Shown piece by piece: positions 1 to 64,000 of a DNA stretch of 64,000 nt. This DNA is from an uncultured virus (IMG/VR IMGVR_UViG_2788500352_000001) (taxonomy: Duplodnaviria > Heunggongvirae > Uroviricota > Caudoviricetes), in the IMG/VR virus record IMGVR_UViG_2788500352_000001; one strand, given 5' to 3'. The notes below the pieces were generated by a model. It was not told the DNA's origin. It did not search any database and saw only the letters and a program-made list of their open reading frames with translations. Numbering within the stretch: the first letter of the stretch is position 1; the number at the start of each line of letters is the position of its first letter. A program made the position numbers and the translations under genes.

Positions 1-408
1 GTTCTTTCGGTCCGCCGTCAGCACCGTGCCTTCGATAATCGCCGTCAGCACGTGGGCTGCCATATCGTAGGAAATGCGCGTCCCGTCTTTAAACAACGTC
101 GTGCGCTTGTTCTCATCGCTTTCCGGAAGTTCAATTTCACCCGCGTAAAAACTCCCGATAATGAAGCCTTCCTCCGGCCCCGTCGGCAGGAAAAGGCAGA
201 GCACATCCTCGCCGACATTGACGCTGTTGAAGTCCTTCGTGGCAAAGGTGTTGCGCTGCAGAATCGGCAGGTCAAAAGAAACCGTACCGTCATCATCGTC
301 AAAAACCACGCGGGCCGTTCCCTTTTTCGGGTTGATACTTGAAACCTCTCCGATCCGGATCAGGTCATTAATCTTTTCCGGCAGCGCGGAGTGTTCAAAA
401 AGTCCCAT
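1..408 (-). CDS. Baseplate assembly protein V / spike (runs off window edge)
   Basis: Own translation MGLFEHSALPEKINDLIRIGEVSSINPKKGTARVVFDD...VGEDVLCLF; GpV-like OB-fold start; follows late control D. Confidence 0.85.
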   Translation of the reverse strand, partial: MGLFEHSALPEKINDLIRIGEVSSINPKKGTARVVFDDDDGTVSFDLPILQRNTFATKDFNSVNVGEDVLCLFLPTGPEEGFIIGSFYAGEIELPESDENKRTTLFKDGTRISYDMAAHVLTAIIEGTVLTADRKN

Positions 409-409
409 C

Positions 410-1495
410 TCAATACGCGTTGTTCACACGCCTCAAACTAATGTCCGTTCTGTAGCCGGACGAATCCAGCGAATGCACTGCTTCTTCGATGATGAAGTTC
501 CCGTCAAAGCTGCCGAAGCCGCTGCACTCAACAACGGCACCGGCCACAAGCATGACATCGCCAATAACTGAAATCCGCCCCGTCACCCGACGTTTGTTGA
601 GGCTGCGCAACTTTGCCGTTGCAAGGCGCTTTGCCTCCTCAAGGGACTTAGCCCGGCGCTTGAGGGCATACTCCTGCCCGTTCGGATCGGCATCCGGATC
701 GGTGGCCGTGTAGGTCATCACTGCCGGATTTGTGCTTTTCCCGGATACCGGTCGCAGGTTGAAGTCATAACCGCCCGCCTTTTGCTTGGTTTTCTGTTTC
801 GGGTCCCGGTAGGACACCGTACAGGTGCGGTATGACTCGCTCTGAGCACTCTCAAATTCCCAAGAAATGACCTGCGATGTACCCAACACGAGCGTTTCAA
901 CCGGCGCTTTCTTTTCGTAAGCCGCCTGATCAAACACCACAATCTGATCATCTGTGACCTTCAGGGAAAAGCCCGCTTCATCGGTAAGCCTCACCAAAAA
1001 CGCAAGATCACTCTCTTTTGACTGATCCTGCCTGTCGTACTCCGGATCCGTCTGCGTATCAAAGAGAAGCCCCACACCAGCCTCACCTGCAATTGATCCG
1101 GCAATCGCTTTGAGCGTTGTCTTCTCCCAGGCCCGGGTTCGTAGCCTGCGGCGAATCGGCTTATTCATAGGCACCGACACCGCCCTCATTTCGAATACTC
1201 TGGGCGATCCGGACACCCGCAGCGTATCTGCGTAAAAAGTACCGCATGCGAGCTCAATGCCGGGGATAAGAACAGTTCCGGCAGACAAAAAAGCCTGAAC
1301 CACCTCGCCGCCGTCAGGCTTCCACTGCGATGCCCACTTCCCATCCGGGTCCATGAGCGTCAACGTCACCTCATCGGCCTCGGCATTCTCTTTGTCGGTA
1401 TAGGAAAAGGAAAGAAGATCCGGCATCAGATCCTCCGTCACGTCCGTTTTCGATGCAGAAAAAAGCAACCGAAGTCTTGTCTGCAGCGGTTCCAT
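410..1495 (-). CDS. Late control D / baseplate hub protein
   Basis: LLSFSYTDKENAEADEVTLTL and DQSKESDLAFLVRL motifs; ATG overlaps upstream stop (TGATG). Confidence 0.88.
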   Translation of the reverse strand: MEPLQTRLRLLFSASKTDVTEDLMPDLLSFSYTDKENAEADEVTLTLMDPDGKWASQWKPDGGEVVQAFLSAGTVLIPGIELACGTFYADTLRVSGSPRVFEMRAVSVPMNKPIRRRLRTRAWEKTTLKAIAGSIAGEAGVGLLFDTQTDPEYDRQDQSKESDLAFLVRLTDEAGFSLKVTDDQIVVFDQAAYEKKAPVETLVLGTSQVISWEFESAQSESYRTCTVSYRDPKQKTKQKAGGYDFNLRPVSGKSTNPAVMTYTATDPDADPNGQEYALKRRAKSLEEAKRLATAKLRSLNKRRVTGRISVIGDVMLVAGAVVECSGFGSFDGNFIIEEAVHSLDSSGYRTDISLRRVNNAY

Positions 1496-1710
1496 CAGTT
1501 TCTCCTTTTCCAAGGCGGAAGGTTGAGCTCGTATGCCGCCGACTGCGTATTGATCTCTGGCACTGCCAGCCGCTTCCCATACGAAAAAACCACAGTCTTC
1601 CTGTGGTTTATGTTGGCCCGGATGAGAACATCCAGAAAACGCTCATCCCCATAGAGGCGCTTTGCTATCGCATCCCAGGTGTCGCCCTGTTTGGTGACAT
1701 ACTCCGTCAT
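1495..1710 (-). CDS. Tail protein X (LysM-like)
   Basis: YVTKQGDTWDAIAKRLYG motif, 71 aa, after tape measure. Confidence 0.9.
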   Translation of the reverse strand: MTEYVTKQGDTWDAIAKRLYGDERFLDVLIRANINHRKTVVFSYGKRLAVPEINTQSAAYELNLPPWKRRN

Positions 1711-1719
1711 TAAAGCTCC

Positions 1720-4700
1720 TTAGGAAAATGAGAGTCTCCGTTCTTCCGCCATAAGGCGCTGCAGATCCTGCTTCAGACTCTTGCTGCCCTCGGTCAACCC
1801 GCGGCGCACCCCTTCATATGCATCTTTGCCGCCGGATACATTGATGACCGGCGCGAAGTTCACATTAATGGAAGCCGGCCCCTTGCCTCCCACTTCCGGC
1901 AAACGGGAGAGCGGAAGAATGGCCTCAGACTCTTTACCTTCGCCAACCATTGCCAAGGTCGGCCCCGTTGCGATTCCGCCCTCAGCAAGCTGGGGAACCT
2001 TCGGAATGTCCACAGACAACGTCTTTCCGCCGAGGCCGGGAACCCAGTCCGGCACCTTAAACGAGAGCAGGCTGTTGATTGCACCGATGAGCGAATTGAT
2101 CATCCCGATCACCGAGTTAATCGGCCCCTTAGCAGCCGCTGCAATGGTGTTCCAGGTCTGCGTCATGTATGCCTTGACGGTATCCCAGTTTTTATAAAGG
2201 GCAATACCGGCGGCCACAAGGCCGGCAATTGCTGTGACAGCAAGACCTATGGGATTAGCGCACATAAAGCGCAGAGCAATGCCAAGCCCCTTGACCGCCA
2301 ACGTCAACCCCTTGGCAACAACCCCGGCTCCGGCGCAGGCTACAGACCATACTTTTGCTGCCGCTCCGCCAGTAAGCATGGATGTCCTGACAGCCAATAC
2401 AGCCTTTGAAGCAGCAAAAATCGGAGCAAAAATCAGCCCCACAGCCATACGTATTGCATGAAATGCCATCACAGTTGTCAAGGCAGCACCACCCGCCGTC
2501 ATCAATCCTGAAACGAGGGTCTGATTTCGCGAAACCCAATCACCGACCACCTCGCCCATTCGGACAAACTCAAGCATTGTCGTCCGCAGGGGGTCCAGTA
2601 ACGGCGCACCCACAGCCCCGCTGACATAACTGATCGCATGGCCAGCCAGTTCCAAAGCATTTGAGGTCGTTTTCATTCGAGCCTCAAATTCACCGAGCAT
2701 TGATCCGGAGTAGTTCTCCCGCTTAGCCACCAACTCGAAGTTTTTCGCCAGCAGTTCCGTGTTTGCCAGCATCGGACCAAGCGCCCGAGCACCTTCATCC
2801 CCAAACATTGCGGTGAGATACTGCATCTGAAGCTCTTTGGGAATCTTCACCTTGATGCCGTTGAGCACATCCATGATGGCTTTCGGGGCATCCTTCTGAA
2901 TCTGCTTTTGCAGCTGAATCGGATCAAACCCGACGTTACCGAATGCGGCAGCCTGAAGATCCGTCATACCGCCGCCACGGGTCAGAGCACGCATGAATGC
3001 GTTGATACCCGTGGCCGCCACCTCGGCTTCAGCCCCTGAGCTGATGACTGTGGCAGCAAGAGCGGCCGTCTGTGTTTCCGTCAACCCTGCAACCTTTCCC
3101 AAAGCACCATACCGCTGCAGTGTTTTTCCGATCTGTTTAGCCTGAGCCGCGTTTGCATTGCTCAGAGCATTCGTCGCATCCGCCAGGGCCACCGTCTGAT
3201 CCTGCGTCAGTTGCATACCAGAACGCCACTTCGCCATCATTTCACCGGCATCGGCCGCTGTCATGTCAAAAGCCACGCCCATTTTTGCCGCTTGTTCAGT
3301 AAAGGCAGCCAGCTCACCTGCCGCAACGCCGGACTGTCCGGCCGCTGCCGCAATCTGCGCTAATCCTTCTGCAGTCACCGGGATAGACAGACTCATTTTT
3401 TCCAAAGTCGTCTGCATTTTCGCAAGTCCCTGAGGATCATCGAAATCCACAACTTTCGCAATATCGGCCATAGCATCCTGCATACTCATGGCCGCCTTAA
3501 CAGGCGCAGACAGGGCATGAACAGCCTTTTCTCCGACGAACTGCATCATCACAACAGAAGAAACTGCCAAGTCCGCGCTCGCTTGCATGCGCTGTCCTGC
3601 CTTCAGCTGTTTTGCCTCTACCGACAGCAACCTGCGGCGAGCCGCAGTCAACCTTACAACCGCCTGCTCCATTTGCGCTTGTGACTGCGCCAAATCCTTT
3701 GTCGTCTTACCGTATTGAGACAGGGCAGCATTCCCCTTGCGGACACTGTCTTTCTGAGCATCAAGCGCCCTCTTCGCCTTTCTGAGCTTTTCCTGCTGCT
3801 CANGCTGAATCGGATCAAACCCGACGTTACCGAATGCGGCAGCCTGAAGATCCGTCATACCGCCGCCACGGGTCAGAGCACGCATGAATGCGTTGATACC
3901 CGTGGCCGCCACCTCGGCTTCAGCCCCTGAGCTGATGACTGTGGCAGCAAGAGCGGCCGTCTGTGTTTCCGTCAACCCTGCAACCTTTCCCAAAGCACCA
4001 TACCGCTGCAGTGTTTTTCCGATCTGTTTAGCCTGAGCCGCGTTTGCATTGCTCAGAGCATTCGTCGCATCCGCCAGGGCCACCGTCTGATCCTGCGTCA
4101 GTTGCATACCAGAACGCCACTTCGCCATCATTTCACCGGCATCGGCCGCTGTCATGTCAAAAGCCACGCCCATTTTTGCCGCTTGTTCAGTAAAGGCAGC
4201 CAGCTCACCTGCCGCAACGCCGGACTGTCCGGCCGCTGCCGCAATCTGCGCTAATCCTTCTGCAGTCACCGGGATAGACAGACTCATTTTTTCCAAAGTC
4301 GTCTGCATTTTCGCAAGTCCCTGAGGATCATCGAAATCCACAACTTTCGCAATATCGGCCATAGCATCCTGCATACTCATGGCCGCCTTAACAGGCGCAG
4401 ACAGGGCATGAACAGCCTTTTCTCCGACGAACTGCATCATCACAACAGAAGAAACTGCCAAGTCCGCGCTCGCTTGCATGCGCTGTCCTGCCTTCAGCTG
4501 TTTTGCCTCTACCGACAGTAACCTGCGGCGAGCCGCAGTCAACCTTACAACCGCCTGCTCCATTTGCGCTTGTGACTGCGCCAAATCCTTTGTCGTCTTA
4601 CCGTATTGAGACAGGGCAGCATTCCCCTTGCGGACACTGTCTTTCTGAGCATCAAGCGCCCTCTTCGCCTTTCTGAGCTTTTCCTGCTGCTCAGACAAAG

Positions 4701-4971
4701 CCTTCAGCATTTCTGTTGACGGCGATTTCGTTCCGGCAACTGCTTTACTCAGACTATCAACAGCAGCCTTACAGCGGAAGAACTCTGCCGCAGCCGCTTT
4801 TGCCCGTTCCCTGGCAGCAATCAACCCTCTGATGTCTTTACTCGTTTTATTGAGTTCTGCTGTTTTTTCAGACAAATTTTGGGTATTTGCAGCTGCCTTA
4901 CTGAAATCCGTTGCGAATTGGCTGCTGTATTTCGATTGCAAGCGAAACAAAATTTCGTATTCATTCGCCAT
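1720..4971 (-). CDS. Tail tape measure protein (length inflated by probable assembly duplication; likely ~786 aa)
   Basis: Ala-rich helical protein, MADIAKVVDF core, NPIGLAVTAIAGLVAAGIALYKNWD motif. Confidence 0.92.
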   Translation of the reverse strand: MANEYEILFRLQSKYSSQFATDFSKAAANTQNLSEKTAELNKTSKDIRGLIAARERAKAAAAEFFRCKAAVDSLSKAVAGTKSPSTEMLKALSEQQEKLRKAKRALDAQKDSVRKGNAALSQYGKTTKDLAQSQAQMEQAVVRLTAARRRLLSVEAKQLKAGQRMQASADLAVSSVVMMQFVGEKAVHALSAPVKAAMSMQDAMADIAKVVDFDDPQGLAKMQTTLEKMSLSIPVTAEGLAQIAAAAGQSGVAAGELAAFTEQAAKMGVAFDMTAADAGEMMAKWRSGMQLTQDQTVALADATNALSNANAAQAKQIGKTLQRYGALGKVAGLTETQTAALAATVISSGAEAEVAATGINAFMRALTRGGGMTDLQAAAFGNVGFDPIQXEQQEKLRKAKRALDAQKDSVRKGNAALSQYGKTTKDLAQSQAQMEQAVVRLTAARRRLLSVEAKQLKAGQRMQASADLAVSSVVMMQFVGEKAVHALSAPVKAAMSMQDAMADIAKVVDFDDPQGLAKMQTTLEKMSLSIPVTAEGLAQIAAAAGQSGVAAGELAAFTEQAAKMGVAFDMTAADAGEMMAKWRSGMQLTQDQTVALADATNALSNANAAQAKQIGKTLQRYGALGKVAGLTETQTAALAATVISSGAEAEVAATGINAFMRALTRGGGMTDLQAAAFGNVGFDPIQLQKQIQKDAPKAIMDVLNGIKVKIPKELQMQYLTAMFGDEGARALGPMLANTELLAKNFELVAKRENYSGSMLGEFEARMKTTSNALELAGHAISYVSGAVGAPLLDPLRTTMLEFVRMGEVVGDWVSRNQTLVSGLMTAGGAALTTVMAFHAIRMAVGLIFAPIFAASKAVLAVRTSMLTGGAAAKVWSVACAGAGVVAKGLTLAVKGLGIALRFMCANPIGLAVTAIAGLVAAGIALYKNWDTVKAYMTQTWNTIAAAAKGPINSVIGMINSLIGAINSLLSFKVPDWVPGLGGKTLSVDIPKVPQLAEGGIATGPTLAMVGEGKESEAILPLSRLPEVGGKGPASINVNFAPVINVSGGKDAYEGVRRGLTEGSKSLKQDLQRLMAEERRLSFS
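2913..4693. repeat. 890-bp direct duplication around a single N
   Basis: 2913-3802 repeats as 3804-4693; N at 3803; one mismatch seen (C3628 vs T4519). Confidence 0.95.
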
Positions 4972-5022
4972 ATTTCAACCAAAAATCAATAAAATTGCTT
5001 AAGAGGAGTATGGAGACACACA

Positions 5023-5208
5023 ATGTTTTACAACAGCGCTTCAACAAACCCTGAACTTCCCATAGAGATCCAGGAACTCGCCAGAACTCCCTTTTCCGAC
5101 GCGATGGATCTGATCGGTGCCGTACTTAAATTGCTGGGAATTTTTCTGCTCTTTGCTGTCTGCTTTGGTGCCGGCATCATTTTTTATGTGACCTACTTCA
5201 TCAAGTAA
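5023..5208 (+). CDS. Small membrane protein (moron) antisense to tail operon
   Basis: 61 aa, C-terminal hydrophobic helix, GGAG RBS, fits the gap between chaperone extension and tape measure. Confidence 0.65.
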   Translation: MFYNSASTNPELPIEIQELARTPFSDAMDLIGAVLKLLGIFLLFAVCFGAGIIFYVTYFIK

Positions 5209-5451
5209 CTACTTTCGGACTTTCAACTCATCCGCAACAGCCTCACACCACTCATAAAGCTCCGTAATCGGCCGCTCAAACCACTCAGCAGCACTTCCTC
5301 CGGCACCTGATGCAGCCAATCTGAAACAGCAGCGCATCAGGTTTTTTATTCCTTCGTCAATGTCACCGCCTGCTGCTCTGTCGTTACCCGATCCTTGGCC
5401 TGCTGAATTATTCGGGCCTCGACCTCTCCGAAACCCGACAAGAGCAAAAAA
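5209..5451 (-). CDS. -1 frameshift extension of tail assembly chaperone (gpE'-like)
   Basis: T TTT TTG at 5451-5445; -1 frame open to TAG at 5209, ending WFERPITELYEWCEAVADELKVRK. Confidence 0.7.
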   Translation of the reverse strand, partial: FFALVGFRRGRGPNNSAGQGSGNDRAAGGDIDEGIKNLMRCCFRLAASGAGGSAAEWFERPITELYEWCEAVADELKVRK

Positions 5452-5732
5452 TTAATCACCGTCTGCGTGATGACGACATAATCCGGAGCCGGAATGTAGT
5501 CAAAAAGCTCCACCGGCAACTTAGAAGCTCTGGCCGCCAGATAAGATGCAAAATCAGAATCAGCCGACAACACAAAGGACACCTTTTGAGGATTGGCGAG
5601 TTCAAACTCCTTTTTTGCTTCCTTGATATCGCGACCGCTCAACGAGTCCAGATCCAACGGGATCATTTCGTAAGTCTTGTCTTCAAACTTTACCGGCCTT
5701 AAAAGCTTGTGCACCACATTGCTCATTGTCAC
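5346..5732 (-). CDS. Tail assembly chaperone (gpE / Mu gp41-like)
   Basis: Between tube and tape measure; LDLDSLSGRDI...PAPDY pattern. Confidence 0.85.
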   Translation of the reverse strand: MTMSNVVHKLLRPVKFEDKTYEMIPLDLDSLSGRDIKEAKKEFELANPQKVSFVLSADSDFASYLAARASKLPVELFDYIPAPDYVVITQTVINFLLLSGFGEVEARIIQQAKDRVTTEQQAVTLTKE

Positions 5733-5772
5733 GTCTCCTCATCCCCGGACTGGCCGGGGATATCTTGTCTCA

Positions 5773-6306
5773 TCAGTTCAGTCCCAGATCGCCGCGGACG
5801 GACGACAGAATGTCTGTGTCGCCGAACTTAGCCACATAGTTGAACTTGTCGATTTCAATCGCGGCCTTGCCGTCCACATAGAGCTTGAGGTACATCACCT
5901 CAAATTCTTGTTCGGTGTCCGTCGTTGCCCCCGTCTCAAAGGAGCCAAGGTTTGTCGACTTCGTCGCAATCCTCAGCGTCATTCGCACGGGCTTGGTCGA
6001 GTACGTCCCTTCGGAGGCGTCATAGACCTGCTGCGAGCCGCGGACTTCCACGGAGTGCGCACCGGGCGATGCAAGCGACATTGCCGCCTTCTCAATCGTC
6101 CGCCAGTTAAAGCTGACAGTGATCGAGCTGTAATGTCCGAGCACCGGGCTTTCCACTTCCCCGGCAATGCCGGCACCGCTCACGGTGTCTGTCATGGCTT
6201 CAATCGTCGGGAGCGTGACGGTCGCAATCCCGAGCAGATCGTTGTTGTCGTTATAGACACGAAAGCCGATCAGCCGCTCCGGAATCTTGTTGGATCCTGC
6301 TGCCAT
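5773..6306 (-). CDS. Major tail tube protein (P2 FII-like)
   Basis: VTLPTIEAMTDTVSGAGIAGEV...YLKLYVDGK..EIDKFN motifs. Confidence 0.92.
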   Translation of the reverse strand: MAAGSNKIPERLIGFRVYNDNNDLLGIATVTLPTIEAMTDTVSGAGIAGEVESPVLGHYSSITVSFNWRTIEKAAMSLASPGAHSVEVRGSQQVYDASEGTYSTKPVRMTLRIATKSTNLGSFETGATTDTEQEFEVMYLKLYVDGKAAIEIDKFNYVAKFGDTDILSSVRGDLGLN

Positions 6307-6321
6307 TCTCTTTTCCTCTCA

Positions 6322-7803
6322 TTAACCAAAAAGTGTCTGCAGATAGCTCGGGTCATACTCAAGCACGAACGAGATCTCGCGGTTCGGACTGGGCGGCGTA
6401 ATGCGCACATGGAAGACTGAAATGCCGTCCATTAAATCCGTTGTGGGGTTGTCCGATTCGCGGAACTCCACAGTGCCTCCCAGGATGTACTGCTTGGCCG
6501 CAAGGCCGTTCATCCAGATGTTGGCCGAATCCACAATCACATCCACCTGGCGGCGCGTGAGCGGATAGTCAACACGCTGCCAGAAGGTCTGCACAAATGT
6601 GTTACCGACCCAGGCAAACATACGCCGGATCGGAATAAAGGCATCCTTCACGTCAGTGTTAGCCGGGTAGCAGGCTGTACGGTTTCCCCAGCACTTCCAG
6701 CCGCCTGTGAAGTTCAGAGCCGTCACAATTCCCTGGCCATTAAGGTAAGCGGCCGTCTCAACATCCAGCCACACCTCTTCGCCGTCGTCAAGAACCGCCG
6801 ATGTCATCTGGTAATTCTTGTTGGATGGCGAGACGTAGGGCACATCATCGTTTTCAGAATCCACCTGACCAATGAGGCCCGCAAGTTGCGTGGACTGATT
6901 AAAGACGATGCCGTCTAAAGCAAGCTTCGGCCAGCAGGCAATCTGCGTCGGATCCGTCACATTGTTCGTGTTCTTCCAGGCTGCGGCTTCAGTGTAGGTC
7001 TTCACCTCATCGGTCGGGATGTCAACGATGCAGACAGCATTAAAAACGGAATTGATGCCGGAGGACTTTGCAGCCATCACGGCAGCCACGCCCGGATTCT
7101 CGGAAAATCCCGGAGCAATGATGAGACCGGGCACCAAACGGAAACGCGGGAAGCATTCGCTCACCAGTTCAAGACCGCTCTTGACACCGGCAGCGGTCAC
7201 ACCGCCGATGATGTCATCAGCCGACACCTTGGACGGGTCGAGCTTTTCAGCTGCAAACGTCAAGTCCCTGCCCGTCGCGCAAAGGAAGTCGCCTTCGGAG
7301 TTCTTAAGCGACGTAACCACCAACTGGCCGTCATCGTCAAAGGAGAGCGTGTAGTCCGTCCCCAGGGCGTAATCACCGCTCGTTCCGGAGAGAACAACAG
7401 TGGACGCAATGATGGCCGTTTCCGGAATCGTGGCACTGCCGGTCTTTGTGTCCAAAGCCACCTGAGTAATGGAGGCCGTCACCTTGTGCTTTGTCGGGTC
7501 AAGCACGTTAACAATGATCGCGGGCCCGACGCCGAACAGCGAGAACTGCGAGTAAATGAACTCGGAGATCGAAAAGCCGAACTTCTTCAGGCCGCTTGCC
7601 GCATCATCCGCAGGCGGCACGTAACCAAACTCCTTCACCGCCTCAGCGTAGGAGTAAACGAGCTTCGGCACATTGACGTTGGACGGATCGGTCATGTTGA
7701 CCGGAGCCGTGCCGACGATAAAGGGAATGCCGGCAGACACCTCTGCTGTCGGCAGCAACGAGGTAGCTACCTCGGAAATTCTGACACCGTGGTTATAAGC
7801 CAT
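6322..7803 (-). CDS. Tail sheath protein
   Basis: MAYNHGVRISE start, YLNGQGIVT, WGNRT motifs. Confidence 0.95.
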   Translation of the reverse strand: MAYNHGVRISEVATSLLPTAEVSAGIPFIVGTAPVNMTDPSNVNVPKLVYSYAEAVKEFGYVPPADDAASGLKKFGFSISEFIYSQFSLFGVGPAIIVNVLDPTKHKVTASITQVALDTKTGSATIPETAIIASTVVLSGTSGDYALGTDYTLSFDDDGQLVVTSLKNSEGDFLCATGRDLTFAAEKLDPSKVSADDIIGGVTAAGVKSGLELVSECFPRFRLVPGLIIAPGFSENPGVAAVMAAKSSGINSVFNAVCIVDIPTDEVKTYTEAAAWKNTNNVTDPTQIACWPKLALDGIVFNQSTQLAGLIGQVDSENDDVPYVSPSNKNYQMTSAVLDDGEEVWLDVETAAYLNGQGIVTALNFTGGWKCWGNRTACYPANTDVKDAFIPIRRMFAWVGNTFVQTFWQRVDYPLTRRQVDVIVDSANIWMNGLAAKQYILGGTVEFRESDNPTTDLMDGISVFHVRITPPSPNREISFVLEYDPSYLQTLFG

Positions 7804-7822
7804 AGTCAGTGCTCCATAAATT

Positions 7823-8278
7823 TCAGAATTGATCTTCAAACTGCGGCGTTTTAATGAGCCACCGGGTACTCATCGACATCTGCCAGTTGGGCCAGGGCTG
7901 ATCGTCCGGCAGCCTGCACTCCAAAGGGAACTGCAGCACGTAGCGGCGATCCAGCGTCTGCATCGGCATCCTGAGCAAAGCCGTCCGGATACGCTCTGCC
8001 ATCGTCAGCAGATAGGCGTAGCCGTCATTACTGGTACTGTGACAGCAGAGAATGAGGTCAACCGTGACCTCCGTCACTTCACGTTCAGCCGTTGACCCCA
8101 TCACACGGACAATGATCTGCGGCGAGAAGTCCAGGTCCGTTTCGCGCTTCTGGGGCAAATACCCGTCAACAACTACCGGCTTGCGCATCAGCTGGTCATC
8201 GCAGGGCATGGCCGAAAAGGTTTGCGACAAATCCGCCAGAAAAGACCGCAGCGCAGCGGCCAACATAATCTCAACCAC
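7823..8278 (-). CDS. Tail completion/terminator protein (putative)
   Basis: Synteny upstream of sheath. Confidence 0.55.
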   Translation of the reverse strand: MVEIMLAAALRSFLADLSQTFSAMPCDDQLMRKPVVVDGYLPQKRETDLDFSPQIIVRVMGSTAEREVTEVTVDLILCCHSTSNDGYAYLLTMAERIRTALLRMPMQTLDRRYVLQFPLECRLPDDQPWPNWQMSMSTRWLIKTPQFEDQF

Positions 8279-8843
8279 TTCGCTTCTTCTCCATCAGACG
8301 TTTTGTTTCATGTTCCAGGCGCTCAGAAAGCGTTTCGGAAATCACCTGTTCAACGAGTTCGTGACGACCATCCTCCGAGAGCATCTCCGGAACGGAGATT
8401 TCCTTCAGATGCACAATCGGATAGCGGCCGGGCCCGACACGGGTAAATATCTGTCCCTTGTGCTTAAAGCCCCTGGGAAGAACCTTCGGCTTCCCGCGCT
8501 GTGCCTCCACCCTAATCTGACGCTGTCCGGATCCTGTTGTTTCGGCCACGCCCGCCGGGCGATGCCTGAACTTCATCAGAGGAATCCTTCGGCCTTTGCT
8601 GACAATCTCTCCGGTCGTAGAGTTCGGGCTGAACTTCTGCACCCTGAACGTCCGCTTCACATCCGAGGACCTGATCGTGTAATCCTGCGTGACCGCTTTC
8701 GCGGCCGCAGTCTTACCCCGGTCAATCGCACGGTTGGCTGCCAGAGAGAACGCCTTTTGCAGACCGCCCGGTATCCCCTGCAGGTACATCCGGGCATGCT
8801 CAAGGGCATCATTGTCGACAGAAACGTTGAACTGCGATTTCAC
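8271..8843 (-). CDS. Minor tail protein Z-like
   Basis: Basic protein, AANRAIDRGKT...RYPI..L...SVPEML pattern; synteny. Confidence 0.75.
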   Translation of the reverse strand: MKSQFNVSVDNDALEHARMYLQGIPGGLQKAFSLAANRAIDRGKTAAAKAVTQDYTIRSSDVKRTFRVQKFSPNSTTGEIVSKGRRIPLMKFRHRPAGVAETTGSGQRQIRVEAQRGKPKVLPRGFKHKGQIFTRVGPGRYPIVHLKEISVPEMLSEDGRHELVEQVISETLSERLEHETKRLMEKKRSG

Positions 8844-9151
8844 CGCGCCTTCCTTTCGGCCTTGATCACAATGAGTCCGTCCTCATCGCTGACGTGCTTC
8901 ACAACAAACATAACGTTGTCAATAGTGAACACCTCATCAACCGCCGGGGCCCGTATCTCGGAGGAGAGCACATAGACGGTCGTGAGCAGCGTGTACACGC
9001 CCTCATAAAGAGAGGGCGCGGTATCAGCCTCATTCGTGTCGATGATGCAGCGCAACCGACGCCCGTTGATCTCATGAACTTCGGCAAACTCCTCCATGTT
9101 CATGAAAACCGTCAGGGCGTCACGCGCCACCATATCCTTGAACCTGCTCAT
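8840..9151 (-). CDS. Head-tail joining protein (gpFII-like)
   Basis: FMNMEEFAEVHEING pattern; directly after capsid. Confidence 0.7.
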   Translation of the reverse strand: MSRFKDMVARDALTVFMNMEEFAEVHEINGRRLRCIIDTNEADTAPSLYEGVYTLLTTVYVLSSEIRAPAVDEVFTIDNVMFVVKHVSDEDGLIVIKAERKAR

Positions 9152-11073
9152 CAGGCCGTCACAATATCGCTCATGCGGCAGAAGCTCTCCGGATGCCGCA
9201 CAGCAACATCAATGGACTGCAACGCGCGGATTTCAACGCCGCCGTTGTCGTATGCCGTCTGGCTGTACGGGTTGGGAAGCAGTTCCACCACGCCCCATTC
9301 GCCGATCACCAGGTCAGACCAGTTGCCGAAGAAGAGTTCGGAGCAGTTCGTGGCCGTGCCCTTCGTAAGGTTCTTGCGCACCTGATTACTGCGGGCGACC
9401 GGATAGCCGTTCAGTTCGCCGGGAATGCCGTTCTTCACAGTCTCGGTGATCGTCTTCCAGATGTACTGCTTGTTGCCGTCCTTGATTTTCTTCATGGCAC
9501 CGATGGTCACGGCGTTGGCAAGGTAAGCCATCGTGGCCACGTCTGCGTTGGCATCGGCCACCAGTGTTTCCATTTCGATCAGGTGGTCGAAGTCAATGGG
9601 AGCACCGTTTTCGCCGCCTTCGACCGTCAGGATGCCGGCCTGGTTGGCAACGCCAAGAGGCATACCGTCTTCACCGGAACCGCAGAGCGCGGCAAGGTCA
9701 AGGCCGAGGGCAATGGCCGTAATGAGTTCACGGCGGACAAAGCTTTCAACACCGATGGAGGGCTGCATCAGCATATTGCGGGACACAAAGGACTTGGCCG
9801 CAATGGTCTTCATCTTGAGAGGCACCTTGTCAAAGGTAGCACCGGACTTACTGACAGTGCCGGTTTCGCTGATCCACTGGGTGTTGGCTACGCCCGTCTG
9901 ACGCGGAATTTCAACGTTGCCGACAAGCCCCGTGAGCATCGTGGCCCCCAGGCGCGTCACCATGGCCTTTGCTCGCAGCGCTTCAATAAAGGAGCCGGCA
10001 AGAAGCTTCGTCTCAACAAGGTTGCCGCCCTGTGCGGCCGTACCGACAAGGTAATCGCCGGCATCACGGCGACCTGTGAGGGAAATGTCCGTGGGCATGA
10101 AGAAGCCGTTGGTTTCTCTGCCCATGCGGCGGGAGAGTTCCACGGAGACTTCGCGTTCAAAGCCTGCTGCACGCCAGTCGTTGTTAAGCGATGCGTTCAG
10201 CGCACGGACAATGCTGTACTGCCCCTTTTCTTCCGGTGTGAGACCAAGGTTCAGATCCTCGGCCACACGGCTCTTGGGGTCGGCTACAGACGTTGCGCTG
10301 CGCGTGCGCAGCTCTTCCATAACCGCTGCACGGGCTTCGTCGAGCGTGCGTCCTTCATTGATCAAGGCGTCACGGCGATCCTGGCTGACATGGAAATCGC
10401 GGCACATTGTTTCGATGCCGCGGATACGGGCTCGTTCAGCGCTGCGCACCTGATCTTCATTGACGCGGATTTCAGCTGGATTGGCATCAACTTTCAGGGC
10501 GCGCGTTTCGTCCTTCACCTGTTCAGGCTGCATCATCTTCTTTTCCTCGGGCATAGTGTTTCCCTCTTCCTTCTGTTGTTTACTCAAACTCCGATAAACG
10601 CCGACAGAAGGATCTGCCGGCACCGTTACCAAAGACACTTCAAAAATTTCCCAATCGGTCGCACGGCGCGTCTGTTCGTCCGGCTTATCCCAGGCAAACA
10701 CGCGGTATCCGACCGACACATTGACCAACACACGGTCCTTCACCAGATCCAGCGCCCGGCTACCTTCTTCTGTTTTGGCAAACCGCGCCCGAATGTAAGT
10801 TCGGTGTTCGTCCTGCTCAATGCCGTCAACGACACCGAGCAGACGATCCCAGTCGTGGTTAAAGAGCAGCGGCATTGACCGCTGGCGGTCACCGGTTCTC
10901 ATCGCTCCGGGTTCATGACTCAGAACCTCAAAGAGCCCGCGATACATCTCCACAGGTGCATCGGATACGGCTGGAAAGCGGAATGTCCGCGCCTCTTCGT
11001 TCACATCGGCATCCGAAGCCGCAAGCGATCTGTACCGCAGCTCCTCGGATTCCTTCGGCGTTTCTTTCGTCAT
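9151..11073 (-). CDS. Fused prohead protease + major capsid protein (HK97 fold)
   Basis: N-terminal LLFNHD, VSVGY, EVSLVTVPAD protease motifs; C-terminal GELNGYPV, FFGNWSDL, DVAVRHPESF capsid motifs. Confidence 0.93.
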   Translation of the reverse strand: MTKETPKESEELRYRSLAASDADVNEEARTFRFPAVSDAPVEMYRGLFEVLSHEPGAMRTGDRQRSMPLLFNHDWDRLLGVVDGIEQDEHRTYIRARFAKTEEGSRALDLVKDRVLVNVSVGYRVFAWDKPDEQTRRATDWEIFEVSLVTVPADPSVGVYRSLSKQQKEEGNTMPEEKKMMQPEQVKDETRALKVDANPAEIRVNEDQVRSAERARIRGIETMCRDFHVSQDRRDALINEGRTLDEARAAVMEELRTRSATSVADPKSRVAEDLNLGLTPEEKGQYSIVRALNASLNNDWRAAGFEREVSVELSRRMGRETNGFFMPTDISLTGRRDAGDYLVGTAAQGGNLVETKLLAGSFIEALRAKAMVTRLGATMLTGLVGNVEIPRQTGVANTQWISETGTVSKSGATFDKVPLKMKTIAAKSFVSRNMLMQPSIGVESFVRRELITAIALGLDLAALCGSGEDGMPLGVANQAGILTVEGGENGAPIDFDHLIEMETLVADANADVATMAYLANAVTIGAMKKIKDGNKQYIWKTITETVKNGIPGELNGYPVARSNQVRKNLTKGTATNCSELFFGNWSDLVIGEWGVVELLPNPYSQTAYDNGGVEIRALQSIDVAVRHPESFCRMSDIVTA

Positions 11074-11099
11074 CCTTGTCTCCAATAAAAAACCGACGA

Positions 11100-12608
11100 T
11101 CACTCGTCGGCCTTTTCCTTCTTCTCTTCTTCCGGCTTTATCTTCACCGGCTGATCAAAGTTGAGCCCTAGTTCGGCCGCACGCTCGCGGTCGCTCTGAA
11201 TTGCCTTATCCACGTCCTCGCGGTCCTGACCGTTTCCGATCGCCGCGATCACATCACTTCGGCTCATGAAGCCATGCTGGACAGCAAGCGCATAGGCCTG
11301 AACTTCCTTCGCCGGATCAACCCAAGACCAGCCGCGCGGCTTAAAGCGCACTTCCTGATACCGTGACTTGTTGTTGAAGTAGTCCGGGATATCCACCGCT
11401 CCGGAAAGAACGGCCGCATCGAGCCACCTCCGGTAAATCGGCGTCAGGTAGTTGCGGATCAGCCACCCCTGCAGCACACGCCAGAGATCCCGCTCGTTTA
11501 AAAGCGCCAAACGACTGCTGGAGTAGTTGCTCTGGCTGTAATCCCGGCTCAAAGCCTCATAGGAGACGCCGACACCGGCCGCCACTTCGCGCAGCATGTA
11601 GCGCATGAAAGGGTCAAGGTTGGCATTGGGGCGACTCGGAGAGAATCCCTCAAAGCTTTCACCAGGGAGTAATCGCTGGAAAAGCCCTGGAGAGCTCTTC
11701 ACAATCGGCTGCTCGCGTGCTCTCTTGATGATCTCTTCGGTACCTTCTGCACCACAGACGTCAATCCCCTGCTTCACAAAACCGACGATGTTGGCCGCCG
11801 CCCTTGCCGCGACGAGTTCGGACTCGGTGTAGCCGCCCATATCCCTCATCTTCCGAAGCGCCATGTGCATCCACGGCACACCTCGGGTTTGCGGCCAGCG
11901 CTTCACGATGTACATGTGAAGGATCTCATCAGCCGCGATGCGTCGAATCGTGGCCGCAGCCGGACTGCTCAGAAACGTCGTGTCCCCTGGATGTGTTGTC
12001 CGCATCCAGTAGGCCAGAGGCCGGTGCCACTCGTTCACCTCAACACCAAGCCGCACCGTTGAACCCTGTCGGGTCTGAAAAGTACCGCTCGCCTGATCAA
12101 GCAGCAGATCCGGCTCAATGAGATCAAGCGCAAACGGAATACGGCCTCCGCCGAAAGCCTTGGGAACGATCCGTACCAGGGCTTCGCCGTCAGAGAACAC
12201 GCCGCCCACGGCCACCCGCAGGAGATCTGTGAGAGACAGAAGTCCCGCCGTATGGCAGGTATTGCGATCCGACCATTCAGCCCAAGCCGCTTCAATACGG
12301 TCATTGATGGCCGCGTCCGGCTTTCCGTCAGCTCCAGTCACCAGACACTGCAGCCCGATTCCGGTCCCCACGACGTTGTCCTCAATGATGCGTTGCAAGT
12401 TTGCCGCGTGAGGATTGTCACGGATCATTTGCCGACTGCGGTTGCGCATCGTCTCAAGGCTGCCGGCAAGCTCTGTGTCTTCACTCGACCCTCCGGCCAT
12501 CCAGTCACTGGTGAGACGGCCGCCCGCGGCTGCAGCGTACTGACGCTCAACGTACTCACCGATTTTCTGCCTTCGGGCCAGCGTCCGAAAATAATTGAAC
12601 AGTTTCAT
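11100..12608 (-). CDS. Portal protein, lambda family
   Basis: QTRGVPW, YEALSRDYSQSNYSSSR, WSWVDPAKE motifs. Confidence 0.96.
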   Translation of the reverse strand: MKLFNYFRTLARRQKIGEYVERQYAAAAGGRLTSDWMAGGSSEDTELAGSLETMRNRSRQMIRDNPHAANLQRIIEDNVVGTGIGLQCLVTGADGKPDAAINDRIEAAWAEWSDRNTCHTAGLLSLTDLLRVAVGGVFSDGEALVRIVPKAFGGGRIPFALDLIEPDLLLDQASGTFQTRQGSTVRLGVEVNEWHRPLAYWMRTTHPGDTTFLSSPAAATIRRIAADEILHMYIVKRWPQTRGVPWMHMALRKMRDMGGYTESELVAARAAANIVGFVKQGIDVCGAEGTEEIIKRAREQPIVKSSPGLFQRLLPGESFEGFSPSRPNANLDPFMRYMLREVAAGVGVSYEALSRDYSQSNYSSSRLALLNERDLWRVLQGWLIRNYLTPIYRRWLDAAVLSGAVDIPDYFNNKSRYQEVRFKPRGWSWVDPAKEVQAYALAVQHGFMSRSDVIAAIGNGQDREDVDKAIQSDRERAAELGLNFDQPVKIKPEEEKKEKADE

Positions 12609-13144
12609 AACACAAATTCCACATGCATCCGACGCGGATCAACACCACGCCGCCTGCAGCATTCGAGGTACACCTGTTTTTCCCAGTACTCGACCAGGTC
12701 CATCAGCTCTTTTGCGCTGTTGTACGTGAGATTTCGCGTACCGATGGTGTAGCTTTTGACGCGGGAACCACCTTTTGTGTAATCAGCAAGAGCCGCCTTT
12801 GCCTGAGCTAAACATTTTTGCGCTTCAGTCCGGTGGTCAAAGCCCTTGTCGGTCATGGCTGCAATCACACGAAAATCCCGCAGCGCAACCGTTTTCCGGT
12901 ACGAATCCCCGTAGGTCATCTGCATCAGGAGGATGGACTCCCCTTCCGGCAGCTTCTCTGACGCTTCCGGAGAAAGCTCAATGCGCACCGTATCGCTGCG
13001 TCTTTTCGCCGGCACCTTTACCAGGCAACCGGCAGCCGTCCGGATGAAAGCCGTTGGTTCGGCATCCGGATGCAGGCACTGAAAATGCTCTTTGACATTC
13101 ACCACCCACTCCCGGCTGTCCCCGGCAATAAGTCTCTCTACCAT
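12605..13144 (-). CDS. Head-tail adaptor with C-terminal gpW-like domain
   Basis: VKSYTIGTRNLTY motif; between terL and portal. Confidence 0.65.
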   Translation of the reverse strand: MVERLIAGDSREWVVNVKEHFQCLHPDAEPTAFIRTAAGCLVKVPAKRRSDTVRIELSPEASEKLPEGESILLMQMTYGDSYRKTVALRDFRVIAAMTDKGFDHRTEAQKCLAQAKAALADYTKGGSRVKSYTIGTRNLTYNSAKELMDLVEYWEKQVYLECCRRRGVDPRRMHVEFVL

Positions 13145-15150
13145 GAGTTGTTCCCGTTAAAGGCATTGAAGAAGTCGTCACGCGCTACCGGAGCCTCTTT
13201 CTTTTCTTTAGGCTTCTTCGGCGCTTCCGTCGACAACAAATCCATCTGCAGCTGTGTACTCTTTTCCTGATCCCACCGTGCCGGAGACCACAGATGAAGT
13301 TTCAGCGAACGTGCGGCATGAAGTGCGTAGACCTCACAGTCAAGCGCCTCATTGCGCACGCCTGACTTTTTCTGCCATACCCGCCGGGCGCTGTGACTCG
13401 CCGGAGCCTTCACTTCACTGGTGATCTGCTCCCAGTAGTCGGGACGCACCCCCTTGTACCAGTGCATACGTCCGGGGCCGCGTCCTTCGAGCTTGATGCG
13501 GCCGGCATTGGCATCCACACCGAGAAGAATGTCCTTTGCTCTGGATGTGCCGACAATAAAAGGCTTCAGGCCGAACTTCACGGACTTCTGTTGGCCGTTG
13601 AGATCAACAGAAGGTTTCGGCGTTGTGAAAATCTCCTTACTGTCATCGTTGACAGAAGAGCCTTTGATCGCCATGAAGCCACGGGCCATTCGCTTTCTAA
13701 CAAAGGTGTAAACGGCATCACTTGTCTGCCCGTCTGAAGAGTCAATGGAAACTGCACGGATACGCAGCTGCGTCCCGTTCGGTCCGGCGAACTTTCTCGA
13801 CAGGAGAGCATCCAGATCAGGCCATGCCCCTTTTTCCGGAAGCATGGTCTTACCGGAGATTTCGCCCCAGTACAAAAGCCAGGACTCTTCGCCCGGGCCC
13901 CACGCCCGGATGATGACCGCCAGGCGGTCATGCTGAACGTCCACGCCCGCCGTCAGCACACAGCCGACCTCGGGCACCGTGAGTTCGTCGTAATCCTCAA
14001 CGCGCTCAGCCAGTACATCCGGTTCCGGAAGTCCGCTCTTAAACGCATAAGGAAGCCCAAGCTGCGAGTTAAAGAAACTGCGCATCTTGGAGTCGTCACC
14101 CTGATCAAGCGCATGTTTGGCCGTCAGGTACTTATCCACCAGATTCCGGAAGCGAGATCCGGGAAACGGACTGTAGATCTCGTTGATGTAAAAGCCCGCT
14201 GTGTCGTTAAACGGTGCGGTGGCACGCCACACGCCCTGTCGCACGGCACGGTTTTTCTTTGCGTCATCCCAAACGGTCCCGCAATGAGGGCACACGTAAT
14301 AAGCTGAATCAAGCACCGCATGTCCGTACACCTCATGGTTGATGTTGGGATCTTCGTTCCACTTCACGTTGTCCCAGGACAAAACGCTTTCCTGACCGCA
14401 GTCTGGGCAAGGAACAAAGAACTTTCGTTTGTCAGACGTCTTGTAGGCCTGCTCCACGGCCGAGAATCCTTCGACCGTCGGAGTGCCGCCGTAAATCACC
14501 TTACTTCTGGCGAATGTTTTTGTTCGTTCAATAAGCAGCGTGATCGTGTCACCCTGCTCTTTAATGTTCGTGTTGCAGTCGTCCGGCTCTTCCACACAGA
14601 CCACCGGGGCCGGCGTCGACTTCACCGAGGACGGTGAGTTGGAACCTACGAGTTTCAGGAAGCCGCCGGGGAATCCCTTGAAATTCCATCGGTTGTTCTT
14701 GTCGCGTCTGGACGCAATCGGGATTTTCTCCATCAGGTGCGGAGTAGCCTCAATCATGGGCGTGAGCTTTTCGTCGTTGAACTCCTTGGCTCCGCCTTCT
14801 TTGGCAAACATCACAATCATCGGGCAGGGATCAATATCAATGCGCCTGCCGATGTAGTTAAGGAGCACGCCGTCAGTCCACGCCACCTGTGCAGACTTCT
14901 GAGCAACCACTCTGCGGACTGCCGGATCATCCAGCGCTGCGTGAATCCCCCTGATCCACGGCGTCAGACCCGCGTTGTACTTGCCCGGCGTTGCCGTTGA
15001 CTTCGCGCTCATTCCCCGGAAGGCTTCCGCCCACTCCGTGGTTCCCATCTTCTCCGGAGGCCGAATTACCTGCGCGAGCTTCTTCAGGATTTCCTGAATT
15101 GCCGGCGAGGTATCCGGACAGATGGTGAAGAGCGTTGTAGGTGTGTTCAT
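13138..15150 (-). CDS. Terminase large subunit, lambda GpA family
   Basis: KSAQVAWT Walker A variant, CPDC/CPHC zinc motifs, LTAGVDVQ, RNEALDC. Confidence 0.96.
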   Translation of the reverse strand: MNTPTTLFTICPDTSPAIQEILKKLAQVIRPPEKMGTTEWAEAFRGMSAKSTATPGKYNAGLTPWIRGIHAALDDPAVRRVVAQKSAQVAWTDGVLLNYIGRRIDIDPCPMIVMFAKEGGAKEFNDEKLTPMIEATPHLMEKIPIASRRDKNNRWNFKGFPGGFLKLVGSNSPSSVKSTPAPVVCVEEPDDCNTNIKEQGDTITLLIERTKTFARSKVIYGGTPTVEGFSAVEQAYKTSDKRKFFVPCPDCGQESVLSWDNVKWNEDPNINHEVYGHAVLDSAYYVCPHCGTVWDDAKKNRAVRQGVWRATAPFNDTAGFYINEIYSPFPGSRFRNLVDKYLTAKHALDQGDDSKMRSFFNSQLGLPYAFKSGLPEPDVLAERVEDYDELTVPEVGCVLTAGVDVQHDRLAVIIRAWGPGEESWLLYWGEISGKTMLPEKGAWPDLDALLSRKFAGPNGTQLRIRAVSIDSSDGQTSDAVYTFVRKRMARGFMAIKGSSVNDDSKEIFTTPKPSVDLNGQQKSVKFGLKPFIVGTSRAKDILLGVDANAGRIKLEGRGPGRMHWYKGVRPDYWEQITSEVKAPASHSARRVWQKKSGVRNEALDCEVYALHAARSLKLHLWSPARWDQEKSTQLQMDLLSTEAPKKPKEKKEAPVARDDFFNAFNGNNSW

Positions 15151-15553
15151 TCAAAATCGTGACATCGATGTCTGTTCCGTACAGGGTGTCAAGCTCCAAT
15201 TTCAGTTTGTCATCGCGCGCCAGAAGCTCCTGGCGAAATGCCGTGAAGACGTTCTCCAGCTCGGTCATCAGCTCGCCGATGTTGACAAGCTGTCGCCGCT
15301 TCTCCGCCAGCTGCAGCGTCTTGAGCTCGCGGTCAACGCGCTCGGTCATCGCGCGTTCCTTGTTGAGGTCGTACTCGCCGTCAATCGAGGCCTGCCCGGC
15401 CGCTACTTCCCTCAGTCGGGCGCAGTAAGCAAGGCGGACTTCATCAAGCGTCTTTTCCCGCCAATCGATCTGCAACTTGGAAAGCACTTTGGCAACCGCC
15501 TGTTTGCTGATGCCGAGATGGTTACCAATCTGTTCAAGTGTCAGTGGCTGCAT
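14927..15553 (-). CDS. Terminase small subunit (Nu1-like)
   Basis: N-terminal HTH then coiled coil (LREVAAG...DLNKERA); upstream of and overlapping terL. Confidence 0.8.
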   Translation of the reverse strand: MQPLTLEQIGNHLGISKQAVAKVLSKLQIDWREKTLDEVRLAYCARLREVAAGQASIDGEYDLNKERAMTERVDRELKTLQLAEKRRQLVNIGELMTELENVFTAFRQELLARDDKLKLELDTLYGTDIDVTILNEHTYNALHHLSGYLAGNSGNPEEARAGNSASGEDGNHGVGGSLPGNEREVNGNAGQVQRGSDAVDQGDSRSAG

Positions 15554-15594
15554 ACCGTGTCAACCCCCTTGGGGCGCTGGTGAGTAGTGAATTT

Positions 15595-15638
15595 TCGGGC
15601 GCTTCGCCGCCGCATCGGTTTGAGGCCGGGAAGGACCC
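15595..15638 (-). other. Putative lambda-type cos site (cosQ + cosN-like)
   Basis: Minus strand GGGTCCT-TCCCGG...TGCGGCGGCGAAGCGCCCG just upstream of terS, resembling lambda cosQ and GGGCGGCGACCT. Confidence 0.7.
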
Positions 15639-15751
15639 GCTCACGCGAGTGCCGCCCGGCTTCAGGAATAAAAAAGAGGCAGCCGAAGCCGCCCCAAGAC
15701 CCCGGCTCGCTCGGGAGATGAAACGAGCCTAAGGTAGCGAAATTCAATCAA

Positions 15752-15782
15752 TAAAAAAGCCCGCCGAAGCGAGCTCTTTTTT
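15752..15782. terminator. Bidirectional intrinsic terminator after HAD gene
   Basis: AAAAAAGCCCGC-CGAA-GCGAGCTCTTTTTT. Confidence 0.7.
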
Positions 15783-16692
15783 ATTTCTCAATCAAATGCC
15801 TTGGTGTGCCGGGCTTGTACTTATCAATTTCGGCCTGTTTAGCATCAATAAGCTTTTGGGCCTGCCCTTTGAGCCTTTGCATAATCCACATATACGCCGT
15901 TTTTCCCTTACGATAATCGGCCTCGGCATACATTTGCACACGTCCGTCGCGTCTCATATCCTCAACCTGACTCATGGCCTTTTCATCACCCTCGGGATAG
16001 ACAGCAAATGTTGCACCGCCTTTTTGATTGATTACCGAGAATGCCGGCACGTCACTGGGGCCATCAGCGACATAAATCATGTTGACGAACTGAACCCGCC
16101 GCTCGGCTTCATCGATCTTTGTATTCACGTCAATTTTGCTGTTTTTGTATTCAGCAATACCAACACCTTTATTGATCTCAAAAAGTGCCCTTGTTTTCGT
16201 TGTATTATCGATGCTGTAAGCGATTTCCTCGATCTCTCCACCAGCATTTTCAAGAAAATCACATCCCCAGATTTTTTCAACGTAAGGCGCTATGACGGTG
16301 CCCTCAATTACCTTGCGCAGCCCTGTGCTGACGATGTAGTTCTCAAACTTGATTCCATACTCGGAGTATGGCTTCTGTGTCGTCAAGTTTTTAATCTCCC
16401 GAAGAAGATCAATCGCACCTTCGTAAAACTTTTGCTCCTTGCCGTAACTTTTGAGTTTTTCGTTTGACAATCCTTGCAATCGCCTGTCTCTCACGTAACG
16501 AAGCATCAGATTCAGGTAAAAAGTGTCGGCATTTACAAAACAGTCACCCTTTTTGCACTCAGCAATTAGTTTTTCGTTCTCATCCCAAAAGCCGACAGGA
16601 TCAATTCTGTATTCGTTAAACATCGGGTCCTGCATGTAGCCGCTGATCAGCGTCTTATCAAAATCCCAAATTGTCGCGATTACATCAGACAT
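15781..16692 (-). CDS. HAD-superfamily hydrolase (moron)
   Basis: Motif I WDFDKT, motif II IVSTG, motif IV YVADGPSD; visibly more AT-rich than flanks. Confidence 0.85.
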   Translation of the reverse strand: MSDVIATIWDFDKTLISGYMQDPMFNEYRIDPVGFWDENEKLIAECKKGDCFVNADTFYLNLMLRYVRDRRLQGLSNEKLKSYGKEQKFYEGAIDLLREIKNLTTQKPYSEYGIKFENYIVSTGLRKVIEGTVIAPYVEKIWGCDFLENAGGEIEEIAYSIDNTTKTRALFEINKGVGIAEYKNSKIDVNTKIDEAERRVQFVNMIYVADGPSDVPAFSVINQKGGATFAVYPEGDEKAMSQVEDMRRDGRVQMYAEADYRKGKTAYMWIMQRLKGQAQKLIDAKQAEIDKYKPGTPRHLIEK

Positions 16693-16758
16693 AGAATCTC
16701 CGAAATTGTTCCCGTACCGACAGTCTAATCAGCGCATCCGCCGCAGCAAAAATTATAT

Positions 16759-16998
16759 TCAGGGAGAGGCCTCAGCCCTTGCCGGAGCTGAGGCCTCTGG
16801 AAACTGACTCAAGCGCGGGAATTCCGACGCTCCGCCAGTGTACTTAGCAGGTACTCGGTGCTGCGTCCTCAAAGCCAACTTAATCACAACCAGCTGCTTT
16901 AGAAACCATAAGAACGAAAGGAATGTGGCAACGAAACCCAAGAGCGCTGCTACCGCAAGAACGGCCAGTAGCCAGTACGCCATCACCACCTCCGTCAA
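16759..16998 (-). CDS. Small single-TM membrane protein (putative)
   Basis: Long hydrophobic N-terminus; GGAGG precedes the internal ATG (MAYWLL). Confidence 0.5.
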   Translation of the reverse strand: MTEVVMAYWLLAVLAVAALLGFVATFLSFLWFLKQLVVIKLALRTQHRVPAKYTGGASEFPRLSQFPEASAPARAEASP

Positions 16999-17014
16999 CA
17001 GGGTTCCGGATACG

Positions 17015-17044
17015 AAAAAACCCGCGCTTTCGCAACGGGTTTTT
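17015..17044 (-). terminator. tR'-like terminator after late promoter
   Basis: AAAAAACCCG...CGGGTTTTT hairpin ~45 nt downstream of predicted start site. Confidence 0.7.
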
Positions 17045-17092
17045 GACTCTCTCGACTGGCACTACCTACACGTAGCACCAAATTCTAGCGAA

Positions 17093-17121
17093 AATGTACC
17101 ATTTACCGGACAAACCGTCAA
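17093..17121 (-). promoter_or_regulatory. pR'-like sigma70 late promoter
   Basis: TTGACG-N17-TACATT at the end of the Q-like gene. Confidence 0.7.
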
Positions 17122-17507
17122 GCGGCCGCCTTAGCGGCATCGTTAGCCGCATCCCGGCGCATGCGAGCAGTATCAAGGGCTTCAGCCACTTTGTACTCCG
17201 CTCTCGTGACTCTTTTGCGCAACACCTCAACATCCAGGTCACACCAATCCGCAATATCGGTCAGAAGCACCTTGTTCGACCGGGGCCCAGTGACGTACAC
17301 AAGCACGATTGTCACCCGGTCATCCGGCGAGAGCTTCCGCAGCGCCGCATGCACCTCCCGCGCAAGCCGGTAGTCCTTCGGAATCCACGCCTCGGCATTG
17401 GCGGCCGCCACCGGCATCCCGTCCAGTGCCGGCGACTTGATCTGCCCCTCAGAGTCAATCCAGGCCGCCCACTCGCGCAAACGCCGCATCACCCATCTCA
17501 GGCGCAT
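17118..17507 (-). CDS. Late antiterminator Q-like protein
   Basis: RRLREWAAW N-terminus, C-terminal HTH; followed by promoter and terminator. Confidence 0.7.
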   Translation of the reverse strand: MRLRWVMRRLREWAAWIDSEGQIKSPALDGMPVAAANAEAWIPKDYRLAREVHAALRKLSPDDRVTIVLVYVTGPRSNKVLLTDIADWCDLDVEVLRKRVTRAEYKVAEALDTARMRRDAANDAAKAAA

Positions 17508-18085
17508 TTTTTCTCCTCCTCTGCCGGCTCATAGATGACCTTACCGGCGAGGATGTCAAGCACCCGCTGCGCATTCGCCACACCGACGCCCCGAGGCGTC
17601 TCCCGCGTGATCTCCGTCAGAATCCCATTCTTTACCGCGAGCTTCTGCGCCTTGATGTTCACAAACTTGGCCATGAGCTTTTGCATCCGGTTCGCATACG
17701 CCTGGAGAGGTTCCGCCGGGCCGCGCCGCAGCTCCTCGGCAGAGAATTCCTCCAGGAAGAGCGCCCGCTCAGCCAGACCCGGCAACAGCAAGGCCGTTTT
17801 CTTTGCTTCCTCACCAAGAGGCCACGCCAAAATCGTCTTAATCGCGTCATTCAACGCCAGGATCGGTTGCCAGCGGCTGATTTTGCTCACGAGCGGGATG
17901 CACTTCGGCTCATGGCACTCGGCATGAAAGATGCACTTGTAGCGCGGCAGGCCGTCTGCATAGCCGGCGAAGTCAAGCCCAATGTTCGGACACCCGCTGT
18001 AGCAACACATGTACCGTCCGCGACTCTCCTGAGCTTTGCCGGCATCGGCTACCTCTTTCTTCGTCTTTTCAAAAACATCGCTCAT
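17498..18085 (-). CDS. Hypothetical protein with Cys-rich N-terminus
   Basis: 195-aa ORF coupled to neighbours. Confidence 0.65.
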   Translation of the reverse strand: MSDVFEKTKKEVADAGKAQESRGRYMCCYSGCPNIGLDFAGYADGLPRYKCIFHAECHEPKCIPLVSKISRWQPILALNDAIKTILAWPLGEEAKKTALLLPGLAERALFLEEFSAEELRRGPAEPLQAYANRMQKLMAKFVNIKAQKLAVKNGILTEITRETPRGVGVANAQRVLDILAGKVIYEPAEEEKKCA

Positions 18086-18339
18086 GCCTTAATTCCCTTA
18101 CTTACATCGCCCGTGTTTAGCTTTTTGAGCCGATCGGCCGAATTCATGAACTCTGGTAGCCGCCTGCACAGAATTCGAGAATCAAACTTTTGTTGGCAGC
18201 CACAACTGGTGCAGATCAGGTACGTGAATGGACGATCTGCGGCCACAATCAGGCCGACACTTCGTCCACAAAACGGGCATTTGAGCCCATTCGGCTGCCC
18301 TTCCAAAAATGTCCTTACGTCTTTTGCGCTGTATCCCAT
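18082..18339 (-). CDS. Small zinc-ribbon protein
   Basis: CPFCG...CTSCG. Confidence 0.65.
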   Translation of the reverse strand: MGYSAKDVRTFLEGQPNGLKCPFCGRSVGLIVAADRPFTYLICTSCGCQQKFDSRILCRRLPEFMNSADRLKKLNTGDVSKGIKA

Positions 18340-18351
18340 CCGTCAGCCTCC

Positions 18352-18561
18352 TTACTTCCCGTAAACCCACACCACGAGCCAAAAGCCCCGCAACAGAAAC
18401 CCAATGGCAAGTAGTTCGCAACCCCACGCAGAGATCGCTGACAGCGTCCTATACAGGCTGCCCTCACGCGCGCCATCACTGTCTGAGGCAGCCCCCGCCC
18501 CAAGGAGAGCGCTGACAACGCCCAGAGACAGGACTCCGACAATCTCAAACACGGCTTCCAT
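18352..18561 (-). CDS. Small membrane protein
   Basis: Two hydrophobic segments, GGAGG RBS. Confidence 0.55.
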   Translation of the reverse strand: MEAVFEIVGVLSLGVVSALLGAGAASDSDGAREGSLYRTLSAISAWGCELLAIGFLLRGFWLVVWVYGK

Positions 18562-18692
18562 GTTTCCTCCAGTACGTCGGCACCGAGGGAAAGAGCTCAG
18601 GCTCTTTTTCCTTATCCCCCTTCACCGGCAGGGACGTCATCCAAAGCCCGATCACCGCGCCGGCCGCGGCCCCGATCAGGAAGCAAACAAGC

Positions 18693-19616
18693 TCAGTCAT
18701 ATCCACCCTCCACAAACTTGACGAATGTCTTTGATGTCATCAGCCATGAGAAGTCGACCTGCCACGGCAGATCGCTTTTCACTGCCTGCTCGAAAATCCT
18801 TGACCGCCTTACTTTCTCGAAATAGCGCCGGAACTGGAGAAGTCCGTCAGCCACGGTTCTGCACTCCTGCCGCTTGACAACCTCACGCCAAAGCTCCTGA
18901 ACGTCACGCTTGCGTCTCTCGGTGTCAATACGTACCGGCTCAAGCTCAGGCAGCACCGCGTGGTAAAGGTCCTTTAAAGCAACGTACGGACAGTTTTTCT
19001 GAAGATGCCGTGTTGGGTTTTTCAAAGCCTCAGCCTGCATCAGAGCGTCTGCTTCCTGTAGGTCCTCCCAGGAGGCAGTGGACTGCAGCTCGGTGTCGGG
19101 AAGCGTTTCGGGATCAGGAAGTTCGGGTTCTTCCTCCCAGGGCGCGATGTCCGCCTCACGCGCGTGCGCGCTCGTGCGTGCGTGGGAGGGGTTTTCTTTG
19201 TTAAAACTTTGTTTATCTATATTTAAGGAGCGACCTGCAACTGTTGCACCCCTGACCTGCAACTGTTGCACCTCTGATGACTCACGGCCTGCAACCATTG
19301 CACCTCTCTGACCTGCAGCAATAGCACCTCTTTCCGCGACATCAGCTTCGATAAATTCGTATTCGTTTGCCTGCCCTGTTCTGACGACTCTGAGAACGTT
19401 TTTCGCCGCTAAAGTTCCAACGGCTGACCTGACTGTTCGCTCTGACAACCTTGTCATGTGGACAAGTTCGGCGACCTTTGGCTTACATTCACCAGACTTT
19501 GAAAAACGTTTTGCGAGCACAGCTAACGCCACAAGCGTCTCCGAGCTGGAGAGCCTGGTGTCATTGAAAATAGCCCGCTGTGTATTAAACGGGTTCAGGC
19601 ACCCTTTTTCTGACAC
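18693..19616 (-). CDS. Replication initiator (O-like, N-terminal HTH)
   Basis: HTH (VAELVHMTRLSERTVRSAV), internal iterons, C-terminal WQVDFSWL..FVEGGYD; start codon uncertain. Confidence 0.8.
   Translation of the reverse strand: MSEKGCLNPFNTQRAIFNDTRLSSSETLVALAVLAKRFSKSGECKPKVAELVHMTRLSERTVRSAVGTLAAKNVLRVVRTGQANEYEFIEADVAERGAIAAGQRGAMVAGRESSEVQQLQVRGATVAGRSLNIDKQSFNKENPSHARTSAHAREADIAPWEEEPELPDPETLPDTELQSTASWEDLQEADALMQAEALKNPTRHLQKNCPYVALKDLYHAVLPELEPVRIDTERRKRDVQELWREVVKRQECRTVADGLLQFRRYFEKVRRSRIFEQAVKSDLPWQVDFSWLMTSKTFVKFVEGGYD
19192..19330. repeat. Putative origin: four CCTGCAACTGTTGCACC-like iterons plus AT-rich tract
   Basis: Copies at 19234, 19256, 19288, 19312; AT-rich 19192-19226. 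Confidence 0.75.
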
Positions 19617-19620
19617 GACA

Positions 19621-19821
19621 TCACCATTCAACGTGTGGTGCGACCTTCTCGCGTCGCACAAGGCCTCGTGAGCGTTTCTCGATTTTGATCGCCAGCTCAG
19701 CACTCGCCTTCCGGAAGCCATAAACGACATTCGACATGTGGCCCTTGGAGACGCCACAGTCTTTGGCGAATCTCTCCTTCTCGGCCAGAGGCAGCGAATG
19801 CCAGTAATCGCTAAGTTCCAT
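19621..19821 (-). CDS. Cro-like HTH regulator
   Basis: 66 aa, FAKDCGVSKGHMSNV...LAIKIEK; divergent from cI. Confidence 0.88.
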   Translation of the reverse strand: MELSDYWHSLPLAEKERFAKDCGVSKGHMSNVVYGFRKASAELAIKIEKRSRGLVRREKVAPHVEW

Positions 19822-19868
19822 TTAGCCCTCTTTTCGTCTATTGATGAAAAGAGATATTACAGCAACAG

Positions 19869-19891
19869 CTTTTGATTTGTACATCAAAAGA
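19869..19891. promoter_or_regulatory. Putative operator (right side of cI)
   Basis: Palindrome CTTTTGAT-TTGTAC-ATCAAAAG; shares GTACATCAAAAGA with 20625-20637. Confidence 0.65.
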
Positions 19892-19938
19892 CGAAAAAAT
19901 GAACAATGTCCTAGCTACGTTAGTTCAGAGGCCCGATC

Positions 19939-20553
19939 ATGAGCATTTACGACATCAGAGCAAACAACTTAAAACGGCTGCTCGTCGTTACACCGCCGAG
20001 TGAACTCGCCAATATGGTCGGCCGTTCCCCCAGTCAAATCTCTGACATCTCTACGGGCCGAAGGCGGATAGGCGAACGACTTGCACGGGCGCTAGAACTT
20101 AAATTAGGTTTGGCCCCTGGCTACTTTGACACCGCCGACGAACCTGCGATGCAGCCTTTGATCTCCTCTGGATTTCGAAGACTCCCCCTGATTCCTTGGG
20201 AATCACTGGGAGACCCAGAAAATCCAAGTGATTCAAAGGAGGTCTTTATTGTGACTTCAAACACTGCATCAGATTCGGCCTTTGCGCTGAAAATCGAAGA
20301 CAACTCGATGTCTCCGGGGTTTGAAAAAACCGATATCGTCATTGTCGACCCGGAGATCAAACCCACCCCGTCGTCCTACGTTGTCGCTGTGGCCGATGGA
20401 GAACCCGTGTTCCGGAAGTATCGCAGCCGCGGCAAGTCGGGCTTCGAACTTATCCCCCTGAACCCTGACTACCCAACCATTTCCAGCGAAGATTACAAGG
20501 AGTTGGAGATCAAGGGAGTCGCCATTCAGGTGATTAAGCAGCTCGGACACTAA
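19939..20553 (+). CDS. CI-like repressor (HTH + S24 peptidase)
   Basis: N-terminal HTH; FALKIEDNSM, FRKY, LIPLNPDYP. Confidence 0.93.
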   Translation: MSIYDIRANNLKRLLVVTPPSELANMVGRSPSQISDISTGRRRIGERLARALELKLGLAPGYFDTADEPAMQPLISSGFRRLPLIPWESLGDPENPSDSKEVFIVTSNTASDSAFALKIEDNSMSPGFEKTDIVIVDPEIKPTPSSYVVAVADGEPVFRKYRSRGKSGFELIPLNPDYPTISSEDYKELEIKGVAIQVIKQLGH

Positions 20554-20614
20554 CCAACTCGCCTCCCAGTAATCCCCCGCAACGGGGGATTTTTTGTCCC
20601 TATTCCATGTCTTT

Positions 20615-20638
20615 ATCTTTTGACGTACATCAAAAGAT
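20615..20638. promoter_or_regulatory. Putative operator (downstream of cI)
   Basis: Palindrome ATCTTTTGA-CGTACA-TCAAAAGAT after cI terminator. Confidence 0.65.
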
Positions 20639-20731
20639 GTTAAATTGGATCACAGAGGTTCGCCAATTGATGTAATACTATCGTTCATCAAATGCAGTTT
20701 TATTACTGCTTATGCCGTAAGGAATTACATA

Positions 20732-20869
20732 ATGACCTCTCTCGACATCCTTCACGAAAACATCCGCCGCGCCGGCCGCGAAGACACTTCGGCCGCGTTC
20801 TGGCTTCCCGTCATGCGCGTGATGGCCGGCATCTACGCCGCCCTTCTCGTTGGTCAACTCTTTGCATGA
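20732..20869 (+). CDS. Small early membrane peptide
   Basis: AAGGA RBS, hydrophobic C-terminus. Confidence 0.5.
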   Translation: MTSLDILHENIRRAGREDTSAAFWLPVMRVMAGIYAALLVGQLFA

Positions 20870-20876
20870 GGCAGCC

Positions 20877-21122
20877 ATGAAGGAAATCGTTGAAGAAAAG
20901 CTCAACTGGATCATCTTCCAGTCAGACGATCCGGACACGCGGCCGGCAGAGGATGACCGCAAGAATCAGCTCTACCTCGTGCGACCGTGCCTCACCACAG
21001 ACGATGTCATTGTGGCCCGGTATGACCGCAAGGCACGCAAGTTCCGTGACGGCAACATGCTCTTTCACGGCGCTCTTTGGACAAAGTGGCAGCCGCTCTC
21101 GGAGCTTCTCAAGGTTAACTGA
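20877..21122 (+). CDS. Hypothetical early protein
   Basis: GAGG RBS, 81 aa. Confidence 0.6.
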   Translation: MKEIVEEKLNWIIFQSDDPDTRPAEDDRKNQLYLVRPCLTTDDVIVARYDRKARKFRDGNMLFHGALWTKWQPLSELLKVN

Positions 21123-21400
21123 AGCCTTTTTAACCGGCCCCTGTCAACCACTCAGCAAGTCTGAGACCTGAATTTTCAATGTTTGTTTAATGCGGGGGCC
21201 GGTTAAAGAGCAGCTTTTGCTCCTGACCGATTAGATATGCAGCGGGCACTGCATGTACGCGAGTTGAGCTCACGCAGCCCGGTGAGCAGCGAAGACCCAG
21301 CCTTCGGGGCCGCGGGGCGACAACACGCCTGAGTCTTCGAGAAGGCCAATTTCAGCGCTTGGCAACGAGCGCTGATGTGGGCTTTTTTTGTGAGGGTTTT

Positions 21401-21655
21401 ATGTTCACAGCTAACGCGATTGTGGAAATCGAAACCGTATGCTTTACCCCAGGGGAAAAATGGACTGTGATATGTGGCGGAAGCCATCTGCAAGTCAGTA
21501 TCCAGGACAACAAATTCATGAAGAAGGTGTCGAATCGTGAAATCAGCTTTCGCTCCGGGGATCAACTCATCGTTTCCCTGACAATGCAGCTAACTTCAGA
21601 AAATAAGAGATCCCCTTTCAGTTTCATTGTGAACGAAGTTTACGGGTGGGGCTAA
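21401..21655 (+). CDS. Hypothetical beta-rich protein
   Basis: GAGGG RBS, 84 aa. Confidence 0.55.
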   Translation: MFTANAIVEIETVCFTPGEKWTVICGGSHLQVSIQDNKFMKKVSNREISFRSGDQLIVSLTMQLTSENKRSPFSFIVNEVYGWG

Positions 21656-21790
21656 CAAAGCCCGGGCATCGGACCCACTGGAGGTTTCTGCACGCTTAAG
21701 CTTTCGCCAAAACATCATTTTTTAGCAAGCAAAACATTTTTTGTTCTACCTGCTATCATCCGCGTATTGATTCGAGTTACGAGAAACAAA

Positions 21791-22762
21791 ATGACTGAAA
21801 GCAAACAATCAAAAGGCGGCCAGGCAAGAGCGAAAAACCTATCAGCGGAAGAACGCAAAGACATAGCCCGCAAAGCTGCACAGTTTCGCCATTTAAAAGC
21901 TCTGTACAAAGGAAATTTCAAAGAAGACTTTGGTTTTGATGTTGAGTGCTACGTTCTTAACAACGATGACAGAACGCCGGTGATCAGTCAACGTGGCATG
22001 GCTGCGGCACTAGGGTTCAGTGTCACAGCCGGCGGCTCTCGCTTTATATCCTTCACAAAAGGGAAAAGCATTAGCCAGTACCTTGGGCCTGAACTTATCG
22101 AAAAAATACAAAAACCGCTTGTTTTTCAATCATCTCTTGATGGGCCTGAAGTTGAGGTTAATGGCTACGACGTAACCATTCTGATTGATATCTGCAAAGC
22201 CGTAAATAAGGCTGAAATCGAAGGCGCTCTCAAGACCAGTCAACACGAGATCGCAAAACATGCCTCCGTCATTACGACCGCTTGCGCAAAATCCGGCATA
22301 CGAGAACTGGTCTATAAGATTGTCGGGATGAACTCGACCAAAGAACAGTTCCTCATAGCTTTCAAGCGATTTGTTCAAGAAGAAGCGAAACGATATGAGA
22401 GCGAGTTTCCTGTGGAGTTGTATGGCGAGTGGACTCGTTTGTACCAAATACAGATGCCGGAGCGTGGCTGGCCCTGGAAATTTAAAGTGTTAACTATTGA
22501 TCACGTATACACCCCTCTGGCAAAAAGTAACGGACGGGTATTAAAACTCTTGCGCAACCAAAAGCATGAGACGGGCGAGAACAATAAAAAGCTGTTTCAA
22601 TTTCTTAGTGATATTGGAACAAAGGCTCTGAGATTCCAGCTGGGGCGAGTTTTAGAAATGGCTGAGTCATCTAAGACGCGTGAGGAATATGAGAAAAAGA
22701 TCGTCGAGCGCTTTGGCGGTCAAATGAGCCTTGATTTTGAGGGCTCCGCCAAAGAAAAATAA
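21791..22762 (+). CDS. P63C-domain protein
   Basis: SKGGQARAKNLSAEERKDIARKAA N-terminus, VECYVL..RTPVISQRG, EFPVELYGEWTRLY..WPW, KLFQFLS. Confidence 0.85.
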   Translation: MTESKQSKGGQARAKNLSAEERKDIARKAAQFRHLKALYKGNFKEDFGFDVECYVLNNDDRTPVISQRGMAAALGFSVTAGGSRFISFTKGKSISQYLGPELIEKIQKPLVFQSSLDGPEVEVNGYDVTILIDICKAVNKAEIEGALKTSQHEIAKHASVITTACAKSGIRELVYKIVGMNSTKEQFLIAFKRFVQEEAKRYESEFPVELYGEWTRLYQIQMPERGWPWKFKVLTIDHVYTPLAKSNGRVLKLLRNQKHETGENNKKLFQFLSDIGTKALRFQLGRVLEMAESSKTREEYEKKIVERFGGQMSLDFEGSAKEK

Positions 22763-22827
22763 TTCTTACCTTTTCAACCAAGGCCTCCGAGCAATCGGGG
22801 GCCTTTTTTTATCCATCAGGAAATGGA

Positions 22828-23070
22828 ATGTTATGGACATCCGAACAAAACGAACAGCTGAGCCGTTACTGCGTCGGCATCCAGGCGATCTCGGCCAAAG
22901 TCCGACTCGGCCATGCCGATTACGCCGATGCGGCCGCGCTGGAGTTTGTCATGCCGCAACTCGCCCAAGCAGTCGAAGACTTGAAAAAACTGATCATCAA
23001 AAAGTGCCGGCAACGCGACAGTCAAATGCAGGAGGAAGCCGCCAATGACACGCTTGATAGCAACGCCTGA
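22828..23070 (+). CDS. Hypothetical protein
   Basis: ORF with RBS, coupled to next gene. Confidence 0.55.
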   Translation: MLWTSEQNEQLSRYCVGIQAISAKVRLGHADYADAAALEFVMPQLAQAVEDLKKLIIKKCRQRDSQMQEEAANDTLDSNA

Positions 23071-23425
23071 GCACATCAAGGCGATCATCCGCGACTACGC
23101 CCCGTGGCAGGCTGAGAAGCCACAGTTCAGGCCGGATCTTGCCTGTCAGGCTTTCGACAGCGAGGCAGACGGCACCACGATCAAGTTGCATGCAGCTGAC
23201 AGCGGCGCTCCGGAAGACGACAGATGGTTTGTGATCGTCTGTCCCGGTTACGGCGCTGACCGATACCTTGTGAACCTCACGAAGGCCCAATACGACGAAA
23301 TCCGGAATCTGATGCTTCAGAACATTACCGGTGGGAAGCTCACACCGGTTGTGAGCAGCGACTGGAAGAAGCAATTCAGCTGGCGCAAGTCCATGGGGAA
23401 GCACGTATGTCCTACCAAAAAGTGA
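23045..23425 (+). CDS. Hypothetical protein
   Basis: GGAGG RBS, 126 aa. Confidence 0.6.
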   Translation: MTRLIATPEHIKAIIRDYAPWQAEKPQFRPDLACQAFDSEADGTTIKLHAADSGAPEDDRWFVIVCPGYGADRYLVNLTKAQYDEIRNLMLQNITGGKLTPVVSSDWKKQFSWRKSMGKHVCPTKK

Positions 23426-23769
23426 TTCTTGTGGGACAGGTGGTTCACACGCCGCAGTACCGCAAGGGCGGCGATGGAGTTATCCAGGCGACGCGCCTGC
23501 AACTGCTGACTGAAACCCCCATGCGCAACGGCAATGTTGAAAGGAACTACCACACGGTGCTTGCGTTCGGAGATCTCGCCGACATCGCGCAGCAGGGAAT
23601 ACACAAAGGGAACCAGGTACATGCCGAGGGACGCTTACGCACCCGGCGCTACCAGGGAAGAGACGGTGTTGAGAAATGGATCACCGAGGTCATCGCCGAC
23701 ATGTTGGATTTCAGAGGAGAAATTGATGTTACTGAGGGACGTAGTGAAGGAAGCCAGGAAGCTGCTTAA
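23407..23769 (+). CDS. ssb: Single-stranded DNA-binding protein
   Basis: KVILVG..., KGNQVHAEGRLRTRRYQGRDGVEKWITEVIA. Confidence 0.9.
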   Translation: MSYQKVILVGQVVHTPQYRKGGDGVIQATRLQLLTETPMRNGNVERNYHTVLAFGDLADIAQQGIHKGNQVHAEGRLRTRRYQGRDGVEKWITEVIADMLDFRGEIDVTEGRSEGSQEAA

Positions 23770-24001
23770 AAAGCCCTATCAAAAGCAGTACTACGTGCAA
23801 TGGCTCCGCATCGCACACATGGTCAGCCTTGTCGACGTGGCTGTTGCCAAGGAGTACCTGATGCCGCAACTGCTGACCTACATGATCGCACTGGACGAAT
23901 GCCAGCGCAGCGTGATTTCCCGGGAGACGCTTAACGAGTACGCGGAAGGGCTACGGGCAGATCTGAAGATTTGGCTCAAAGCCATTGAGAGGTATGTGTG
24001 A
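23726..24001 (+). CDS. Hypothetical protein
   Basis: GAGGAG RBS, 91 aa. Confidence 0.6.
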   Translation: MLLRDVVKEARKLLKKPYQKQYYVQWLRIAHMVSLVDVAVAKEYLMPQLLTYMIALDECQRSVISRETLNEYAEGLRADLKIWLKAIERYV

Positions 24002-24114
24002 TTCGAGACGATGACGAAACCTTCGGGCTGACAGAGCTCTGCCTGACGATCTGTATCGCGGCCGTGCTGATCTTCGGCCCGGGACTTTTTCTTGGATGGC
24101 TGATTTGGGGATAG
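23998..24114 (+). CDS. 38-aa membrane peptide ending PGLFLGWLIWG
   Basis: Own translation; GTGA overlap with upstream stop; homologue at 61468-61581. Confidence 0.65.
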   Translation: MIRDDDETFGLTELCLTICIAAVLIFGPGLFLGWLIWG

Positions 24115-24116
24115 AA

Positions 24117-24467
24117 ATGGACCAGCAATTTTCTTTGGAACTGATTCGCAACGGCTTGCTCTGCTGCGACATTGAGGACGCAATCCGTGATGCCACACAG
24201 GCCGTCACCGAACGCGGCAAGGCCGCAACGGTGACCATCAAGCTCACCGTGAAGCCGGCCACGAAGTCATCAAGTGACAACGTGATCATCACGGACGACG
24301 TGTCCGTCAAGCTGCCGAAGCTCTCCTCCGGCGAGACGATTCTTTTTGCATGTGAAGACGGCCGCCTGAGTGCTGACAACCCGCGACAGGGCAAGCTCAG
24401 TTTTACAAAAGTTGAAGTGAAAGAACCGGCCAATGCCGCGGCCGGCAAGTTTGAGAAATTGAAGTAG
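24117..24467 (+). CDS. YfdP-like prophage protein
   Basis: AVTERGKAATVTIKL.VKP...GRLSADNPRQ; adjacent to DUF2303 gene. Confidence 0.7.
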   Translation: MDQQFSLELIRNGLLCCDIEDAIRDATQAVTERGKAATVTIKLTVKPATKSSSDNVIITDDVSVKLPKLSSGETILFACEDGRLSADNPRQGKLSFTKVEVKEPANAAAGKFEKLK

Positions 24468-24476
24468 GAGAAGAAA

Positions 24477-25292
24477 ATGGAAAAGGAAATGATTGACACC
24501 GCTGCCGAGCGCCGCCCCTTTATGCTGGAGGTCAAGGGCGTCCCGTTCATCGTCGGTCACAAGGACTACGAAGCATCGTCCTGCGAGAAGTTGCTGCCGC
24601 GGCCCGTGCACGATGAACGCCTTGTGACGCTTGCAGATGCTGCGAGCTTCACGGAATACATCCGCCGTCACGGCCAGAAGAACACGGCCGTCTACGTGTC
24701 GGCCACATGGCCCGCTTCCAATGCGCCGATGGCCGAGGTCATCATCGATGACGGAGCTGCCGGCCAAAGCTCGTGGAGAGACCACCGGGCCACGCTCTCC
24801 CCGGTACTCACCAAGGCATTCAGCGACTGGAGGATGATTGATCAGGAGAAGATCAATCAGCTCAACCTCTGCGTGTTTCTTGACAGACACCTGCAGGACA
24901 TCGTCCGGCCGGAAGGCACGACCGCACCATCGGCCGCCGAGGTGATGACCTTCGCGTCAACACTCTCCGACATCCGCAAGGTGGAGTTCAAAAAGAGCGT
25001 GAATCTGGACAACGGCCGCGTCCAGCTCACCTACACCGAGGAAGATGCCGGCACGCAGAACCTGACGATTCCCCGCGAGTTCTACATCCAGGTGAAGCCC
25101 CTGGAAGGCCACGACTGGACGTATCAGCTCAAGGTCGCAATGCGCTACCGGATCGAAGACTCCGTGAAGCTCATCTTCACGCTGGAGCTCCGCGACATTG
25201 ACCAGCTGATTGAAGCGCTCCGAAAGGAGATCACGGAGACACTGAAGAAAGACCTGTCTGCTGACGGCATACCGGTCTACCTGAAAGCATAA
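24477..25292 (+). CDS. DUF2303 (YfdQ-like) protein
   Basis: SFTEYI.RH, WRDHRA, VNLDNGRVQLTY motifs. Confidence 0.85.
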   Translation: MEKEMIDTAAERRPFMLEVKGVPFIVGHKDYEASSCEKLLPRPVHDERLVTLADAASFTEYIRRHGQKNTAVYVSATWPASNAPMAEVIIDDGAAGQSSWRDHRATLSPVLTKAFSDWRMIDQEKINQLNLCVFLDRHLQDIVRPEGTTAPSAAEVMTFASTLSDIRKVEFKKSVNLDNGRVQLTYTEEDAGTQNLTIPREFYIQVKPLEGHDWTYQLKVAMRYRIEDSVKLIFTLELRDIDQLIEALRKEITETLKKDLSADGIPVYLKA

Positions 25293-25302
25293 GGAGTCAG
25301 AG

Positions 25303-25518
25303 ATGTGCAAACGTAAGCAGCTTCCGCCGCCGCCAGATGCACTGGGCGTTTTGATGCTTGATGCCCGTCAGGTCGCCGCAGCATTAAACATCGGAGTGTC
25401 GTCACTTTGGAAAGCCGTAAAGAACATCCCCGGCTTCCCCAAACCCATAGCGATCACGCCGAGGACAGTTCGCTGGCGTGCCAGCGAAGTCGCAAAATGG
25501 GCGGCCGGTACTAATTAG
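25303..25518 (+). CDS. AlpA-family excisionase
   Basis: VAAALNIGVSSLW...GFPKPI.ITPRTVRW; last gene before att-like repeats. Confidence 0.88.
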   Translation: MCKRKQLPPPPDALGVLMLDARQVAAALNIGVSSLWKAVKNIPGFPKPIAITPRTVRWRASEVAKWAAGTN

Positions 25519-25532
25519 TACCCGATCTACAA

Positions 25533-25564
25533 CGCTCAGGAGGTGACTCCTGGGCGTTTTTTTT
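25533..25564 (+). terminator. Intrinsic terminator after excisionase
   Basis: CGCTCAGGAG-GTGA-CTCCTGGGCG followed by T8. Confidence 0.8.
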
Positions 25565-25588
25565 ATCATAATTCCAGTAAATGAAACA

Positions 25589-25735
25589 TTGCTCCCAATA
25601 TTGCTCCCAATAGAGACGGGATACGCAAATAACATCAATAAATATTAAGGAGTTCGGATCTAACTGGGCCAAAAACCCGCATGAATAAAGGCGTGTATGG
25701 CGGCTCCAAAAATCTTCCCTAGTTTTTTCCCTAGT
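25589..25735. repeat. Junction with two pairs of tandem arm-type-like repeats
   Basis: TTGCTCCCAATA x2 (25589, 25601) and TTCCCTAGT x2 (25715, 25727). Confidence 0.7.
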
Positions 25736-25833
25736 CATGCAGAAAAAGCGTAAACTCCTCACTAGATGTCCTGAGCGCCAAGAGCGCCTGAGACACGGAA
25801 CCCCGAGCGCCGCAAGGTACCCGGGGTTCAATT

Positions 25834-28371
25834 TTATCTCTCCGGCTGATCCGCCATACGAGGAGCACGCGTCGGCATGAGACTGTCAAGCGGCAACCAG
25901 TAGTCCTGTCCAGTCCCACGGCGCAGCTTCTTTTCCATCCGCGACAGGTATCCCGGCGACATCCACTCATTGAACTCGTTCATAAAGGCGCGGTCAATCG
26001 CCGTTGACGTGTACCACATATTGAGGAACGGAAGGTGCGAGCGGATTGAACGCACAGTTTTCGCACCAGGTTTTGTGTCCTTGTCGTAGATAGGTGCACG
26101 AGCCCAAGCAAACGCCGCGTCCGAAGCCTCAATCACCGAACCAAGCTGAGGACCAAGAATGTTAGCCGCGCCAGACATTGCACCGTAACGAGAATCATCT
26201 GAGAGTCCGTTCACAATCCAGTCCCCAAGGAAACCTAAGCCGCCACCCTTTGTCAGCGCAGCCGCCCAGAATTTTCCGGAGGTAACATCTTCTGCATCCT
26301 TACCATTAAGCAAGTCTTGAATCTGAAGGGACAATGCCCCCATGACCGTCGTCGATACTACCATCGCCGCCAGGTACCCAAGTTGATCCACTCGGCCGCC
26401 GTGGTGATTTAAGAACTGCGCCCGCCGCCAGTGCTTTTCCATCATTGCCAAAGGAAACGACTTGAAGAGCATCGCAGCACGCCACAACTCGCCCGACATT
26501 GTTCCTCGCTTATTACCGCGACTTGCTTCCGTCCGAGTGATCAAGTCAGGACCGAGGGAAGCCATTTCTCCTTCATTGAGGATAAAGCCGATGACCTTAC
26601 TCGCAAGAGATTCAGCGTTCTCGTCAACGATCATCCTCTTCGGATCCGAAGAAATTTCCTTCAGCCGCTTATACGACAGGAACTTCACGCCCTTGAATTC
26701 TTCTGTCCCGGCCTCCTGCATCAGCCGCCATTCGGCCTCTCCAATACCGCCGTCCTGAAGTCGCGCCCGATCATAATCATCCAACGCCGACCAATCTTTC
26801 TCAATGAATTTACCGAGAGACGCCAGCATATTGAGGTTGAACGCTCGGCGCACCGCATCAGTCCACGCCGTCAGGAAAGAAGCCCTCATTGAGGCATTCG
26901 CCAGTTTGGCCGTCCACCCTTGTCCCAGATTGTCGCTACCCCACCGAATGAAGTCGGATGAGATACTGTCAGCAATGAGGCCGCAACGATTCGCATAGTC
27001 TTTCCAGTCGGAGCCGTAGGCCGAGAAGAGGAGCCGCATTCCTTGTCCAAAATCCAAGCGACTGAAGCCGGTAGCCACAAAGTACGTCGCAATATCTGAG
27101 AAGGACGAAATAAACGCTTTTCCCAATTTGCCGGCAACTTCGAGATTTCGCCATCCGGACAGAAACCGCACCGCAGGTTCGGAGTTGACGGCCATCGCGC
27201 TTGCCTCACCGGAAAGCACGCGCCACATTTCATCCAACGTAACACGCGTCAGACCGTGGTGATCTGAATATTTCGTAAGGAGTTCCCAACTGCTTTTCTC
27301 ACGCCGGGCGTCCAAAGCCTGAGCGTCGGCAATTTCTTTAAGGAATTTGAACGTCGTCTCCGCTTGCGGCCCGAATCCCTCCATCATCGCTATGTCGTGA
27401 CTCATCTTGGAAACATGCCCGATAAGCGTACTCGTCAAACTGCCCTGACCGTACTTCGCCTCGTACTGCAGATACGAATCCGCATCCTTGAAATGCAACT
27501 CTCGGTGCGGATATTTTTTGTAGCCTACCAGGCTAGGCTCTACCGGAGTTTCCAAGGCATCCCACAAATTGTCTGCGTTATGTCCGGAAGTCACAATGTC
27601 TTCCCATGCCTCACCAAGGAAGTCCCGCAACTGACTGTCGGTCATCCGCTGACCGTTGTCCTGCTTATAGCGGGTTCTGTCCATAAGCGGGAACACCTCA
27701 TCAATCCAAGCATTCTTCCCGCCGCCTTTTTTATTTCGGACTTTTGCCCAATCGTGCGACTGCGGAATATAGCCATAGTCAATAAGACCAATCCTTGCAC
27801 CTGCATGTAAGGCACGGCCCCGCATATCCTTCGCCGTCTTTGCCCATGCCTCAGCCGCGGCCTTCGCACGGGCGTTCTTTGTGTCTTCACCATAGACCTC
27901 ATGTGCGAAATCGTGAGCATCTTCGGCGTTTTCCATAAAACCAAGCCATTTCGGGCGAATGCCGTTAAGCGTATCGAGCATCGAAGTCAGGTACTCGTTT
28001 TGAATGCCTTTTGCAGCGCGTTCAACACCGAGCATCAGTTTTGCGACGCCCGCGTGAGCGTGAATGTCCTCTTCCCGCGCAAGGCGATCCAATTCTCTCA
28101 GCGAGCGGTTTTGTGCGAGAACCTGCTTATAACGCGCAGCCTTCTTTTGCCGAGCCTGCTCCTGTAAATCCTTCGCCAGCTCACCACCGGCGGCCTGAAT
28201 GCGTTCCGCCTGAGTCATTGAGCCCCAGCGTTCCCGAAAATCTTTGCGTTTGGAAAGCGTGTTCATTTTGGACTCGAAGGCCGCGATAATCTGTTCGCCT
28301 TCTTCGTCGCTGATTGTGCCTTCTTTGCGACCGAGCGTCTGCCCGATCAAGTCCTTACATTCTTGTTTCAT
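25834..28371 (-). CDS. Large internal virion (ejection) protein
   Basis: Last late gene; YIPQSHD, MLFKSFP, GGGLGFLGD motifs typical of podovirus ejection proteins. Confidence 0.75.
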   Translation of the reverse strand: MKQECKDLIGQTLGRKEGTISDEEGEQIIAAFESKMNTLSKRKDFRERWGSMTQAERIQAAGGELAKDLQEQARQKKAARYKQVLAQNRSLRELDRLAREEDIHAHAGVAKLMLGVERAAKGIQNEYLTSMLDTLNGIRPKWLGFMENAEDAHDFAHEVYGEDTKNARAKAAAEAWAKTAKDMRGRALHAGARIGLIDYGYIPQSHDWAKVRNKKGGGKNAWIDEVFPLMDRTRYKQDNGQRMTDSQLRDFLGEAWEDIVTSGHNADNLWDALETPVEPSLVGYKKYPHRELHFKDADSYLQYEAKYGQGSLTSTLIGHVSKMSHDIAMMEGFGPQAETTFKFLKEIADAQALDARREKSSWELLTKYSDHHGLTRVTLDEMWRVLSGEASAMAVNSEPAVRFLSGWRNLEVAGKLGKAFISSFSDIATYFVATGFSRLDFGQGMRLLFSAYGSDWKDYANRCGLIADSISSDFIRWGSDNLGQGWTAKLANASMRASFLTAWTDAVRRAFNLNMLASLGKFIEKDWSALDDYDRARLQDGGIGEAEWRLMQEAGTEEFKGVKFLSYKRLKEISSDPKRMIVDENAESLASKVIGFILNEGEMASLGPDLITRTEASRGNKRGTMSGELWRAAMLFKSFPLAMMEKHWRRAQFLNHHGGRVDQLGYLAAMVVSTTVMGALSLQIQDLLNGKDAEDVTSGKFWAAALTKGGGLGFLGDWIVNGLSDDSRYGAMSGAANILGPQLGSVIEASDAAFAWARAPIYDKDTKPGAKTVRSIRSHLPFLNMWYTSTAIDRAFMNEFNEWMSPGYLSRMEKKLRRGTGQDYWLPLDSLMPTRAPRMADQPER

Positions 28372-31300
28372 GCCGGAATCCCGTTGTTTCTGATGATGCA
28401 CATTGCGGCCGTTGCCAATCCAGCCATATCCGTATCCGCCTGCTTATCAATCGAGGCTTCATCCGCCAAAATCTCCGCAGCCGTCTTTTGGTGTTCAATG
28501 CCATTTTCATCCTTGAATTTATAGATAAAATCAGGATTAAGCGCAGCCAAATCCTCAACCTGCACACGTTCGGAATTTTCTTCGGATAGTCCTTCGAGTT
28601 CGTGAGCCTGATGCGCTTCAAGTTCAGACACTGCTTTCGCCTCAGCGTCCAATCCTGCGTCCGGCGGAATATCGGGCGGAGGTTCTGACGCAACTCCGGC
28701 ATCTTCGGCCACAGTCTCTACGACCGACTTCACCACGTTTTCGGCCGGCTTTTCTGCCTGCTGCATCGCTTGCAGGGTATTGCGCATCGCCGCCACATCC
28801 ACTGCCGGCAAAGCCTCACGGAATCCTTCAGTAGCCCCTTTCTCGCGCATCGCTGCATTGCCTTCGTCAATCAAGCGATTTTGCGTATCACGGAAGATAC
28901 CCATAACATCGGCAAGGTCTGTCGAGACGTTTTCTGCCTCACCAAACAAACCGCCCTGGGGGCCGTTGCCGGACGACTTCAGTCGGTTTTCCACCGCAGC
29001 CGCGAAAGGTTCAAGCACCCGAGCAATGGCCGCAGCCGAGTTCTGATTCTCGGCAATGAAGCCTAAAAGTTGCTGCACCGCCGGGTTATCGCCGAACACG
29101 TCACCCTGACCGACAATGCTTTCAAGCGGCGTCCCTTCGATCTTCGCGTTACGGATGCGGTTCACCACGTCCACCAAAATCGGGCCCAGGTCAACCGAGC
29201 CGTTCGAGGCTTCTCGGATGTTGATAACGTGAGGCGCGAAAGCCGCCATCGCGTTCAAAATGCGCTTGATACCCTGCTTATCGGTATCGTCCGCCACCAG
29301 GGCCGTCAACGTCCGGTCTCGATATGCTTCATAGAAGACAGCCGCACGGAGTCGATTCGTCGCGGTCTCTGTCGGCCGCCCGTCTGCCGTAAGGAGCTTC
29401 CCGAGAGAATTCGGTTCACCAATGTCAATCGTGAACAGCCGCACCGTCTCCGGAGTCGGCGCACCATCCTCATCGAACTGATACTTCCAAACATTGTTAC
29501 GGATCCGCGGCGAATCCTGCACCGCCGTTTCGAGAGCCGACTTTTCCAAGACGTTCGAAGAATTCGAGCGCTCGACAAATCCCGTCGTCACAGCTTCCGG
29601 CGGCATGATGCGCACCAGTACTGGGCGCTGCATCCCTGCCACCACTTCCGGATTGATCCCCACGGAATGCGCATCGGCCATCAAGTCCTGTCGATATTGC
29701 TCAGCCGTTCCACGGTTATAGGCTTCAGAGAGCCCCGCCATGCGCCCGTTACCAGCTATCGCGTGCATCCGGGAAGGATCAGTTCCGTATCCCTGAACAG
29801 GCGTCCCGTCGAAGTTATTGGAGCGGAGCACCGAATCCGCCTCAACCACGGCGTAGGTCATCGGGATTTTGTGGCTGCCGTCGGCCACGGTTTCCGTGTT
29901 TCCGAGATACCGAGAATCAGGCAACGACCCAAAGGACACAATCGGAGCACCGGAGTCCGTCGTGCGGGAGACGGAAAGTCGCGTGTAGTCCGGAGCCGTG
30001 GCAATGGCGTTCATCTGTCCGACAGACACTGCGCCCGTACGGTCACGGTTCTGAAGCACTACTATCGTCCCAGCGTCCCCCATCTGGAAGGACTTCGCGA
30101 AAGCATTCTGTGCCTGACGAACCGTTGCATCGTTCACCGGGACGTTCTTCATCGTCTGAGAAACATCCACCCGTTCGCCGGAGTTCATCGCCTGAGCCGC
30201 CTGCTGCTGAGCGCGAATCCCCGCCATGAAGTGGTCAGGAGCCGAACCATTCTGCAGGGGAGCCGTAACCTTTTGATTATTCGTACGCTGAGCTTGAATG
30301 ACACGAGCCGCCGTCACTTGCTTGGAATTCGACCGGAAGGACGCCATTTTGTTTTCTGCGTCGTACATTCGATCAAGCACCCGACGGACTTCCTGAGAAA
30401 GTTCCGGAAGTTCTTCGCCGAACTGCGCCTTGTAGCGTTCGCCGATTTCCTTCTTGGCCGCATCGTCGCCGGAACCTTCGCCCACGAGGTCACGGTACAT
30501 ATCCATTAGCCACCGGGCAAAGTTGCGGAACATCCCTTTCAGATACACTGCCGGCACCTCACCTTCAGCGAGATAGCGTTCCGTCCAAGCCGCGTACTGC
30601 TCCTGCAGCTTGACTTTCTTCTCGAAAGGCAGGGCGTTGTATTCCTCAACGGACTTGAGACCGAATGCCTTCATCAAGGCGTCAATGTCGGCCCGCGCTT
30701 CCGGGGAAAGGTTTTTGTCGGCCGCGTGCGCAAAGAGATTCGTCAGGTACCAGTGCGAGTGTTCGTGCGAGAACGTGGAAAGATTCGCATTCGGCGTGAG
30801 TTTGATAGTGTTCGTCTGCGGGTTGAAGGAACCGCGGATTTCGCCGATGATCTGATTGAACTCCATATCGAACGCAGGGTCTGCCGGGTTACGCCAATAG
30901 CCGCCATCTTCGGCATAAGCCCACTCGTTCGGCTCATCCACGAAGAAACGAGAACGCTTATCCTCATCCTTCACCCAGGATTCTTTGCCGTCCGCACCTG
31001 TTTCCTTTTTGTAAACAACATCCCCATCGCGCTTGACACCCGTCAACATATCGCGTACAGTGATTTCATCCTCGGTATAACGCGATGCAATAGGATCATT
31101 TGGGGATGAATCGTCGGAGCGCAAAACCTCTGAAGGGCTTCCCCCCGCCGAAGCATCGCCGCCGCGGACAGAGGGCTCAACAATCGGTTGAGCCTTTTCT
31201 GTTTCTATCCCGGTAATTTGATAAGCCGCCAGTCGATCTTTGCTTCCTTTCCCGCCGTCCGAAATCCGATCTTTTACAGTGATTTTGACAAGAAACTCTT

Positions 31301-33191
31301 TTCCGTCGACAACCACCGGAGAGTAGAACCGGTGCATTCCGCGCAGGGTTTTGTCCGCGGATTTAACCCCCTGAGACGCTTTTATGTCTCGGTAACTTTC
31401 CGCAGGGAAAGCGTGCTTCACCACTTCAGGGAGATTTTTCAAAACTACTGCGTTAGCCGCCCGGCTTTCGGTACCGCGCTTTAAACGGGAAATACCGTGA
31501 ACGATCTCATCAGAATCATCGGCGCCAATAGTGAAACGCCACCCGGTAACTTCATTATCCAACGGAACTGCGTTATCACCGCGATACGGCTTGATAAGTT
31601 GAGCCAGCCCCTTGTTATCCGGAACCGCAGAACCGTCGCTCTCTATGCGCGTTACCCTTACCCTGTAATCTGGGTTCTTCGCTGCACGATCTCCGTATTG
31701 CCAGTTCTGCCCCTGGGTCACCGGCATACTGAAGGCTTCCTTCGGTACCTCCGCAGACTTCCCGTCCTCCGACCATACGATCTTTGCCGAGAAGTCCCGC
31801 ACCTTGTCCGGCTCAATCCCCAAACGCTTCGCGAGCGCCACGACGGCCAGGGAGTTAATCGCCGCCTGCGTCCCGGCTTGCTCGAAGTTGAACTGACTCT
31901 GTCCTTTGTTGAAAAGAGCCGTCCGCTGATCCTCGTAGACAAGACGGGCCGCATCCTGATACTTCTGCGTTCGAATCTGTTCAGGACTGCGCCAAAACGC
32001 CCCGCCGAAGGCCGCACCCATAACCGCGCTTACCGCCAAGTCCACGCCGTTCAAGTCGTACTGCTGAGCCAGTTGGTTGTAATCCTGATGTTCGAGGATG
32101 AATTTGATACCCTCGACTTCGGCCACATTCGTCCCGGCATTCGCCGCAGCGCCGTACGCCATGGACATACCGCGACTCGCACCGAGAACCGCCGGAAGCC
32201 GCATACCTATTGCGTTCATCCCGAACGACACCAGGCCGGCATTGATAGCCGTGTCGCGGTCTACGCCCTCATCCATCAGGCGATTCGTCTCATCGATGCC
32301 CACGTCAGCGCCGAAAGCCAGTGCGCCGCCGGCGACGCCGCCCGCCAAACCGTAACCAATTGCCTTCGGAAGCGTCTTGAAAAGCCCGTAGACAATCTGA
32401 GAAGCCGTACCCATCGTTTCGGGATCGACCTCAAAGTGAACCTTGTTGTAATCGCGAATATCCCGGGCGGCCTGATCCATGACCGCCTTTTGCCCCTCCC
32501 ACCAGGCGCGGGTTTCGTCCCTGCCCATACGGGAGAGAACATCGGCCCCGGTGTTCTTAAAAGCCGTGATAGCGGAGCTCGCCGTCTGTAGCACCGCAGC
32601 GGGAATGCCCTTCCACGTATCGCCAAGCCCTGAGAAGACGCCGAGAGGCATATTGACGCCCGGAAGCGGACGTTCCTCAAACACCTTGTCCTTCAGATCG
32701 AGCATGACGCCGGGCTCATTGCGCAGGAAGTAACGGCGCAGTCGATCTGCCTCAACCGACGACAGTTTCCGCCCCGGGGTGTAAACGTCCGTCCCTTCAG
32801 CATTCCGAGACCATACACCCCCCGCCACACCGTCCTGACCGCTGTAAATCGACTGATCCGAGAAAGTCGGATGATTCGGCTTTTTGTATTTATCGCCCAA
32901 GTGACCGCGCTCATCCTCAGACATCGTGCCGGACTGCAGCTCTCTCCAGGCACCGCGCAAGTCGTAGTCGTAAACGTCCTTTTCGCGGTGATTCTCTGTC
33001 GCCCATGCCTGATATTTTTCTTCCTCATCAGGCGACAAAACGGTATTGAACTTATCCGAATAATCCTCCGAGAACGCATCACGAGGGCCAACGGCATCCG
33101 TGCCCCAGCGGTTGATTCTCGCCTGCCGCATCTGCTCTTCGCTCATCTGCGGTTGCTGAGAGGCCGGGGTATAGATTTCAGAAAACAGCAT
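28368..33191 (-). CDS. Large polyvalent virion protein (LPD/BECR-like, HExxH metallopeptidase, ddrB/ParB-like domains)
   Basis: 1607 aa; STFSHEHSHW; LQNRDR...GAPIV...GNGR; HRFYSPVVVDGKEFLVKITVK. Confidence 0.75.
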   Translation of the reverse strand: MLFSEIYTPASQQPQMSEEQMRQARINRWGTDAVGPRDAFSEDYSDKFNTVLSPDEEEKYQAWATENHREKDVYDYDLRGAWRELQSGTMSEDERGHLGDKYKKPNHPTFSDQSIYSGQDGVAGGVWSRNAEGTDVYTPGRKLSSVEADRLRRYFLRNEPGVMLDLKDKVFEERPLPGVNMPLGVFSGLGDTWKGIPAAVLQTASSAITAFKNTGADVLSRMGRDETRAWWEGQKAVMDQAARDIRDYNKVHFEVDPETMGTASQIVYGLFKTLPKAIGYGLAGGVAGGALAFGADVGIDETNRLMDEGVDRDTAINAGLVSFGMNAIGMRLPAVLGASRGMSMAYGAAANAGTNVAEVEGIKFILEHQDYNQLAQQYDLNGVDLAVSAVMGAAFGGAFWRSPEQIRTQKYQDAARLVYEDQRTALFNKGQSQFNFEQAGTQAAINSLAVVALAKRLGIEPDKVRDFSAKIVWSEDGKSAEVPKEAFSMPVTQGQNWQYGDRAAKNPDYRVRVTRIESDGSAVPDNKGLAQLIKPYRGDNAVPLDNEVTGWRFTIGADDSDEIVHGISRLKRGTESRAANAVVLKNLPEVVKHAFPAESYRDIKASQGVKSADKTLRGMHRFYSPVVVDGKEFLVKITVKDRISDGGKGSKDRLAAYQITGIETEKAQPIVEPSVRGGDASAGGSPSEVLRSDDSSPNDPIASRYTEDEITVRDMLTGVKRDGDVVYKKETGADGKESWVKDEDKRSRFFVDEPNEWAYAEDGGYWRNPADPAFDMEFNQIIGEIRGSFNPQTNTIKLTPNANLSTFSHEHSHWYLTNLFAHAADKNLSPEARADIDALMKAFGLKSVEEYNALPFEKKVKLQEQYAAWTERYLAEGEVPAVYLKGMFRNFARWLMDMYRDLVGEGSGDDAAKKEIGERYKAQFGEELPELSQEVRRVLDRMYDAENKMASFRSNSKQVTAARVIQAQRTNNQKVTAPLQNGSAPDHFMAGIRAQQQAAQAMNSGERVDVSQTMKNVPVNDATVRQAQNAFAKSFQMGDAGTIVVLQNRDRTGAVSVGQMNAIATAPDYTRLSVSRTTDSGAPIVSFGSLPDSRYLGNTETVADGSHKIPMTYAVVEADSVLRSNNFDGTPVQGYGTDPSRMHAIAGNGRMAGLSEAYNRGTAEQYRQDLMADAHSVGINPEVVAGMQRPVLVRIMPPEAVTTGFVERSNSSNVLEKSALETAVQDSPRIRNNVWKYQFDEDGAPTPETVRLFTIDIGEPNSLGKLLTADGRPTETATNRLRAAVFYEAYRDRTLTALVADDTDKQGIKRILNAMAAFAPHVINIREASNGSVDLGPILVDVVNRIRNAKIEGTPLESIVGQGDVFGDNPAVQQLLGFIAENQNSAAAIARVLEPFAAAVENRLKSSGNGPQGGLFGEAENVSTDLADVMGIFRDTQNRLIDEGNAAMREKGATEGFREALPAVDVAAMRNTLQAMQQAEKPAENVVKSVVETVAEDAGVASEPPPDIPPDAGLDAEAKAVSELEAHQAHELEGLSEENSERVQVEDLAALNPDFIYKFKDENGIEHQKTAAEILADEASIDKQADTDMAGLATAAMCIIRNNGIPA

Positions 33192-33193
33192 TG

Positions 33194-35314
33194 TTATTCC
33201 TTCGTCTTCACTAAATCGAACTTATAAAGGGAGCCGTCGTCACCAAACACTGATTCCCCGTTAAGCATCAGGCTGTAGGTCACACTGCCGTCTGAGTTCA
33301 CCTTTTCAGTCTGCAAGGCGAGTTTCGGCATTTTTGCGGCCAACTCTTCGCCGGTCATCGCTAAACCGCTGACGTAGAACGTGCCACGGGCTTTTTTGAC
33401 TTCTTGCGCCTGAGTCTCTACGAGATCGCCCAAGTCTTCTGAGTAAATGGCTGACGACTTAATCCCCTTCGGCATCACGGCTTTCTTGCCGTTGTACGTT
33501 TCAACATCGCCACCGACTGCCGCAGCTATGGCGTCTTCGATGTTCCCGGAGCCCGCCCATTGCTGATAAGCCAAAATGCCGCGCGCCAATTCCACCGTAT
33601 CGGCCCGGGCCGCGTCCGACTTAAACAGCCCCTGCGTCCCATCGTTGTCCGGATTGATAGTTGCGTAAAGCCGTGCCACATTGCCGGTTTCCACTGCCGG
33701 ATCATCTTTGACCTGCTTTTCGGCGATGAGCTGCAGCCCTCGCAGGTACATTTCTCCGGAAGTAATGCCGCCGTCGCCTGGAACAATGTCAAACCCCGCC
33801 ATCGCTATAGCGTACTTGTTGCTGTTTCCCTTCAGTTGCCCTGACACCATACGAATCCCGTCCGGACCCGCCGTGTCAGCAATCGTTTTCAAAAGTGCTA
33901 CACGGGTTTCAATCGGCGAGCTATCAAGAAGCGTCACCAGTCCTGCGGCCTCCTGCTTAGAGAAAAGGCGTTGCGGCACCTGCCAATCCTTCGCCATCGC
34001 GTCCGCCATTTCCACGCGCTTCTGAAGTTGCGCTTTCAGCTCATCTGTGTTCTGCCAATTGAGCGGGGTGATGCCGTACTGATTCGTAGCCATCGCGACA
34101 CCGATAGGATCAGACTCGCGTTCCTTCAGAATTTTTACCCCAAGAGCTTTTGCTTCTTTCGTTCGGGCGGAGTTCACGAAATCCATCACTCCGGCGCTAT
34201 CCAAGCCCCAAAGATTTCGGGACGCCTGAGCATCCCGCACCTTTGCCGCCTTTTCTGGATCAAGTTCGTCCAAACGCTGCAGTAGCGTAACCGGCAACTC
34301 TTCATTGTTGTCTAGCGCCTTGTAGGCCGTATTAACAAGATCAGACGCTTCCGTGCGCTTTTCCCATTCACGCGCCGCCAGCGCCTGCCGAACCTTCACC
34401 GTAACGCCCTGCCGAACGTCGGCATCAGTGCCCTTTGTGGCCTCGTGCGTCGCCTTCAGAATGTCCGAATCGCTTCCAGAAGTCGCGAGCACCTTTTCCA
34501 CCAGGTACTCAATGTCCTGTTTCTGCTGACCGGCCTTGATGAGTTTTTCGCTTTTAGCGACCTGCACAGCGCTCATATCGTCTTTGTGCGCCTTCAGCCA
34601 CGCACGAGCCGCCGCAAGGTTCTTGCCCTCAATGAAAATACCGATAGCGTTCGAGTTAACGGTGTCCATCAGTTTCGTCACATCAACCGGAAGGCCAGAC
34701 TTGTCAGCCTGCCACTGCAGTTCAGACATTGCAACGGCGTAGCCTGAGTTCGCCCTGTCCATATCGCCGGACTGGACACCGTTCAAAACGTCATTCGTCG
34801 CAGTATTGAAAGTCGCCGCGTGCGTCGCCTTCTCGAATACCGCCTGTTGCTTCACCATATGGGATTGAAGTTCTGCCCCCAACTGCTGATAGGCCGCCTG
34901 CGAATAGAGGTCATACATCTTCCGCTGACGATCTGTCTTCAGTTGACCGCGGCGATTTGCGAAGAGTGCGCGTCCCTTTTCGAGATACTCTTCCGACAGA
35001 CTTTTCCCGTCAGGACGGTTAAGGGCGTTACTGCCCGTGAGATTGCCCCAACCCTCTTCCGGATTCGACTTCAAATCTTCGAGTTCGCTCTTGGACTGAT
35101 TGATAGCGTCCTGCACGAGCGTCTTGTCGGTTTCGGCCTGCCACTTATCCACAGCCGAGACAATCTTATCAGTAGCCCCGGCGACGAGTTTGTCAGTACG
35201 CCACTTGGAATCCGGCATAGCATGAAGCGTCCCGAGCCCCCTTACAGCGTTCGGAGTCACGCCGCCCTGATACGGATTACCGGGCACAGTGATAGTTCCC
35301 ATTACTTGCTCCAA
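33194..35314 (-). CDS. Internal virion protein
   Basis: 706-aa helical protein in ejection-protein position. Confidence 0.65.
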   Translation of the reverse strand: MEQVMGTITVPGNPYQGGVTPNAVRGLGTLHAMPDSKWRTDKLVAGATDKIVSAVDKWQAETDKTLVQDAINQSKSELEDLKSNPEEGWGNLTGSNALNRPDGKSLSEEYLEKGRALFANRRGQLKTDRQRKMYDLYSQAAYQQLGAELQSHMVKQQAVFEKATHAATFNTATNDVLNGVQSGDMDRANSGYAVAMSELQWQADKSGLPVDVTKLMDTVNSNAIGIFIEGKNLAAARAWLKAHKDDMSAVQVAKSEKLIKAGQQKQDIEYLVEKVLATSGSDSDILKATHEATKGTDADVRQGVTVKVRQALAAREWEKRTEASDLVNTAYKALDNNEELPVTLLQRLDELDPEKAAKVRDAQASRNLWGLDSAGVMDFVNSARTKEAKALGVKILKERESDPIGVAMATNQYGITPLNWQNTDELKAQLQKRVEMADAMAKDWQVPQRLFSKQEAAGLVTLLDSSPIETRVALLKTIADTAGPDGIRMVSGQLKGNSNKYAIAMAGFDIVPGDGGITSGEMYLRGLQLIAEKQVKDDPAVETGNVARLYATINPDNDGTQGLFKSDAARADTVELARGILAYQQWAGSGNIEDAIAAAVGGDVETYNGKKAVMPKGIKSSAIYSEDLGDLVETQAQEVKKARGTFYVSGLAMTGEELAAKMPKLALQTEKVNSDGSVTYSLMLNGESVFGDDGSLYKFDLVKTKE

Positions 35315-36078
35315 CTGAAATTAGAAGGCATCTTGAGGCTCCATCCTTGAGCCCCGAATGAGCCAGACGACGTAGCGCCGCTACCGGAACTGCCACCGAA
35401 AACATCCTTGAAATCGCTCAAGGTTGCGCCGCTGTACGAGGACTTGCCAGAACCGGACTGTGAGCCGCCCATCTGTCCATTCATAATGTCCATCGCATAG
35501 TTGTTGAAAGTGGTCAGCGCAGCCGCCCATGGAGTAATAGACTTTGCGGCCGAACGGTAGGCAAGTGCCTGATTCTTGTAATCGACAGCCGAACGGCGGT
35601 AGCCCCAGGACTCAGCAACGGCATTCGCCATCACCTGATTCACCTGCATTTCCTTCACAATGTCAATGGAGGTCAGCACTTCGGCTGCCGATCCAGAACC
35701 GCCCACGCGGACGCCCGCTGCAGCCTGCCGGGTTTTGGTAGTTGACTTTGCCTGCCCGGCCTCATACCCAATGGCCGCCGCCTGACGTTCACCGCCGGCC
35801 ATCACGTCGTCTGCCGCCGTCTCGTAGCTCTGCGCCTGCAAATTCATTAAGTCGGCATTCATTTTCATGAGCGCCTTTTCCTGCTTTGCAGCGCGATAGG
35901 CAAGCCACGTCTCGCCGATCTGCATCACGGACGTGTAACCGACCTTGAATCCTTGCTGAAATCGAGAGAAGCCGCCCGCACCTTTTGCGCTCATGAAAGC
36001 GTTTGCGGACGACGAAATCGCGGAGGATTGTGTAGATCCTTCGCTTGTCTGTTTGGTTGGATGGAGATATTGAGGCAT
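35302..36078 (-). CDS. Internal virion protein (T7 gp14-like position)
   Basis: Ala/Gly/Ser-rich; QAAAGVRVGGSGSAAEV motif. Confidence 0.7.
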   Translation of the reverse strand: MPQYLHPTKQTSEGSTQSSAISSSANAFMSAKGAGGFSRFQQGFKVGYTSVMQIGETWLAYRAAKQEKALMKMNADLMNLQAQSYETAADDVMAGGERQAAAIGYEAGQAKSTTKTRQAAAGVRVGGSGSAAEVLTSIDIVKEMQVNQVMANAVAESWGYRRSAVDYKNQALAYRSAAKSITPWAAALTTFNNYAMDIMNGQMGGSQSGSGKSSYSGATLSDFKDVFGGSSGSGATSSGSFGAQGWSLKMPSNFSWSK

Positions 36079-36101
36079 TCGGCACTCCCGGATTTTCGCC
36101 G

Positions 36102-36135
36102 AGAGTAAACCGAAAGATCAGAGCTTTATGGACGG
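36102..36135 (-). promoter_or_regulatory. Putative late promoter 1
   Basis: CCGTCCATAAA-N17-TACTCT upstream of internal virion genes. Confidence 0.75.
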
Positions 36136-36539
36136 ACTACTTTGGCGAGGGCGTCGTGGTTTGCGGCGCAGCGCTGATAAAGTCGGCCGCATTCCGAACC
36201 AGAGTCAGCCAGTCTTTGAACCAAGCCTTCCAGCTCGGTAACTCTTCGTCTAAGAGCGTCTGTGGAATCTCCGCCTGCGGAGCCGTGACCGTCCGCGTGG
36301 CGCAACCGGGCGCGAGCACGATCAAGCTCAGCACGCAAATCGTTGTACTCAGCCTGCGCCAGGTTGATCGTGTCCGTTGCTTTTGAAAGTCCTTCTGCAT
36401 TCTTTCTCTCCGCCGCACGTAGCGCATCAGACTGCGCCGCCTCCATGAGGGCAATTTCCCGGTCATAGTGCGCAGAGGTCAACCAAGCTCCTGTGCCAAA
36501 AGCCAGGACGACCGCCACCATGTAGACGTAATCTTTCAC
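36126..36539 (-). CDS. Rz-like i-spanin
   Basis: N-terminal TM helix plus coiled coil, last lysis gene. Confidence 0.8.
   Translation of the reverse strand: MKDYVYMVAVVLAFGTGAWLTSAHYDREIALMEAAQSDALRAAERKNAEGLSKATDTINLAQAEYNDLRAELDRARARLRHADGHGSAGGDSTDALRRRVTELEGLVQRLADSGSECGRLYQRCAANHDALAKVVRP
36137..36400 (-). CDS. Rz1-like o-spanin lipoprotein embedded in Rz
   Basis: Alternate-frame ORF with lipobox-like VLSLIVLAPGC and Pro-rich mature part; start uncertain. Confidence 0.65.
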   Translation of the reverse strand: MQKDFQKQRTRSTWRRLSTTICVLSLIVLAPGCATRTVTAPQAEIPQTLLDEELPSWKAWFKDWLTLVRNAADFISAAPQTTTPSPK

Positions 36540-36805
36540 AGCTCTACCCCTTCGAGTTTCGCGCGGCGGCGAAGAACGTCGAGATACCCATCCATCACAT
36601 AGGTCTGGAAACCATACAGCTCACGAGAGAGCGTCGGCGTAAAGTCCAGCTTCCCCGCATCCCATTTATCAAGCATCGCCCCAAGTTTTTTCCGGCGAAT
36701 TTTCAGTTGCAGGTACTCCGCCTTGAAGCGATCTTTGTAGTCATCGCTACACATCAGCGCGGCAGTGTCTTTGAGCTCCATCATTTGCGACTCCTGTAGT
36801 CCCAA
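36536..36805 (-). CDS. Conserved small phage protein in lysis cassette (crAss001_48-like)
   Basis: DTAALMCSDDYKDRFKAEYLQLKIR motif. Confidence 0.65.
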   Translation of the reverse strand: MGLQESQMMELKDTAALMCSDDYKDRFKAEYLQLKIRRKKLGAMLDKWDAGKLDFTPTLSRELYGFQTYVMDGYLDVLRRRAKLEGVEL

Positions 36806-37158
36806 TAAGCGTGATGACCACGCACGTCAACATGGACGAACGCGTCGTAAAGTCCGACGCCGCCGTCTTTATTGAGCTCCAGGCACAAGTCCTGAAACTC
36901 AGGAATTAACCGCGGATCATCCGGTCGAATATCCGCCGCCATGCCTTTCGTGTGATAAGAATTAGACACGGCCCCGGGAATCGTCGCGTTGTATTCTGGG
37001 CTTCGGTATCCCGAATTAACGAGAACCGGCTTCCCCCACTGTCGGCGGATGCGGTTCAAAAGATTCAAAAGCTCGTCCCGTACGACGTGCGGGAAAGGAG
37101 ACTGATGCGGGTCATTCGGACTCTGCAACTCCTTTTCGTCAAAGAAACCGTATTTCAT
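36781..37158 (-). CDS. Endolysin, peptidase M15 family
   Basis: VNSGYRS, SYHTKGMAAD, FVHVDVR. Confidence 0.92.
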   Translation of the reverse strand: MKYGFFDEKELQSPNDPHQSPFPHVVRDELLNLLNRIRRQWGKPVLVNSGYRSPEYNATIPGAVSNSYHTKGMAADIRPDDPRLIPEFQDLCLELNKDGGVGLYDAFVHVDVRGHHAYWDYRSRK

Positions 37159-37442
37159 CGGCCGCCTCTTTCTAAAAAACTTTTCAGGATGCTCACGCCG
37201 TCTTTTCCCATCATGCCACCCAGCCCGGCAAGCGCCCCCGCGGCCTCGTCCGGCAAACCGTAAGAGTGCGCGGCCATACAGATCAGAAAACCAATGAATC
37301 CCGACAAGGCTACCGCCCCGAAGAATTCCCACCAAAGGAATGGTTTCGCTTTATCCAACGAGTTCAAATACATCAGACACTGAGCCATAGCGCCCACCGC
37401 GAAGGAAAAAAGGTATCGAAAACAATCGTGGTACTCCTGCAT
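37155..37442 (-). CDS. Holin (LydA-like)
   Basis: Three hydrophobic segments, GALAGLGGMMG; overlaps endolysin start. Confidence 0.8.
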   Translation of the reverse strand: MQEYHDCFRYLFSFAVGAMAQCLMYLNSLDKAKPFLWWEFFGAVALSGFIGFLICMAAHSYGLPDEAAGALAGLGGMMGKDGVSILKSFLERGGR

Positions 37443-37471
37443 GGGAATCTCGCCCCTCTTCTAACGGAAGC

Positions 37472-37505
37472 ATTTTCGAAGGGCGAGGCGACTCTTTATG
37501 GACGG
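37472..37505 (-). promoter_or_regulatory. Putative late promoter 2
   Basis: CCGTCCATAAA-N17-GAAAAT upstream of holin. Confidence 0.75.
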
Positions 37506-40127
37506 TTAAGTCGAGACATTAAGAACCAACCCCTGCACCGTGAGCGGCAACGGGTCAGCCTGTCGAATGCAAACGGAACCTTCGGTTTGCCACGTCGGCG
37601 CGAGGCGCAACTCAATTTCCTCTGTCTTGAGTTCCGGCGGCTTTCCGGGCATTTCTGTCGTACGCTGTTTGTATTCCGTGAGATTGTCAAAGTCCGGACC
37701 CACAAATACACCCGACGAGCGATAGACCTGTAGGAAGACTTGAATGATGTTCTTTTTAATGCCCCCACCAAGCGCACTCTTGTTCTGCATTGTGAGCGGC
37801 AACGTCTTAGCATCAGCCTCGAAAGGCAATCCGACTATCACTTTGGACGCAGGCGAATCAAGATCGACCACTCCATTCGTTACAACTTGTTGAGGCATGA
37901 CGGCACCATCAGCAAGGATAGAAACCGTCTTGCCTTCGAGCCAATTCAAACCGGTAACGTGCGTTGTCGGCTCTCCTGAATACACGCCGCCCGAGTCAAC
38001 AAAGAACGCATCCTGGATGTTTTCAACGTTCATTGAAGTCATCCGCTCAATGTAGCGTTTCGTCTGCCCGTTGATTTCACGACGAACGACAACGTAAAGA
38101 TGGTCCTCTTCGCCCTCTTCCACGGCCGCCACGGACTCAAACACACCGTCGGTAATATGCTGATGCCAGGCCAAAACTTCCTGTTCTGGAATGTATGTCA
38201 GCCCCAAAAGCGAGCCATCGGAACTGATATACCAAAGAAGCGGTATAGGCGCCAAAGCCAATGCCGAGTCCAAAACTTTTTTGAAGTCGAAAAGATGCGA
38301 AGCCCGGAGGCACAAATCCGACGACACAAAGCCGCCCGCCGAATATTCATAAGCAAAGTCTCGGACGTGCCCGCCACGGGCCGCACAATAGACAACGGCA
38401 TTGCCGACGACCTGCGGCATCACCCGGCTCGATCCTGTATTACTCTGAGGCTTTGCGGCAATGGACGACGGAGAAATCACACTGCCGTCCTGCGGACTGA
38501 TGCGGAAAGCCATGCTGGACGTGAGGAGAATCAGACTTGTCAGCGAAACGACGTGCTGTACTGCGCTGAATTCTCGACTTGCCATTTGAAAACTCACGCG
38601 GTCATCATCGCGATATGGGAGGGAATAACTGAAGTCCGACTCACTGCCCGTACGCGTCATCAGCACACGTTGCGGATCCGAATGCAATCCGGCAAAGATA
38701 CGCCGCTGCTCGAAGTACCCGACGGCCCGAGGATAGTCACCAGCGCCACCTGTCGTCGCCGTACCCGTAGCACCGGAGCCCGTACCGCCGCGGAATGTCA
38801 GTTTCGGTGCCGTGTACTCGGAACCCGCCGCCCTGATCTGTACGGAAACAACCTTCCCGTTTTCAACCACAGCCCGCAGCTGAGCCCCCGAACCCGTACT
38901 ATCGGACACTTCCACCGTCGGAACGCCAGAATAAGTGGAGAGCGAGTACGTCTCAGTTTTTGTGGACACGAAAAACGCAGAGAGTGTCTGACCGGAAACC
39001 ACCACCTTCGGAGAAGTGTAGTTGTTCCCTTCGGAGACAATTCGGATGCCTTTCAGCGTCGTGTAGTAGTTGGTATAACTGTTACCGCTTGAAGACGTTC
39101 CGGGCGATGAATGTCGCTCAAGCACCAACTCAACTTTGCCGCCGTAGCCAGTATTGGCCGAATCGCTAAGCGTTACTGAAAGCGAAGGGTAGCCAGAACG
39201 TGAAATCCACGTCGTGCTAATGTTTTCCACCGGCAAAAGTCCATTGACGCAGTTGGTGTAACCGCTTCCGCCGTTTGTTACCGTCACTGACTTAATGCCG
39301 CGAGACGTAGAGAACACATCATCAAAGCGACGAATCGTTATCTCCGTCTTCGGCGTAATGTTGTCGTCGATGATTTCCGGCGTTTCACTATCGCCAATGT
39401 AGCCGTAAAGTCCGCCCTTGTTTTTATAGAAGCGATAGAAGGCTGCGCCCTTCATCTCGTCGCAGGTAATCTTGACCGTAGTCCCGTAAGCGTAGAGGTT
39501 TGCCACGACACTCACCGCTTCACTCGCTTCGCTTTCCTCTGTTTTGTCGGCATTGAGGCAAGATACCCGATACTTCTGAGTGTACTTGTCGGCGTTCGAA
39601 TCTTCAGCCGCAGCCGTTGCACGTACCGCCGCTACCCCCGTCGGCTTCGGGAGTTTCGTATTGGTTTCGACTGTTACGATTCGCCAGTCCCGTGCACCAT
39701 AGCGACGAATTTCAGTCGGCGGATAGTTTTCGTGCGTCACCGTCACAATGTCACCAGACTGTACATAATCCAAAGAGAACAAGTCCGCAGAATCCCAAGG
39801 TGTTGTGACCTGATACTCCGTCCCGTCGTCATTCACCAGCGTCGCACCGTAGCTATGGAACCGGGCGTACTTGTGTCCGAGCTCAATAATCATCGTCTGC
39901 CCGGCACTGTACGTGAACGGGATCAGCCGCACTGGGCGCGAGTCGTTACCCACTTTGTTCACGAACTCGAACCCCGGGCGGTTGCGGATAGGTCCCTGCG
40001 GCAGGCAGATGAAGTTTTGGCACTTCAAAAGCCCGGCCTGATACTTCACGTCGTCGCGGCGGCCATACATATCCGGCGAGATTTCGCCCCCGGCAAAGCT
40101 AAGCTGAATTACTTTATCAACGGCCAT
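37506..40127 (-). CDS. Tail tubular protein B / nozzle
   Basis: QLSFAGGEISP start, YFEQRRIFAG, AWHQHIT, PLPLTV end. Confidence 0.85.
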   Translation of the reverse strand: MAVDKVIQLSFAGGEISPDMYGRRDDVKYQAGLLKCQNFICLPQGPIRNRPGFEFVNKVGNDSRPVRLIPFTYSAGQTMIIELGHKYARFHSYGATLVNDDGTEYQVTTPWDSADLFSLDYVQSGDIVTVTHENYPPTEIRRYGARDWRIVTVETNTKLPKPTGVAAVRATAAAEDSNADKYTQKYRVSCLNADKTEESEASEAVSVVANLYAYGTTVKITCDEMKGAAFYRFYKNKGGLYGYIGDSETPEIIDDNITPKTEITIRRFDDVFSTSRGIKSVTVTNGGSGYTNCVNGLLPVENISTTWISRSGYPSLSVTLSDSANTGYGGKVELVLERHSSPGTSSSGNSYTNYYTTLKGIRIVSEGNNYTSPKVVVSGQTLSAFFVSTKTETYSLSTYSGVPTVEVSDSTGSGAQLRAVVENGKVVSVQIRAAGSEYTAPKLTFRGGTGSGATGTATTGGAGDYPRAVGYFEQRRIFAGLHSDPQRVLMTRTGSESDFSYSLPYRDDDRVSFQMASREFSAVQHVVSLTSLILLTSSMAFRISPQDGSVISPSSIAAKPQSNTGSSRVMPQVVGNAVVYCAARGGHVRDFAYEYSAGGFVSSDLCLRASHLFDFKKVLDSALALAPIPLLWYISSDGSLLGLTYIPEQEVLAWHQHITDGVFESVAAVEEGEEDHLYVVVRREINGQTKRYIERMTSMNVENIQDAFFVDSGGVYSGEPTTHVTGLNWLEGKTVSILADGAVMPQQVVTNGVVDLDSPASKVIVGLPFEADAKTLPLTMQNKSALGGGIKKNIIQVFLQVYRSSGVFVGPDFDNLTEYKQRTTEMPGKPPELKTEEIELRLAPTWQTEGSVCIRQADPLPLTVQGLVLNVST

Positions 40128-40746
40128 ACCAGCCTCCCATTTCCTCTGGAAGGCGCATATCACCCGTATAAGGCGTTCGTGCCATATCCACCGAAGTGTC
40201 CTGCAAAGCGTCGCGCTTAATAGCGTCTTTCACCATCAGCGTGTAAATCTTCAGTTGTTCTTCTGCCATGGAAGCACCAGTCGCCCCGGTAATCGCTGCA
40301 CCTGCGAGTTTGGCTGCCAGCAAATGCGCCAGAGCATCGGCAAAATCCGATGGGAACAACTCGGCCGGCACCAGCGACGTCGTATACCGAACCCAATCCG
40401 CTGGAACGTCCGTCAGAATCGCCATACCGTAATCCGACCGTTCAAGATGATAGGAATACAGGTCACGGCCCGACTTGTCGAATACACGCTGAATCTGCAG
40501 GCAATCCGATGGATATCCGTAGGCATAGGCCGCACCAATCGGAGGTTCTTTCAGCTGATTGAGTTTGGTGCGCTTTGTGGCAAATGTCCACGCCGTTTCA
40601 GTGAGAATACGGTTAAGCGCCAACGGGTAGAACCGGGCACAATGATCCGCCTGCGGAGAACCTTCGGGCGGATCAATGGAAGTCACCGTGCCCGTATCGC
40701 CGAGATACGACAGCGCGATGTTACAAATATCGACAACGGTAGTCAT
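40117..40746 (-). CDS. Tail tubular protein A / adaptor
   Basis: VVDICNIALSYLG, WTFATKR motifs. Confidence 0.85.
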   Translation of the reverse strand: MTTVVDICNIALSYLGDTGTVTSIDPPEGSPQADHCARFYPLALNRILTETAWTFATKRTKLNQLKEPPIGAAYAYGYPSDCLQIQRVFDKSGRDLYSYHLERSDYGMAILTDVPADWVRYTTSLVPAELFPSDFADALAHLLAAKLAGAAITGATGASMAEEQLKIYTLMVKDAIKRDALQDTSVDMARTPYTGDMRLPEEMGGWYGR

Positions 40747-40838
40747 AGGGCCTCCTATGAAAGCGGGGAGCCGTCAGACTCCCCGTAAAACTGCGCACCG
40801 CCAACCGTCAGGCCAGCGGAGAGATAAGGATCACCTCC

Positions 40839-41240
40839 TTAAGCAGCGTAGTTAGGATTCGCTTCATAATCCCCGATTCGCTTCCCGCGCGGGCTGTCCG
40901 GACGGAGCGTCACGCCGGCAGACACCTTGCCAGACATGGACGTGCCCGCAAACACCAACTTGGTGTACTGGGGTAAGCCCTGCGGAATCGGGATATTGAT
41001 CCCACCACCGTCCGTGAGGTCAGTCAGCTTGTAGGAAAGGATTTCCGTGAACGTGGAATTATCGGAACTGCCTTGAAGCGCAACGCTTGCGAGCCCCGTC
41101 ACGGCACCGACGTTGCGGACGTAGATATAGCCGACACCTTCGGAAATACCGGCCTTACCAATATCAAGAACCTTCGAATCCTTGCTTGCGCCGGAAAGCG
41201 TCAGTTCACTGGCATACATGGTTAAAAAATCAACATGCAT
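40839..41240 (-). CDS. Capsid cement/decoration protein (Bbp16-like)
   Basis: Beta-rich, LQGSSDNSTF motif, follows capsid. Confidence 0.7.
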   Translation of the reverse strand: MHVDFLTMYASELTLSGASKDSKVLDIGKAGISEGVGYIYVRNVGAVTGLASVALQGSSDNSTFTEILSYKLTDLTDGGGINIPIPQGLPQYTKLVFAGTSMSGKVSAGVTLRPDSPRGKRIGDYEANPNYAA

Positions 41241-41253
41241 CGTTCTTTCTCCC

Positions 41254-42252
41254 TTAGCTGATCTTGGCTTCGTCGATGCGAATAGCGTCGTCGGCTTCAA
41301 TCGGAATCGTGAAGAAGTGCGTCGCCATCTGTTCGGCAGCTTCCACAATCTTGAGGCACTGCGTGGACTTTTCATAGGCGGCAATTTCCAAGGCCGTCTG
41401 AATTTCGGTGCGGCAAAGCATCACCTGATGACGGCGCAACTGAGCCGGAATACGGTTCTTCGCGCGAATCAGCGTCTTGATAAGAGAATCAGACTGCAGA
41501 TCAACTTCGCCATCCTTCATCGGGATGTTGCACACACGAACGCAGGCTCGCCAATCGTTAAGAGCCGCACCGGGTTGCCACTTGTAGTGGTCAACGTATG
41601 CTTCCATCTTGCCCTTGCCGTCGGGGGCATCGACAGTCTGCTGTCCCTTATCTGTATGCTGCAAACCATATTTCGAGCCCTTCGGGTAAAGTCCGAAGAA
41701 TTCGTCAAAGTTAACAATGTAGACAGAAGTGTAGCCATCAGCCGTACCGGTATAACCAGCATCAGCAGCAACCACATTGTGCGACGCCGGAACCTTTTTG
41801 TTCATCGTGGCATAGCGCGTAGCCAAGCCAGTGAACTTGCGAATATCCTTGTCATTGTCGCCGTAATAAAGAGCAGCAGCGACGGCATCGCTCATGCCCT
41901 GAATAAAGGCCTTTTCTTCCGAGAGGCGGAACTGAGCCGTGTTGCCGTTTATATTGGCAAGGTCAATATCAACGTTAGCGTAGTTTTCAACGTTAGAGGT
42001 CACGTCCACCACAGAGGCAGTCGAAGACTTCGTCGGCTGGACGCCTTCGTACATCCCGCGCCACGTCGGTTCAGGGATGCCAGTTCGGATTGAATGCTTG
42101 AAGCCCGTGGTCATGTTGCATTCGCGCCACGGAATATGTCGCAGGATAGCGTTATTCTGCGACAAGACTTCTGCAATCGGAGCAATCTCGCCGTTCTCAT
42201 CCGTGCGGGATGCGACATCAGCAAGGGTAGGATACTGAGCAATAGCAGCCAT
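41254..42252 (-). CDS. Major capsid protein
   Basis: PTLADV, IRTGIPEPTWR, DWRACVRVCNI; BPP-1/epsilon15-type. Confidence 0.9.
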   Translation of the reverse strand: MAAIAQYPTLADVASRTDENGEIAPIAEVLSQNNAILRHIPWRECNMTTGFKHSIRTGIPEPTWRGMYEGVQPTKSSTASVVDVTSNVENYANVDIDLANINGNTAQFRLSEEKAFIQGMSDAVAAALYYGDNDKDIRKFTGLATRYATMNKKVPASHNVVAADAGYTGTADGYTSVYIVNFDEFFGLYPKGSKYGLQHTDKGQQTVDAPDGKGKMEAYVDHYKWQPGAALNDWRACVRVCNIPMKDGEVDLQSDSLIKTLIRAKNRIPAQLRRHQVMLCRTEIQTALEIAAYEKSTQCLKIVEAAEQMATHFFTIPIEADDAIRIDEAKIS

Positions 42253-42261
42253 GCTTTCCTC

Positions 42262-42948
42262 TTAGTTCATCTTGGAATTGTTGAAAAACCGGGCCAACGG
42301 GTCTCCCTGTCCGCCCTCACCGTTGCCGCGCGGTGAAACGTCGTCGGAGATCGACTGAGCGATCTGATAGAACATCTTGATAATCCCCGGATGCGTATCG
42401 AGCCCCGTCTTTACGAGGAGCTCCCGCGCCTCCGGCGGGCAATACTTCTGAAATGCCTTCGCCGCAATGCCGAGGTTTTGTTTGGCCTTCGCGCCGCCGA
42501 GTTCCTTGTCCGCAGCGAACGCCTTGAGGTTTTCACTCTTGAAGGCCGCCAGCGCCTGTTCCTGCGCCTGCTGCAGCACCGGACTCATCTTGTTGATGAT
42601 CGTGGCAAAGGACTTCTGCGAGAGGCCCATTTCGTGGCAGACACCCGCCAACGTTTCGCAAACATCGTCATTCAGTTCCGCGCCTTCGGGAACTTCGATG
42701 CCTTCGTTGGTGTAGGAATCTTCGGGCGCACCGAGCCATTCATTGGGCTTATCGCCCTTGTCCGTCCCGTCGTCACCCGCCGCAGGTTCGCCACCATCAT
42801 TGGCCGCGTCCGCCCCCCCGGTCGCCGGAGGTACTGCATCGGCGGCAGCGGGCGTACCTCCGGCGACACCGGGATCAGTCGTACCGGTATCAGGAGGCGT
42901 AGCGCCAGCGTCCGCACCGGTATCCGTAACAGTTGCCGCATCTGTCAT
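42262..42948 (-). CDS. Scaffolding protein (putative)
   Basis: Acidic low-complexity N-terminus; GLDTHPGIIK.F..IA..ISDD C-terminus; upstream of capsid. Confidence 0.75.
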   Translation of the reverse strand: MTDAATVTDTGADAGATPPDTGTTDPGVAGGTPAAADAVPPATGGADAANDGGEPAAGDDGTDKGDKPNEWLGAPEDSYTNEGIEVPEGAELNDDVCETLAGVCHEMGLSQKSFATIINKMSPVLQQAQEQALAAFKSENLKAFAADKELGGAKAKQNLGIAAKAFQKYCPPEARELLVKTGLDTHPGIIKMFYQIAQSISDDVSPRGNGEGGQGDPLARFFNNSKMN

Positions 42949-43265
42949 TTGTTTTCCTCTCGCATTGAATTGATCTGCTCTTCAAGCCCGGCCGAGCGAA
43001 GTCGCCGGAGAATGTCAAGTCCTACATCTCGCCGAGCACTGAGGAGCATCATTCGCATCGGATCAGTACTCGTCACCGAGTCCGCCTGCCCCGTAAGGGA
43101 GAGAACCCAGTGCATTGCCCGACGGCCGAACTCGGTTTCCATCAGGCTTTTCAGCGCGTTGTCGAGTTTCTTTTCTTCCTGCTTTCGCAGCCGTTCTTCT
43201 TCTGCGCGGGCTTCTTCCTCTTCGAAAATGCCCTGCATCCGAGTGTCTGCCATTGTTTCTGTCAT
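42945..43265 (-). CDS. Small head-region protein (Bbp19-like); true start may be 43238
   Basis: LMETEFGRR..HWVL...RRDVGL motif. Confidence 0.7.
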   Translation of the reverse strand: MTETMADTRMQGIFEEEEARAEEERLRKQEEKKLDNALKSLMETEFGRRAMHWVLSLTGQADSVTSTDPMRMMLLSARRDVGLDILRRLRSAGLEEQINSMREENK

Positions 43266-43285
43266 CCCGTCACCTTTATGGACGG
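43252..43285 (-). promoter_or_regulatory. Putative late promoter 3
   Basis: CCGTCCATAAA-N17-AACAAT ahead of scaffold/capsid genes. Confidence 0.75.
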
Positions 43286-43287
43286 CC

Positions 43288-44955
43288 TTACATCACGCCC
43301 TGAGATGGTTGCTCTTGTTCGGGACTCATCGCTATATCCGCGCCGCCGACACTGCCTGCCGCCTGCCCCAAATCCTTGATAGTGGAAGCCGCCTGTGCTG
43401 CCTGCATCTGCTGCTGTTGCTGCGCCTGCTCTTCGGCGCGCTGCTTGCGAATGATTGCCACCCGAGAGCCCGCAACGATCATGGACGGCGGAACGCCGTT
43501 CATATCCGCCAAGAGATCAATCGTTTCATCGGCATCCAATTTGTCGAGCGCTTCCGGACGCATCTGCGCCAGAACGCCAATCTGCTGCACCGTGCGCATA
43601 ACGCCGTCCACCGCAGAACTTTTCTGCATCTGCGCCAGTACCGAGATGTATTCAACATTGAGTTCTTTCCCCTGCATTTCCTGCGGAGGTTCAGGCACCA
43701 AGTCGGCCTCCACTAGGTATCCAAACGCCGTAGAGACCAACGGATCAAGCATTTCCGTATGAAGGCGCTCAAGCACCGGCCCAAGCATCATCACCTTTTC
43801 CTGTTCCAACGCCTGGATTTCGGTAGCCGTACGGTCAGTACCTTGATTCGCCGCGATCATCTGGAAGATGTTCACATTGAAGTAGCGCTGTATCTGCGCC
43901 CGTGCGTCTGCGATCTGCGCCTGCAGCATTTCAGGCGATGCCTGCACTGCCCAAGCCGAGCGAATCACGTCGTTGTCCGCAGGGTCAACCGGGATGCGAC
44001 CGCCGGGACGGAATAGCTGCATTGCGCCCTTGTACTTTGTCGGGTATTGAATCGGTGGATTCGAGAGATAATCCGTGAGGATGCCCATCTGCTTTTGCAG
44101 GCGCTGCAGACTTTTAGCCGCCGACAAGGCTTTCGCACCAGGGCCACGCCCGTAAACAGAGCCCGCCGTAGTGAGCCATCGGGGACACAACGCCGGAAAT
44201 TGGTCATAGCCGGACTCACCCAGCACCTTGCCGTCACTGCGGCCTTGTTCCCAATACACAGACCGCCACGGCTTATTGTGGTTGTCGTGCTTCATCACGT
44301 TACGGTCAAGACGCGGCTCAATGGCGTGCATCACGTCAAAGCGACGGTACGGGTTATCGCGTAAGGAACTTCTGACATCGGTGCTGACAGCATCGATACC
44401 GAACTTCTGCACCATCTGCTTCGCCGTCATGCTGATATGACGATAAACCGTGTCGATACGGTCGAACGGATCAGCCGCGAGCCAGTATTCCCCAACCGTG
44501 AGATTCATCATATCGATGACACGGTCAGGGTGACGCTGCACAATGGAACACGCAGTCCCGAACGCCGGAAGCTCAAGATATGAGCGATGCAGCGAGTTGT
44601 AGACCTCCGACTTTGCGAAATACATCAGGATCAAGTCCTGAAGTTCAGACAGCCACTGTTTCACATCCGGCGATTCGTCTAAGTCCGGATCCATTGTCGT
44701 AAGACGCAGCCACGGCCGCGACGGCGAACTGACGCCCGCCAAGAGTCCTGCCGCCAAAATATCGGCACTGTCTGCGGCTTCGGCATCATACAGGCGCGTG
44801 TAGCGCTTACCGCCCTCGTAGCCACGCTCACCGGGGAACGCCCCCAAGTCCGGCACCTCATAGTCGCGTATGTCGTACCAAAGGTTTTCCCACGTCTCAC
44901 GTTCCGCTTTCAGCCCAGCCAAGCGCTGCTGAAGCTGCTTGACATCAACTGCCAT
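43288..44955 (-). CDS. Portal (head-tail connector), T7-like
   Basis: SPSRPWLRL, YGRGPG, RTATEI, LGPVLERL motifs. Confidence 0.95.
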   Translation of the reverse strand: MAVDVKQLQQRLAGLKAERETWENLWYDIRDYEVPDLGAFPGERGYEGGKRYTRLYDAEAADSADILAAGLLAGVSSPSRPWLRLTTMDPDLDESPDVKQWLSELQDLILMYFAKSEVYNSLHRSYLELPAFGTACSIVQRHPDRVIDMMNLTVGEYWLAADPFDRIDTVYRHISMTAKQMVQKFGIDAVSTDVRSSLRDNPYRRFDVMHAIEPRLDRNVMKHDNHNKPWRSVYWEQGRSDGKVLGESGYDQFPALCPRWLTTAGSVYGRGPGAKALSAAKSLQRLQKQMGILTDYLSNPPIQYPTKYKGAMQLFRPGGRIPVDPADNDVIRSAWAVQASPEMLQAQIADARAQIQRYFNVNIFQMIAANQGTDRTATEIQALEQEKVMMLGPVLERLHTEMLDPLVSTAFGYLVEADLVPEPPQEMQGKELNVEYISVLAQMQKSSAVDGVMRTVQQIGVLAQMRPEALDKLDADETIDLLADMNGVPPSMIVAGSRVAIIRKQRAEEQAQQQQQMQAAQAASTIKDLGQAAGSVGGADIAMSPEQEQPSQGVM

Positions 44956-45250
44956 TCGCGCCCCCGAGCGTACTCGTTTGGTTAAACAGCTTCGTTTTCT
45001 TCAGCTTGCCTCCCGTTAGATCAGTAGCCGCCCGCTTGCTGGACGTGTTTGAAGCAAGCAAAGAATCAATATCCGGTTCTTTGCCGTTAGCCTTCTCGCG
45101 TTCCTGCGCCTCGTTTTCATAAGCTTGCTTAGTGGCCTGATACTGCTTTTCTGCCAAAGCCTTCTCACGATCCAGTTGGCGCTTTTGGGTATAAATGTTG
45201 AGGCCGCCGGTGACAGCACCGATAATTGCCCCAGCGATTGTCTGCGCCAT
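44945..45250 (-). CDS. Small virion protein (gp7.3-like position)
   Basis: Lys-rich C-terminus ending TSTLGG... Confidence 0.65.
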   Translation of the reverse strand: MAQTIAGAIIGAVTGGLNIYTQKRQLDREKALAEKQYQATKQAYENEAQEREKANGKEPDIDSLLASNTSSKRAATDLTGGKLKKTKLFNQTSTLGGANGS

Positions 45251-45252
45251 AG

Positions 45253-45570
45253 CTACGCCCCCAAAAGCTTTTTCTTCTGCAGCTTGAGATCATCCGTACT
45301 GATGCCGCCAAGCCCCGTCAACGAATCGCCCGGACCGGAGTCAGCGCCGAAGTCACCAAGCCCTGAAAGCTGAGAGGAATCAGCGTCGTTCCCGTTGGAC
45401 TTGCGTTGTTGCTGGTCCAACAAAGATTGCTGCTTCTTTTTCTGCGCTGCTAATTCGGCCTCCTGCCGACGTGCTTCTTCCTTGGCCTTGTCGCGGGCGT
45501 CTTTGCCCGTTACTTTGTTGAAAGCCTTCTTTACGGCCTTTACCGGATTTAATTTAGAGAAAAATCCCAT
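45253..45570 (-). CDS. Small virion protein (gp7.3-like position)
   Basis: MGFFSK start, ends LQKKKLLGA. Confidence 0.65.
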   Translation of the reverse strand: MGFFSKLNPVKAVKKAFNKVTGKDARDKAKEEARRQEAELAAQKKKQQSLLDQQQRKSNGNDADSSQLSGLGDFGADSGPGDSLTGLGGISTDDLKLQKKKLLGA

Positions 45571-45573
45571 TTG

Positions 45574-45780
45574 TTAGCCCCCCAACGTATTGCGCTTGCG
45601 GAATAACTTTCCGCCTTCACCGTCCGCAGCACTAGACGTACCAGCGTCCATTGCCGCGTCGTCTGCCCCTGTGGATTCAGCACTAGCAGGCTTGCCAGGA
45701 GTGCCGTTGTTACGCCTACGGGATGTAATGCGAGAAACAATGTTGGCAAGGCCCATTTTCAAAGCAAGGCCATGGCTCAT
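45574..45780 (-). CDS. Small virion protein (gp7.3-like position)
   Basis: GGAGG RBS, ends FRKRNTLGG. Confidence 0.6.
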   Translation of the reverse strand: MSHGLALKMGLANIVSRITSRRRNNGTPGKPASAESTGADDAAMDAGTSSAADGEGGKLFRKRNTLGG

Positions 45781-45850
45781 TTCTTGTCACCTCCAAGTCG
45801 ATGCTTTCGCAAATGCCGACGTTCAAACTCTTCTGCTGAAGGTTCAGCCA

Positions 45851-46285
45851 TCACAGACTCCTTATAAATGTCACCTGACAGCCTGAATGCGGCCGTTTCT
45901 GCAAAGCCGCGGCGAGTGGTGCTTGCTCGTCGCAGATCCACTGAAACGACGTACACCCCCGCTTTTTTGCCTCACGCTCACACATCACAAAAAGCCGTCC
46001 GGGCACCATCGTCCCTCGGTATTCGGGCAATACGAAAATCGTGTCGTTGCAGGCCGTAAGTTCCCCAGAATGCTGATGAGGCGCGACAAAGATCGACGCA
46101 GCCCCCACCGCTTTTTCTCCGTCGTAGGCGACAAAGGCAAACGCCAGCGAGTTTTCGGAGAGTGCGCGGTAGAAGTCTTCCGTCGGATCAAAGATCGGGC
46201 CGTTACCTGATTCGCGGAAATTCGTTTCAAGCAAATCTCGGTGCTTCCGCAGCAGGTCATAACAGGACATGAGTACGTATCGCAT
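45851..46285 (-). CDS. GNAT-family acetyltransferase (probably leaderless mRNA)
   Basis: IFVLPEYRG...LF..CEREAKKRG motif A. Confidence 0.82.
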   Translation of the reverse strand: MRYVLMSCYDLLRKHRDLLETNFRESGNGPIFDPTEDFYRALSENSLAFAFVAYDGEKAVGAASIFVAPHQHSGELTACNDTIFVLPEYRGTMVPGRLFVMCEREAKKRGCTSFQWICDEQAPLAAALQKRPHSGCQVTFIRSL

Positions 46286-46291
46286 ACCCGC

Positions 46292-46370
46292 AGTTTCAGC
46301 GGGGCGACGGTACATTTATGGACGACAATCGCTCAATCGTCCATAAACTTCAAAGCCTTGCAAATACGAT
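46292..46370. promoter_or_regulatory. Back-to-back pair of putative late promoters (4 and 5)
   Basis: TTTATGGACGA-N11-TCGTCCATAAA inverted repeat; minus copy N17-GAAACT, plus copy N17-TACGAT. Confidence 0.78.
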
Positions 46371-46402
46371 GCGTTCATGAAATTTCATGGGAGGGTACTG
46401 CA

Positions 46403-46615
46403 ATGGAAATTCAAGTCCGTTGCCGATGCGGCAAACGCCTTTTCGACCTTTCGCTAGACAGGCCTCCAGGCGGACGCATCTACATCTTGTGTCGCTGTAA
46501 AACGATGAACGTCATCGACCTTTCAGCGTATTCCAATCTGCAGGCCCATTCGGAGCCTGTTTCAAAAGAGGCCCCTGAGCCCACTTCTCAGCGCCAAGCG
46601 AGCGCACAATCCTGA
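46403..46615 (+). CDS. Mu Com-like zinc-finger translational regulator
   Basis: MEIQVRCRCGKRLF...IYILCRCKTMN (four Cys, Com-type layout); GGGAGGG RBS; GAGnnCC sites at its 3' end. Confidence 0.75.
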   Translation: MEIQVRCRCGKRLFDLSLDRPPGGRIYILCRCKTMNVIDLSAYSNLQAHSEPVSKEAPEPTSQRQASAQS

Positions 46616-46652
46616 GAACCTTGAGTTCCATAGCAAAAGGAGTTTGCTATGG
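46614..46652 (+). promoter_or_regulatory. Tandem GAGnnCC sites plus RBS/start-sequestering hairpin
   Basis: GAGAACC-TT-GAGTTCC overlapping perfect stem CCATAGCAAA-[AGGAG]-TTTGCTATGG that contains the ATG. Confidence 0.8.
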
Positions 46653-47266
46653 CTGAATTTGCTTCTAAAGGCCTCGCCAACGGCGTAGGCATCCCTGCCC
46701 TTGTTTTGGGCTCTCTCGGCTTTCTTGGCTCTGCCAACAACGGCAACGGCGGAATCCTCGGCGGCCTTTTTGGCGGCGGAAACTGCAATCAGGTTTCTGC
46801 GCTGATGGCTGAGAACGCTAACCTCCGCGCGGAGAAGTACTCTGACAACAAGAACGCCGAGGTGTACGTCGCCTCTCGCGCTGAGAACAAGGCGCTACGT
46901 GACGAGCTCATGGGCTTTATCCGCCCGCTCTCCAACGAGGCCGCGCAGAACCGTGAACGCATCGCTGTGCTCGAAACCAACGTGGCCAAGAACGCCGAGA
47001 TCGCCGACCTGCGCGAGAAGCTGGTGCGCGCCGAACTTGGCGCCAAGATTGACACTGTTGCGCAGACGTGCGGCTGTGGTATTGCCCAGCTCAACAACGC
47101 TGTCGCCGGTATCAACACCACGTTGAACCAGATCACCCACACGGTTATCCCGCGCACAGCGATCTGTCCTGAAGTGATGGAACGCTACAACTCGTGGGTT
47201 GCGCCCACAGCCGCAGCTCCGGCAGTTCAGCCGGTGACTGGCAGCATCAACGTTAACCGGGGTTAA
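46649..47266 (+). CDS. Uncharacterised protein: Gly-rich hydrophobic N-terminus, coiled coil, CGC motif
   Basis: 205 aa, AGGAG RBS. Confidence 0.85.
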   Translation: MAEFASKGLANGVGIPALVLGSLGFLGSANNGNGGILGGLFGGGNCNQVSALMAENANLRAEKYSDNKNAEVYVASRAENKALRDELMGFIRPLSNEAAQNRERIAVLETNVAKNAEIADLREKLVRAELGAKIDTVAQTCGCGIAQLNNAVAGINTTLNQITHTVIPRTAICPEVMERYNSWVAPTAAAPAVQPVTGSINVNRG

Positions 47267-47269
47267 GCC

Positions 47270-47605
47270 ATGAGAATGCCGATTGGAAACTTGCCTGCGG
47301 TGGTTGTGGAATTTGCTCAGCAAGTCCTCATCCCGGCCGCAGAAAAGCAGGGCGGTTCTCTGCCCTTCGCCGTCGGCATCGTCTCGGGGCTCGTCGCACA
47401 GCGGGCCCCGGCGATGATCGAACCTTACCTGCCGATGCTCAAGTCTTTGGGAGCGGTGGATGAGCAAAACCGAATCGACGTGGACTTACTGTACGGCGAA
47501 GCCGCAAAGAACCTTGAAGCGCACCCGTTCGCCATCGGGCCGTACAAGCCTGATCGAGGCGACCTGGATGCGCTGAAGGAAATCATGAACCGGCATGGAG
47601 AATAG
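47270..47605 (+). CDS. Uncharacterised 111-aa protein
   Basis: 3 nt after previous stop. Confidence 0.8.
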   Translation: MRMPIGNLPAVVVEFAQQVLIPAAEKQGGSLPFAVGIVSGLVAQRAPAMIEPYLPMLKSLGAVDEQNRIDVDLLYGEAAKNLEAHPFAIGPYKPDRGDLDALKEIMNRHGE

Positions 47606-47607
47606 TC

Positions 47608-47787
47608 ATGGAAATGAAGGAACTTATGAAAGCCCGCGCGGAGCAATCCATGCACTGCCTGCTCGAAAAGATCGACAAGGTATGCGATGAGGCCCGCGAC
47701 AGTGGCGGCTTAAGCGGTGAGGACGTTCGCACGCTTGAAAAAGCGTGGTGCGCCATCGCCACTATAAAGGCTGTCTGCAAGGAGTAA
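47608..47787 (+). CDS. Uncharacterised 59-aa helical protein with four Cys
   Basis: Own translation MEMKELMKARAEQSMHCLLEKIDKVCDEARD...AVCKE; GGAG RBS. Confidence 0.7.
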   Translation: MEMKELMKARAEQSMHCLLEKIDKVCDEARDSGGLSGEDVRTLEKAWCAIATIKAVCKE

Positions 47788-47789
47788 CG

Positions 47790-47815
47790 AAAAACCCCGG
47801 TTCATCGCCGGGGTT
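47790..47815. terminator. Terminator between converging cassette and tailspike
   Basis: AAAAACCCCGG-TTCATCG-CCGGGGTT. Confidence 0.7.
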
Positions 47816-47862
47816 CTCATTGCAATCTCAGTTCTACGAGTCGCTGCTGAAACGGGGTTTCG

Positions 47863-50151
47863 TTACAGCCGCGCCTCAATCTGCGCCAGGCGCCATCTCT
47901 GGTAAGCGGCTTCAAGTGCAAGAGCCTCTTCATAGCGGATGCCGTACCGATCGCCCGCAGGAGTCACGAGACGATGCACAACGTGAGTCTGAGCAGGCGT
48001 GACGGTACCATCTTCTGCGACGACCTCTGGCGTATCGACAACCTCTACGTCTTCGTATTCGTCATCCCATTTGTCGTAGCAGAGAAGACCGTAACGAGTT
48101 GCGTCCAGACCTTCGGACTCGAATGCCGCCTTCACCTCCTGGGCAACGACGCCGACGTGGATTCGAGCGTCGCCGCCCTTCTTCTCTACAGCGTCCTTGA
48201 ACTGGAAGACCTTGAAGTTCACCTTGCTCCAGGCACGCATGAGGGCGTCGTCGGGGGAGTCGATCGAAGTCTTCGACCGCTCGTCGGACGTGTTGATTGT
48301 GCCTGTAGCCGCGAAAAGTTGAGACCAACGTGCCGTTGCTGATCCTAACGCCTGAGCATTACTCAAACCGGGGTTAAGAGATTTTTCTGCACTTAGTAAA
48401 ACTCGTGCAGTAAATGTAGATCCATCCCACTCCCCAATAAAAAATTGAGTATTTATCGGATAGGAAATGTGCCCTGATTTTGAATATGCATTTCCAAATC
48501 GAAAGTGCGGACGGTTTACCCCAACGAATGTTGACGTTGCATTTTGAGCAAAATCTGACTCACAAGCACTGACATTAGTTGCAACGAAGTCTCTTAGCTG
48601 CCCCGTAGATGTTTCTGACGATGTCACCAAGACTTTATTTTTCAAGCCTACTATGTCAATGTTTTCAAGAACAACTCGCTCGTTATTAGATATGATGCCC
48701 GCAGCTAATCCAGATTGCTTTTCTACAATGAAATTTGCAATTTTATCTATGGATCCAGCCTTATCGAAAAGAGCATACGTATAGCCTTCTAGATTATCCA
48801 CGAAAACATTTTCGACGATATTGTGCTTAGACGATGCAAAATCCGATACCTGCGTCGTAAACAGCCCGTAGTATTCCGAAGTACCGCTTACATAGCTAAT
48901 ATCTCTGAAGGCGAGATTTCTATATACGCCAAAGAATCCGTTGAGGACGCATTGAACCTTCGCCACGTTTTCAGAACAAATCCCATAAGTTTGCAACCCG
49001 TCCACGACTACGTTTGCATAACCTTCCACCTTGACAGGTCGGAGTTTGGTTGCGCCCTCGTATGAAGCACTCAAATCTCTTAACGTAATGTCAGTGAAAA
49101 TAACATTCCTTGCACAAGTCTTTTCTGCAAGTTCAGTCTGAGGCACTTCCGTAGGAACGCACCAGGCAACACAACCGTTGGCAACCTTTTCAGCAGTTGA
49201 AGCTGTAACTGTGATGTTTCTTGCAGGCGGCTCTTGATGGTGCCCAACAGCAGAATATGCGCTTGCATAGCCATAGACGTAGCAGCTTGTAGCAGTGCAA
49301 TTTTCACTACCCCCATCAAATTCAATGCCGTTTTGATTTTCTTTTGCTTTGACAGATCGATTAAATATTGATTTATGACCATCAACCAAAACATTTTTAG
49401 CAAAGTGTGTCGTTAAACCATCGTCGATGACTGAGTTAATTGTCTTTGTATCTCTAAAGACAATTTGCTCACATCCGCCAGACACAGCATCGTAATTAAA
49501 GTGACCAACATCGTGGTTGTTTTTTAATTCAAAAGTGCTACAGTCAAACCCGTGCATAACTGCATCTATGACAGTAACATTTTCAACTAAAGCACCTTTT
49601 ACGCCTGCGAGCTTTACACCGCAACCACCATAACTATCAGTAACCTGAGCGGCTCTATCCCACCCGTTCATCTTGATAGCTAAGTTTTTGATTGTGATGT
49701 CAGTATCATAAGTTGTTTGTGCGACTGACTGGTACTTCGCTTTATATCTAGAAAGATTTACGAAACCATCAAGTTCGTTCTTTGCCGTTTTAGCCACGAC
49801 AAATATCGTTTTCTTTTCGCCATCTCCATAAACGAAGCTGTCAGAGGGCAACGCAATATCTGACGAAATTAAGTAGACGCCTGAAGGCATGTAGCAAGCG
49901 ACATGTCTGTCAGTGCTTTGAACAATCGCGGCCTGAATGGCTGCAGTGTCATCATGGTGGCCATCGCCAACAGCTCCAAAATCCTTCACATTGACGACGT
50001 CCGCGAAGCGGTACCGGAGCTGACGCGGGTAGACGGTACCGGCCGCGGCCACCGGCAACATATCCCCGATGCCTGTGGGCGTTTCCACAATGTGAATATC
50101 CTTGCCCTTCTTCTTGGCGAGGGCGACGCCGGAATGGTATTGGATTGTCAT
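47863..50151 (-). CDS. Tailspike: pectate-lyase-like beta helix plus C-terminal S74 intramolecular chaperone
   Basis: VNVKDFGAVGDG..DDTAAIQAA; TSDERSKT, HVGVVAQEV, YGIRYEE. Confidence 0.9.
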   Translation of the reverse strand: MTIQYHSGVALAKKKGKDIHIVETPTGIGDMLPVAAAGTVYPRQLRYRFADVVNVKDFGAVGDGHHDDTAAIQAAIVQSTDRHVACYMPSGVYLISSDIALPSDSFVYGDGEKKTIFVVAKTAKNELDGFVNLSRYKAKYQSVAQTTYDTDITIKNLAIKMNGWDRAAQVTDSYGGCGVKLAGVKGALVENVTVIDAVMHGFDCSTFELKNNHDVGHFNYDAVSGGCEQIVFRDTKTINSVIDDGLTTHFAKNVLVDGHKSIFNRSVKAKENQNGIEFDGGSENCTATSCYVYGYASAYSAVGHHQEPPARNITVTASTAEKVANGCVAWCVPTEVPQTELAEKTCARNVIFTDITLRDLSASYEGATKLRPVKVEGYANVVVDGLQTYGICSENVAKVQCVLNGFFGVYRNLAFRDISYVSGTSEYYGLFTTQVSDFASSKHNIVENVFVDNLEGYTYALFDKAGSIDKIANFIVEKQSGLAAGIISNNERVVLENIDIVGLKNKVLVTSSETSTGQLRDFVATNVSACESDFAQNATSTFVGVNRPHFRFGNAYSKSGHISYPINTQFFIGEWDGSTFTARVLLSAEKSLNPGLSNAQALGSATARWSQLFAATGTINTSDERSKTSIDSPDDALMRAWSKVNFKVFQFKDAVEKKGGDARIHVGVVAQEVKAAFESEGLDATRYGLLCYDKWDDEYEDVEVVDTPEVVAEDGTVTPAQTHVVHRLVTPAGDRYGIRYEEALALEAAYQRWRLAQIEARL

Positions 50152-50153
50152 GA

Positions 50154-52409
50154 TTAAGCACCCGTGCCGCTACCGTCGTAGACCACGGCAGTCTTTGCAC
50201 CGACATACATATTTGATTTCATACTGGATCGGCAATCGCTGTACTGCGAGTACATGGGCCCCAACACAAAGAACCGCACACCGGTGAAGCCGTCGGGGAA
50301 AGTGAAGGACGCCAGATTCGAATACAGACTTAAGGAGGAGCCCGAGTTCGAGTACACGAGGTAATTCGTCGGAAGGTTTGACGACATTCCGGAGAAGTCG
50401 AGGGTATTGATTCGCAGGTCGCAGCGCAGGGTATAGATGGCGTACTGAGGCGACAACGATGCGCCGTCCGAGTTGAAGCTACAGTTTCGAATATCGACCT
50501 CTCCGCCTTCGGCATGAACAATCATCCGTATTCCACCGTAGTCCTGAACCCCCTTGAACGTGAGCTGTGAGAATCGCACCGTACTGTCGTTGATTCGGAG
50601 AGGCGGAAGAACGGCTGTCGTTTTCCCTGCCCACTGCTGCACGACAACTAGGCGAAGCAGCCCTTGCAGATACAGAACGCTGACGCGGGAGAAGTCCCCG
50701 GCCACGTTGATAACCGCGCGGTATGGCTTCTTAGTCTGCTGCAGGCACCAAATTGCCCGGTTCAAAGAGTTGAATGGCTTAGCCGCGGTACCATCCCCGG
50801 CGTAGGCCGCCGAGGCATCCACATAGATGGCGACGTTCTCCTGCATCAGATTACCGAAAAAGCCCCCGCTTTCAGCGAGGACTCTATCCTGTGTTTGCGG
50901 TAACGCTGATGGCTCCGCCAAGTCGAAATCTGCGAGATAGAAAGGAATTTCATTAGGGCCGTCGTTAAAGCCAAGAAGCATGGCCCCCTTGAAGAAGTCC
51001 ACGCTTTCCAACTCGGCGAACGATCCCCCAAGGAACCACTTCCACACGACTTCACACTTTGCCGTATCAAACACGACAATGGCTTCCTCGCGCTGCAGAA
51101 CATTCGTACTGCTTGTGGTACTGCGCGGGAAGAACAACAAGCCCTTGTACACACCAAAGTCCTGCCCTGTCGCCGGAGCCCATGTTGGATAGCTCCACGG
51201 GATAGAACGCTCCAATACCCATTCCGTCGTGTACACCAAAACCTTGGCATTGGCATAGGCGTAGAACCGATCGGTATAGGAGTCGTAGGCGATAGCGCCG
51301 CCACTAGCTGCAGGCAAAGCGATAAAACCTTCGCGCGTCAATGTAGCCGCGTCAACGACAGCGATAGCCTGAGCCACGTCACTAGCCAACGTCGTGACGT
51401 ACAACTTTCCATTGCAGTACGTCAGACCATTAGCGTGATAGAGATCAGTGTAATCCGCGGACGTTCGGGCGCCCGTAGACACCGTGTATTTCACAATTCG
51501 CTGAGACGCGTTGTCCTGCGTGATTTCAGCGAACCAAACGGTATCCTCTCCATCGGTGCAAAAGCCTTGCAGAAAATAGCGCGAGTTTGAATCCCGCCAG
51601 TCAACCGTCGTGGTAAAAAGGATGCCGGGATCAAGGCGTTCGGTAAATTGACGAGTCCGCCACCACGGAGAAGCCAGCACGGCGCTCTTGCTGAGCATAT
51701 CGGCCAACTTCTCCGCAATCGTCTGAAACAGCTTTTCCAAGGTCTCGCCGCCCACCAACCTGTTCGAAATATCCTCCCCGGCGTTGCCCGGATTGCCGTA
51801 GCCCTTGACCCAAAAGTAACCGTCGTAGGGATAAGCCTCGACCTCTTCAAGGGAGTTCACCAGGTGGGGAATATCCCACGAATAACGTTCGATAAAGCCC
51901 TTGATGGCTTCGCAGGCGGCAAGCGTTTCCTTGGACGCCCCGGCTGCAGCGATAGCGTCGTCCACCGCGGCGAGCAACTTATCGCGCAGCTGACGAGGGG
52001 TGATCGCGTCCGTCGGATCGGTGATGAGCGCGCGGCTGACTTGCTCGACAAGTTGCTGACAGAGAATCGTCAGCCGGTCGAGCGAATCATTGAGCACCGT
52101 CGGAAAGAACGCCCCTCGGTTTGTGAAAACCGTCGGCTGTACATAGGCTTCGCCCGAGATAACGGCAAGCGCCGCGCCTTTTACCAGTGGCTCCTTAAGC
52201 GTAATCTTGCCGCCAGGGTTGATATCTTGGTCGTCATTAAGGACGCAGACGTACGCATTTGGGTTAAGAACCGCATCAACGCCATGGGGCGGCGCAACGT
52301 GAACTTCGGCATCCTCAGACTTCAGTAATTTGAAAGAAAAAGAAAACTGCGTCTGCACACCGTCGCCGACATAAATATCGCTTCGGCGAAGTTGAGATTG
52401 AATAGCCAT
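50154..52409 (-). CDS. Tail fibre with T7-type N-terminal anchor
   Basis: YVGDGVQTQFSFSF...LDRLTILCQQL anchor; propeller-like middle; GDGTAAKPFNSL motif. Confidence 0.85.
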   Translation of the reverse strand: MAIQSQLRRSDIYVGDGVQTQFSFSFKLLKSEDAEVHVAPPHGVDAVLNPNAYVCVLNDDQDINPGGKITLKEPLVKGAALAVISGEAYVQPTVFTNRGAFFPTVLNDSLDRLTILCQQLVEQVSRALITDPTDAITPRQLRDKLLAAVDDAIAAAGASKETLAACEAIKGFIERYSWDIPHLVNSLEEVEAYPYDGYFWVKGYGNPGNAGEDISNRLVGGETLEKLFQTIAEKLADMLSKSAVLASPWWRTRQFTERLDPGILFTTTVDWRDSNSRYFLQGFCTDGEDTVWFAEITQDNASQRIVKYTVSTGARTSADYTDLYHANGLTYCNGKLYVTTLASDVAQAIAVVDAATLTREGFIALPAASGGAIAYDSYTDRFYAYANAKVLVYTTEWVLERSIPWSYPTWAPATGQDFGVYKGLLFFPRSTTSSTNVLQREEAIVVFDTAKCEVVWKWFLGGSFAELESVDFFKGAMLLGFNDGPNEIPFYLADFDLAEPSALPQTQDRVLAESGGFFGNLMQENVAIYVDASAAYAGDGTAAKPFNSLNRAIWCLQQTKKPYRAVINVAGDFSRVSVLYLQGLLRLVVVQQWAGKTTAVLPPLRINDSTVRFSQLTFKGVQDYGGIRMIVHAEGGEVDIRNCSFNSDGASLSPQYAIYTLRCDLRINTLDFSGMSSNLPTNYLVYSNSGSSLSLYSNLASFTFPDGFTGVRFFVLGPMYSQYSDCRSSMKSNMYVGAKTAVVYDGSGTGA

Positions 52410-52437
52410 GGGCGAGACCTCAGAATTTAGTCTCTGC

Positions 52438-52471
52438 AGTCTCGCCCCGTGGCCCCGGCGTTTATGGACGG
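52438..52471 (-). promoter_or_regulatory. Putative late promoter 6
   Basis: CCGTCCATAAA-N17-GAGACT upstream of tail fibre. Confidence 0.75.
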
Positions 52472-52472
52472 G

Positions 52473-53813
52473 TTAACGCCACGACCTATCGAACTCCTCG
52501 TTTGCGTCGTAGTCGTTCGAAGAGCCGTAGAGCTGTCGTTCGAGCCGCTGATCTAGTTTCGGCGCGACGGGCGCGGCGAAGGTGAGCGCCAAAGCATCCG
52601 CCAAGTCAGTGCTTCGCCCAATGCGTTCCTTGATCTTGTCTTTCGACTCCAAAATCTTCAGCCCTTTGCCCGTGGTGTAGCCGTACGTCGGCGCGGACAA
52701 GTCAGCTTGTAGCATCGTATCCGGAGGGATTGCCCCGCCGTCTTGTAGCCATTTCGCCATTTCTGCCCACATTTCCATGCGTTTATTTGCGTAGTGCGGA
52801 TCCGAAGAGGCACCGGCAAAGGCCACTTCCGTCACATCAAAACGTAATTGCCGCAACCTATCGACAACACCGGAACCATTGCCAATATCGATGAACACCG
52901 CATCCGGTTGCCATTCCCTAATCTGAATCGCCACCTGATCCGCGAGTGCCATATTGTCGAGTTTCCGGATGACTGTCGGCGGCCAAGACACAACGCCCTG
53001 ACGCTTGAATATCACAGAAGCGTCAGACCCAAAGCGTGCCACGTCAACACCCAGGATGCGCGGAGACGCAGCGTAATCGTGCTCTCGGTACTGTCGGCAC
53101 GCAGCGGCGCGGACGGTATCAATCGAGATCAGCACATTGTCGGCCGCCGCATTGAAGTCACACATGAATTCCTGCCGGAACTCATTCTCGGACATTTCGA
53201 GTTTCAACGCCTGCAACTCGTTGTCCGGAATAACGTGCGTCCGATCCACTGAGTAGAGCATTGCAATCCACTCCGGGTCACCGGCGGCCATGCGTTCGAG
53301 AGCCTTGTCATACATCTGACTGAAGAGATTTATCCCCTTCGGCGTCCCAATGAATACCGCCCAACCTTTGCGGTCAGCGAGCGCCGGGCGCAAAATTTCG
53401 CCCCACACTTCGGGCTTCATCTGCGCCACTTCGTCAAGAACCACGCCGTCAAAATACGCGCCGCGAAGGGCATCCGGATTATCGGCACCGTAAATGCGGA
53501 TAGTGACGCCGTTCGGCAGTGTGATAGACAACTTCTGCTCATTGACCTTGCACATCGGTATCGGGGCCGTGTAGTGCTTCAGATAACCCCAGGCGATCTG
53601 TTCGGCCTGATTCCGGAACGGGGCAATGTAGGCGTAAAAGCCCCGCTCCTTCGCGTCAACGATAGCCCGCTTGATAAGGTGATTGACACTGAGAACCGTT
53701 TTACCCATACGGCGATGCGCAACCAGGACAGCGAAACGATGAGTTTCAAGCGCCTGATGAATCTCGTCCTGAGGATACCGGGGCGCGTACGGAATTTTTA
53801 TCTGTACCGTCAT
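52473..53813 (-). CDS. Terminase large subunit
   Basis: HRRMGKT Walker A, VVLDEVA Walker B, LGVDVARFGSD nuclease motif. Confidence 0.96.
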   Translation of the reverse strand: MTVQIKIPYAPRYPQDEIHQALETHRFAVLVAHRRMGKTVLSVNHLIKRAIVDAKERGFYAYIAPFRNQAEQIAWGYLKHYTAPIPMCKVNEQKLSITLPNGVTIRIYGADNPDALRGAYFDGVVLDEVAQMKPEVWGEILRPALADRKGWAVFIGTPKGINLFSQMYDKALERMAAGDPEWIAMLYSVDRTHVIPDNELQALKLEMSENEFRQEFMCDFNAAADNVLISIDTVRAAACRQYREHDYAASPRILGVDVARFGSDASVIFKRQGVVSWPPTVIRKLDNMALADQVAIQIREWQPDAVFIDIGNGSGVVDRLRQLRFDVTEVAFAGASSDPHYANKRMEMWAEMAKWLQDGGAIPPDTMLQADLSAPTYGYTTGKGLKILESKDKIKERIGRSTDLADALALTFAAPVAPKLDQRLERQLYGSSNDYDANEEFDRSWR

Positions 53814-54262
53814 TCTTCGTCGCCGCTCCATCCGATGCTGAGACCGCCAGCAATTGTCGTCTTGTTGTCCTTTTCGTAGAACCCGACGTGCTTTCCGATC
53901 AACTCAAGCGCCTTATTGGCGGCCGGTGCGTCTACCTGTTCCTGCACCGGCAGTCCTGCATCGTCGTAGACTTGAGACCGGCGTTCGCCATCGAACTCGG
54001 TTTTCCCGTAAGTCTTGGCATTGATCCGGTACTGATCGATATGCCACTGCAGCACCTGATCCTGAGTGATTTCGAGCCGTTGCGTTCGAGCGGCTTTCCC
54101 GTCCGCAACAGCCTCCATAACGTTAACATTTGACAACAGGCGTGATGCCTGCTCCCGCGCCGTCTTCGCACTATATCCCGCCCGAATTGCAGCCTGAGTC
54201 GCGTTCAGATCGACAAGGTACTCTTGCACAAATCGTTCTTGTTTCGGCGTCAGTTTCGGCAC
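53810..54262 (-). CDS. Terminase small subunit
   Basis: LTPKQERFVQEYLVDLNATQAAIRAGYS...ALELIGKHVG. Confidence 0.93.
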   Translation of the reverse strand: MPKLTPKQERFVQEYLVDLNATQAAIRAGYSAKTAREQASRLLSNVNVMEAVADGKAARTQRLEITQDQVLQWHIDQYRINAKTYGKTEFDGERRSQVYDDAGLPVQEQVDAPAANKALELIGKHVGFYEKDNKTTIAGGLSIGWSGDEE

Positions 54263-54477
54263 TTTCTCCTCTCCCAATGATCCACAACTCTTCCACGCAT
54301 GAGCCCCGCCGCCACAGCCCACACGGTTGATTTTGGCATATCAAGCATATCGGCTATGGCCTTGAAGCTGTACCCCTCATCCCGCAGCTGAAACACCTGA
54401 TCTATCTCAGCGTCAGTGTACTTTGCCACCGGCGAGTCCTCCCCGATCCGTACCCCGTTGCCGCTCACTGCCACCAT
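54250..54477 (-). CDS. Small HTH protein (candidate late activator)
   Basis: GYSFKAIADMLDMPKSTVWAV HTH; immediately upstream of terS. Confidence 0.65.
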   Translation of the reverse strand: MVAVSGNGVRIGEDSPVAKYTDAEIDQVFQLRDEGYSFKAIADMLDMPKSTVWAVAAGLMRGRVVDHWERRKCRN

Positions 54478-54646
54478 CCGCAAAGAAACTCGGACACTCT
54501 TGTCGAGCTTGCGCGACGGCGTTTTCGATGACGCGCTTGCGGGAGATTGACTCTTTTGGCAAGGCTTGGGCTTCGGCGGCAGCCCGGGCAAGTCGGGTTG
54601 CCACCAAAGGCGGGAAAACAAAAGCAATTCCGAGTCGTTCATTCAT
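54413..54646 (-). CDS. Hypothetical protein
   Basis: GAGGAG RBS; overlaps HTH gene. Confidence 0.45.
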   Translation of the reverse strand: MNERLGIAFVFPPLVATRLARAAAEAQALPKESISRKRVIENAVAQARQECPSFFADGGSERQRGTDRGGLAGGKVH

Positions 54647-55012
54647 TTAAAACTCCTCTATGTTCCACCCGCACCCCTGACGCTTCGCCTTTGGGAAGAC
54701 CACAAACATCCGGAACGGGTACTGAGACGCAGCAACCTTCACCTTTACCCGGGCGTCGTCCTGAAACACGGCGAGCGTCCCTTTGACCTCGTGAAGTTCA
54801 ATTTCACCGTTTGGCCGGAGCACCATGAAGTCGGGCGTGTACCAGCACTTCCCGGCGGCAATCTTGACTTTCATGGACTCGAACCAAAACTTCTCAATGC
54901 GCCCCGCCTGCTGTTCTGCCTTCAGAAAAGCCGCATAAGCGGATTCCGTCGCGTTCATCTCACCAGGCTTCAGCCGACCTTTGGCGTATAGACGTTTCAT
55001 TGTGGGCTTCAT
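54647..55012 (-). CDS. PD-(D/E)xK nuclease (DUF1064-like)
   Basis: YTPDF...HEVKG motif. Confidence 0.8.
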   Translation of the reverse strand: MKPTMKRLYAKGRLKPGEMNATESAYAAFLKAEQQAGRIEKFWFESMKVKIAAGKCWYTPDFMVLRPNGEIELHEVKGTLAVFQDDARVKVKVAASQYPFRMFVVFPKAKRQGCGWNIEEF

Positions 55013-55212
55013 TCTTCGTCCTTCCTGTGGTTCTTTTCGACCTGAGCGTCGCAGACGCCCAGCCAAAAATACCGCTGCTCTAATTTCGTCTTGAACTGTT
55101 CAGCCTCTACGGACGGCGCCCAGCCTTTAAGCCCTACGTCGTGGCCGACCTTATAAGCGCGAGTCAGCTTCTCTGCGACAGCGCGTGAAACTCCGGTAGG
55201 CGTTTTCATCAT
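55009..55212 (-). CDS. Hypothetical protein
   Basis: Coupled ORF in replication operon. Confidence 0.55.
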   Translation of the reverse strand: MMKTPTGVSRAVAEKLTRAYKVGHDVGLKGWAPSVEAEQFKTKLEQRYFWLGVCDAQVEKNHRKDEE

Positions 55213-55394
55213 TCCTCATCCTCCCTTTCGTACTGCGCGTGAACGCGCCGAACCTCTCGCTTCAGCCGCATGAGCTGAAGCAACAAACCTTGTTTTTTGA
55301 AATATCGCGGCGCAGTTGTTTCAACATCTGCGAGAACTTCCACGATCTTCGCGGCGTCCTCAGGCTTCAACTGCACGTGCTTCGGGTTGCTCAT
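55209..55394 (-). CDS. Hypothetical protein
   Basis: GGAGG RBS, ATGA overlaps. Confidence 0.55.
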   Translation of the reverse strand: MSNPKHVQLKPEDAAKIVEVLADVETTAPRYFKKQGLLLQLMRLKREVRRVHAQYEREDEE

Positions 55395-55672
55395 GCCAAT
55401 CCCTCCTTTTTGAGTTTTTCGATAAATTCCACAGCGACCTTTTCGCAGTCCTTTGCTGTCATGCGCCAGTCCGCCGGAACCGGCCACAGTCTGCGTTCGC
55501 CCTCATCGAGCCCCACCCAGACGGCAGGCGTCCACTGCACGTACGCCGGAATGCTGATAACGACGTGCCAAGAGTCGTACACCACGTCTTCCGGCCCGAG
55601 TACTTTTTCTCTGACAAAGACGTCGCACGAAATCAGACTCGCGTTAGGGGCAAGAAAAGTTTCGGTGCTCAT
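55391..55672 (-). CDS. Hypothetical protein
   Basis: GGAG RBS, ATGA overlaps. Confidence 0.6.
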   Translation of the reverse strand: MSTETFLAPNASLISCDVFVREKVLGPEDVVYDSWHVVISIPAYVQWTPAVWVGLDEGERRLWPVPADWRMTAKDCEKVAVEFIEKLKKEGLA

Positions 55673-56508
55673 GCCGCCTCTCCGAAAACGTCAGCCGAAA
55701 GCGGCCGGCGCATTGAGTTACCTAAAAACTGATAAGCGACGCACTTGCCGCGGATGCGGTCCACAAGGCGCGGACCGAGAACGTTGTTAAGGTCTGCCGG
55801 GCGCAGATTCGAGAGGAAAATCGTCGGGCGGTTTTCTGAAATCCGGCTGTCGATGATCGAAAAAAGAATCTGCTTCTCGTTTTCGGTGCCGGCCTGGACA
55901 CCGACCTCATCAATCACAAGCAGGGAGACCTCCGAGAAAAGCCGAATTGCGTCAAAACTCGTTCTGTCGCTTTTTCCGCTCCAGGTGCTACGGACGTATT
56001 GGATGATGTCTGTAGCGCGCGTATAGATGCCTTCTGACTGCGGCAAAAGGGCATGAAGAATGGCGCACGCCAAATGACTTTTGCCGGTCCCCGGGTTACC
56101 GAAGAAAAAGAGTCCGTAGCCGGTCTCTTTCGCCTTTTCCCAACCGCGCACGAACCGGCAGGCGAGGTCCAGCGCGCCTTGTTGGCTTTTCGTCTCGGCC
56201 AGAAAGTTCGAGAATGTTTTGGTGCGGTATTCGGCCGGGATGCAGGAGCGCCGTAATGCCTCCTCGATGCGGTCGCGGGCTTCGGCCGCTTTCTTAGCCT
56301 TTTCGTAGGCCTCACGCTCTTCCTGGCGGCGTTTACGTTCGATCAGTGCGCACTCAGGACACTGAGACTCACACACGACCTGCCCGCCCAAAACGGTCTG
56401 AATACCGTTATACGGTCCGTGAATTGCGCAGTTCAAAACGGCGCCCCTGCGGATCGGCATAGGGACTGCGCCCTGCGAGGATTCGATGATGGCTGAAAAT
56501 GTCTGCAT
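55669..56508 (-). CDS. DnaC/IstB-like helicase loader
   Basis: GNPGTGKSHLA Walker A, LLVIDEVG Walker B. Confidence 0.93.
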   Translation of the reverse strand: MQTFSAIIESSQGAVPMPIRRGAVLNCAIHGPYNGIQTVLGGQVVCESQCPECALIERKRRQEEREAYEKAKKAAEARDRIEEALRRSCIPAEYRTKTFSNFLAETKSQQGALDLACRFVRGWEKAKETGYGLFFFGNPGTGKSHLACAILHALLPQSEGIYTRATDIIQYVRSTWSGKSDRTSFDAIRLFSEVSLLVIDEVGVQAGTENEKQILFSIIDSRISENRPTIFLSNLRPADLNNVLGPRLVDRIRGKCVAYQFLGNSMRRPLSADVFGEAA

Positions 56509-56514
56509 GGTTGC

Positions 56515-57327
56515 TTACCCCCAATTGGCCGTACCGTCAGGATTCATTGATCCCTCGTAGTAGGCCTCGTCAAAAACTTCAGGTTGTTGGTGTGCGGTTG
56601 ATCCCGCGGGTTTGGCGTTTCGTGTTTCCTTTTGGCGACGAACCCAGCCTTGCCAAGATTGATTCCACCCTTTGTCAGAACGAAGCTCACCAGTCCCTCG
56701 TCCTTTCGTGAAGTAGAAGACGAAATCAGCGAACACCGTCTGCGGGTCAAGATCAGGCCGAACCTGTTTTGCGTAGTCCGCCCATTCAGAAGGAAGAAGG
56801 TCAAGGTTGAATGCGTGCGTGATTGCCTGCCGCTTTTCTTTCTTCTTTCTTTCTGTCTCTTTATTGGTTATTGGTTCTTGGTTATTGGTTAGCATTGTGT
56901 CCGCATTGCGTTCGCTATGCGTTTGCATTCCGTTCGCATCTGCGTCCGCATTGCAAGTGCATCCGTTTTGCATGTCGTTTGCATTTGCGTCTGAGGCTTT
57001 CTTTCCCCTTGAGCCCTTATTCCATCGGGCTTGAGCAGACTTCGCGGCCTTCTCGGACTTCTCCGCGGCCTTGGCAATCTCTTCATCGCACCGGCGATGC
57101 GCATAAACGTCACCTTCACGATGGAAAAAGCGGTCAAGCACATATTCCAGTGCGGCTTTCTCTTCCGGCGCATATGCTCGGGAGATGCGTTCGCATTCCG
57201 AACGCATAAGCGGACGCTCGACTGAGTAGTAGAGCATCAACAAATCTATGTAGACACCCTTTTCGAGTGGCGACAAAAGACGCGTGCTCGAATCCCAGTC
57301 ACCTACGTGAAACTGAACGTAGTTCAT
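56515..57327 (-). CDS. Replication initiator, DUF1376 (YdaU-like)
   Basis: MNYVQFHVGDW...LSPLEKGVYIDLLMLYY..ERPL. Confidence 0.9.
   Translation of the reverse strand: MNYVQFHVGDWDSSTRLLSPLEKGVYIDLLMLYYSVERPLMRSECERISRAYAPEEKAALEYVLDRFFHREGDVYAHRRCDEEIAKAAEKSEKAAKSAQARWNKGSRGKKASDANANDMQNGCTCNADADANGMQTHSERNADTMLTNNQEPITNKETERKKKEKRQAITHAFNLDLLPSEWADYAKQVRPDLDPQTVFADFVFYFTKGRGTGELRSDKGWNQSWQGWVRRQKETRNAKPAGSTAHQQPEVFDEAYYEGSMNPDGTANWG
56820..56995. repeat. Putative origin repeats inside initiator gene
   Basis: Repeated TTATTGG/TTCTTGG units at ~56861-56890 and several CGTTTGCAT/CGTTCGCAT/CGTCCGCAT-like units at ~56898-56990. Confidence 0.6.
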
Positions 57328-57341
57328 GGCGAGCCTCCCGG

Positions 57342-57575
57342 CTACTTGCCCGTGCTTTCAATGAGTTCCCAATCGATCTGAGGAAGAATCGCCCGACGGG
57401 AAACCTGCCGGCGCGTTGCCTCTTCGAGTTTGCAAGCAAGCGTGACGGACACACGACGTTCCGGGTGGTTGACGATGTTGTAAAAGTAGTTGAGTTTGAT
57501 CCCGCACTTTTTGCAAATGGCCTTTTTCTCGACCGACGCAAGGGAGCGGAAATACTGCGATGCAGAGGGAAGCAT
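57342..57575 (-). CDS. Cro-like regulator
   Basis: HTH, LACKLEEAT..QVSR..ILP; divergent from cI. Confidence 0.85.
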   Translation of the reverse strand: MLPSASQYFRSLASVEKKAICKKCGIKLNYFYNIVNHPERRVSVTLACKLEEATRRQVSRRAILPQIDWELIESTGK

Positions 57576-57727
57576 GAGAGCTACTCCGTTTTAGTTCAAT
57601 TATGGGTACTGGAATACTACCCCATACATTCCCCAAAAGTCAACCAATACGGCGCAAAACTTTCCTAGACTTTGTGCGACAATCTAACCCATAATTTGAC
57701 CTAGCCGGACTAAGAGGAGGACAAATA

Positions 57728-58399
57728 ATGGTTGATGATGAACTGACAGCTCGTCGCCGGGTTAATCTGCGACGTATCGCCGATGAGTTAGGTGGAGCCG
57801 CTGCTGTTGCCAGAAAGACTCAAAAGAGCGTCCAACAAATAAGCAGTATGCTCAACGGCACCAAGTCCTTTGGCTCAAAGATCGCTCGTGACATAGAACC
57901 TAAACTGGGGCTTCCCCTGCAAAGCCTGGATAAGGAAGCGCCAAATTTTGTAGTTGCAGCGGAAACGCCTGAAGCTACGGGGTACGTGCGCATTACAGCG
58001 CTTGAGGCGCGGAAAGAGTACAACCTGATGCGCATTCAGGAATTGAGCAAAATCAGGCTGATGGAGTGCAAAGAAGATTGGCTGTACGAACAAGCTCTTT
58101 CCACATCCAAGCCCAGTGCGCTAAAGCTATTCTCTGCGCCATCGGACAACATGGAGCCAGAAATTCTCCAAGGCGGATCAGTCGTCGTTGACATCTCGCA
58201 AAACACTTTCACCGCCAACGGCATATACGCCATGACGTATAAGGGTTCGGCATTCATATATCGGATACAGATGAACCCTGACGGATCAGTATATTTTTTG
58301 TCGGATAATCCAAAATATGAAAAGATGGTAGTGAAGGACACGTCCAACATCGTGATAGTTGGACGGTGTGTCGGCTGCTGTAACACGCACTCGCTCTAA
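57728..58399 (+). CDS. CI-like repressor (HTH + S24)
   Basis: RRVNLRRI HTH; SDNMEP, LSDNPKY. Confidence 0.9.
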   Translation: MVDDELTARRRVNLRRIADELGGAAAVARKTQKSVQQISSMLNGTKSFGSKIARDIEPKLGLPLQSLDKEAPNFVVAAETPEATGYVRITALEARKEYNLMRIQELSKIRLMECKEDWLYEQALSTSKPSALKLFSAPSDNMEPEILQGGSVVVDISQNTFTANGIYAMTYKGSAFIYRIQMNPDGSVYFLSDNPKYEKMVVKDTSNIVIVGRCVGCCNTHSL

Positions 58400-58607
58400 T
58401 AAAATTCCATTGTTCATCAAATCTCAAGCCCGCGCACTGCGGGCTTTTTTGTTGCCTTTTTGACTCCTATCAAAAACCGGTCACCTAACCAGAATACCCT
58501 GAAGTCATCTTTTATAGTTGACAAGCAGGTTAGTGATGTGGTTTAATTTCGGGTACGCAGATGAGTAATTCGGACTCATCTAAACAAAACCACCAGGAGG
58601 CAACGAA

Positions 58608-58814
58608 ATGACACAGACGACCATTGTTTTGAACCCCAAGCGGACTGAGTACTCGGCTGAGAAGGCTGCAAAGAGGGCAATGACGGTCGCCCAGATGATC
58701 GAGGCGCTGAGGCAGTTCCCTGCGGACGCCCGCATCGTGGTGTCGGATTACGCCGAATACATGTACGCGCCGGTGACGCTCTCCGATCTGCATGAGCACG
58801 TTGAGGAGGAGTAA
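58608..58814 (+). CDS. Hypothetical early protein
   Basis: AGGAGG RBS; downstream of TTGACA...TTTAAT promoter at ~58518. Confidence 0.7.
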   Translation: MTQTTIVLNPKRTEYSAEKAAKRAMTVAQMIEALRQFPADARIVVSDYAEYMYAPVTLSDLHEHVEEE

Positions 58815-58818
58815 CGCC

Positions 58819-58956
58819 ATGACATTGGACTTCGTCTTTCGCATGGGTGAGTTGGCCGACATTGAAGAAGACCGCTTTTGGTCCCAGGCAAACGTGGTGA
58901 TCGTCATCGCGGCCGTCACGGGTCTTGTGACGCTTTTGAAGTGGGTGCTGGCATGA
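58819..58956 (+). CDS. 45-aa membrane peptide
   Basis: Own translation MTLDFVFRMGE...VVIVIAAVTGLVTLLKWVLA; GGAG RBS. Confidence 0.55.
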   Translation: MTLDFVFRMGELADIEEDRFWSQANVVIVIAAVTGLVTLLKWVLA

Positions 58957-59036
58957 AGCAGTTCATCGAAAACGTCCTGGCAGCCGCGGCACTCATCCTC
59001 ACGATGCTCGTGCTGCTATCTCTGCCAGGCTACTAG
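58953..59036 (+). CDS. 27-aa hydrophobic peptide
   Basis: MKQFIENVLAAAALILTMLVLLSLPGY; ATGA overlap. Confidence 0.5.
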   Translation: MKQFIENVLAAAALILTMLVLLSLPGY

Positions 59037-59105
59037 AAACGAGAAGGGGGGGGGGTGGCGCCCTGCCTTACGAGAAGGTGGCGCCCTGCCTTAACGGAGA
59101 AAGAA

Positions 59106-59345
59106 ATGATTGATCTCAGCAAACACAACGAAGATTTGATCCGAGACGCCAACACCTGGAAGCCGCTCAACGTCTACCCGCTTGAGCGCGTGATGGTGTT
59201 CGAGAGCGGCAGCCAAAGCTACTTCGTCTACACCGAGCTGCATACCGTTTCAGTGAGCGACGCAAGCCGCAGAGAAGTATCGAACTCCTACGCCTTAACA
59301 GAAGACGAGTTCTCCCGCCTGATGGGCGAACTCAACCTCGACTAG
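59106..59345 (+). CDS. Hypothetical protein
   Basis: GGAG RBS, 79 aa. Confidence 0.6.
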   Translation: MIDLSKHNEDLIRDANTWKPLNVYPLERVMVFESGSQSYFVYTELHTVSVSDASRREVSNSYALTEDEFSRLMGELNLD

Positions 59346-59353
59346 GAGGCTAC

Positions 59354-59509
59354 ATGAACGAAGACGACAAGGACCTCGACGCCGAAGAGCTCGAGGACGA
59401 AGAAGAGGAAGAAGAGCCGGAAGAGGACGATGGCGACGATGGCTTTGAAGATGACGGCTGGATCAATGCCGGCGACTTCTACCACTGGGACCCGTTTAAA
59501 GGACAGTAG
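59354..59509 (+). CDS. 51-aa highly acidic protein
   Basis: Own translation; 26 of 51 residues D/E; GGAGG RBS; fills gap before exonuclease. Confidence 0.7.
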   Translation: MNEDDKDLDAEELEDEEEEEEPEEDDGDDGFEDDGWINAGDFYHWDPFKGQ

Positions 59510-59512
59510 AAA

Positions 59513-60427
59513 ATGACAGCAGTACAGATCTCTCACGAACAATGGCTCAAAGCCCGACAGACCGGAATCGGCGGTAGCGATGTCGCCCCGATTCTTGGTA
59601 TTTCCAAATGGACAACGCCGCTGGACGTATACAACGAGAAGGTAGCCGACACCCCAACGGAAAAAGACAGCGATTCCATGGAATGGGGGCGCCGCCTGGA
59701 ACCGGTTATCCGCCAGGCTTACGCGGATAAGACGGGACGCGTCGTGGCCGTGCCGGAAAAACAGTTCCGCAGCGACGCTCATCCCTTCATGATTGCCAAT
59801 GTAGACGGTGTTTGCGAAGACCGTCTGTTGGAAATCAAGACCGCACGAACCGGCGCAGACTGGGGAGAAGAAGGCACGAACGAAATCCCAGACTATTACC
59901 TGACGCAGGTCATGCACTACATGATCGTCACAGGATACCGGCTTTGCGACGTGGCAGTGCTCATCGGCGCTTCCGACTTTCGCATTTACACAGTCGAGTA
60001 CGACGACGAACTTGCTCAGATGTTGATCGAAGCCGAAGCAAAGTTCTGGAAGATGGTCGAGAACCGGACGCCCCCGGCTCCTCGTTCGCTTGCAGAAACG
60101 AAGGCCGCCTTCCCCTCCTCCGTTCCTTCGAGCATTGAGGCCGACAACAAGATAGCCGAGACCATGACCGAACTCGCCAAGGTACGAAACGAAATCAAAC
60201 AGCTGAAGGACACGGACGACAAATTGACTGCTGTCGTTCAGGCCTTCATGGGCGAAAGCGAAAAGCTGACTTTCGGAGGCTCAACCCTTGCCACCTGGAA
60301 AAGCAGCAAACCAGTAGCCCGACTTGATTCGGCTGCGCTCAAAAAAGCCATGCCGGACATCTACGACCAATACACGAAACAAAGCGCGCCGACCCGCCGC
60401 TTCATCGTAAAAATTACTGAGGAGTAA
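59513..60427 (+). CDS. YqaJ-family exonuclease
   Basis: WLKARQTGIGGSD, ANVDG, LLEIKT, YYLTQVMHY. Confidence 0.93.
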   Translation: MTAVQISHEQWLKARQTGIGGSDVAPILGISKWTTPLDVYNEKVADTPTEKDSDSMEWGRRLEPVIRQAYADKTGRVVAVPEKQFRSDAHPFMIANVDGVCEDRLLEIKTARTGADWGEEGTNEIPDYYLTQVMHYMIVTGYRLCDVAVLIGASDFRIYTVEYDDELAQMLIEAEAKFWKMVENRTPPAPRSLAETKAAFPSSVPSSIEADNKIAETMTELAKVRNEIKQLKDTDDKLTAVVQAFMGESEKLTFGGSTLATWKSSKPVARLDSAALKKAMPDIYDQYTKQSAPTRRFIVKITEE

Positions 60428-60433
60428 ATCATC

Positions 60434-61411
60434 ATGGCAACAGAAATCACCGTAAACCCCTTCGCCACCCCCGCCCCTGTCGCCAGCCGCGGATCCGCCC
60501 CGGCTACAGCAGCCGTTGAAAGTTCTCGCGCCGTGGCTGAAGTGCAGGCCGCTTTGGCTATCGCCCGCATGAATCCGCGAGATCAACGCGCCGCGATGGA
60601 CCGAATCTTGAACGCCTGCACGCGGCAAACACTCGCTCAGGCCGCCGTTTATTCCTACGCTCGTGGAGGAAGCGAAGTTACAGGTCCGTCGATTCGCCTC
60701 GCCGAAGCCGTCGCACAGCAGTGGGGCAATATGCAGTTTGGCATTCGTGAACTTTCAAACGCCGGGGGAAAGTCTGAAGTTCAGGCTTTCGCCTGGGACG
60801 TAGAAACAAACACCCGCCGCGAAGTGACGTTCTCTGTTCCTCACATTCGTCACACGAAGAGAGGCTCCTACAAGCTCGAAGACCCGCGCGACATCTATGA
60901 GCTTATTGCCAATCAGGGTAGCCGCCGCCTTCGCGCCTGCATTTTGGCCGTGATCCCCGGGGACGTGATTGAGGCGGCTGTGTCGCAGTGCCAGATAACG
61001 CTTCGCGCCAACGTAGACGTAACGCCGGAAGGCATCAAGAAACTCATTGATGCTTTCTCTCAGTTCGGCGTCACCAAAGCGCAGATCGAGAAGTTCTGCC
61101 AGTGCCACGTAGAAGCCATCCGACCGGCTCAAATCGTACGGCTTCGAACGATCTACACCAGCTTGAAGGACGGCATGGCCGAGCCTGCGGACTTCTTCGA
61201 ACCGGAGTCCGCCCCTGCCGCTCCTGCCATTGAAAAGCCCGCCGAGAAACAGACGCTGAAAGAAAGACTCAAGGCGCAGAAAGTTGCTGAAACGACGGAG
61301 ATTGCCGACGCTGATACGCCGGATGCCGGAGCGGAACCCGCACCGACGGCCGCGCCCAAAGAACCGCTCCCGGATCTCAATCCGAACGAGCCGGAAGTTC
61401 GGGAACCGTGA
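60434..61411 (+). CDS. Putative single-strand annealing protein
   Basis: AVYSYARGG..VTGPSIRLAE...WGN motif; adjacent to YqaJ. Confidence 0.65.
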   Translation: MATEITVNPFATPAPVASRGSAPATAAVESSRAVAEVQAALAIARMNPRDQRAAMDRILNACTRQTLAQAAVYSYARGGSEVTGPSIRLAEAVAQQWGNMQFGIRELSNAGGKSEVQAFAWDVETNTRREVTFSVPHIRHTKRGSYKLEDPRDIYELIANQGSRRLRACILAVIPGDVIEAAVSQCQITLRANVDVTPEGIKKLIDAFSQFGVTKAQIEKFCQCHVEAIRPAQIVRLRTIYTSLKDGMAEPADFFEPESAPAAPAIEKPAEKQTLKERLKAQKVAETTEIADADTPDAGAEPAPTAAPKEPLPDLNPNEPEVREP

Positions 61412-61467
61412 AAGATCACCCGTAACACACAACTTTCACTTAGGAAGCACAAACAGGAGTCCAAAAA

Positions 61468-61581
61468 ATGACCTTTGACGATAAGGCCCTGGCAGCCGGA
61501 TCGGTGATCGCCGCGGTGTTCATTTTTCTTTGGCTTTGGCTCAGTCCGGGCGTTTTTCTGGGCTGGTTGATCTGGGGGTAA
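61468..61581 (+). CDS. 37-aa membrane peptide ending PGVFLGWLIWG
   Basis: Own translation; AGGAG RBS; homologue at 23998-24114. Confidence 0.68.
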   Translation: MTFDDKALAAGSVIAAVFIFLWLWLSPGVFLGWLIWG

Positions 61582-61584
61582 GAG

Positions 61585-61854
61585 ATGGAAGCACAGGATT
61601 TAAAACGCCGCGTCCGGGAGCTGTATGAGCAGGTCTCCTTCAGCCAGGAGGAGACACGACGGCTTCAGATGATCGAGGACGCGATCACAAAGGGAGCAAT
61701 CGAGAAGGCGTGCGTGCTCTCGATGATCCTCGCGACAAGCACGCACAAAAAGGCAAACGCCGCGGCCCGGCTGCGGGATACGCTGAGGAGAGCGAAAGAT
61801 GGCCAAAAACAGCAAACCGCGCAAGAAGTATCGGCCGAAGCCCGTGAGGTTTAA
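61585..61854 (+). CDS. Hypothetical protein
   Basis: Coupled ORF. Confidence 0.55.
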   Translation: MEAQDLKRRVRELYEQVSFSQEETRRLQMIEDAITKGAIEKACVLSMILATSTHKKANAAARLRDTLRRAKDGQKQQTAQEVSAEAREV

Positions 61855-62356
61855 CTGTTGGGAACGCTCAGACATCGAGCACCTGCAGGCCGTGTTTCAG
61901 GAATTTGAGCTTATCACTGAGTTCAAATTCCCGACCGGCGAAGCGAACATGGACGACATGTGCTGTGTCCGGGACGTGCTCAATCTCTGCACCCTCGGGA
62001 TGGTGACACGGGACTGGCTAGATCGGGACGAGGTCAAGGACTGCACACCGATCGTCAACGCGGCCGGAGACGCGATCAAACGATGCGCCGACCGCGCCTG
62101 CGACCGCAATCCGGACGCCCCGCGGTTTGTGTTCGCCGGAGACGAACTCAAGGCAGTCCGGGCAGGAGTCGCGATTGCCGGCCCCTTCATTCGGGACAGT
62201 CTGGACGAATCACCAACCCGCCTCATCCTGGAGTTCTACGCGATGCGGCATCTGACAAGGGGAAAGGACGGGCGATACGCCTACACGGACGAACAACTGA
62301 AAAGAGCAATTGAACAAGAGAACGACAACATTGACTGGAGCCACCGCCATGGATAA
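61799..62356 (+). CDS. Hypothetical phage protein
   Basis: MAKNSKPRKKYRPKP N-terminus, GGAG RBS. Confidence 0.65.
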   Translation: MAKNSKPRKKYRPKPVRFNCWERSDIEHLQAVFQEFELITEFKFPTGEANMDDMCCVRDVLNLCTLGMVTRDWLDRDEVKDCTPIVNAAGDAIKRCADRACDRNPDAPRFVFAGDELKAVRAGVAIAGPFIRDSLDESPTRLILEFYAMRHLTRGKDGRYAYTDEQLKRAIEQENDNIDWSHRHG

Positions 62357-62512
62357 CACAACACTTCTGATGGACCAGCGGCCGCAGCCGCCTTCAATGG
62401 CCAGTTCGACGATGAGTTCAGCTACGGCCGCGTGCGTTGAAGCCCTCGTTGGCGGTGTAGTGATGGAGCTTTTCGGCGGGGTGCCGCCGTGTGGATTGTT
62501 GGAGGAGTGAAG

Positions 62513-62725
62513 ATGCAGACCAAGTTGCTGACTATTAAGGAAGTCGCCAAGCGGCTCAATAAGTCTGTGAGCACGATCCGCAGTTGGATTCGCGGTTACT
62601 ACGACAACGGCGACGGCCCGCGCCTGCGGGGGCGCGAATTTATTAAGCCGATCCGAGTCGGCGGCACCCTGCAATTTAAAGAATCCGAGCTCGAACGCTG
62701 GATTGCCGAAGGAGCTCAACGTTGA
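62513..62725 (+). CDS. Excisionase-like HTH protein
   Basis: LLTIKEVAKRLNKSVSTIRSW...IRVGG..QFKESELERWI. Confidence 0.85.
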   Translation: MQTKLLTIKEVAKRLNKSVSTIRSWIRGYYDNGDGPRLRGREFIKPIRVGGTLQFKESELERWIAEGAQR

Positions 62726-62751
62726 CAAACGCACAAGAATCCGCGCATAAT
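62722..62751 (+). promoter_or_regulatory. Sigma70 promoter of C4-type operon
   Basis: TTGACA-N18-CATAAT. Confidence 0.7.
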
Positions 62752-62862
62752 GCCCGTGCCTCGTCTACCAAGAGGCACCGGATTGGCGCCCGGAAAGCGA
62801 AAGGTGTACAGCCGCCTTACTTCCGTATGAGCGGATTTTTTGTGCATAGCAGTCTCCCTTTA

Positions 62863-62940
62863 CGGGCGGACTGTATGGGGCATGCTTGCATGCGCCGGTA
62901 CCCTTTTGCACCGGTACGCCAACCCGTACAGTCTGCCCAC
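62863..62940 (+). ncRNA. C4-type antisense RNA
   Basis: Closing stem 62864-62879/62923-62938; internal CCTTTTGCA and CGCCAA complementary to flanking targets; Ash-like ORF overlaps. Confidence 0.75.
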
Positions 62941-62991
62941 CACGATTGGCGTCGTGAGGGCAGTTCTCAAACTGCAAAAGGAGGACACGCT

Positions 62992-63267
62992 ATGCAAGCG
63001 TTCCAAGGTGCTGCTCAAACGCAGCCGTCAACATTCAATCTCCCGTTCGCCATCACGGCGCTCATCAAACACCAGCTGACCTCCGGCGAAGCCAAGGACT
63101 ACGCGATTATGTCGTGTTCCGAAGCCAAGAACATCCTCATCGCCGTAGCCGATTCGGCCGAAAGCGATAGCCAGATGCTTTCCACCGCAGGGCTTCTCAG
63201 CGTCATCAAATCCGCCGCTTCCATTTTGGAATGCGCAGAACTCCTCGTTAATGAGACGGAGAAATGA
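62992..63267 (+). CDS. Hypothetical protein, first gene under C4 control
   Basis: AAGGAGG RBS overlaps the C4 target. Confidence 0.65.
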   Translation: MQAFQGAAQTQPSTFNLPFAITALIKHQLTSGEAKDYAIMSCSEAKNILIAVADSAESDSQMLSTAGLLSVIKSAASILECAELLVNETEK

Positions 63268-63821
63268 AAATGACTCATACCGCTATCGTTACCCCGCCCG
63301 TCGTCCAAGATCATGACGGGCGTCCCATGACCACGAGCTTCCAGGTTGCGAAGTACTTCAACAAACGTCACGACCACGTCCTCCGTGACATCGACAACCT
63401 GATTAAAAAGCGCCCCGATTTAGGTGTGTCCAATTTTGGGGAGTCTTTTGAAAACAAGGCTTTAGGTACTGTTCAGAACCACAAGGTTCGTTTTTATTAC
63501 ATGGATCAAAAAGGCTTTACTCTGCTCTCCATGGGCTTTACGGGCGACAGGGCTCTCGGCTTCAAAATCGCTTATATCGACCAATTCGAGGCTATGGCGA
63601 AAGCTATTGCCAACGCAAAGACGAACTACCTGCAAGACTACATCAACAAGCTGACGATGCTGGAGAACAAGAGAGAACGCTCGTCCGTTGCTGGGCAAGC
63701 CTTACATGAGTGGAAGACCGAAAAAGGACAACTGGAACTCGAAGTGAAGGAAGCGGAAAAGAAGGTGCAGCCGGAACTGCCGCTGCAGATCAGCGTTTCC
63801 ATCGAAAATAAGGAGAAGTAA
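63264..63821 (+). CDS. Rha-family regulatory protein
   Basis: TTSFQVAKYFNKRHDHVLRDI...GFTLLSMGFTG.RA..FK.AYIDQF. Confidence 0.93.
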   Translation: MKMTHTAIVTPPVVQDHDGRPMTTSFQVAKYFNKRHDHVLRDIDNLIKKRPDLGVSNFGESFENKALGTVQNHKVRFYYMDQKGFTLLSMGFTGDRALGFKIAYIDQFEAMAKAIANAKTNYLQDYINKLTMLENKRERSSVAGQALHEWKTEKGQLELEVKEAEKKVQPELPLQISVSIENKEK

Positions 63822-63822
63822 A

Positions 63823-64000
63823 ATGAAACAGATCGACCTCACCCCTATCTATAAGGCCGCCGCGAAGGTTATGGCAGAAAACGGTATCGAAGAAATCCGC
63901 CTCCGCCTTTTGAAGGATGATGACGGCCCGTCAGCCATCGACTTCGAGATCAACGGCGCGGGCTATATGTCCAACTTCGAGGAATATATCCCCACCATCA
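63823..64000 (+). CDS. Hypothetical protein (truncated by window end)
   Basis: AAGGAG RBS, open to window end. Confidence 0.5.
   Translation, partial: MKQIDLTPIYKAAAKVMAENGIEEIRLRLLKDDDGPSAIDFEINGAGYMSNFEEYIPTI

Follow-up and report, generated by a model that had tools for sequence, protein, structure and literature searches.

A Com-like translational switch, in which a Com-family zinc-finger gene, an array of three RNA hairpins and a hairpin over the next start codon would together gate three probably late-transcribed cargo genes (P1, P2 and P3), is the reading that we consider likely for positions 46315–47815 of the 64,000-nt stretch of viral DNA analysed here (the window), judging from its sequence and from that of related loci. 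This segment is best explained as a transcription unit complete in itself, belonging to a temperate podovirus-like prophage and facing against the late operon. The phage, whose host is a gut betaproteobacterium of the Sutterellaceae type, carries T7-like structural genes together with genes for a CI-type repressor, a DnaC-type loader and a RecE-like exonuclease. In the proposed sequence of events the start hairpin would block ribosome loading on P1 as long as the zinc-finger protein is absent; once accumulated, the protein would bind the hairpin array, the third member of which has one base in common with the foot of the start hairpin. Binding would loosen the start hairpin and allow P1 to be translated, and P2 and P3 would then be made by translational coupling over the 3-nt and 2-nt spacers that separate the cargo genes.

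Layout of the cassette and its RNA leader

The cassette opens with an 11-bp inverted repeat (46315–46347) containing two copies of the motif GTCCATAAA, followed on the plus strand by the com-like gene (46403–46615, 70 aa, encoding a C4 zinc finger), the leader hairpins and the cargo ORFs P1 (46649–47266, 205 aa), P2 (47270–47605, 111 aa) and P3 (47608–47787, 59 aa), with spacers of 3 nt (P1/P2) and 2 nt (P2/P3), and closes with a G+C-rich hairpin at 47793–47815. The preliminary description had placed here an ORF of 70 aa with four Cys residues, the sequence GAGAACC-TT-GAGTTCC, a 10-bp hairpin with AGGAG in its loop and ATG in one arm, and three tightly spaced cargo genes of 205, 111 and 59 aa; all were found where it had put them. 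The cassette is present in all six viral contigs that have the GNAT neighbour, and no insertion polymorphism was seen. This neighbouring GNAT gene was set aside as a candidate Mom analogue, as it is similar neither to Mom nor to the GNAT near locus L009.

The GAGAACC-TT-GAGTTCC sequence lies at 46614–46629, just 3′ of the zinc-finger ORF, the stop codon of which (TGA, 46613–46615) shares bases with the first GAG. The GAG(N)2CC-type site given for Com in the preliminary description agrees with the published SELEX consensus of Mu Com, given as NGAGNNCC(N)2-3GAGNNCCNN (PMC6483171), and the window sequence is an exact match to it. In Mu the consensus forms a hairpin with an invariant closing C-G pair beside the translation-inhibition structure (PMC6483171). 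The leader in the window holds three such hairpins in tandem, each with a 4-bp stem, a closing C-G and a loop of the form C(N)3-5GA, namely H1 (46569–46582, AGGC-CCCTGA-GCCC, inside the 3′ coding region of com), H2 (46591–46605, GCGC-CAAGCGA-GCGC) and H3 (46616–46628, GAAC-CTTGA-GTTC). H3 is the core of the 46614–46629 site and its last C doubles as the first base of the start hairpin. When both strands of the window were scanned, three Com-type hairpins within 70 nt occurred in this one place only, and GAGNNCCNNGAGNNCC occurred twice in the window against 0.18 expected. Folded alone H3 is weak (−0.8 kcal/mol, compared with −2.4 kcal/mol for the Mu site), and energy minimisation of the whole leader did not predict the three small hairpins (z −0.58), which rest on covariation and analogy. 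A search of Rfam gave no match above noise and our model of the leader (R1) did not match the Mu leader; when R1 was searched against 34 genomes of the host genus the cassette was its sole match, in four of them.

The putative translation-inhibition hairpin (46628–46652, plus strand) is a perfect 10-bp structure, CCATAGCAAA-AGGAG-TTTGCTATGG, with the AGGAG (46638–46642) in the loop and the ATG of P1 (46649–46651) in the 3′ arm. Its energy when folded alone is −11.8 kcal/mol and that of the Mu equivalent is −9.5 kcal/mol. The unpaired probability of the P1 start codon at 46649 is 0.003, which ties it as the most sequestered of the 66 ORF starts in the window. Compensatory changes in this hairpin were found at four of the related loci (L025, L037, L004 and L045), and in com-linked leaders the AUG is paired, with a mean unpaired probability of 0.12 as against 0.55 in com-less leaders; in the shorter Sutterellaceae-type leaders it is the Shine–Dalgarno sequence, not the AUG, that lies within the 3′ arm.

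The zinc-finger protein might bind the array for some end other than activation, such as repression, mRNA stabilisation or processing, or anti-termination. It should be noted in this respect that the melting of the Mu hairpin by Com is described as occurring ‘by the unknown mode’ and that no melting was obtained with truncated Com (PMC6483171), that three sites exceed the number in Mu, and that H3 overlaps the start hairpin by one base only. Against this, a binding hairpin that abuts a Shine–Dalgarno/start hairpin is the layout shown by experiment to be activating in Mu, and a repressor would be redundant with a start site that is already closed, so that we regard these other roles as improbable and activation of P1 as the preferred reading.

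Conservation of the leader and of the zinc-finger protein

The comparison with 100 related loci drew on 18 distinct leaders, in which 88.3% of cells were paired compared with 15.6–43.6% when the partners were slid, and 12 of the 21 base pairs had compensatory changes on both sides. None of 500 shuffles reached the observed value on four of five measures, a significance that is overstated to the extent that the 18 sequences are related. Pairing was 90.3% of cells for H1 (closing C-G in 18/18, both-side changes in two of its four pairs), 100% for H2 (two of four pairs covarying, from GC to AU in four sequences each) and 98.6% for H3 (closing C-G in 18/18), and the C...GA loop together with the closing C-G was kept in every one of the 18 sequences for all three hairpins. 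P1 homologues supplied 70 distinct leaders, and the motif was found in all 20 with an upstream Com-like ORF and was absent from 48 of the 50 without one; the two exceptions have a frameshifted com (L023) or have lost it (L038). Pattern searches of viral contigs gave 21 full leaders among the 120 matches listed, all 21 of them preceding a P1-family gene, and in the other leader-pattern scan the full leader was present at 2 of 119 loci among the matches listed, the remainder being mostly chance. The cassette unit occurs in different phage contexts, and its conserved leader extends into the first codons of P1. Conservation and covariation of hairpin and sites at homologous loci, co-occurring with com, on which the preliminary description had staked its proposal, were thus found.

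Depending on the locus, 15 to 114 nt separate the zinc-finger stop from the P1 start, and the hairpins are kept whether they lie inside the zinc-finger frame, past its stop or 114 nt downstream. Because they are conserved at such varied positions relative to the frame, the constraint acts on the RNA, and RNA structure that overlaps the coding sequence accounts for the conserved C-terminal tail of the zinc-finger proteins. These observations bear on a different account, in which the start hairpin is a plain throttle, or a device for coupling in cis that is opened by ribosomes finishing the zinc-finger ORF, while the protein acts otherwise, for example as a small DNA-binding transcription factor. 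In the window the zinc-finger stop lies 13 nt before the foot of the hairpin and overlaps the first GAG, so that a terminating ribosome would reach the hairpin, and some com-less P1 homologues (L013, L018, L020 and L076) also bury the start codon (unpaired probability ≤0.07). However, the array keeps its form over the whole range of stop-to-start distances, and therefore coupling by a terminating ribosome cannot be the conserved feature. Nor would C...GA loops and closing C-G pairs preserved in 18/18 leaders in all three hairpins be expected of a mere spacer, and the site equals the Com SELEX consensus and the motif is absent where the zinc-finger gene is absent, the two decayed cases aside. 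That the protein has another role gains something from the finding that the scores of many generic zinc-ribbon families equal those of PF10122, and from Pseudomonas syringae, where a com knock-out (a premature stop in com upstream of lscB) is reported to have left levansucrase production unchanged (PMC3899960), so that a com gene beside a cargo is no proof of dependence. Taken together we judge this account unlikely and retain the Com-like switch as the working interpretation.

The window protein has its four Cys as C-R-C ... C-R-C, and its ORF is preceded by the Shine–Dalgarno sequence GGGAGGG at 46389–46395. The ORF is kept in at least 13 divergent versions, with 25–58% identity to the window copy, and in an alignment of 13 of these proteins (A2) C7, C9, R12, D15, C30 and C32 are invariant. 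The relatives have CxxC knuckles whereas the window copy has CxC on both sides, one residue shorter each than the canonical form; CxC in both knuckles also occurs in identical or near-identical copies at five loci (L022, L024, L041, L042 and L046). The window protein is a predicted zinc and RNA binder. A check against the Com family, which the preliminary description had called for, gave a divided outcome. Comparison of the A2 profile with Mu Com by hhalign gave a probability of 96.5% (E 9.2e-10) over 35 columns covering both knuckles, but the PF10122 (Zn_ribbon_Com) gathering cut-off of 22.9 bits was reached by no relative (L011, 22.5 bits; L008, 20.3 bits; L032, 19.5 bits), and the window protein itself gave nothing significant against Pfam and no match to PF10122 at E≤0.1. 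Mu Com scores 36.8 bits against this family. At E≤0.01 PF10122 matched 4 of the 13 zinc-finger proteins, and generic zinc-ribbon families matched as many members or more (Zn_ribbon_3, 8/13). Pairwise BLASTP of the window protein with Mu Com gave 41% identity over 41 residues (E 0.097), and its match to PHROG 6417 (‘translational regulator’) had an E value of 0.033. Only two homologues of the window protein were found in a collection of 5.8 billion proteins, and none in a tblastn search of 50,697 phage records, which, with the shortness of the ORF, might suggest that the 70-aa ORF is no gene and its resemblance to Com due to chance. We regard this as scarcely credible, given that the four Cys, R12 and D15 are invariant across at least 13 divergent versions, and given the strong Shine–Dalgarno sequence and the strict co-occurrence of the ORF with the RNA motif.

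Transcription signals and the cargo module

The 9-nt motif GTCCATAAA (46339–46347, plus strand) precedes the zinc-finger gene by 56 nt and is found exactly at five intergenic junctions of minus-strand late genes, always oriented with the gene. The six exact copies in the window are all intergenic, all gene-oriented and all within 36–52 kb. In the inverted repeat at 46315–46347 one copy points towards the GNAT gene (minus strand) and the other towards the zinc-finger gene, and the repeat folds with −12.6 kcal/mol (z −4.58), making it a candidate for a shared regulatory or promoter element. Because GTCCATAAA both precedes the cassette and marks late-gene junctions, transcription of the cassette probably tracks that of the late genes, with GTCCATAAA as a putative late signal. 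A late-type promoter as such, which had been claimed previously, was not confirmed, no sigma-70-like site being found; what remains is the motif held in common with the late intergenic regions. The hairpin at 47793–47815 folds with −19 kcal/mol (z −3.95; 0 of 200 shuffles folded as well) and with −18.8 kcal/mol (z −3.12), but a simple terminator scan did not list it and the T-run is better on the minus strand (TTTTT) than on the plus strand, where an A-run precedes and a weak T-run follows. It is a probable two-way terminator that would also end the tailspike transcript.

As had been proposed, the cargo is not mom: P1–P3 resemble neither Mom nor any DNA-modification family, and searches of Pfam, PHROGs, NCBIfam-type families and PADLOC with P1–P3 and members of their families gave no informative family or defence-system match. 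P1, with 745 homologues, begins with the invariant sequence MAEFASKG, continues with a hydrophobic, Gly-rich segment (residues 8–26) and a long coiled coil, and ends in a conserved VCP..NSW..T-rich C-terminus. Its predicted fold is a single helix (49–162, pLDDT 63) and the hydropathy of its one hydrophobic segment, 1.5–1.67, is borderline for a membrane segment; P1 is probably a coiled-coil protein held in the membrane by an anchor. P2 is predicted to be a soluble helical protein (pLDDT 92.5) and is represented by 1,317 clusters at 50% identity (E≤0.001). Its fold had no counterpart in the PDB (best Foldseek E 2.4; best VIA-align Z 4.6), and in BFVD it matched only uncharacterised phage proteins, those of crAss-like phages among them. 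P3 is a small soluble protein, kept in synteny as a family, and matches the uncharacterised family PHROG 23683 weakly (E 0.017). Sequence-profile searches of the PDB with the cargo gave only E>0.01, and the ESM Atlas held nothing informative on cargo function. A search for fused forms found two, a protein of 1,369 aa that ends in a complete P1-like C-terminus and a fusion of 433 aa involving a sigma factor, each a single cluster and possibly a gene-calling artefact.

The three-gene module is conserved in phages of several bacterial phyla and is also found in phages of Bacteroides and on contigs whose titles name Clostridia, which argues against P1 being a spanin; P1 itself matched no holin or spanin family. 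Because the phage encodes its own holin (PHROG 6384, 2.9e-11), endolysin and Rz/Rz1-like (spanin-like) ORFs, lysis probably does not depend mainly on the cargo. We infer that the cargo needs tight, late timing, and our best guess, a tentative one, is a late, envelope-directed accessory function that would be harmful to the cell if made early. A wider proposal, which we hold to be rather doubtful, is that P1–P2–P3 form an unrecognised, phylum-spanning late envelope-acting system, with P1 as a membrane-inserted coiled coil bearing a fusion-peptide-like Gly-rich N-terminus and P2 and P3 as soluble partners, the toxicity of which led one lineage to capture a three-site Com lock while others bury the start codon by other means. 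If this were true the Com-gated versions would point to dangerous late functions of a new class and would provide a natural allelic series for the Com–RNA code. A dedicated translational lock suggests that untimely expression of the cargo is costly, and gives a handle on a very abundant module.

Comparison with known Com systems

The layout of the locus resembles that of Mu com–mom in several respects. In both, a small C4 zinc-finger gene lies directly upstream of the cargo in one operon, CC(N)2-3GAG occupies the loop of a hairpin whose 4-bp stem has a closing C-G, the Com-type site abuts a hairpin holding the Shine–Dalgarno sequence and the cargo start codon (in the Mu leader, AF083977, ATGC-CTGCGA-GCAT is followed by a hairpin with GGAG and the GUG start), and the cassette ends the late region, past the tail-fibre or tailspike genes. 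The differences are that the cargo here is not Mom, that there are three tandem binding-type hairpins rather than one, that com and cargo do not overlap, that 46316–46402 contains no GATC and so no cluster of the type used for Dam/OxyR control, and that the phage, with its T7-like structural genes, is not Mu-like and the zinc knuckles are CxC. The Mu switch would thus reach beyond Mu-like phages and DNA-modification cargo, into a podovirus-like prophage of gut Sutterellaceae-type bacteria. The locus also offers a natural data set for Com–RNA recognition, with three hairpins per leader and 18 distinct leaders in which the stems covary and the loops keep C...GA, paired with at least 13 divergent zinc-finger versions, the CxC form included.

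A Com homologue has been kept while the cargo was exchanged for methyltransferases in Pseudomonas B3, FluMu (Hin1523) and Pnm1 (Nma1821) (PMC3299994), as also in phages UMP151 and Chuche, and the present locus shares this exchange of cargo behind a retained Com homologue. Two Mu-like phages of Pseudomonas, JD024 with a Mom-like cargo and UMP151 with a methylase, have two tandem hairpins with the stems AGGC/GCCT and GCGC/GCGC, the same stems at the same spacing as H1 and H2 here. The cargoes of the Com-gated methyltransferase systems are, however, single DNA-modifying enzymes, whereas here there are three non-enzymatic-looking proteins without a family. In Pseudomonas, com-like genes (PF10122) precede L-type bacteriocins and further cargo of tailocins, among it a lytic enzyme, as well as glycosyl hydrolases (PMC6240691, PMC3899960); in P. 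syringae a ‘phage-associated promoter element’ that contains com stands ahead of genes for levansucrase or glycosyl hydrolase (PMC3899960). There com moves with non-DNA-modifying cargo as a mobile unit of promoter, com and first cargo codons (PMC6240691, PMC3899960), and the leader here likewise extends into the first P1 codons and occurs in varied phage contexts. The two differ in host, which here is a gut Sutterellaceae-type bacterium, and in that the available portions of PMC6240691 and PMC3899960 describe no RNA operator whereas an explicit, covarying one is present here. The view that the Com switch is reused for a different payload is therefore supported by this locus, but is less new than the preliminary description implied, other payloads having been published already (PMC3299994, PMC6240691, PMC3899960). 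Com-like genes ahead of non-mom cargo are an established arrangement and the locus described here is a variant of it.

The cassette in the prophage late region

The cassette (46315-47815, plus strand) is flanked by prophage late genes of opposite orientation, with a tailspike gene (47863-50151, minus) on one side and, on the other, a GNAT acetyltransferase gene (45851-46315, minus) and beyond it the portal gene (43288-44955, minus). The preliminary description had listed a four-cysteine zinc-finger ORF of 70 aa (46403-46615, plus), a GAGAACC-TT-GAGTTCC double site overlapping its stop codon (46614-46629, plus), a perfect 10-bp start hairpin presenting AGGAG in its loop and pairing the next ATG within its 3′ arm (46628-46652, plus) and three tightly coupled plus-strand cargo ORFs, P1, P2 and P3, of 205, 111 and 59 aa (46649-47266, 47270-47605 and 47608-47787); all were read again in these places, with gaps of 3 and 2 nt between the cargo ORFs, and the terminator claimed after the cargo corresponds to a strong hairpin (47793-47815). 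The structural genes of this prophage are T7-like (portal, protease/scaffold, major capsid, tail tubular A and B, internal virion proteins), and it has terminase genes and encodes a CI-type repressor, a DnaC-type loader and a RecE-like exonuclease. Positions 1-18000 carry the late region of another, unrelated prophage, encoding a VgrG-like protein (410-1513), a tape measure of TP901 type (1720-4971), a fused prohead protease and major capsid protein (9151-11103) and a lambda-type portal (11100-12608), so that the window comprises two adjacent prophages; no evident housekeeping gene was found in it. The host is probably a Gram-negative Sutterellaceae-type gut bacterium, because in same-genus genomes the short com-gated form coincides with contigs whose titles give Duodenibacillus sp. 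and Sutterella sp. Two related loci (L003 and L004) carry a window-type cassette with 77% identical P1 in bins titled Collinsella and Coriobacteriaceae, titles that conflict with such a host and may reflect a binning error.

A late-type promoter had been proposed for the cassette. This stood only in part, as no sigma-70-like site was found there but a motif common to late-gene junctions was. The motif, GTCCATAAA, has six exact copies (we estimate that about 0.5 would be expected of a 9-mer in 128 kb), on the minus strand at 52469, 46323, 43283, 37503 and 36133 and on the plus strand at 46339, all intergenic, in the late region and oriented to the downstream gene, whose start follows after 0-65 nt. 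It mostly follows CC or C, often directly behind the upstream stop codon, and two copies form an inverted repeat (46315-46347) between the GNAT gene and com. The shared motif supports co-regulation of the cassette with the late genes, which falls short of establishing a promoter; the motif may serve as late promoter element, activator site or processing site.

The leader and its tandem hairpins

Folded alone the start hairpin has a free energy of −11.8 kcal/mol (−9.5 for its Mu equivalent), and the ATG at 46649 is tied for the most paired among 66 ORF starts of the window. Two copies of the 16-nt double site are present in the window, where 0.18 would be expected; the second exact GAGNNCCNNGAGNNCC, GAGCGCCAAGAGCGCC, is in non-coding DNA close to the prophage end (25773-25788, plus) and can be folded as GCGC-CAAGA-GCGC, with no zinc-finger gene beside it and no tRNA in that region by ARAGORN. 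The operator is fuller than the double site first seen, as scanning of the 100 nt upstream revealed that leaders in the window's clade have three tandem hairpins of one type: H1 (AGGC-CCCTGA-GCCC, 46569-46582), H2 (GCGC-CAAGCGA-GCGC, 46591-46605) and H3 (GAAC-CTTGA-GTTC, 46616-46628), spaced by about 22-25 nt and followed by the start hairpin. Matches to such hairpins occur at 0.45 per kb in the window, but three within 70 nt at this place only. The strict C...GA loop form is broken in some loops of four shorter Sutterellaceae-type leaders (these end in GC or GT in H1 of L006, L008 and L009, and in GC in H2 of L011).

In an alignment of 18 leaders 88.3% of cells were paired (H2 100%, H3 98.6%, H1 90.3%) compared with 15.6-43.6% when partners were slid, both sides had changed in 12 of 21 pairs, and the observed value was reached by 0/500 shuffles on four of five measures and by 19/500 on the fifth; the sequences are related, so that these figures overstate independence, but the slid controls, in which relatedness is kept, still favour structure. 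The closing C-G is present in 18/18 sequences for each small hairpin. In the window the 3′ end of the zinc-finger ORF includes H1 and H2 (coding tail ..APEPTSQRQASAQS, 46560-46612), and elsewhere the equivalent RNA follows the stop codon or lies 114 nt downstream of it. As this RNA is coding here and non-coding in other loci, conservation acts at the RNA level, and the tail is shared among otherwise divergent zinc fingers because it is encoded by H1 and H2. Coupling by terminating ribosomes is ruled out as the conserved mechanism by the hairpin RNA lying up to 114 nt past the stop. The small hairpins alone are weak (−0.8 to −4.6 kcal/mol; Mu site −2.4) and H1-H3 are absent from the energy-minimised fold of the whole leader, which fits protein-stabilised sites without proving them.

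We compared DNA around 19 genome loci, 79 viral loci and two phage records. The closest clade (P1 59-100% identical) has an upstream CxxC...CxxC ORF, an ACC-N-GAGTT motif and a hairpin that covers the SD or ATG, as do four remoter loci (P1 32-37% identical) whose contigs bear the titles Duodenibacillus, Sutterella or Wujia; low-GC gut-phage homologues of P1 lack all three. Counting only distinct leaders with enough upstream DNA, the motif was present in 20/20 with the zinc-finger ORF and missing in 48/50 without it, the two exceptions having a frameshifted ORF (L023) or none (L038), and the mean unpaired probability of the AUG was 0.12 with the ORF and 0.55 without. This split, together with the covarying stems, bears out the conservation anticipated for com, site and stem. 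In four com-less loci (L013, L018, L020 and L076) the P1 start is paired with unrelated upstream sequence (unpaired probability ≤0.07), which hints that throttled P1 translation is a recurring need. A leader covariance model matched 4/34 host-genus genomes, in each case at this cassette alone, all four being training sequences; among 120 matches listed in a pattern scan of viral contigs, 21 had the full leader, all before a P1-family gene. Cassette contexts vary, from tail-fibre genes (L023) to a site after an endolysin and Rz-like gene and before an integrase (L037), and one leader type is joined to differing N-termini of both the zinc finger and P1.

The zinc-finger protein and the P1-P3 cargo

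Similarity of the regulator to the Com family held at the profile level and not at the Pfam threshold. The window ORF alone had no Pfam match, and its sole PHROG match was to PHROG 6417, 'translational regulator' (E 0.033). Among 13 divergent versions (25-58% identity to the window copy) C7, C9, R12, D15, C30 and C32 are invariant, and their profile aligned with Mu Com at 96.5% probability. PF10122 was matched at E≤0.01 by 4/13 versions, none reached its 22.9-bit cut-off, and generic zinc ribbons matched them as often. We therefore treat the protein as a divergent Com-family member on the strength of profile and operator. Both knuckles are CxC in the window copy (46421-46429 and 46490-46498) and in identical or near-identical copies of five related loci, one residue shorter than the CxxC of L039 and L040, phages with the same gene neighbourhood; the paired shortening is retained in phages with 64-100% identical P1.

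The synteny of genes for 160-215, ~110 and 56-72 aa is kept across most loci. None of 745 P1 homologues in the protein collection has a Pfam domain; proteins of the family invariably begin with MAEFASKG and have a hydrophobic stretch rich in glycine (hydropathy 1.5-1.67; ≥1.6 in 12/32 members), a long helix and a C-terminal motif that is conserved. P2 (1,317 representative clusters) has a helical predicted fold (pLDDT 92.5) with no PDB match and resembles only uncharacterised phage proteins, some of crAss-like phages; P3 is a small soluble protein. In one cluster (P0124, 1369 aa) an HExxH protein continues in frame into a complete P1-like C-terminal part beginning just past the usual MAEF; the fusion is either natural or an artefact of read-through.

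The module usually lies behind tail-fibre assembly genes, beside lysis genes in 4/16 loci examined and beside integrase or nrdD in others. A primary lysis role is rejected and the module regarded as accessory because the phage has its own lysis cassette (36126-37442, minus), between the tail tubular B and internal virion protein genes, with a holin (37158-37442, minus; PHROG 6384, 2.9e-11), an M15/MepK-like endolysin (36781-37335, minus), an 89-aa PHROG 774 protein (minus, within the cassette) and an Rz-like ORF (36129-36539, minus) with an embedded +1-frame ORF (36140-36466, minus) bearing a lipobox-like LAPGC. That the module also occurs in Bacteroides phages and on contigs with Clostridia titles argues against a spanin role, and no defence-system match was found for P1-P3. 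We weakly favour a late envelope-directed role, costly if mistimed, on the evidence of the dedicated lock and of the several com-less homologues that likewise bury the start codon.

Comparison with Mu and with published com genes

The anatomy of the locus is confirmed, and its reading as a Com-like translational switch before a three-gene cargo that is not mom is supported in its core by operator, covariation and zinc-finger profile. Com homologues before other cargo are already in print, as far as the available text of these papers goes: before DNA methyltransferases (PMC3299994); as PF10122 genes before ~90% of Pseudomonas L-type bacteriocin genes, other tailocin cargo and a lytic enzyme, their role being left by the authors for exploration (PMC6240691); and in a mobile element made up of promoter, com and N-terminus that precedes levansucrase and glycosyl hydrolase genes, where a com knock-out was negative for lscB (PMC3899960). 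A literature search, with subscription journals mostly outside reach, returned nothing on the P1-P3 cargo family or a triple hairpin array.

The available text on SELEX with Mu Com gives the consensus NGAGNNCC(N)2-3GAGNNCCNN and places the Com-site hairpin beside the translation-inhibition structure holding the mom GUG (PMC6483171). The GAG(N)2CC-type site named in the preliminary description agrees with this, as the window copy matches the consensus exactly and folds with a closing C-G pair. In the Mu operon sequence ATGC-CTGCGA-GCAT is followed directly by a hairpin with GGAG and GUG, and the window likewise has a small Com-type hairpin directly before one holding the SD and cargo start codon. 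By the same search rule such hairpins number none in phage Chuche, one in Mu, two each in the Pseudomonas phages JD024, whose cargo is Mom-like, and UMP151, whose cargo is a methylase (both with the AGGC and GCGC stems of the window), and three in the window leader.
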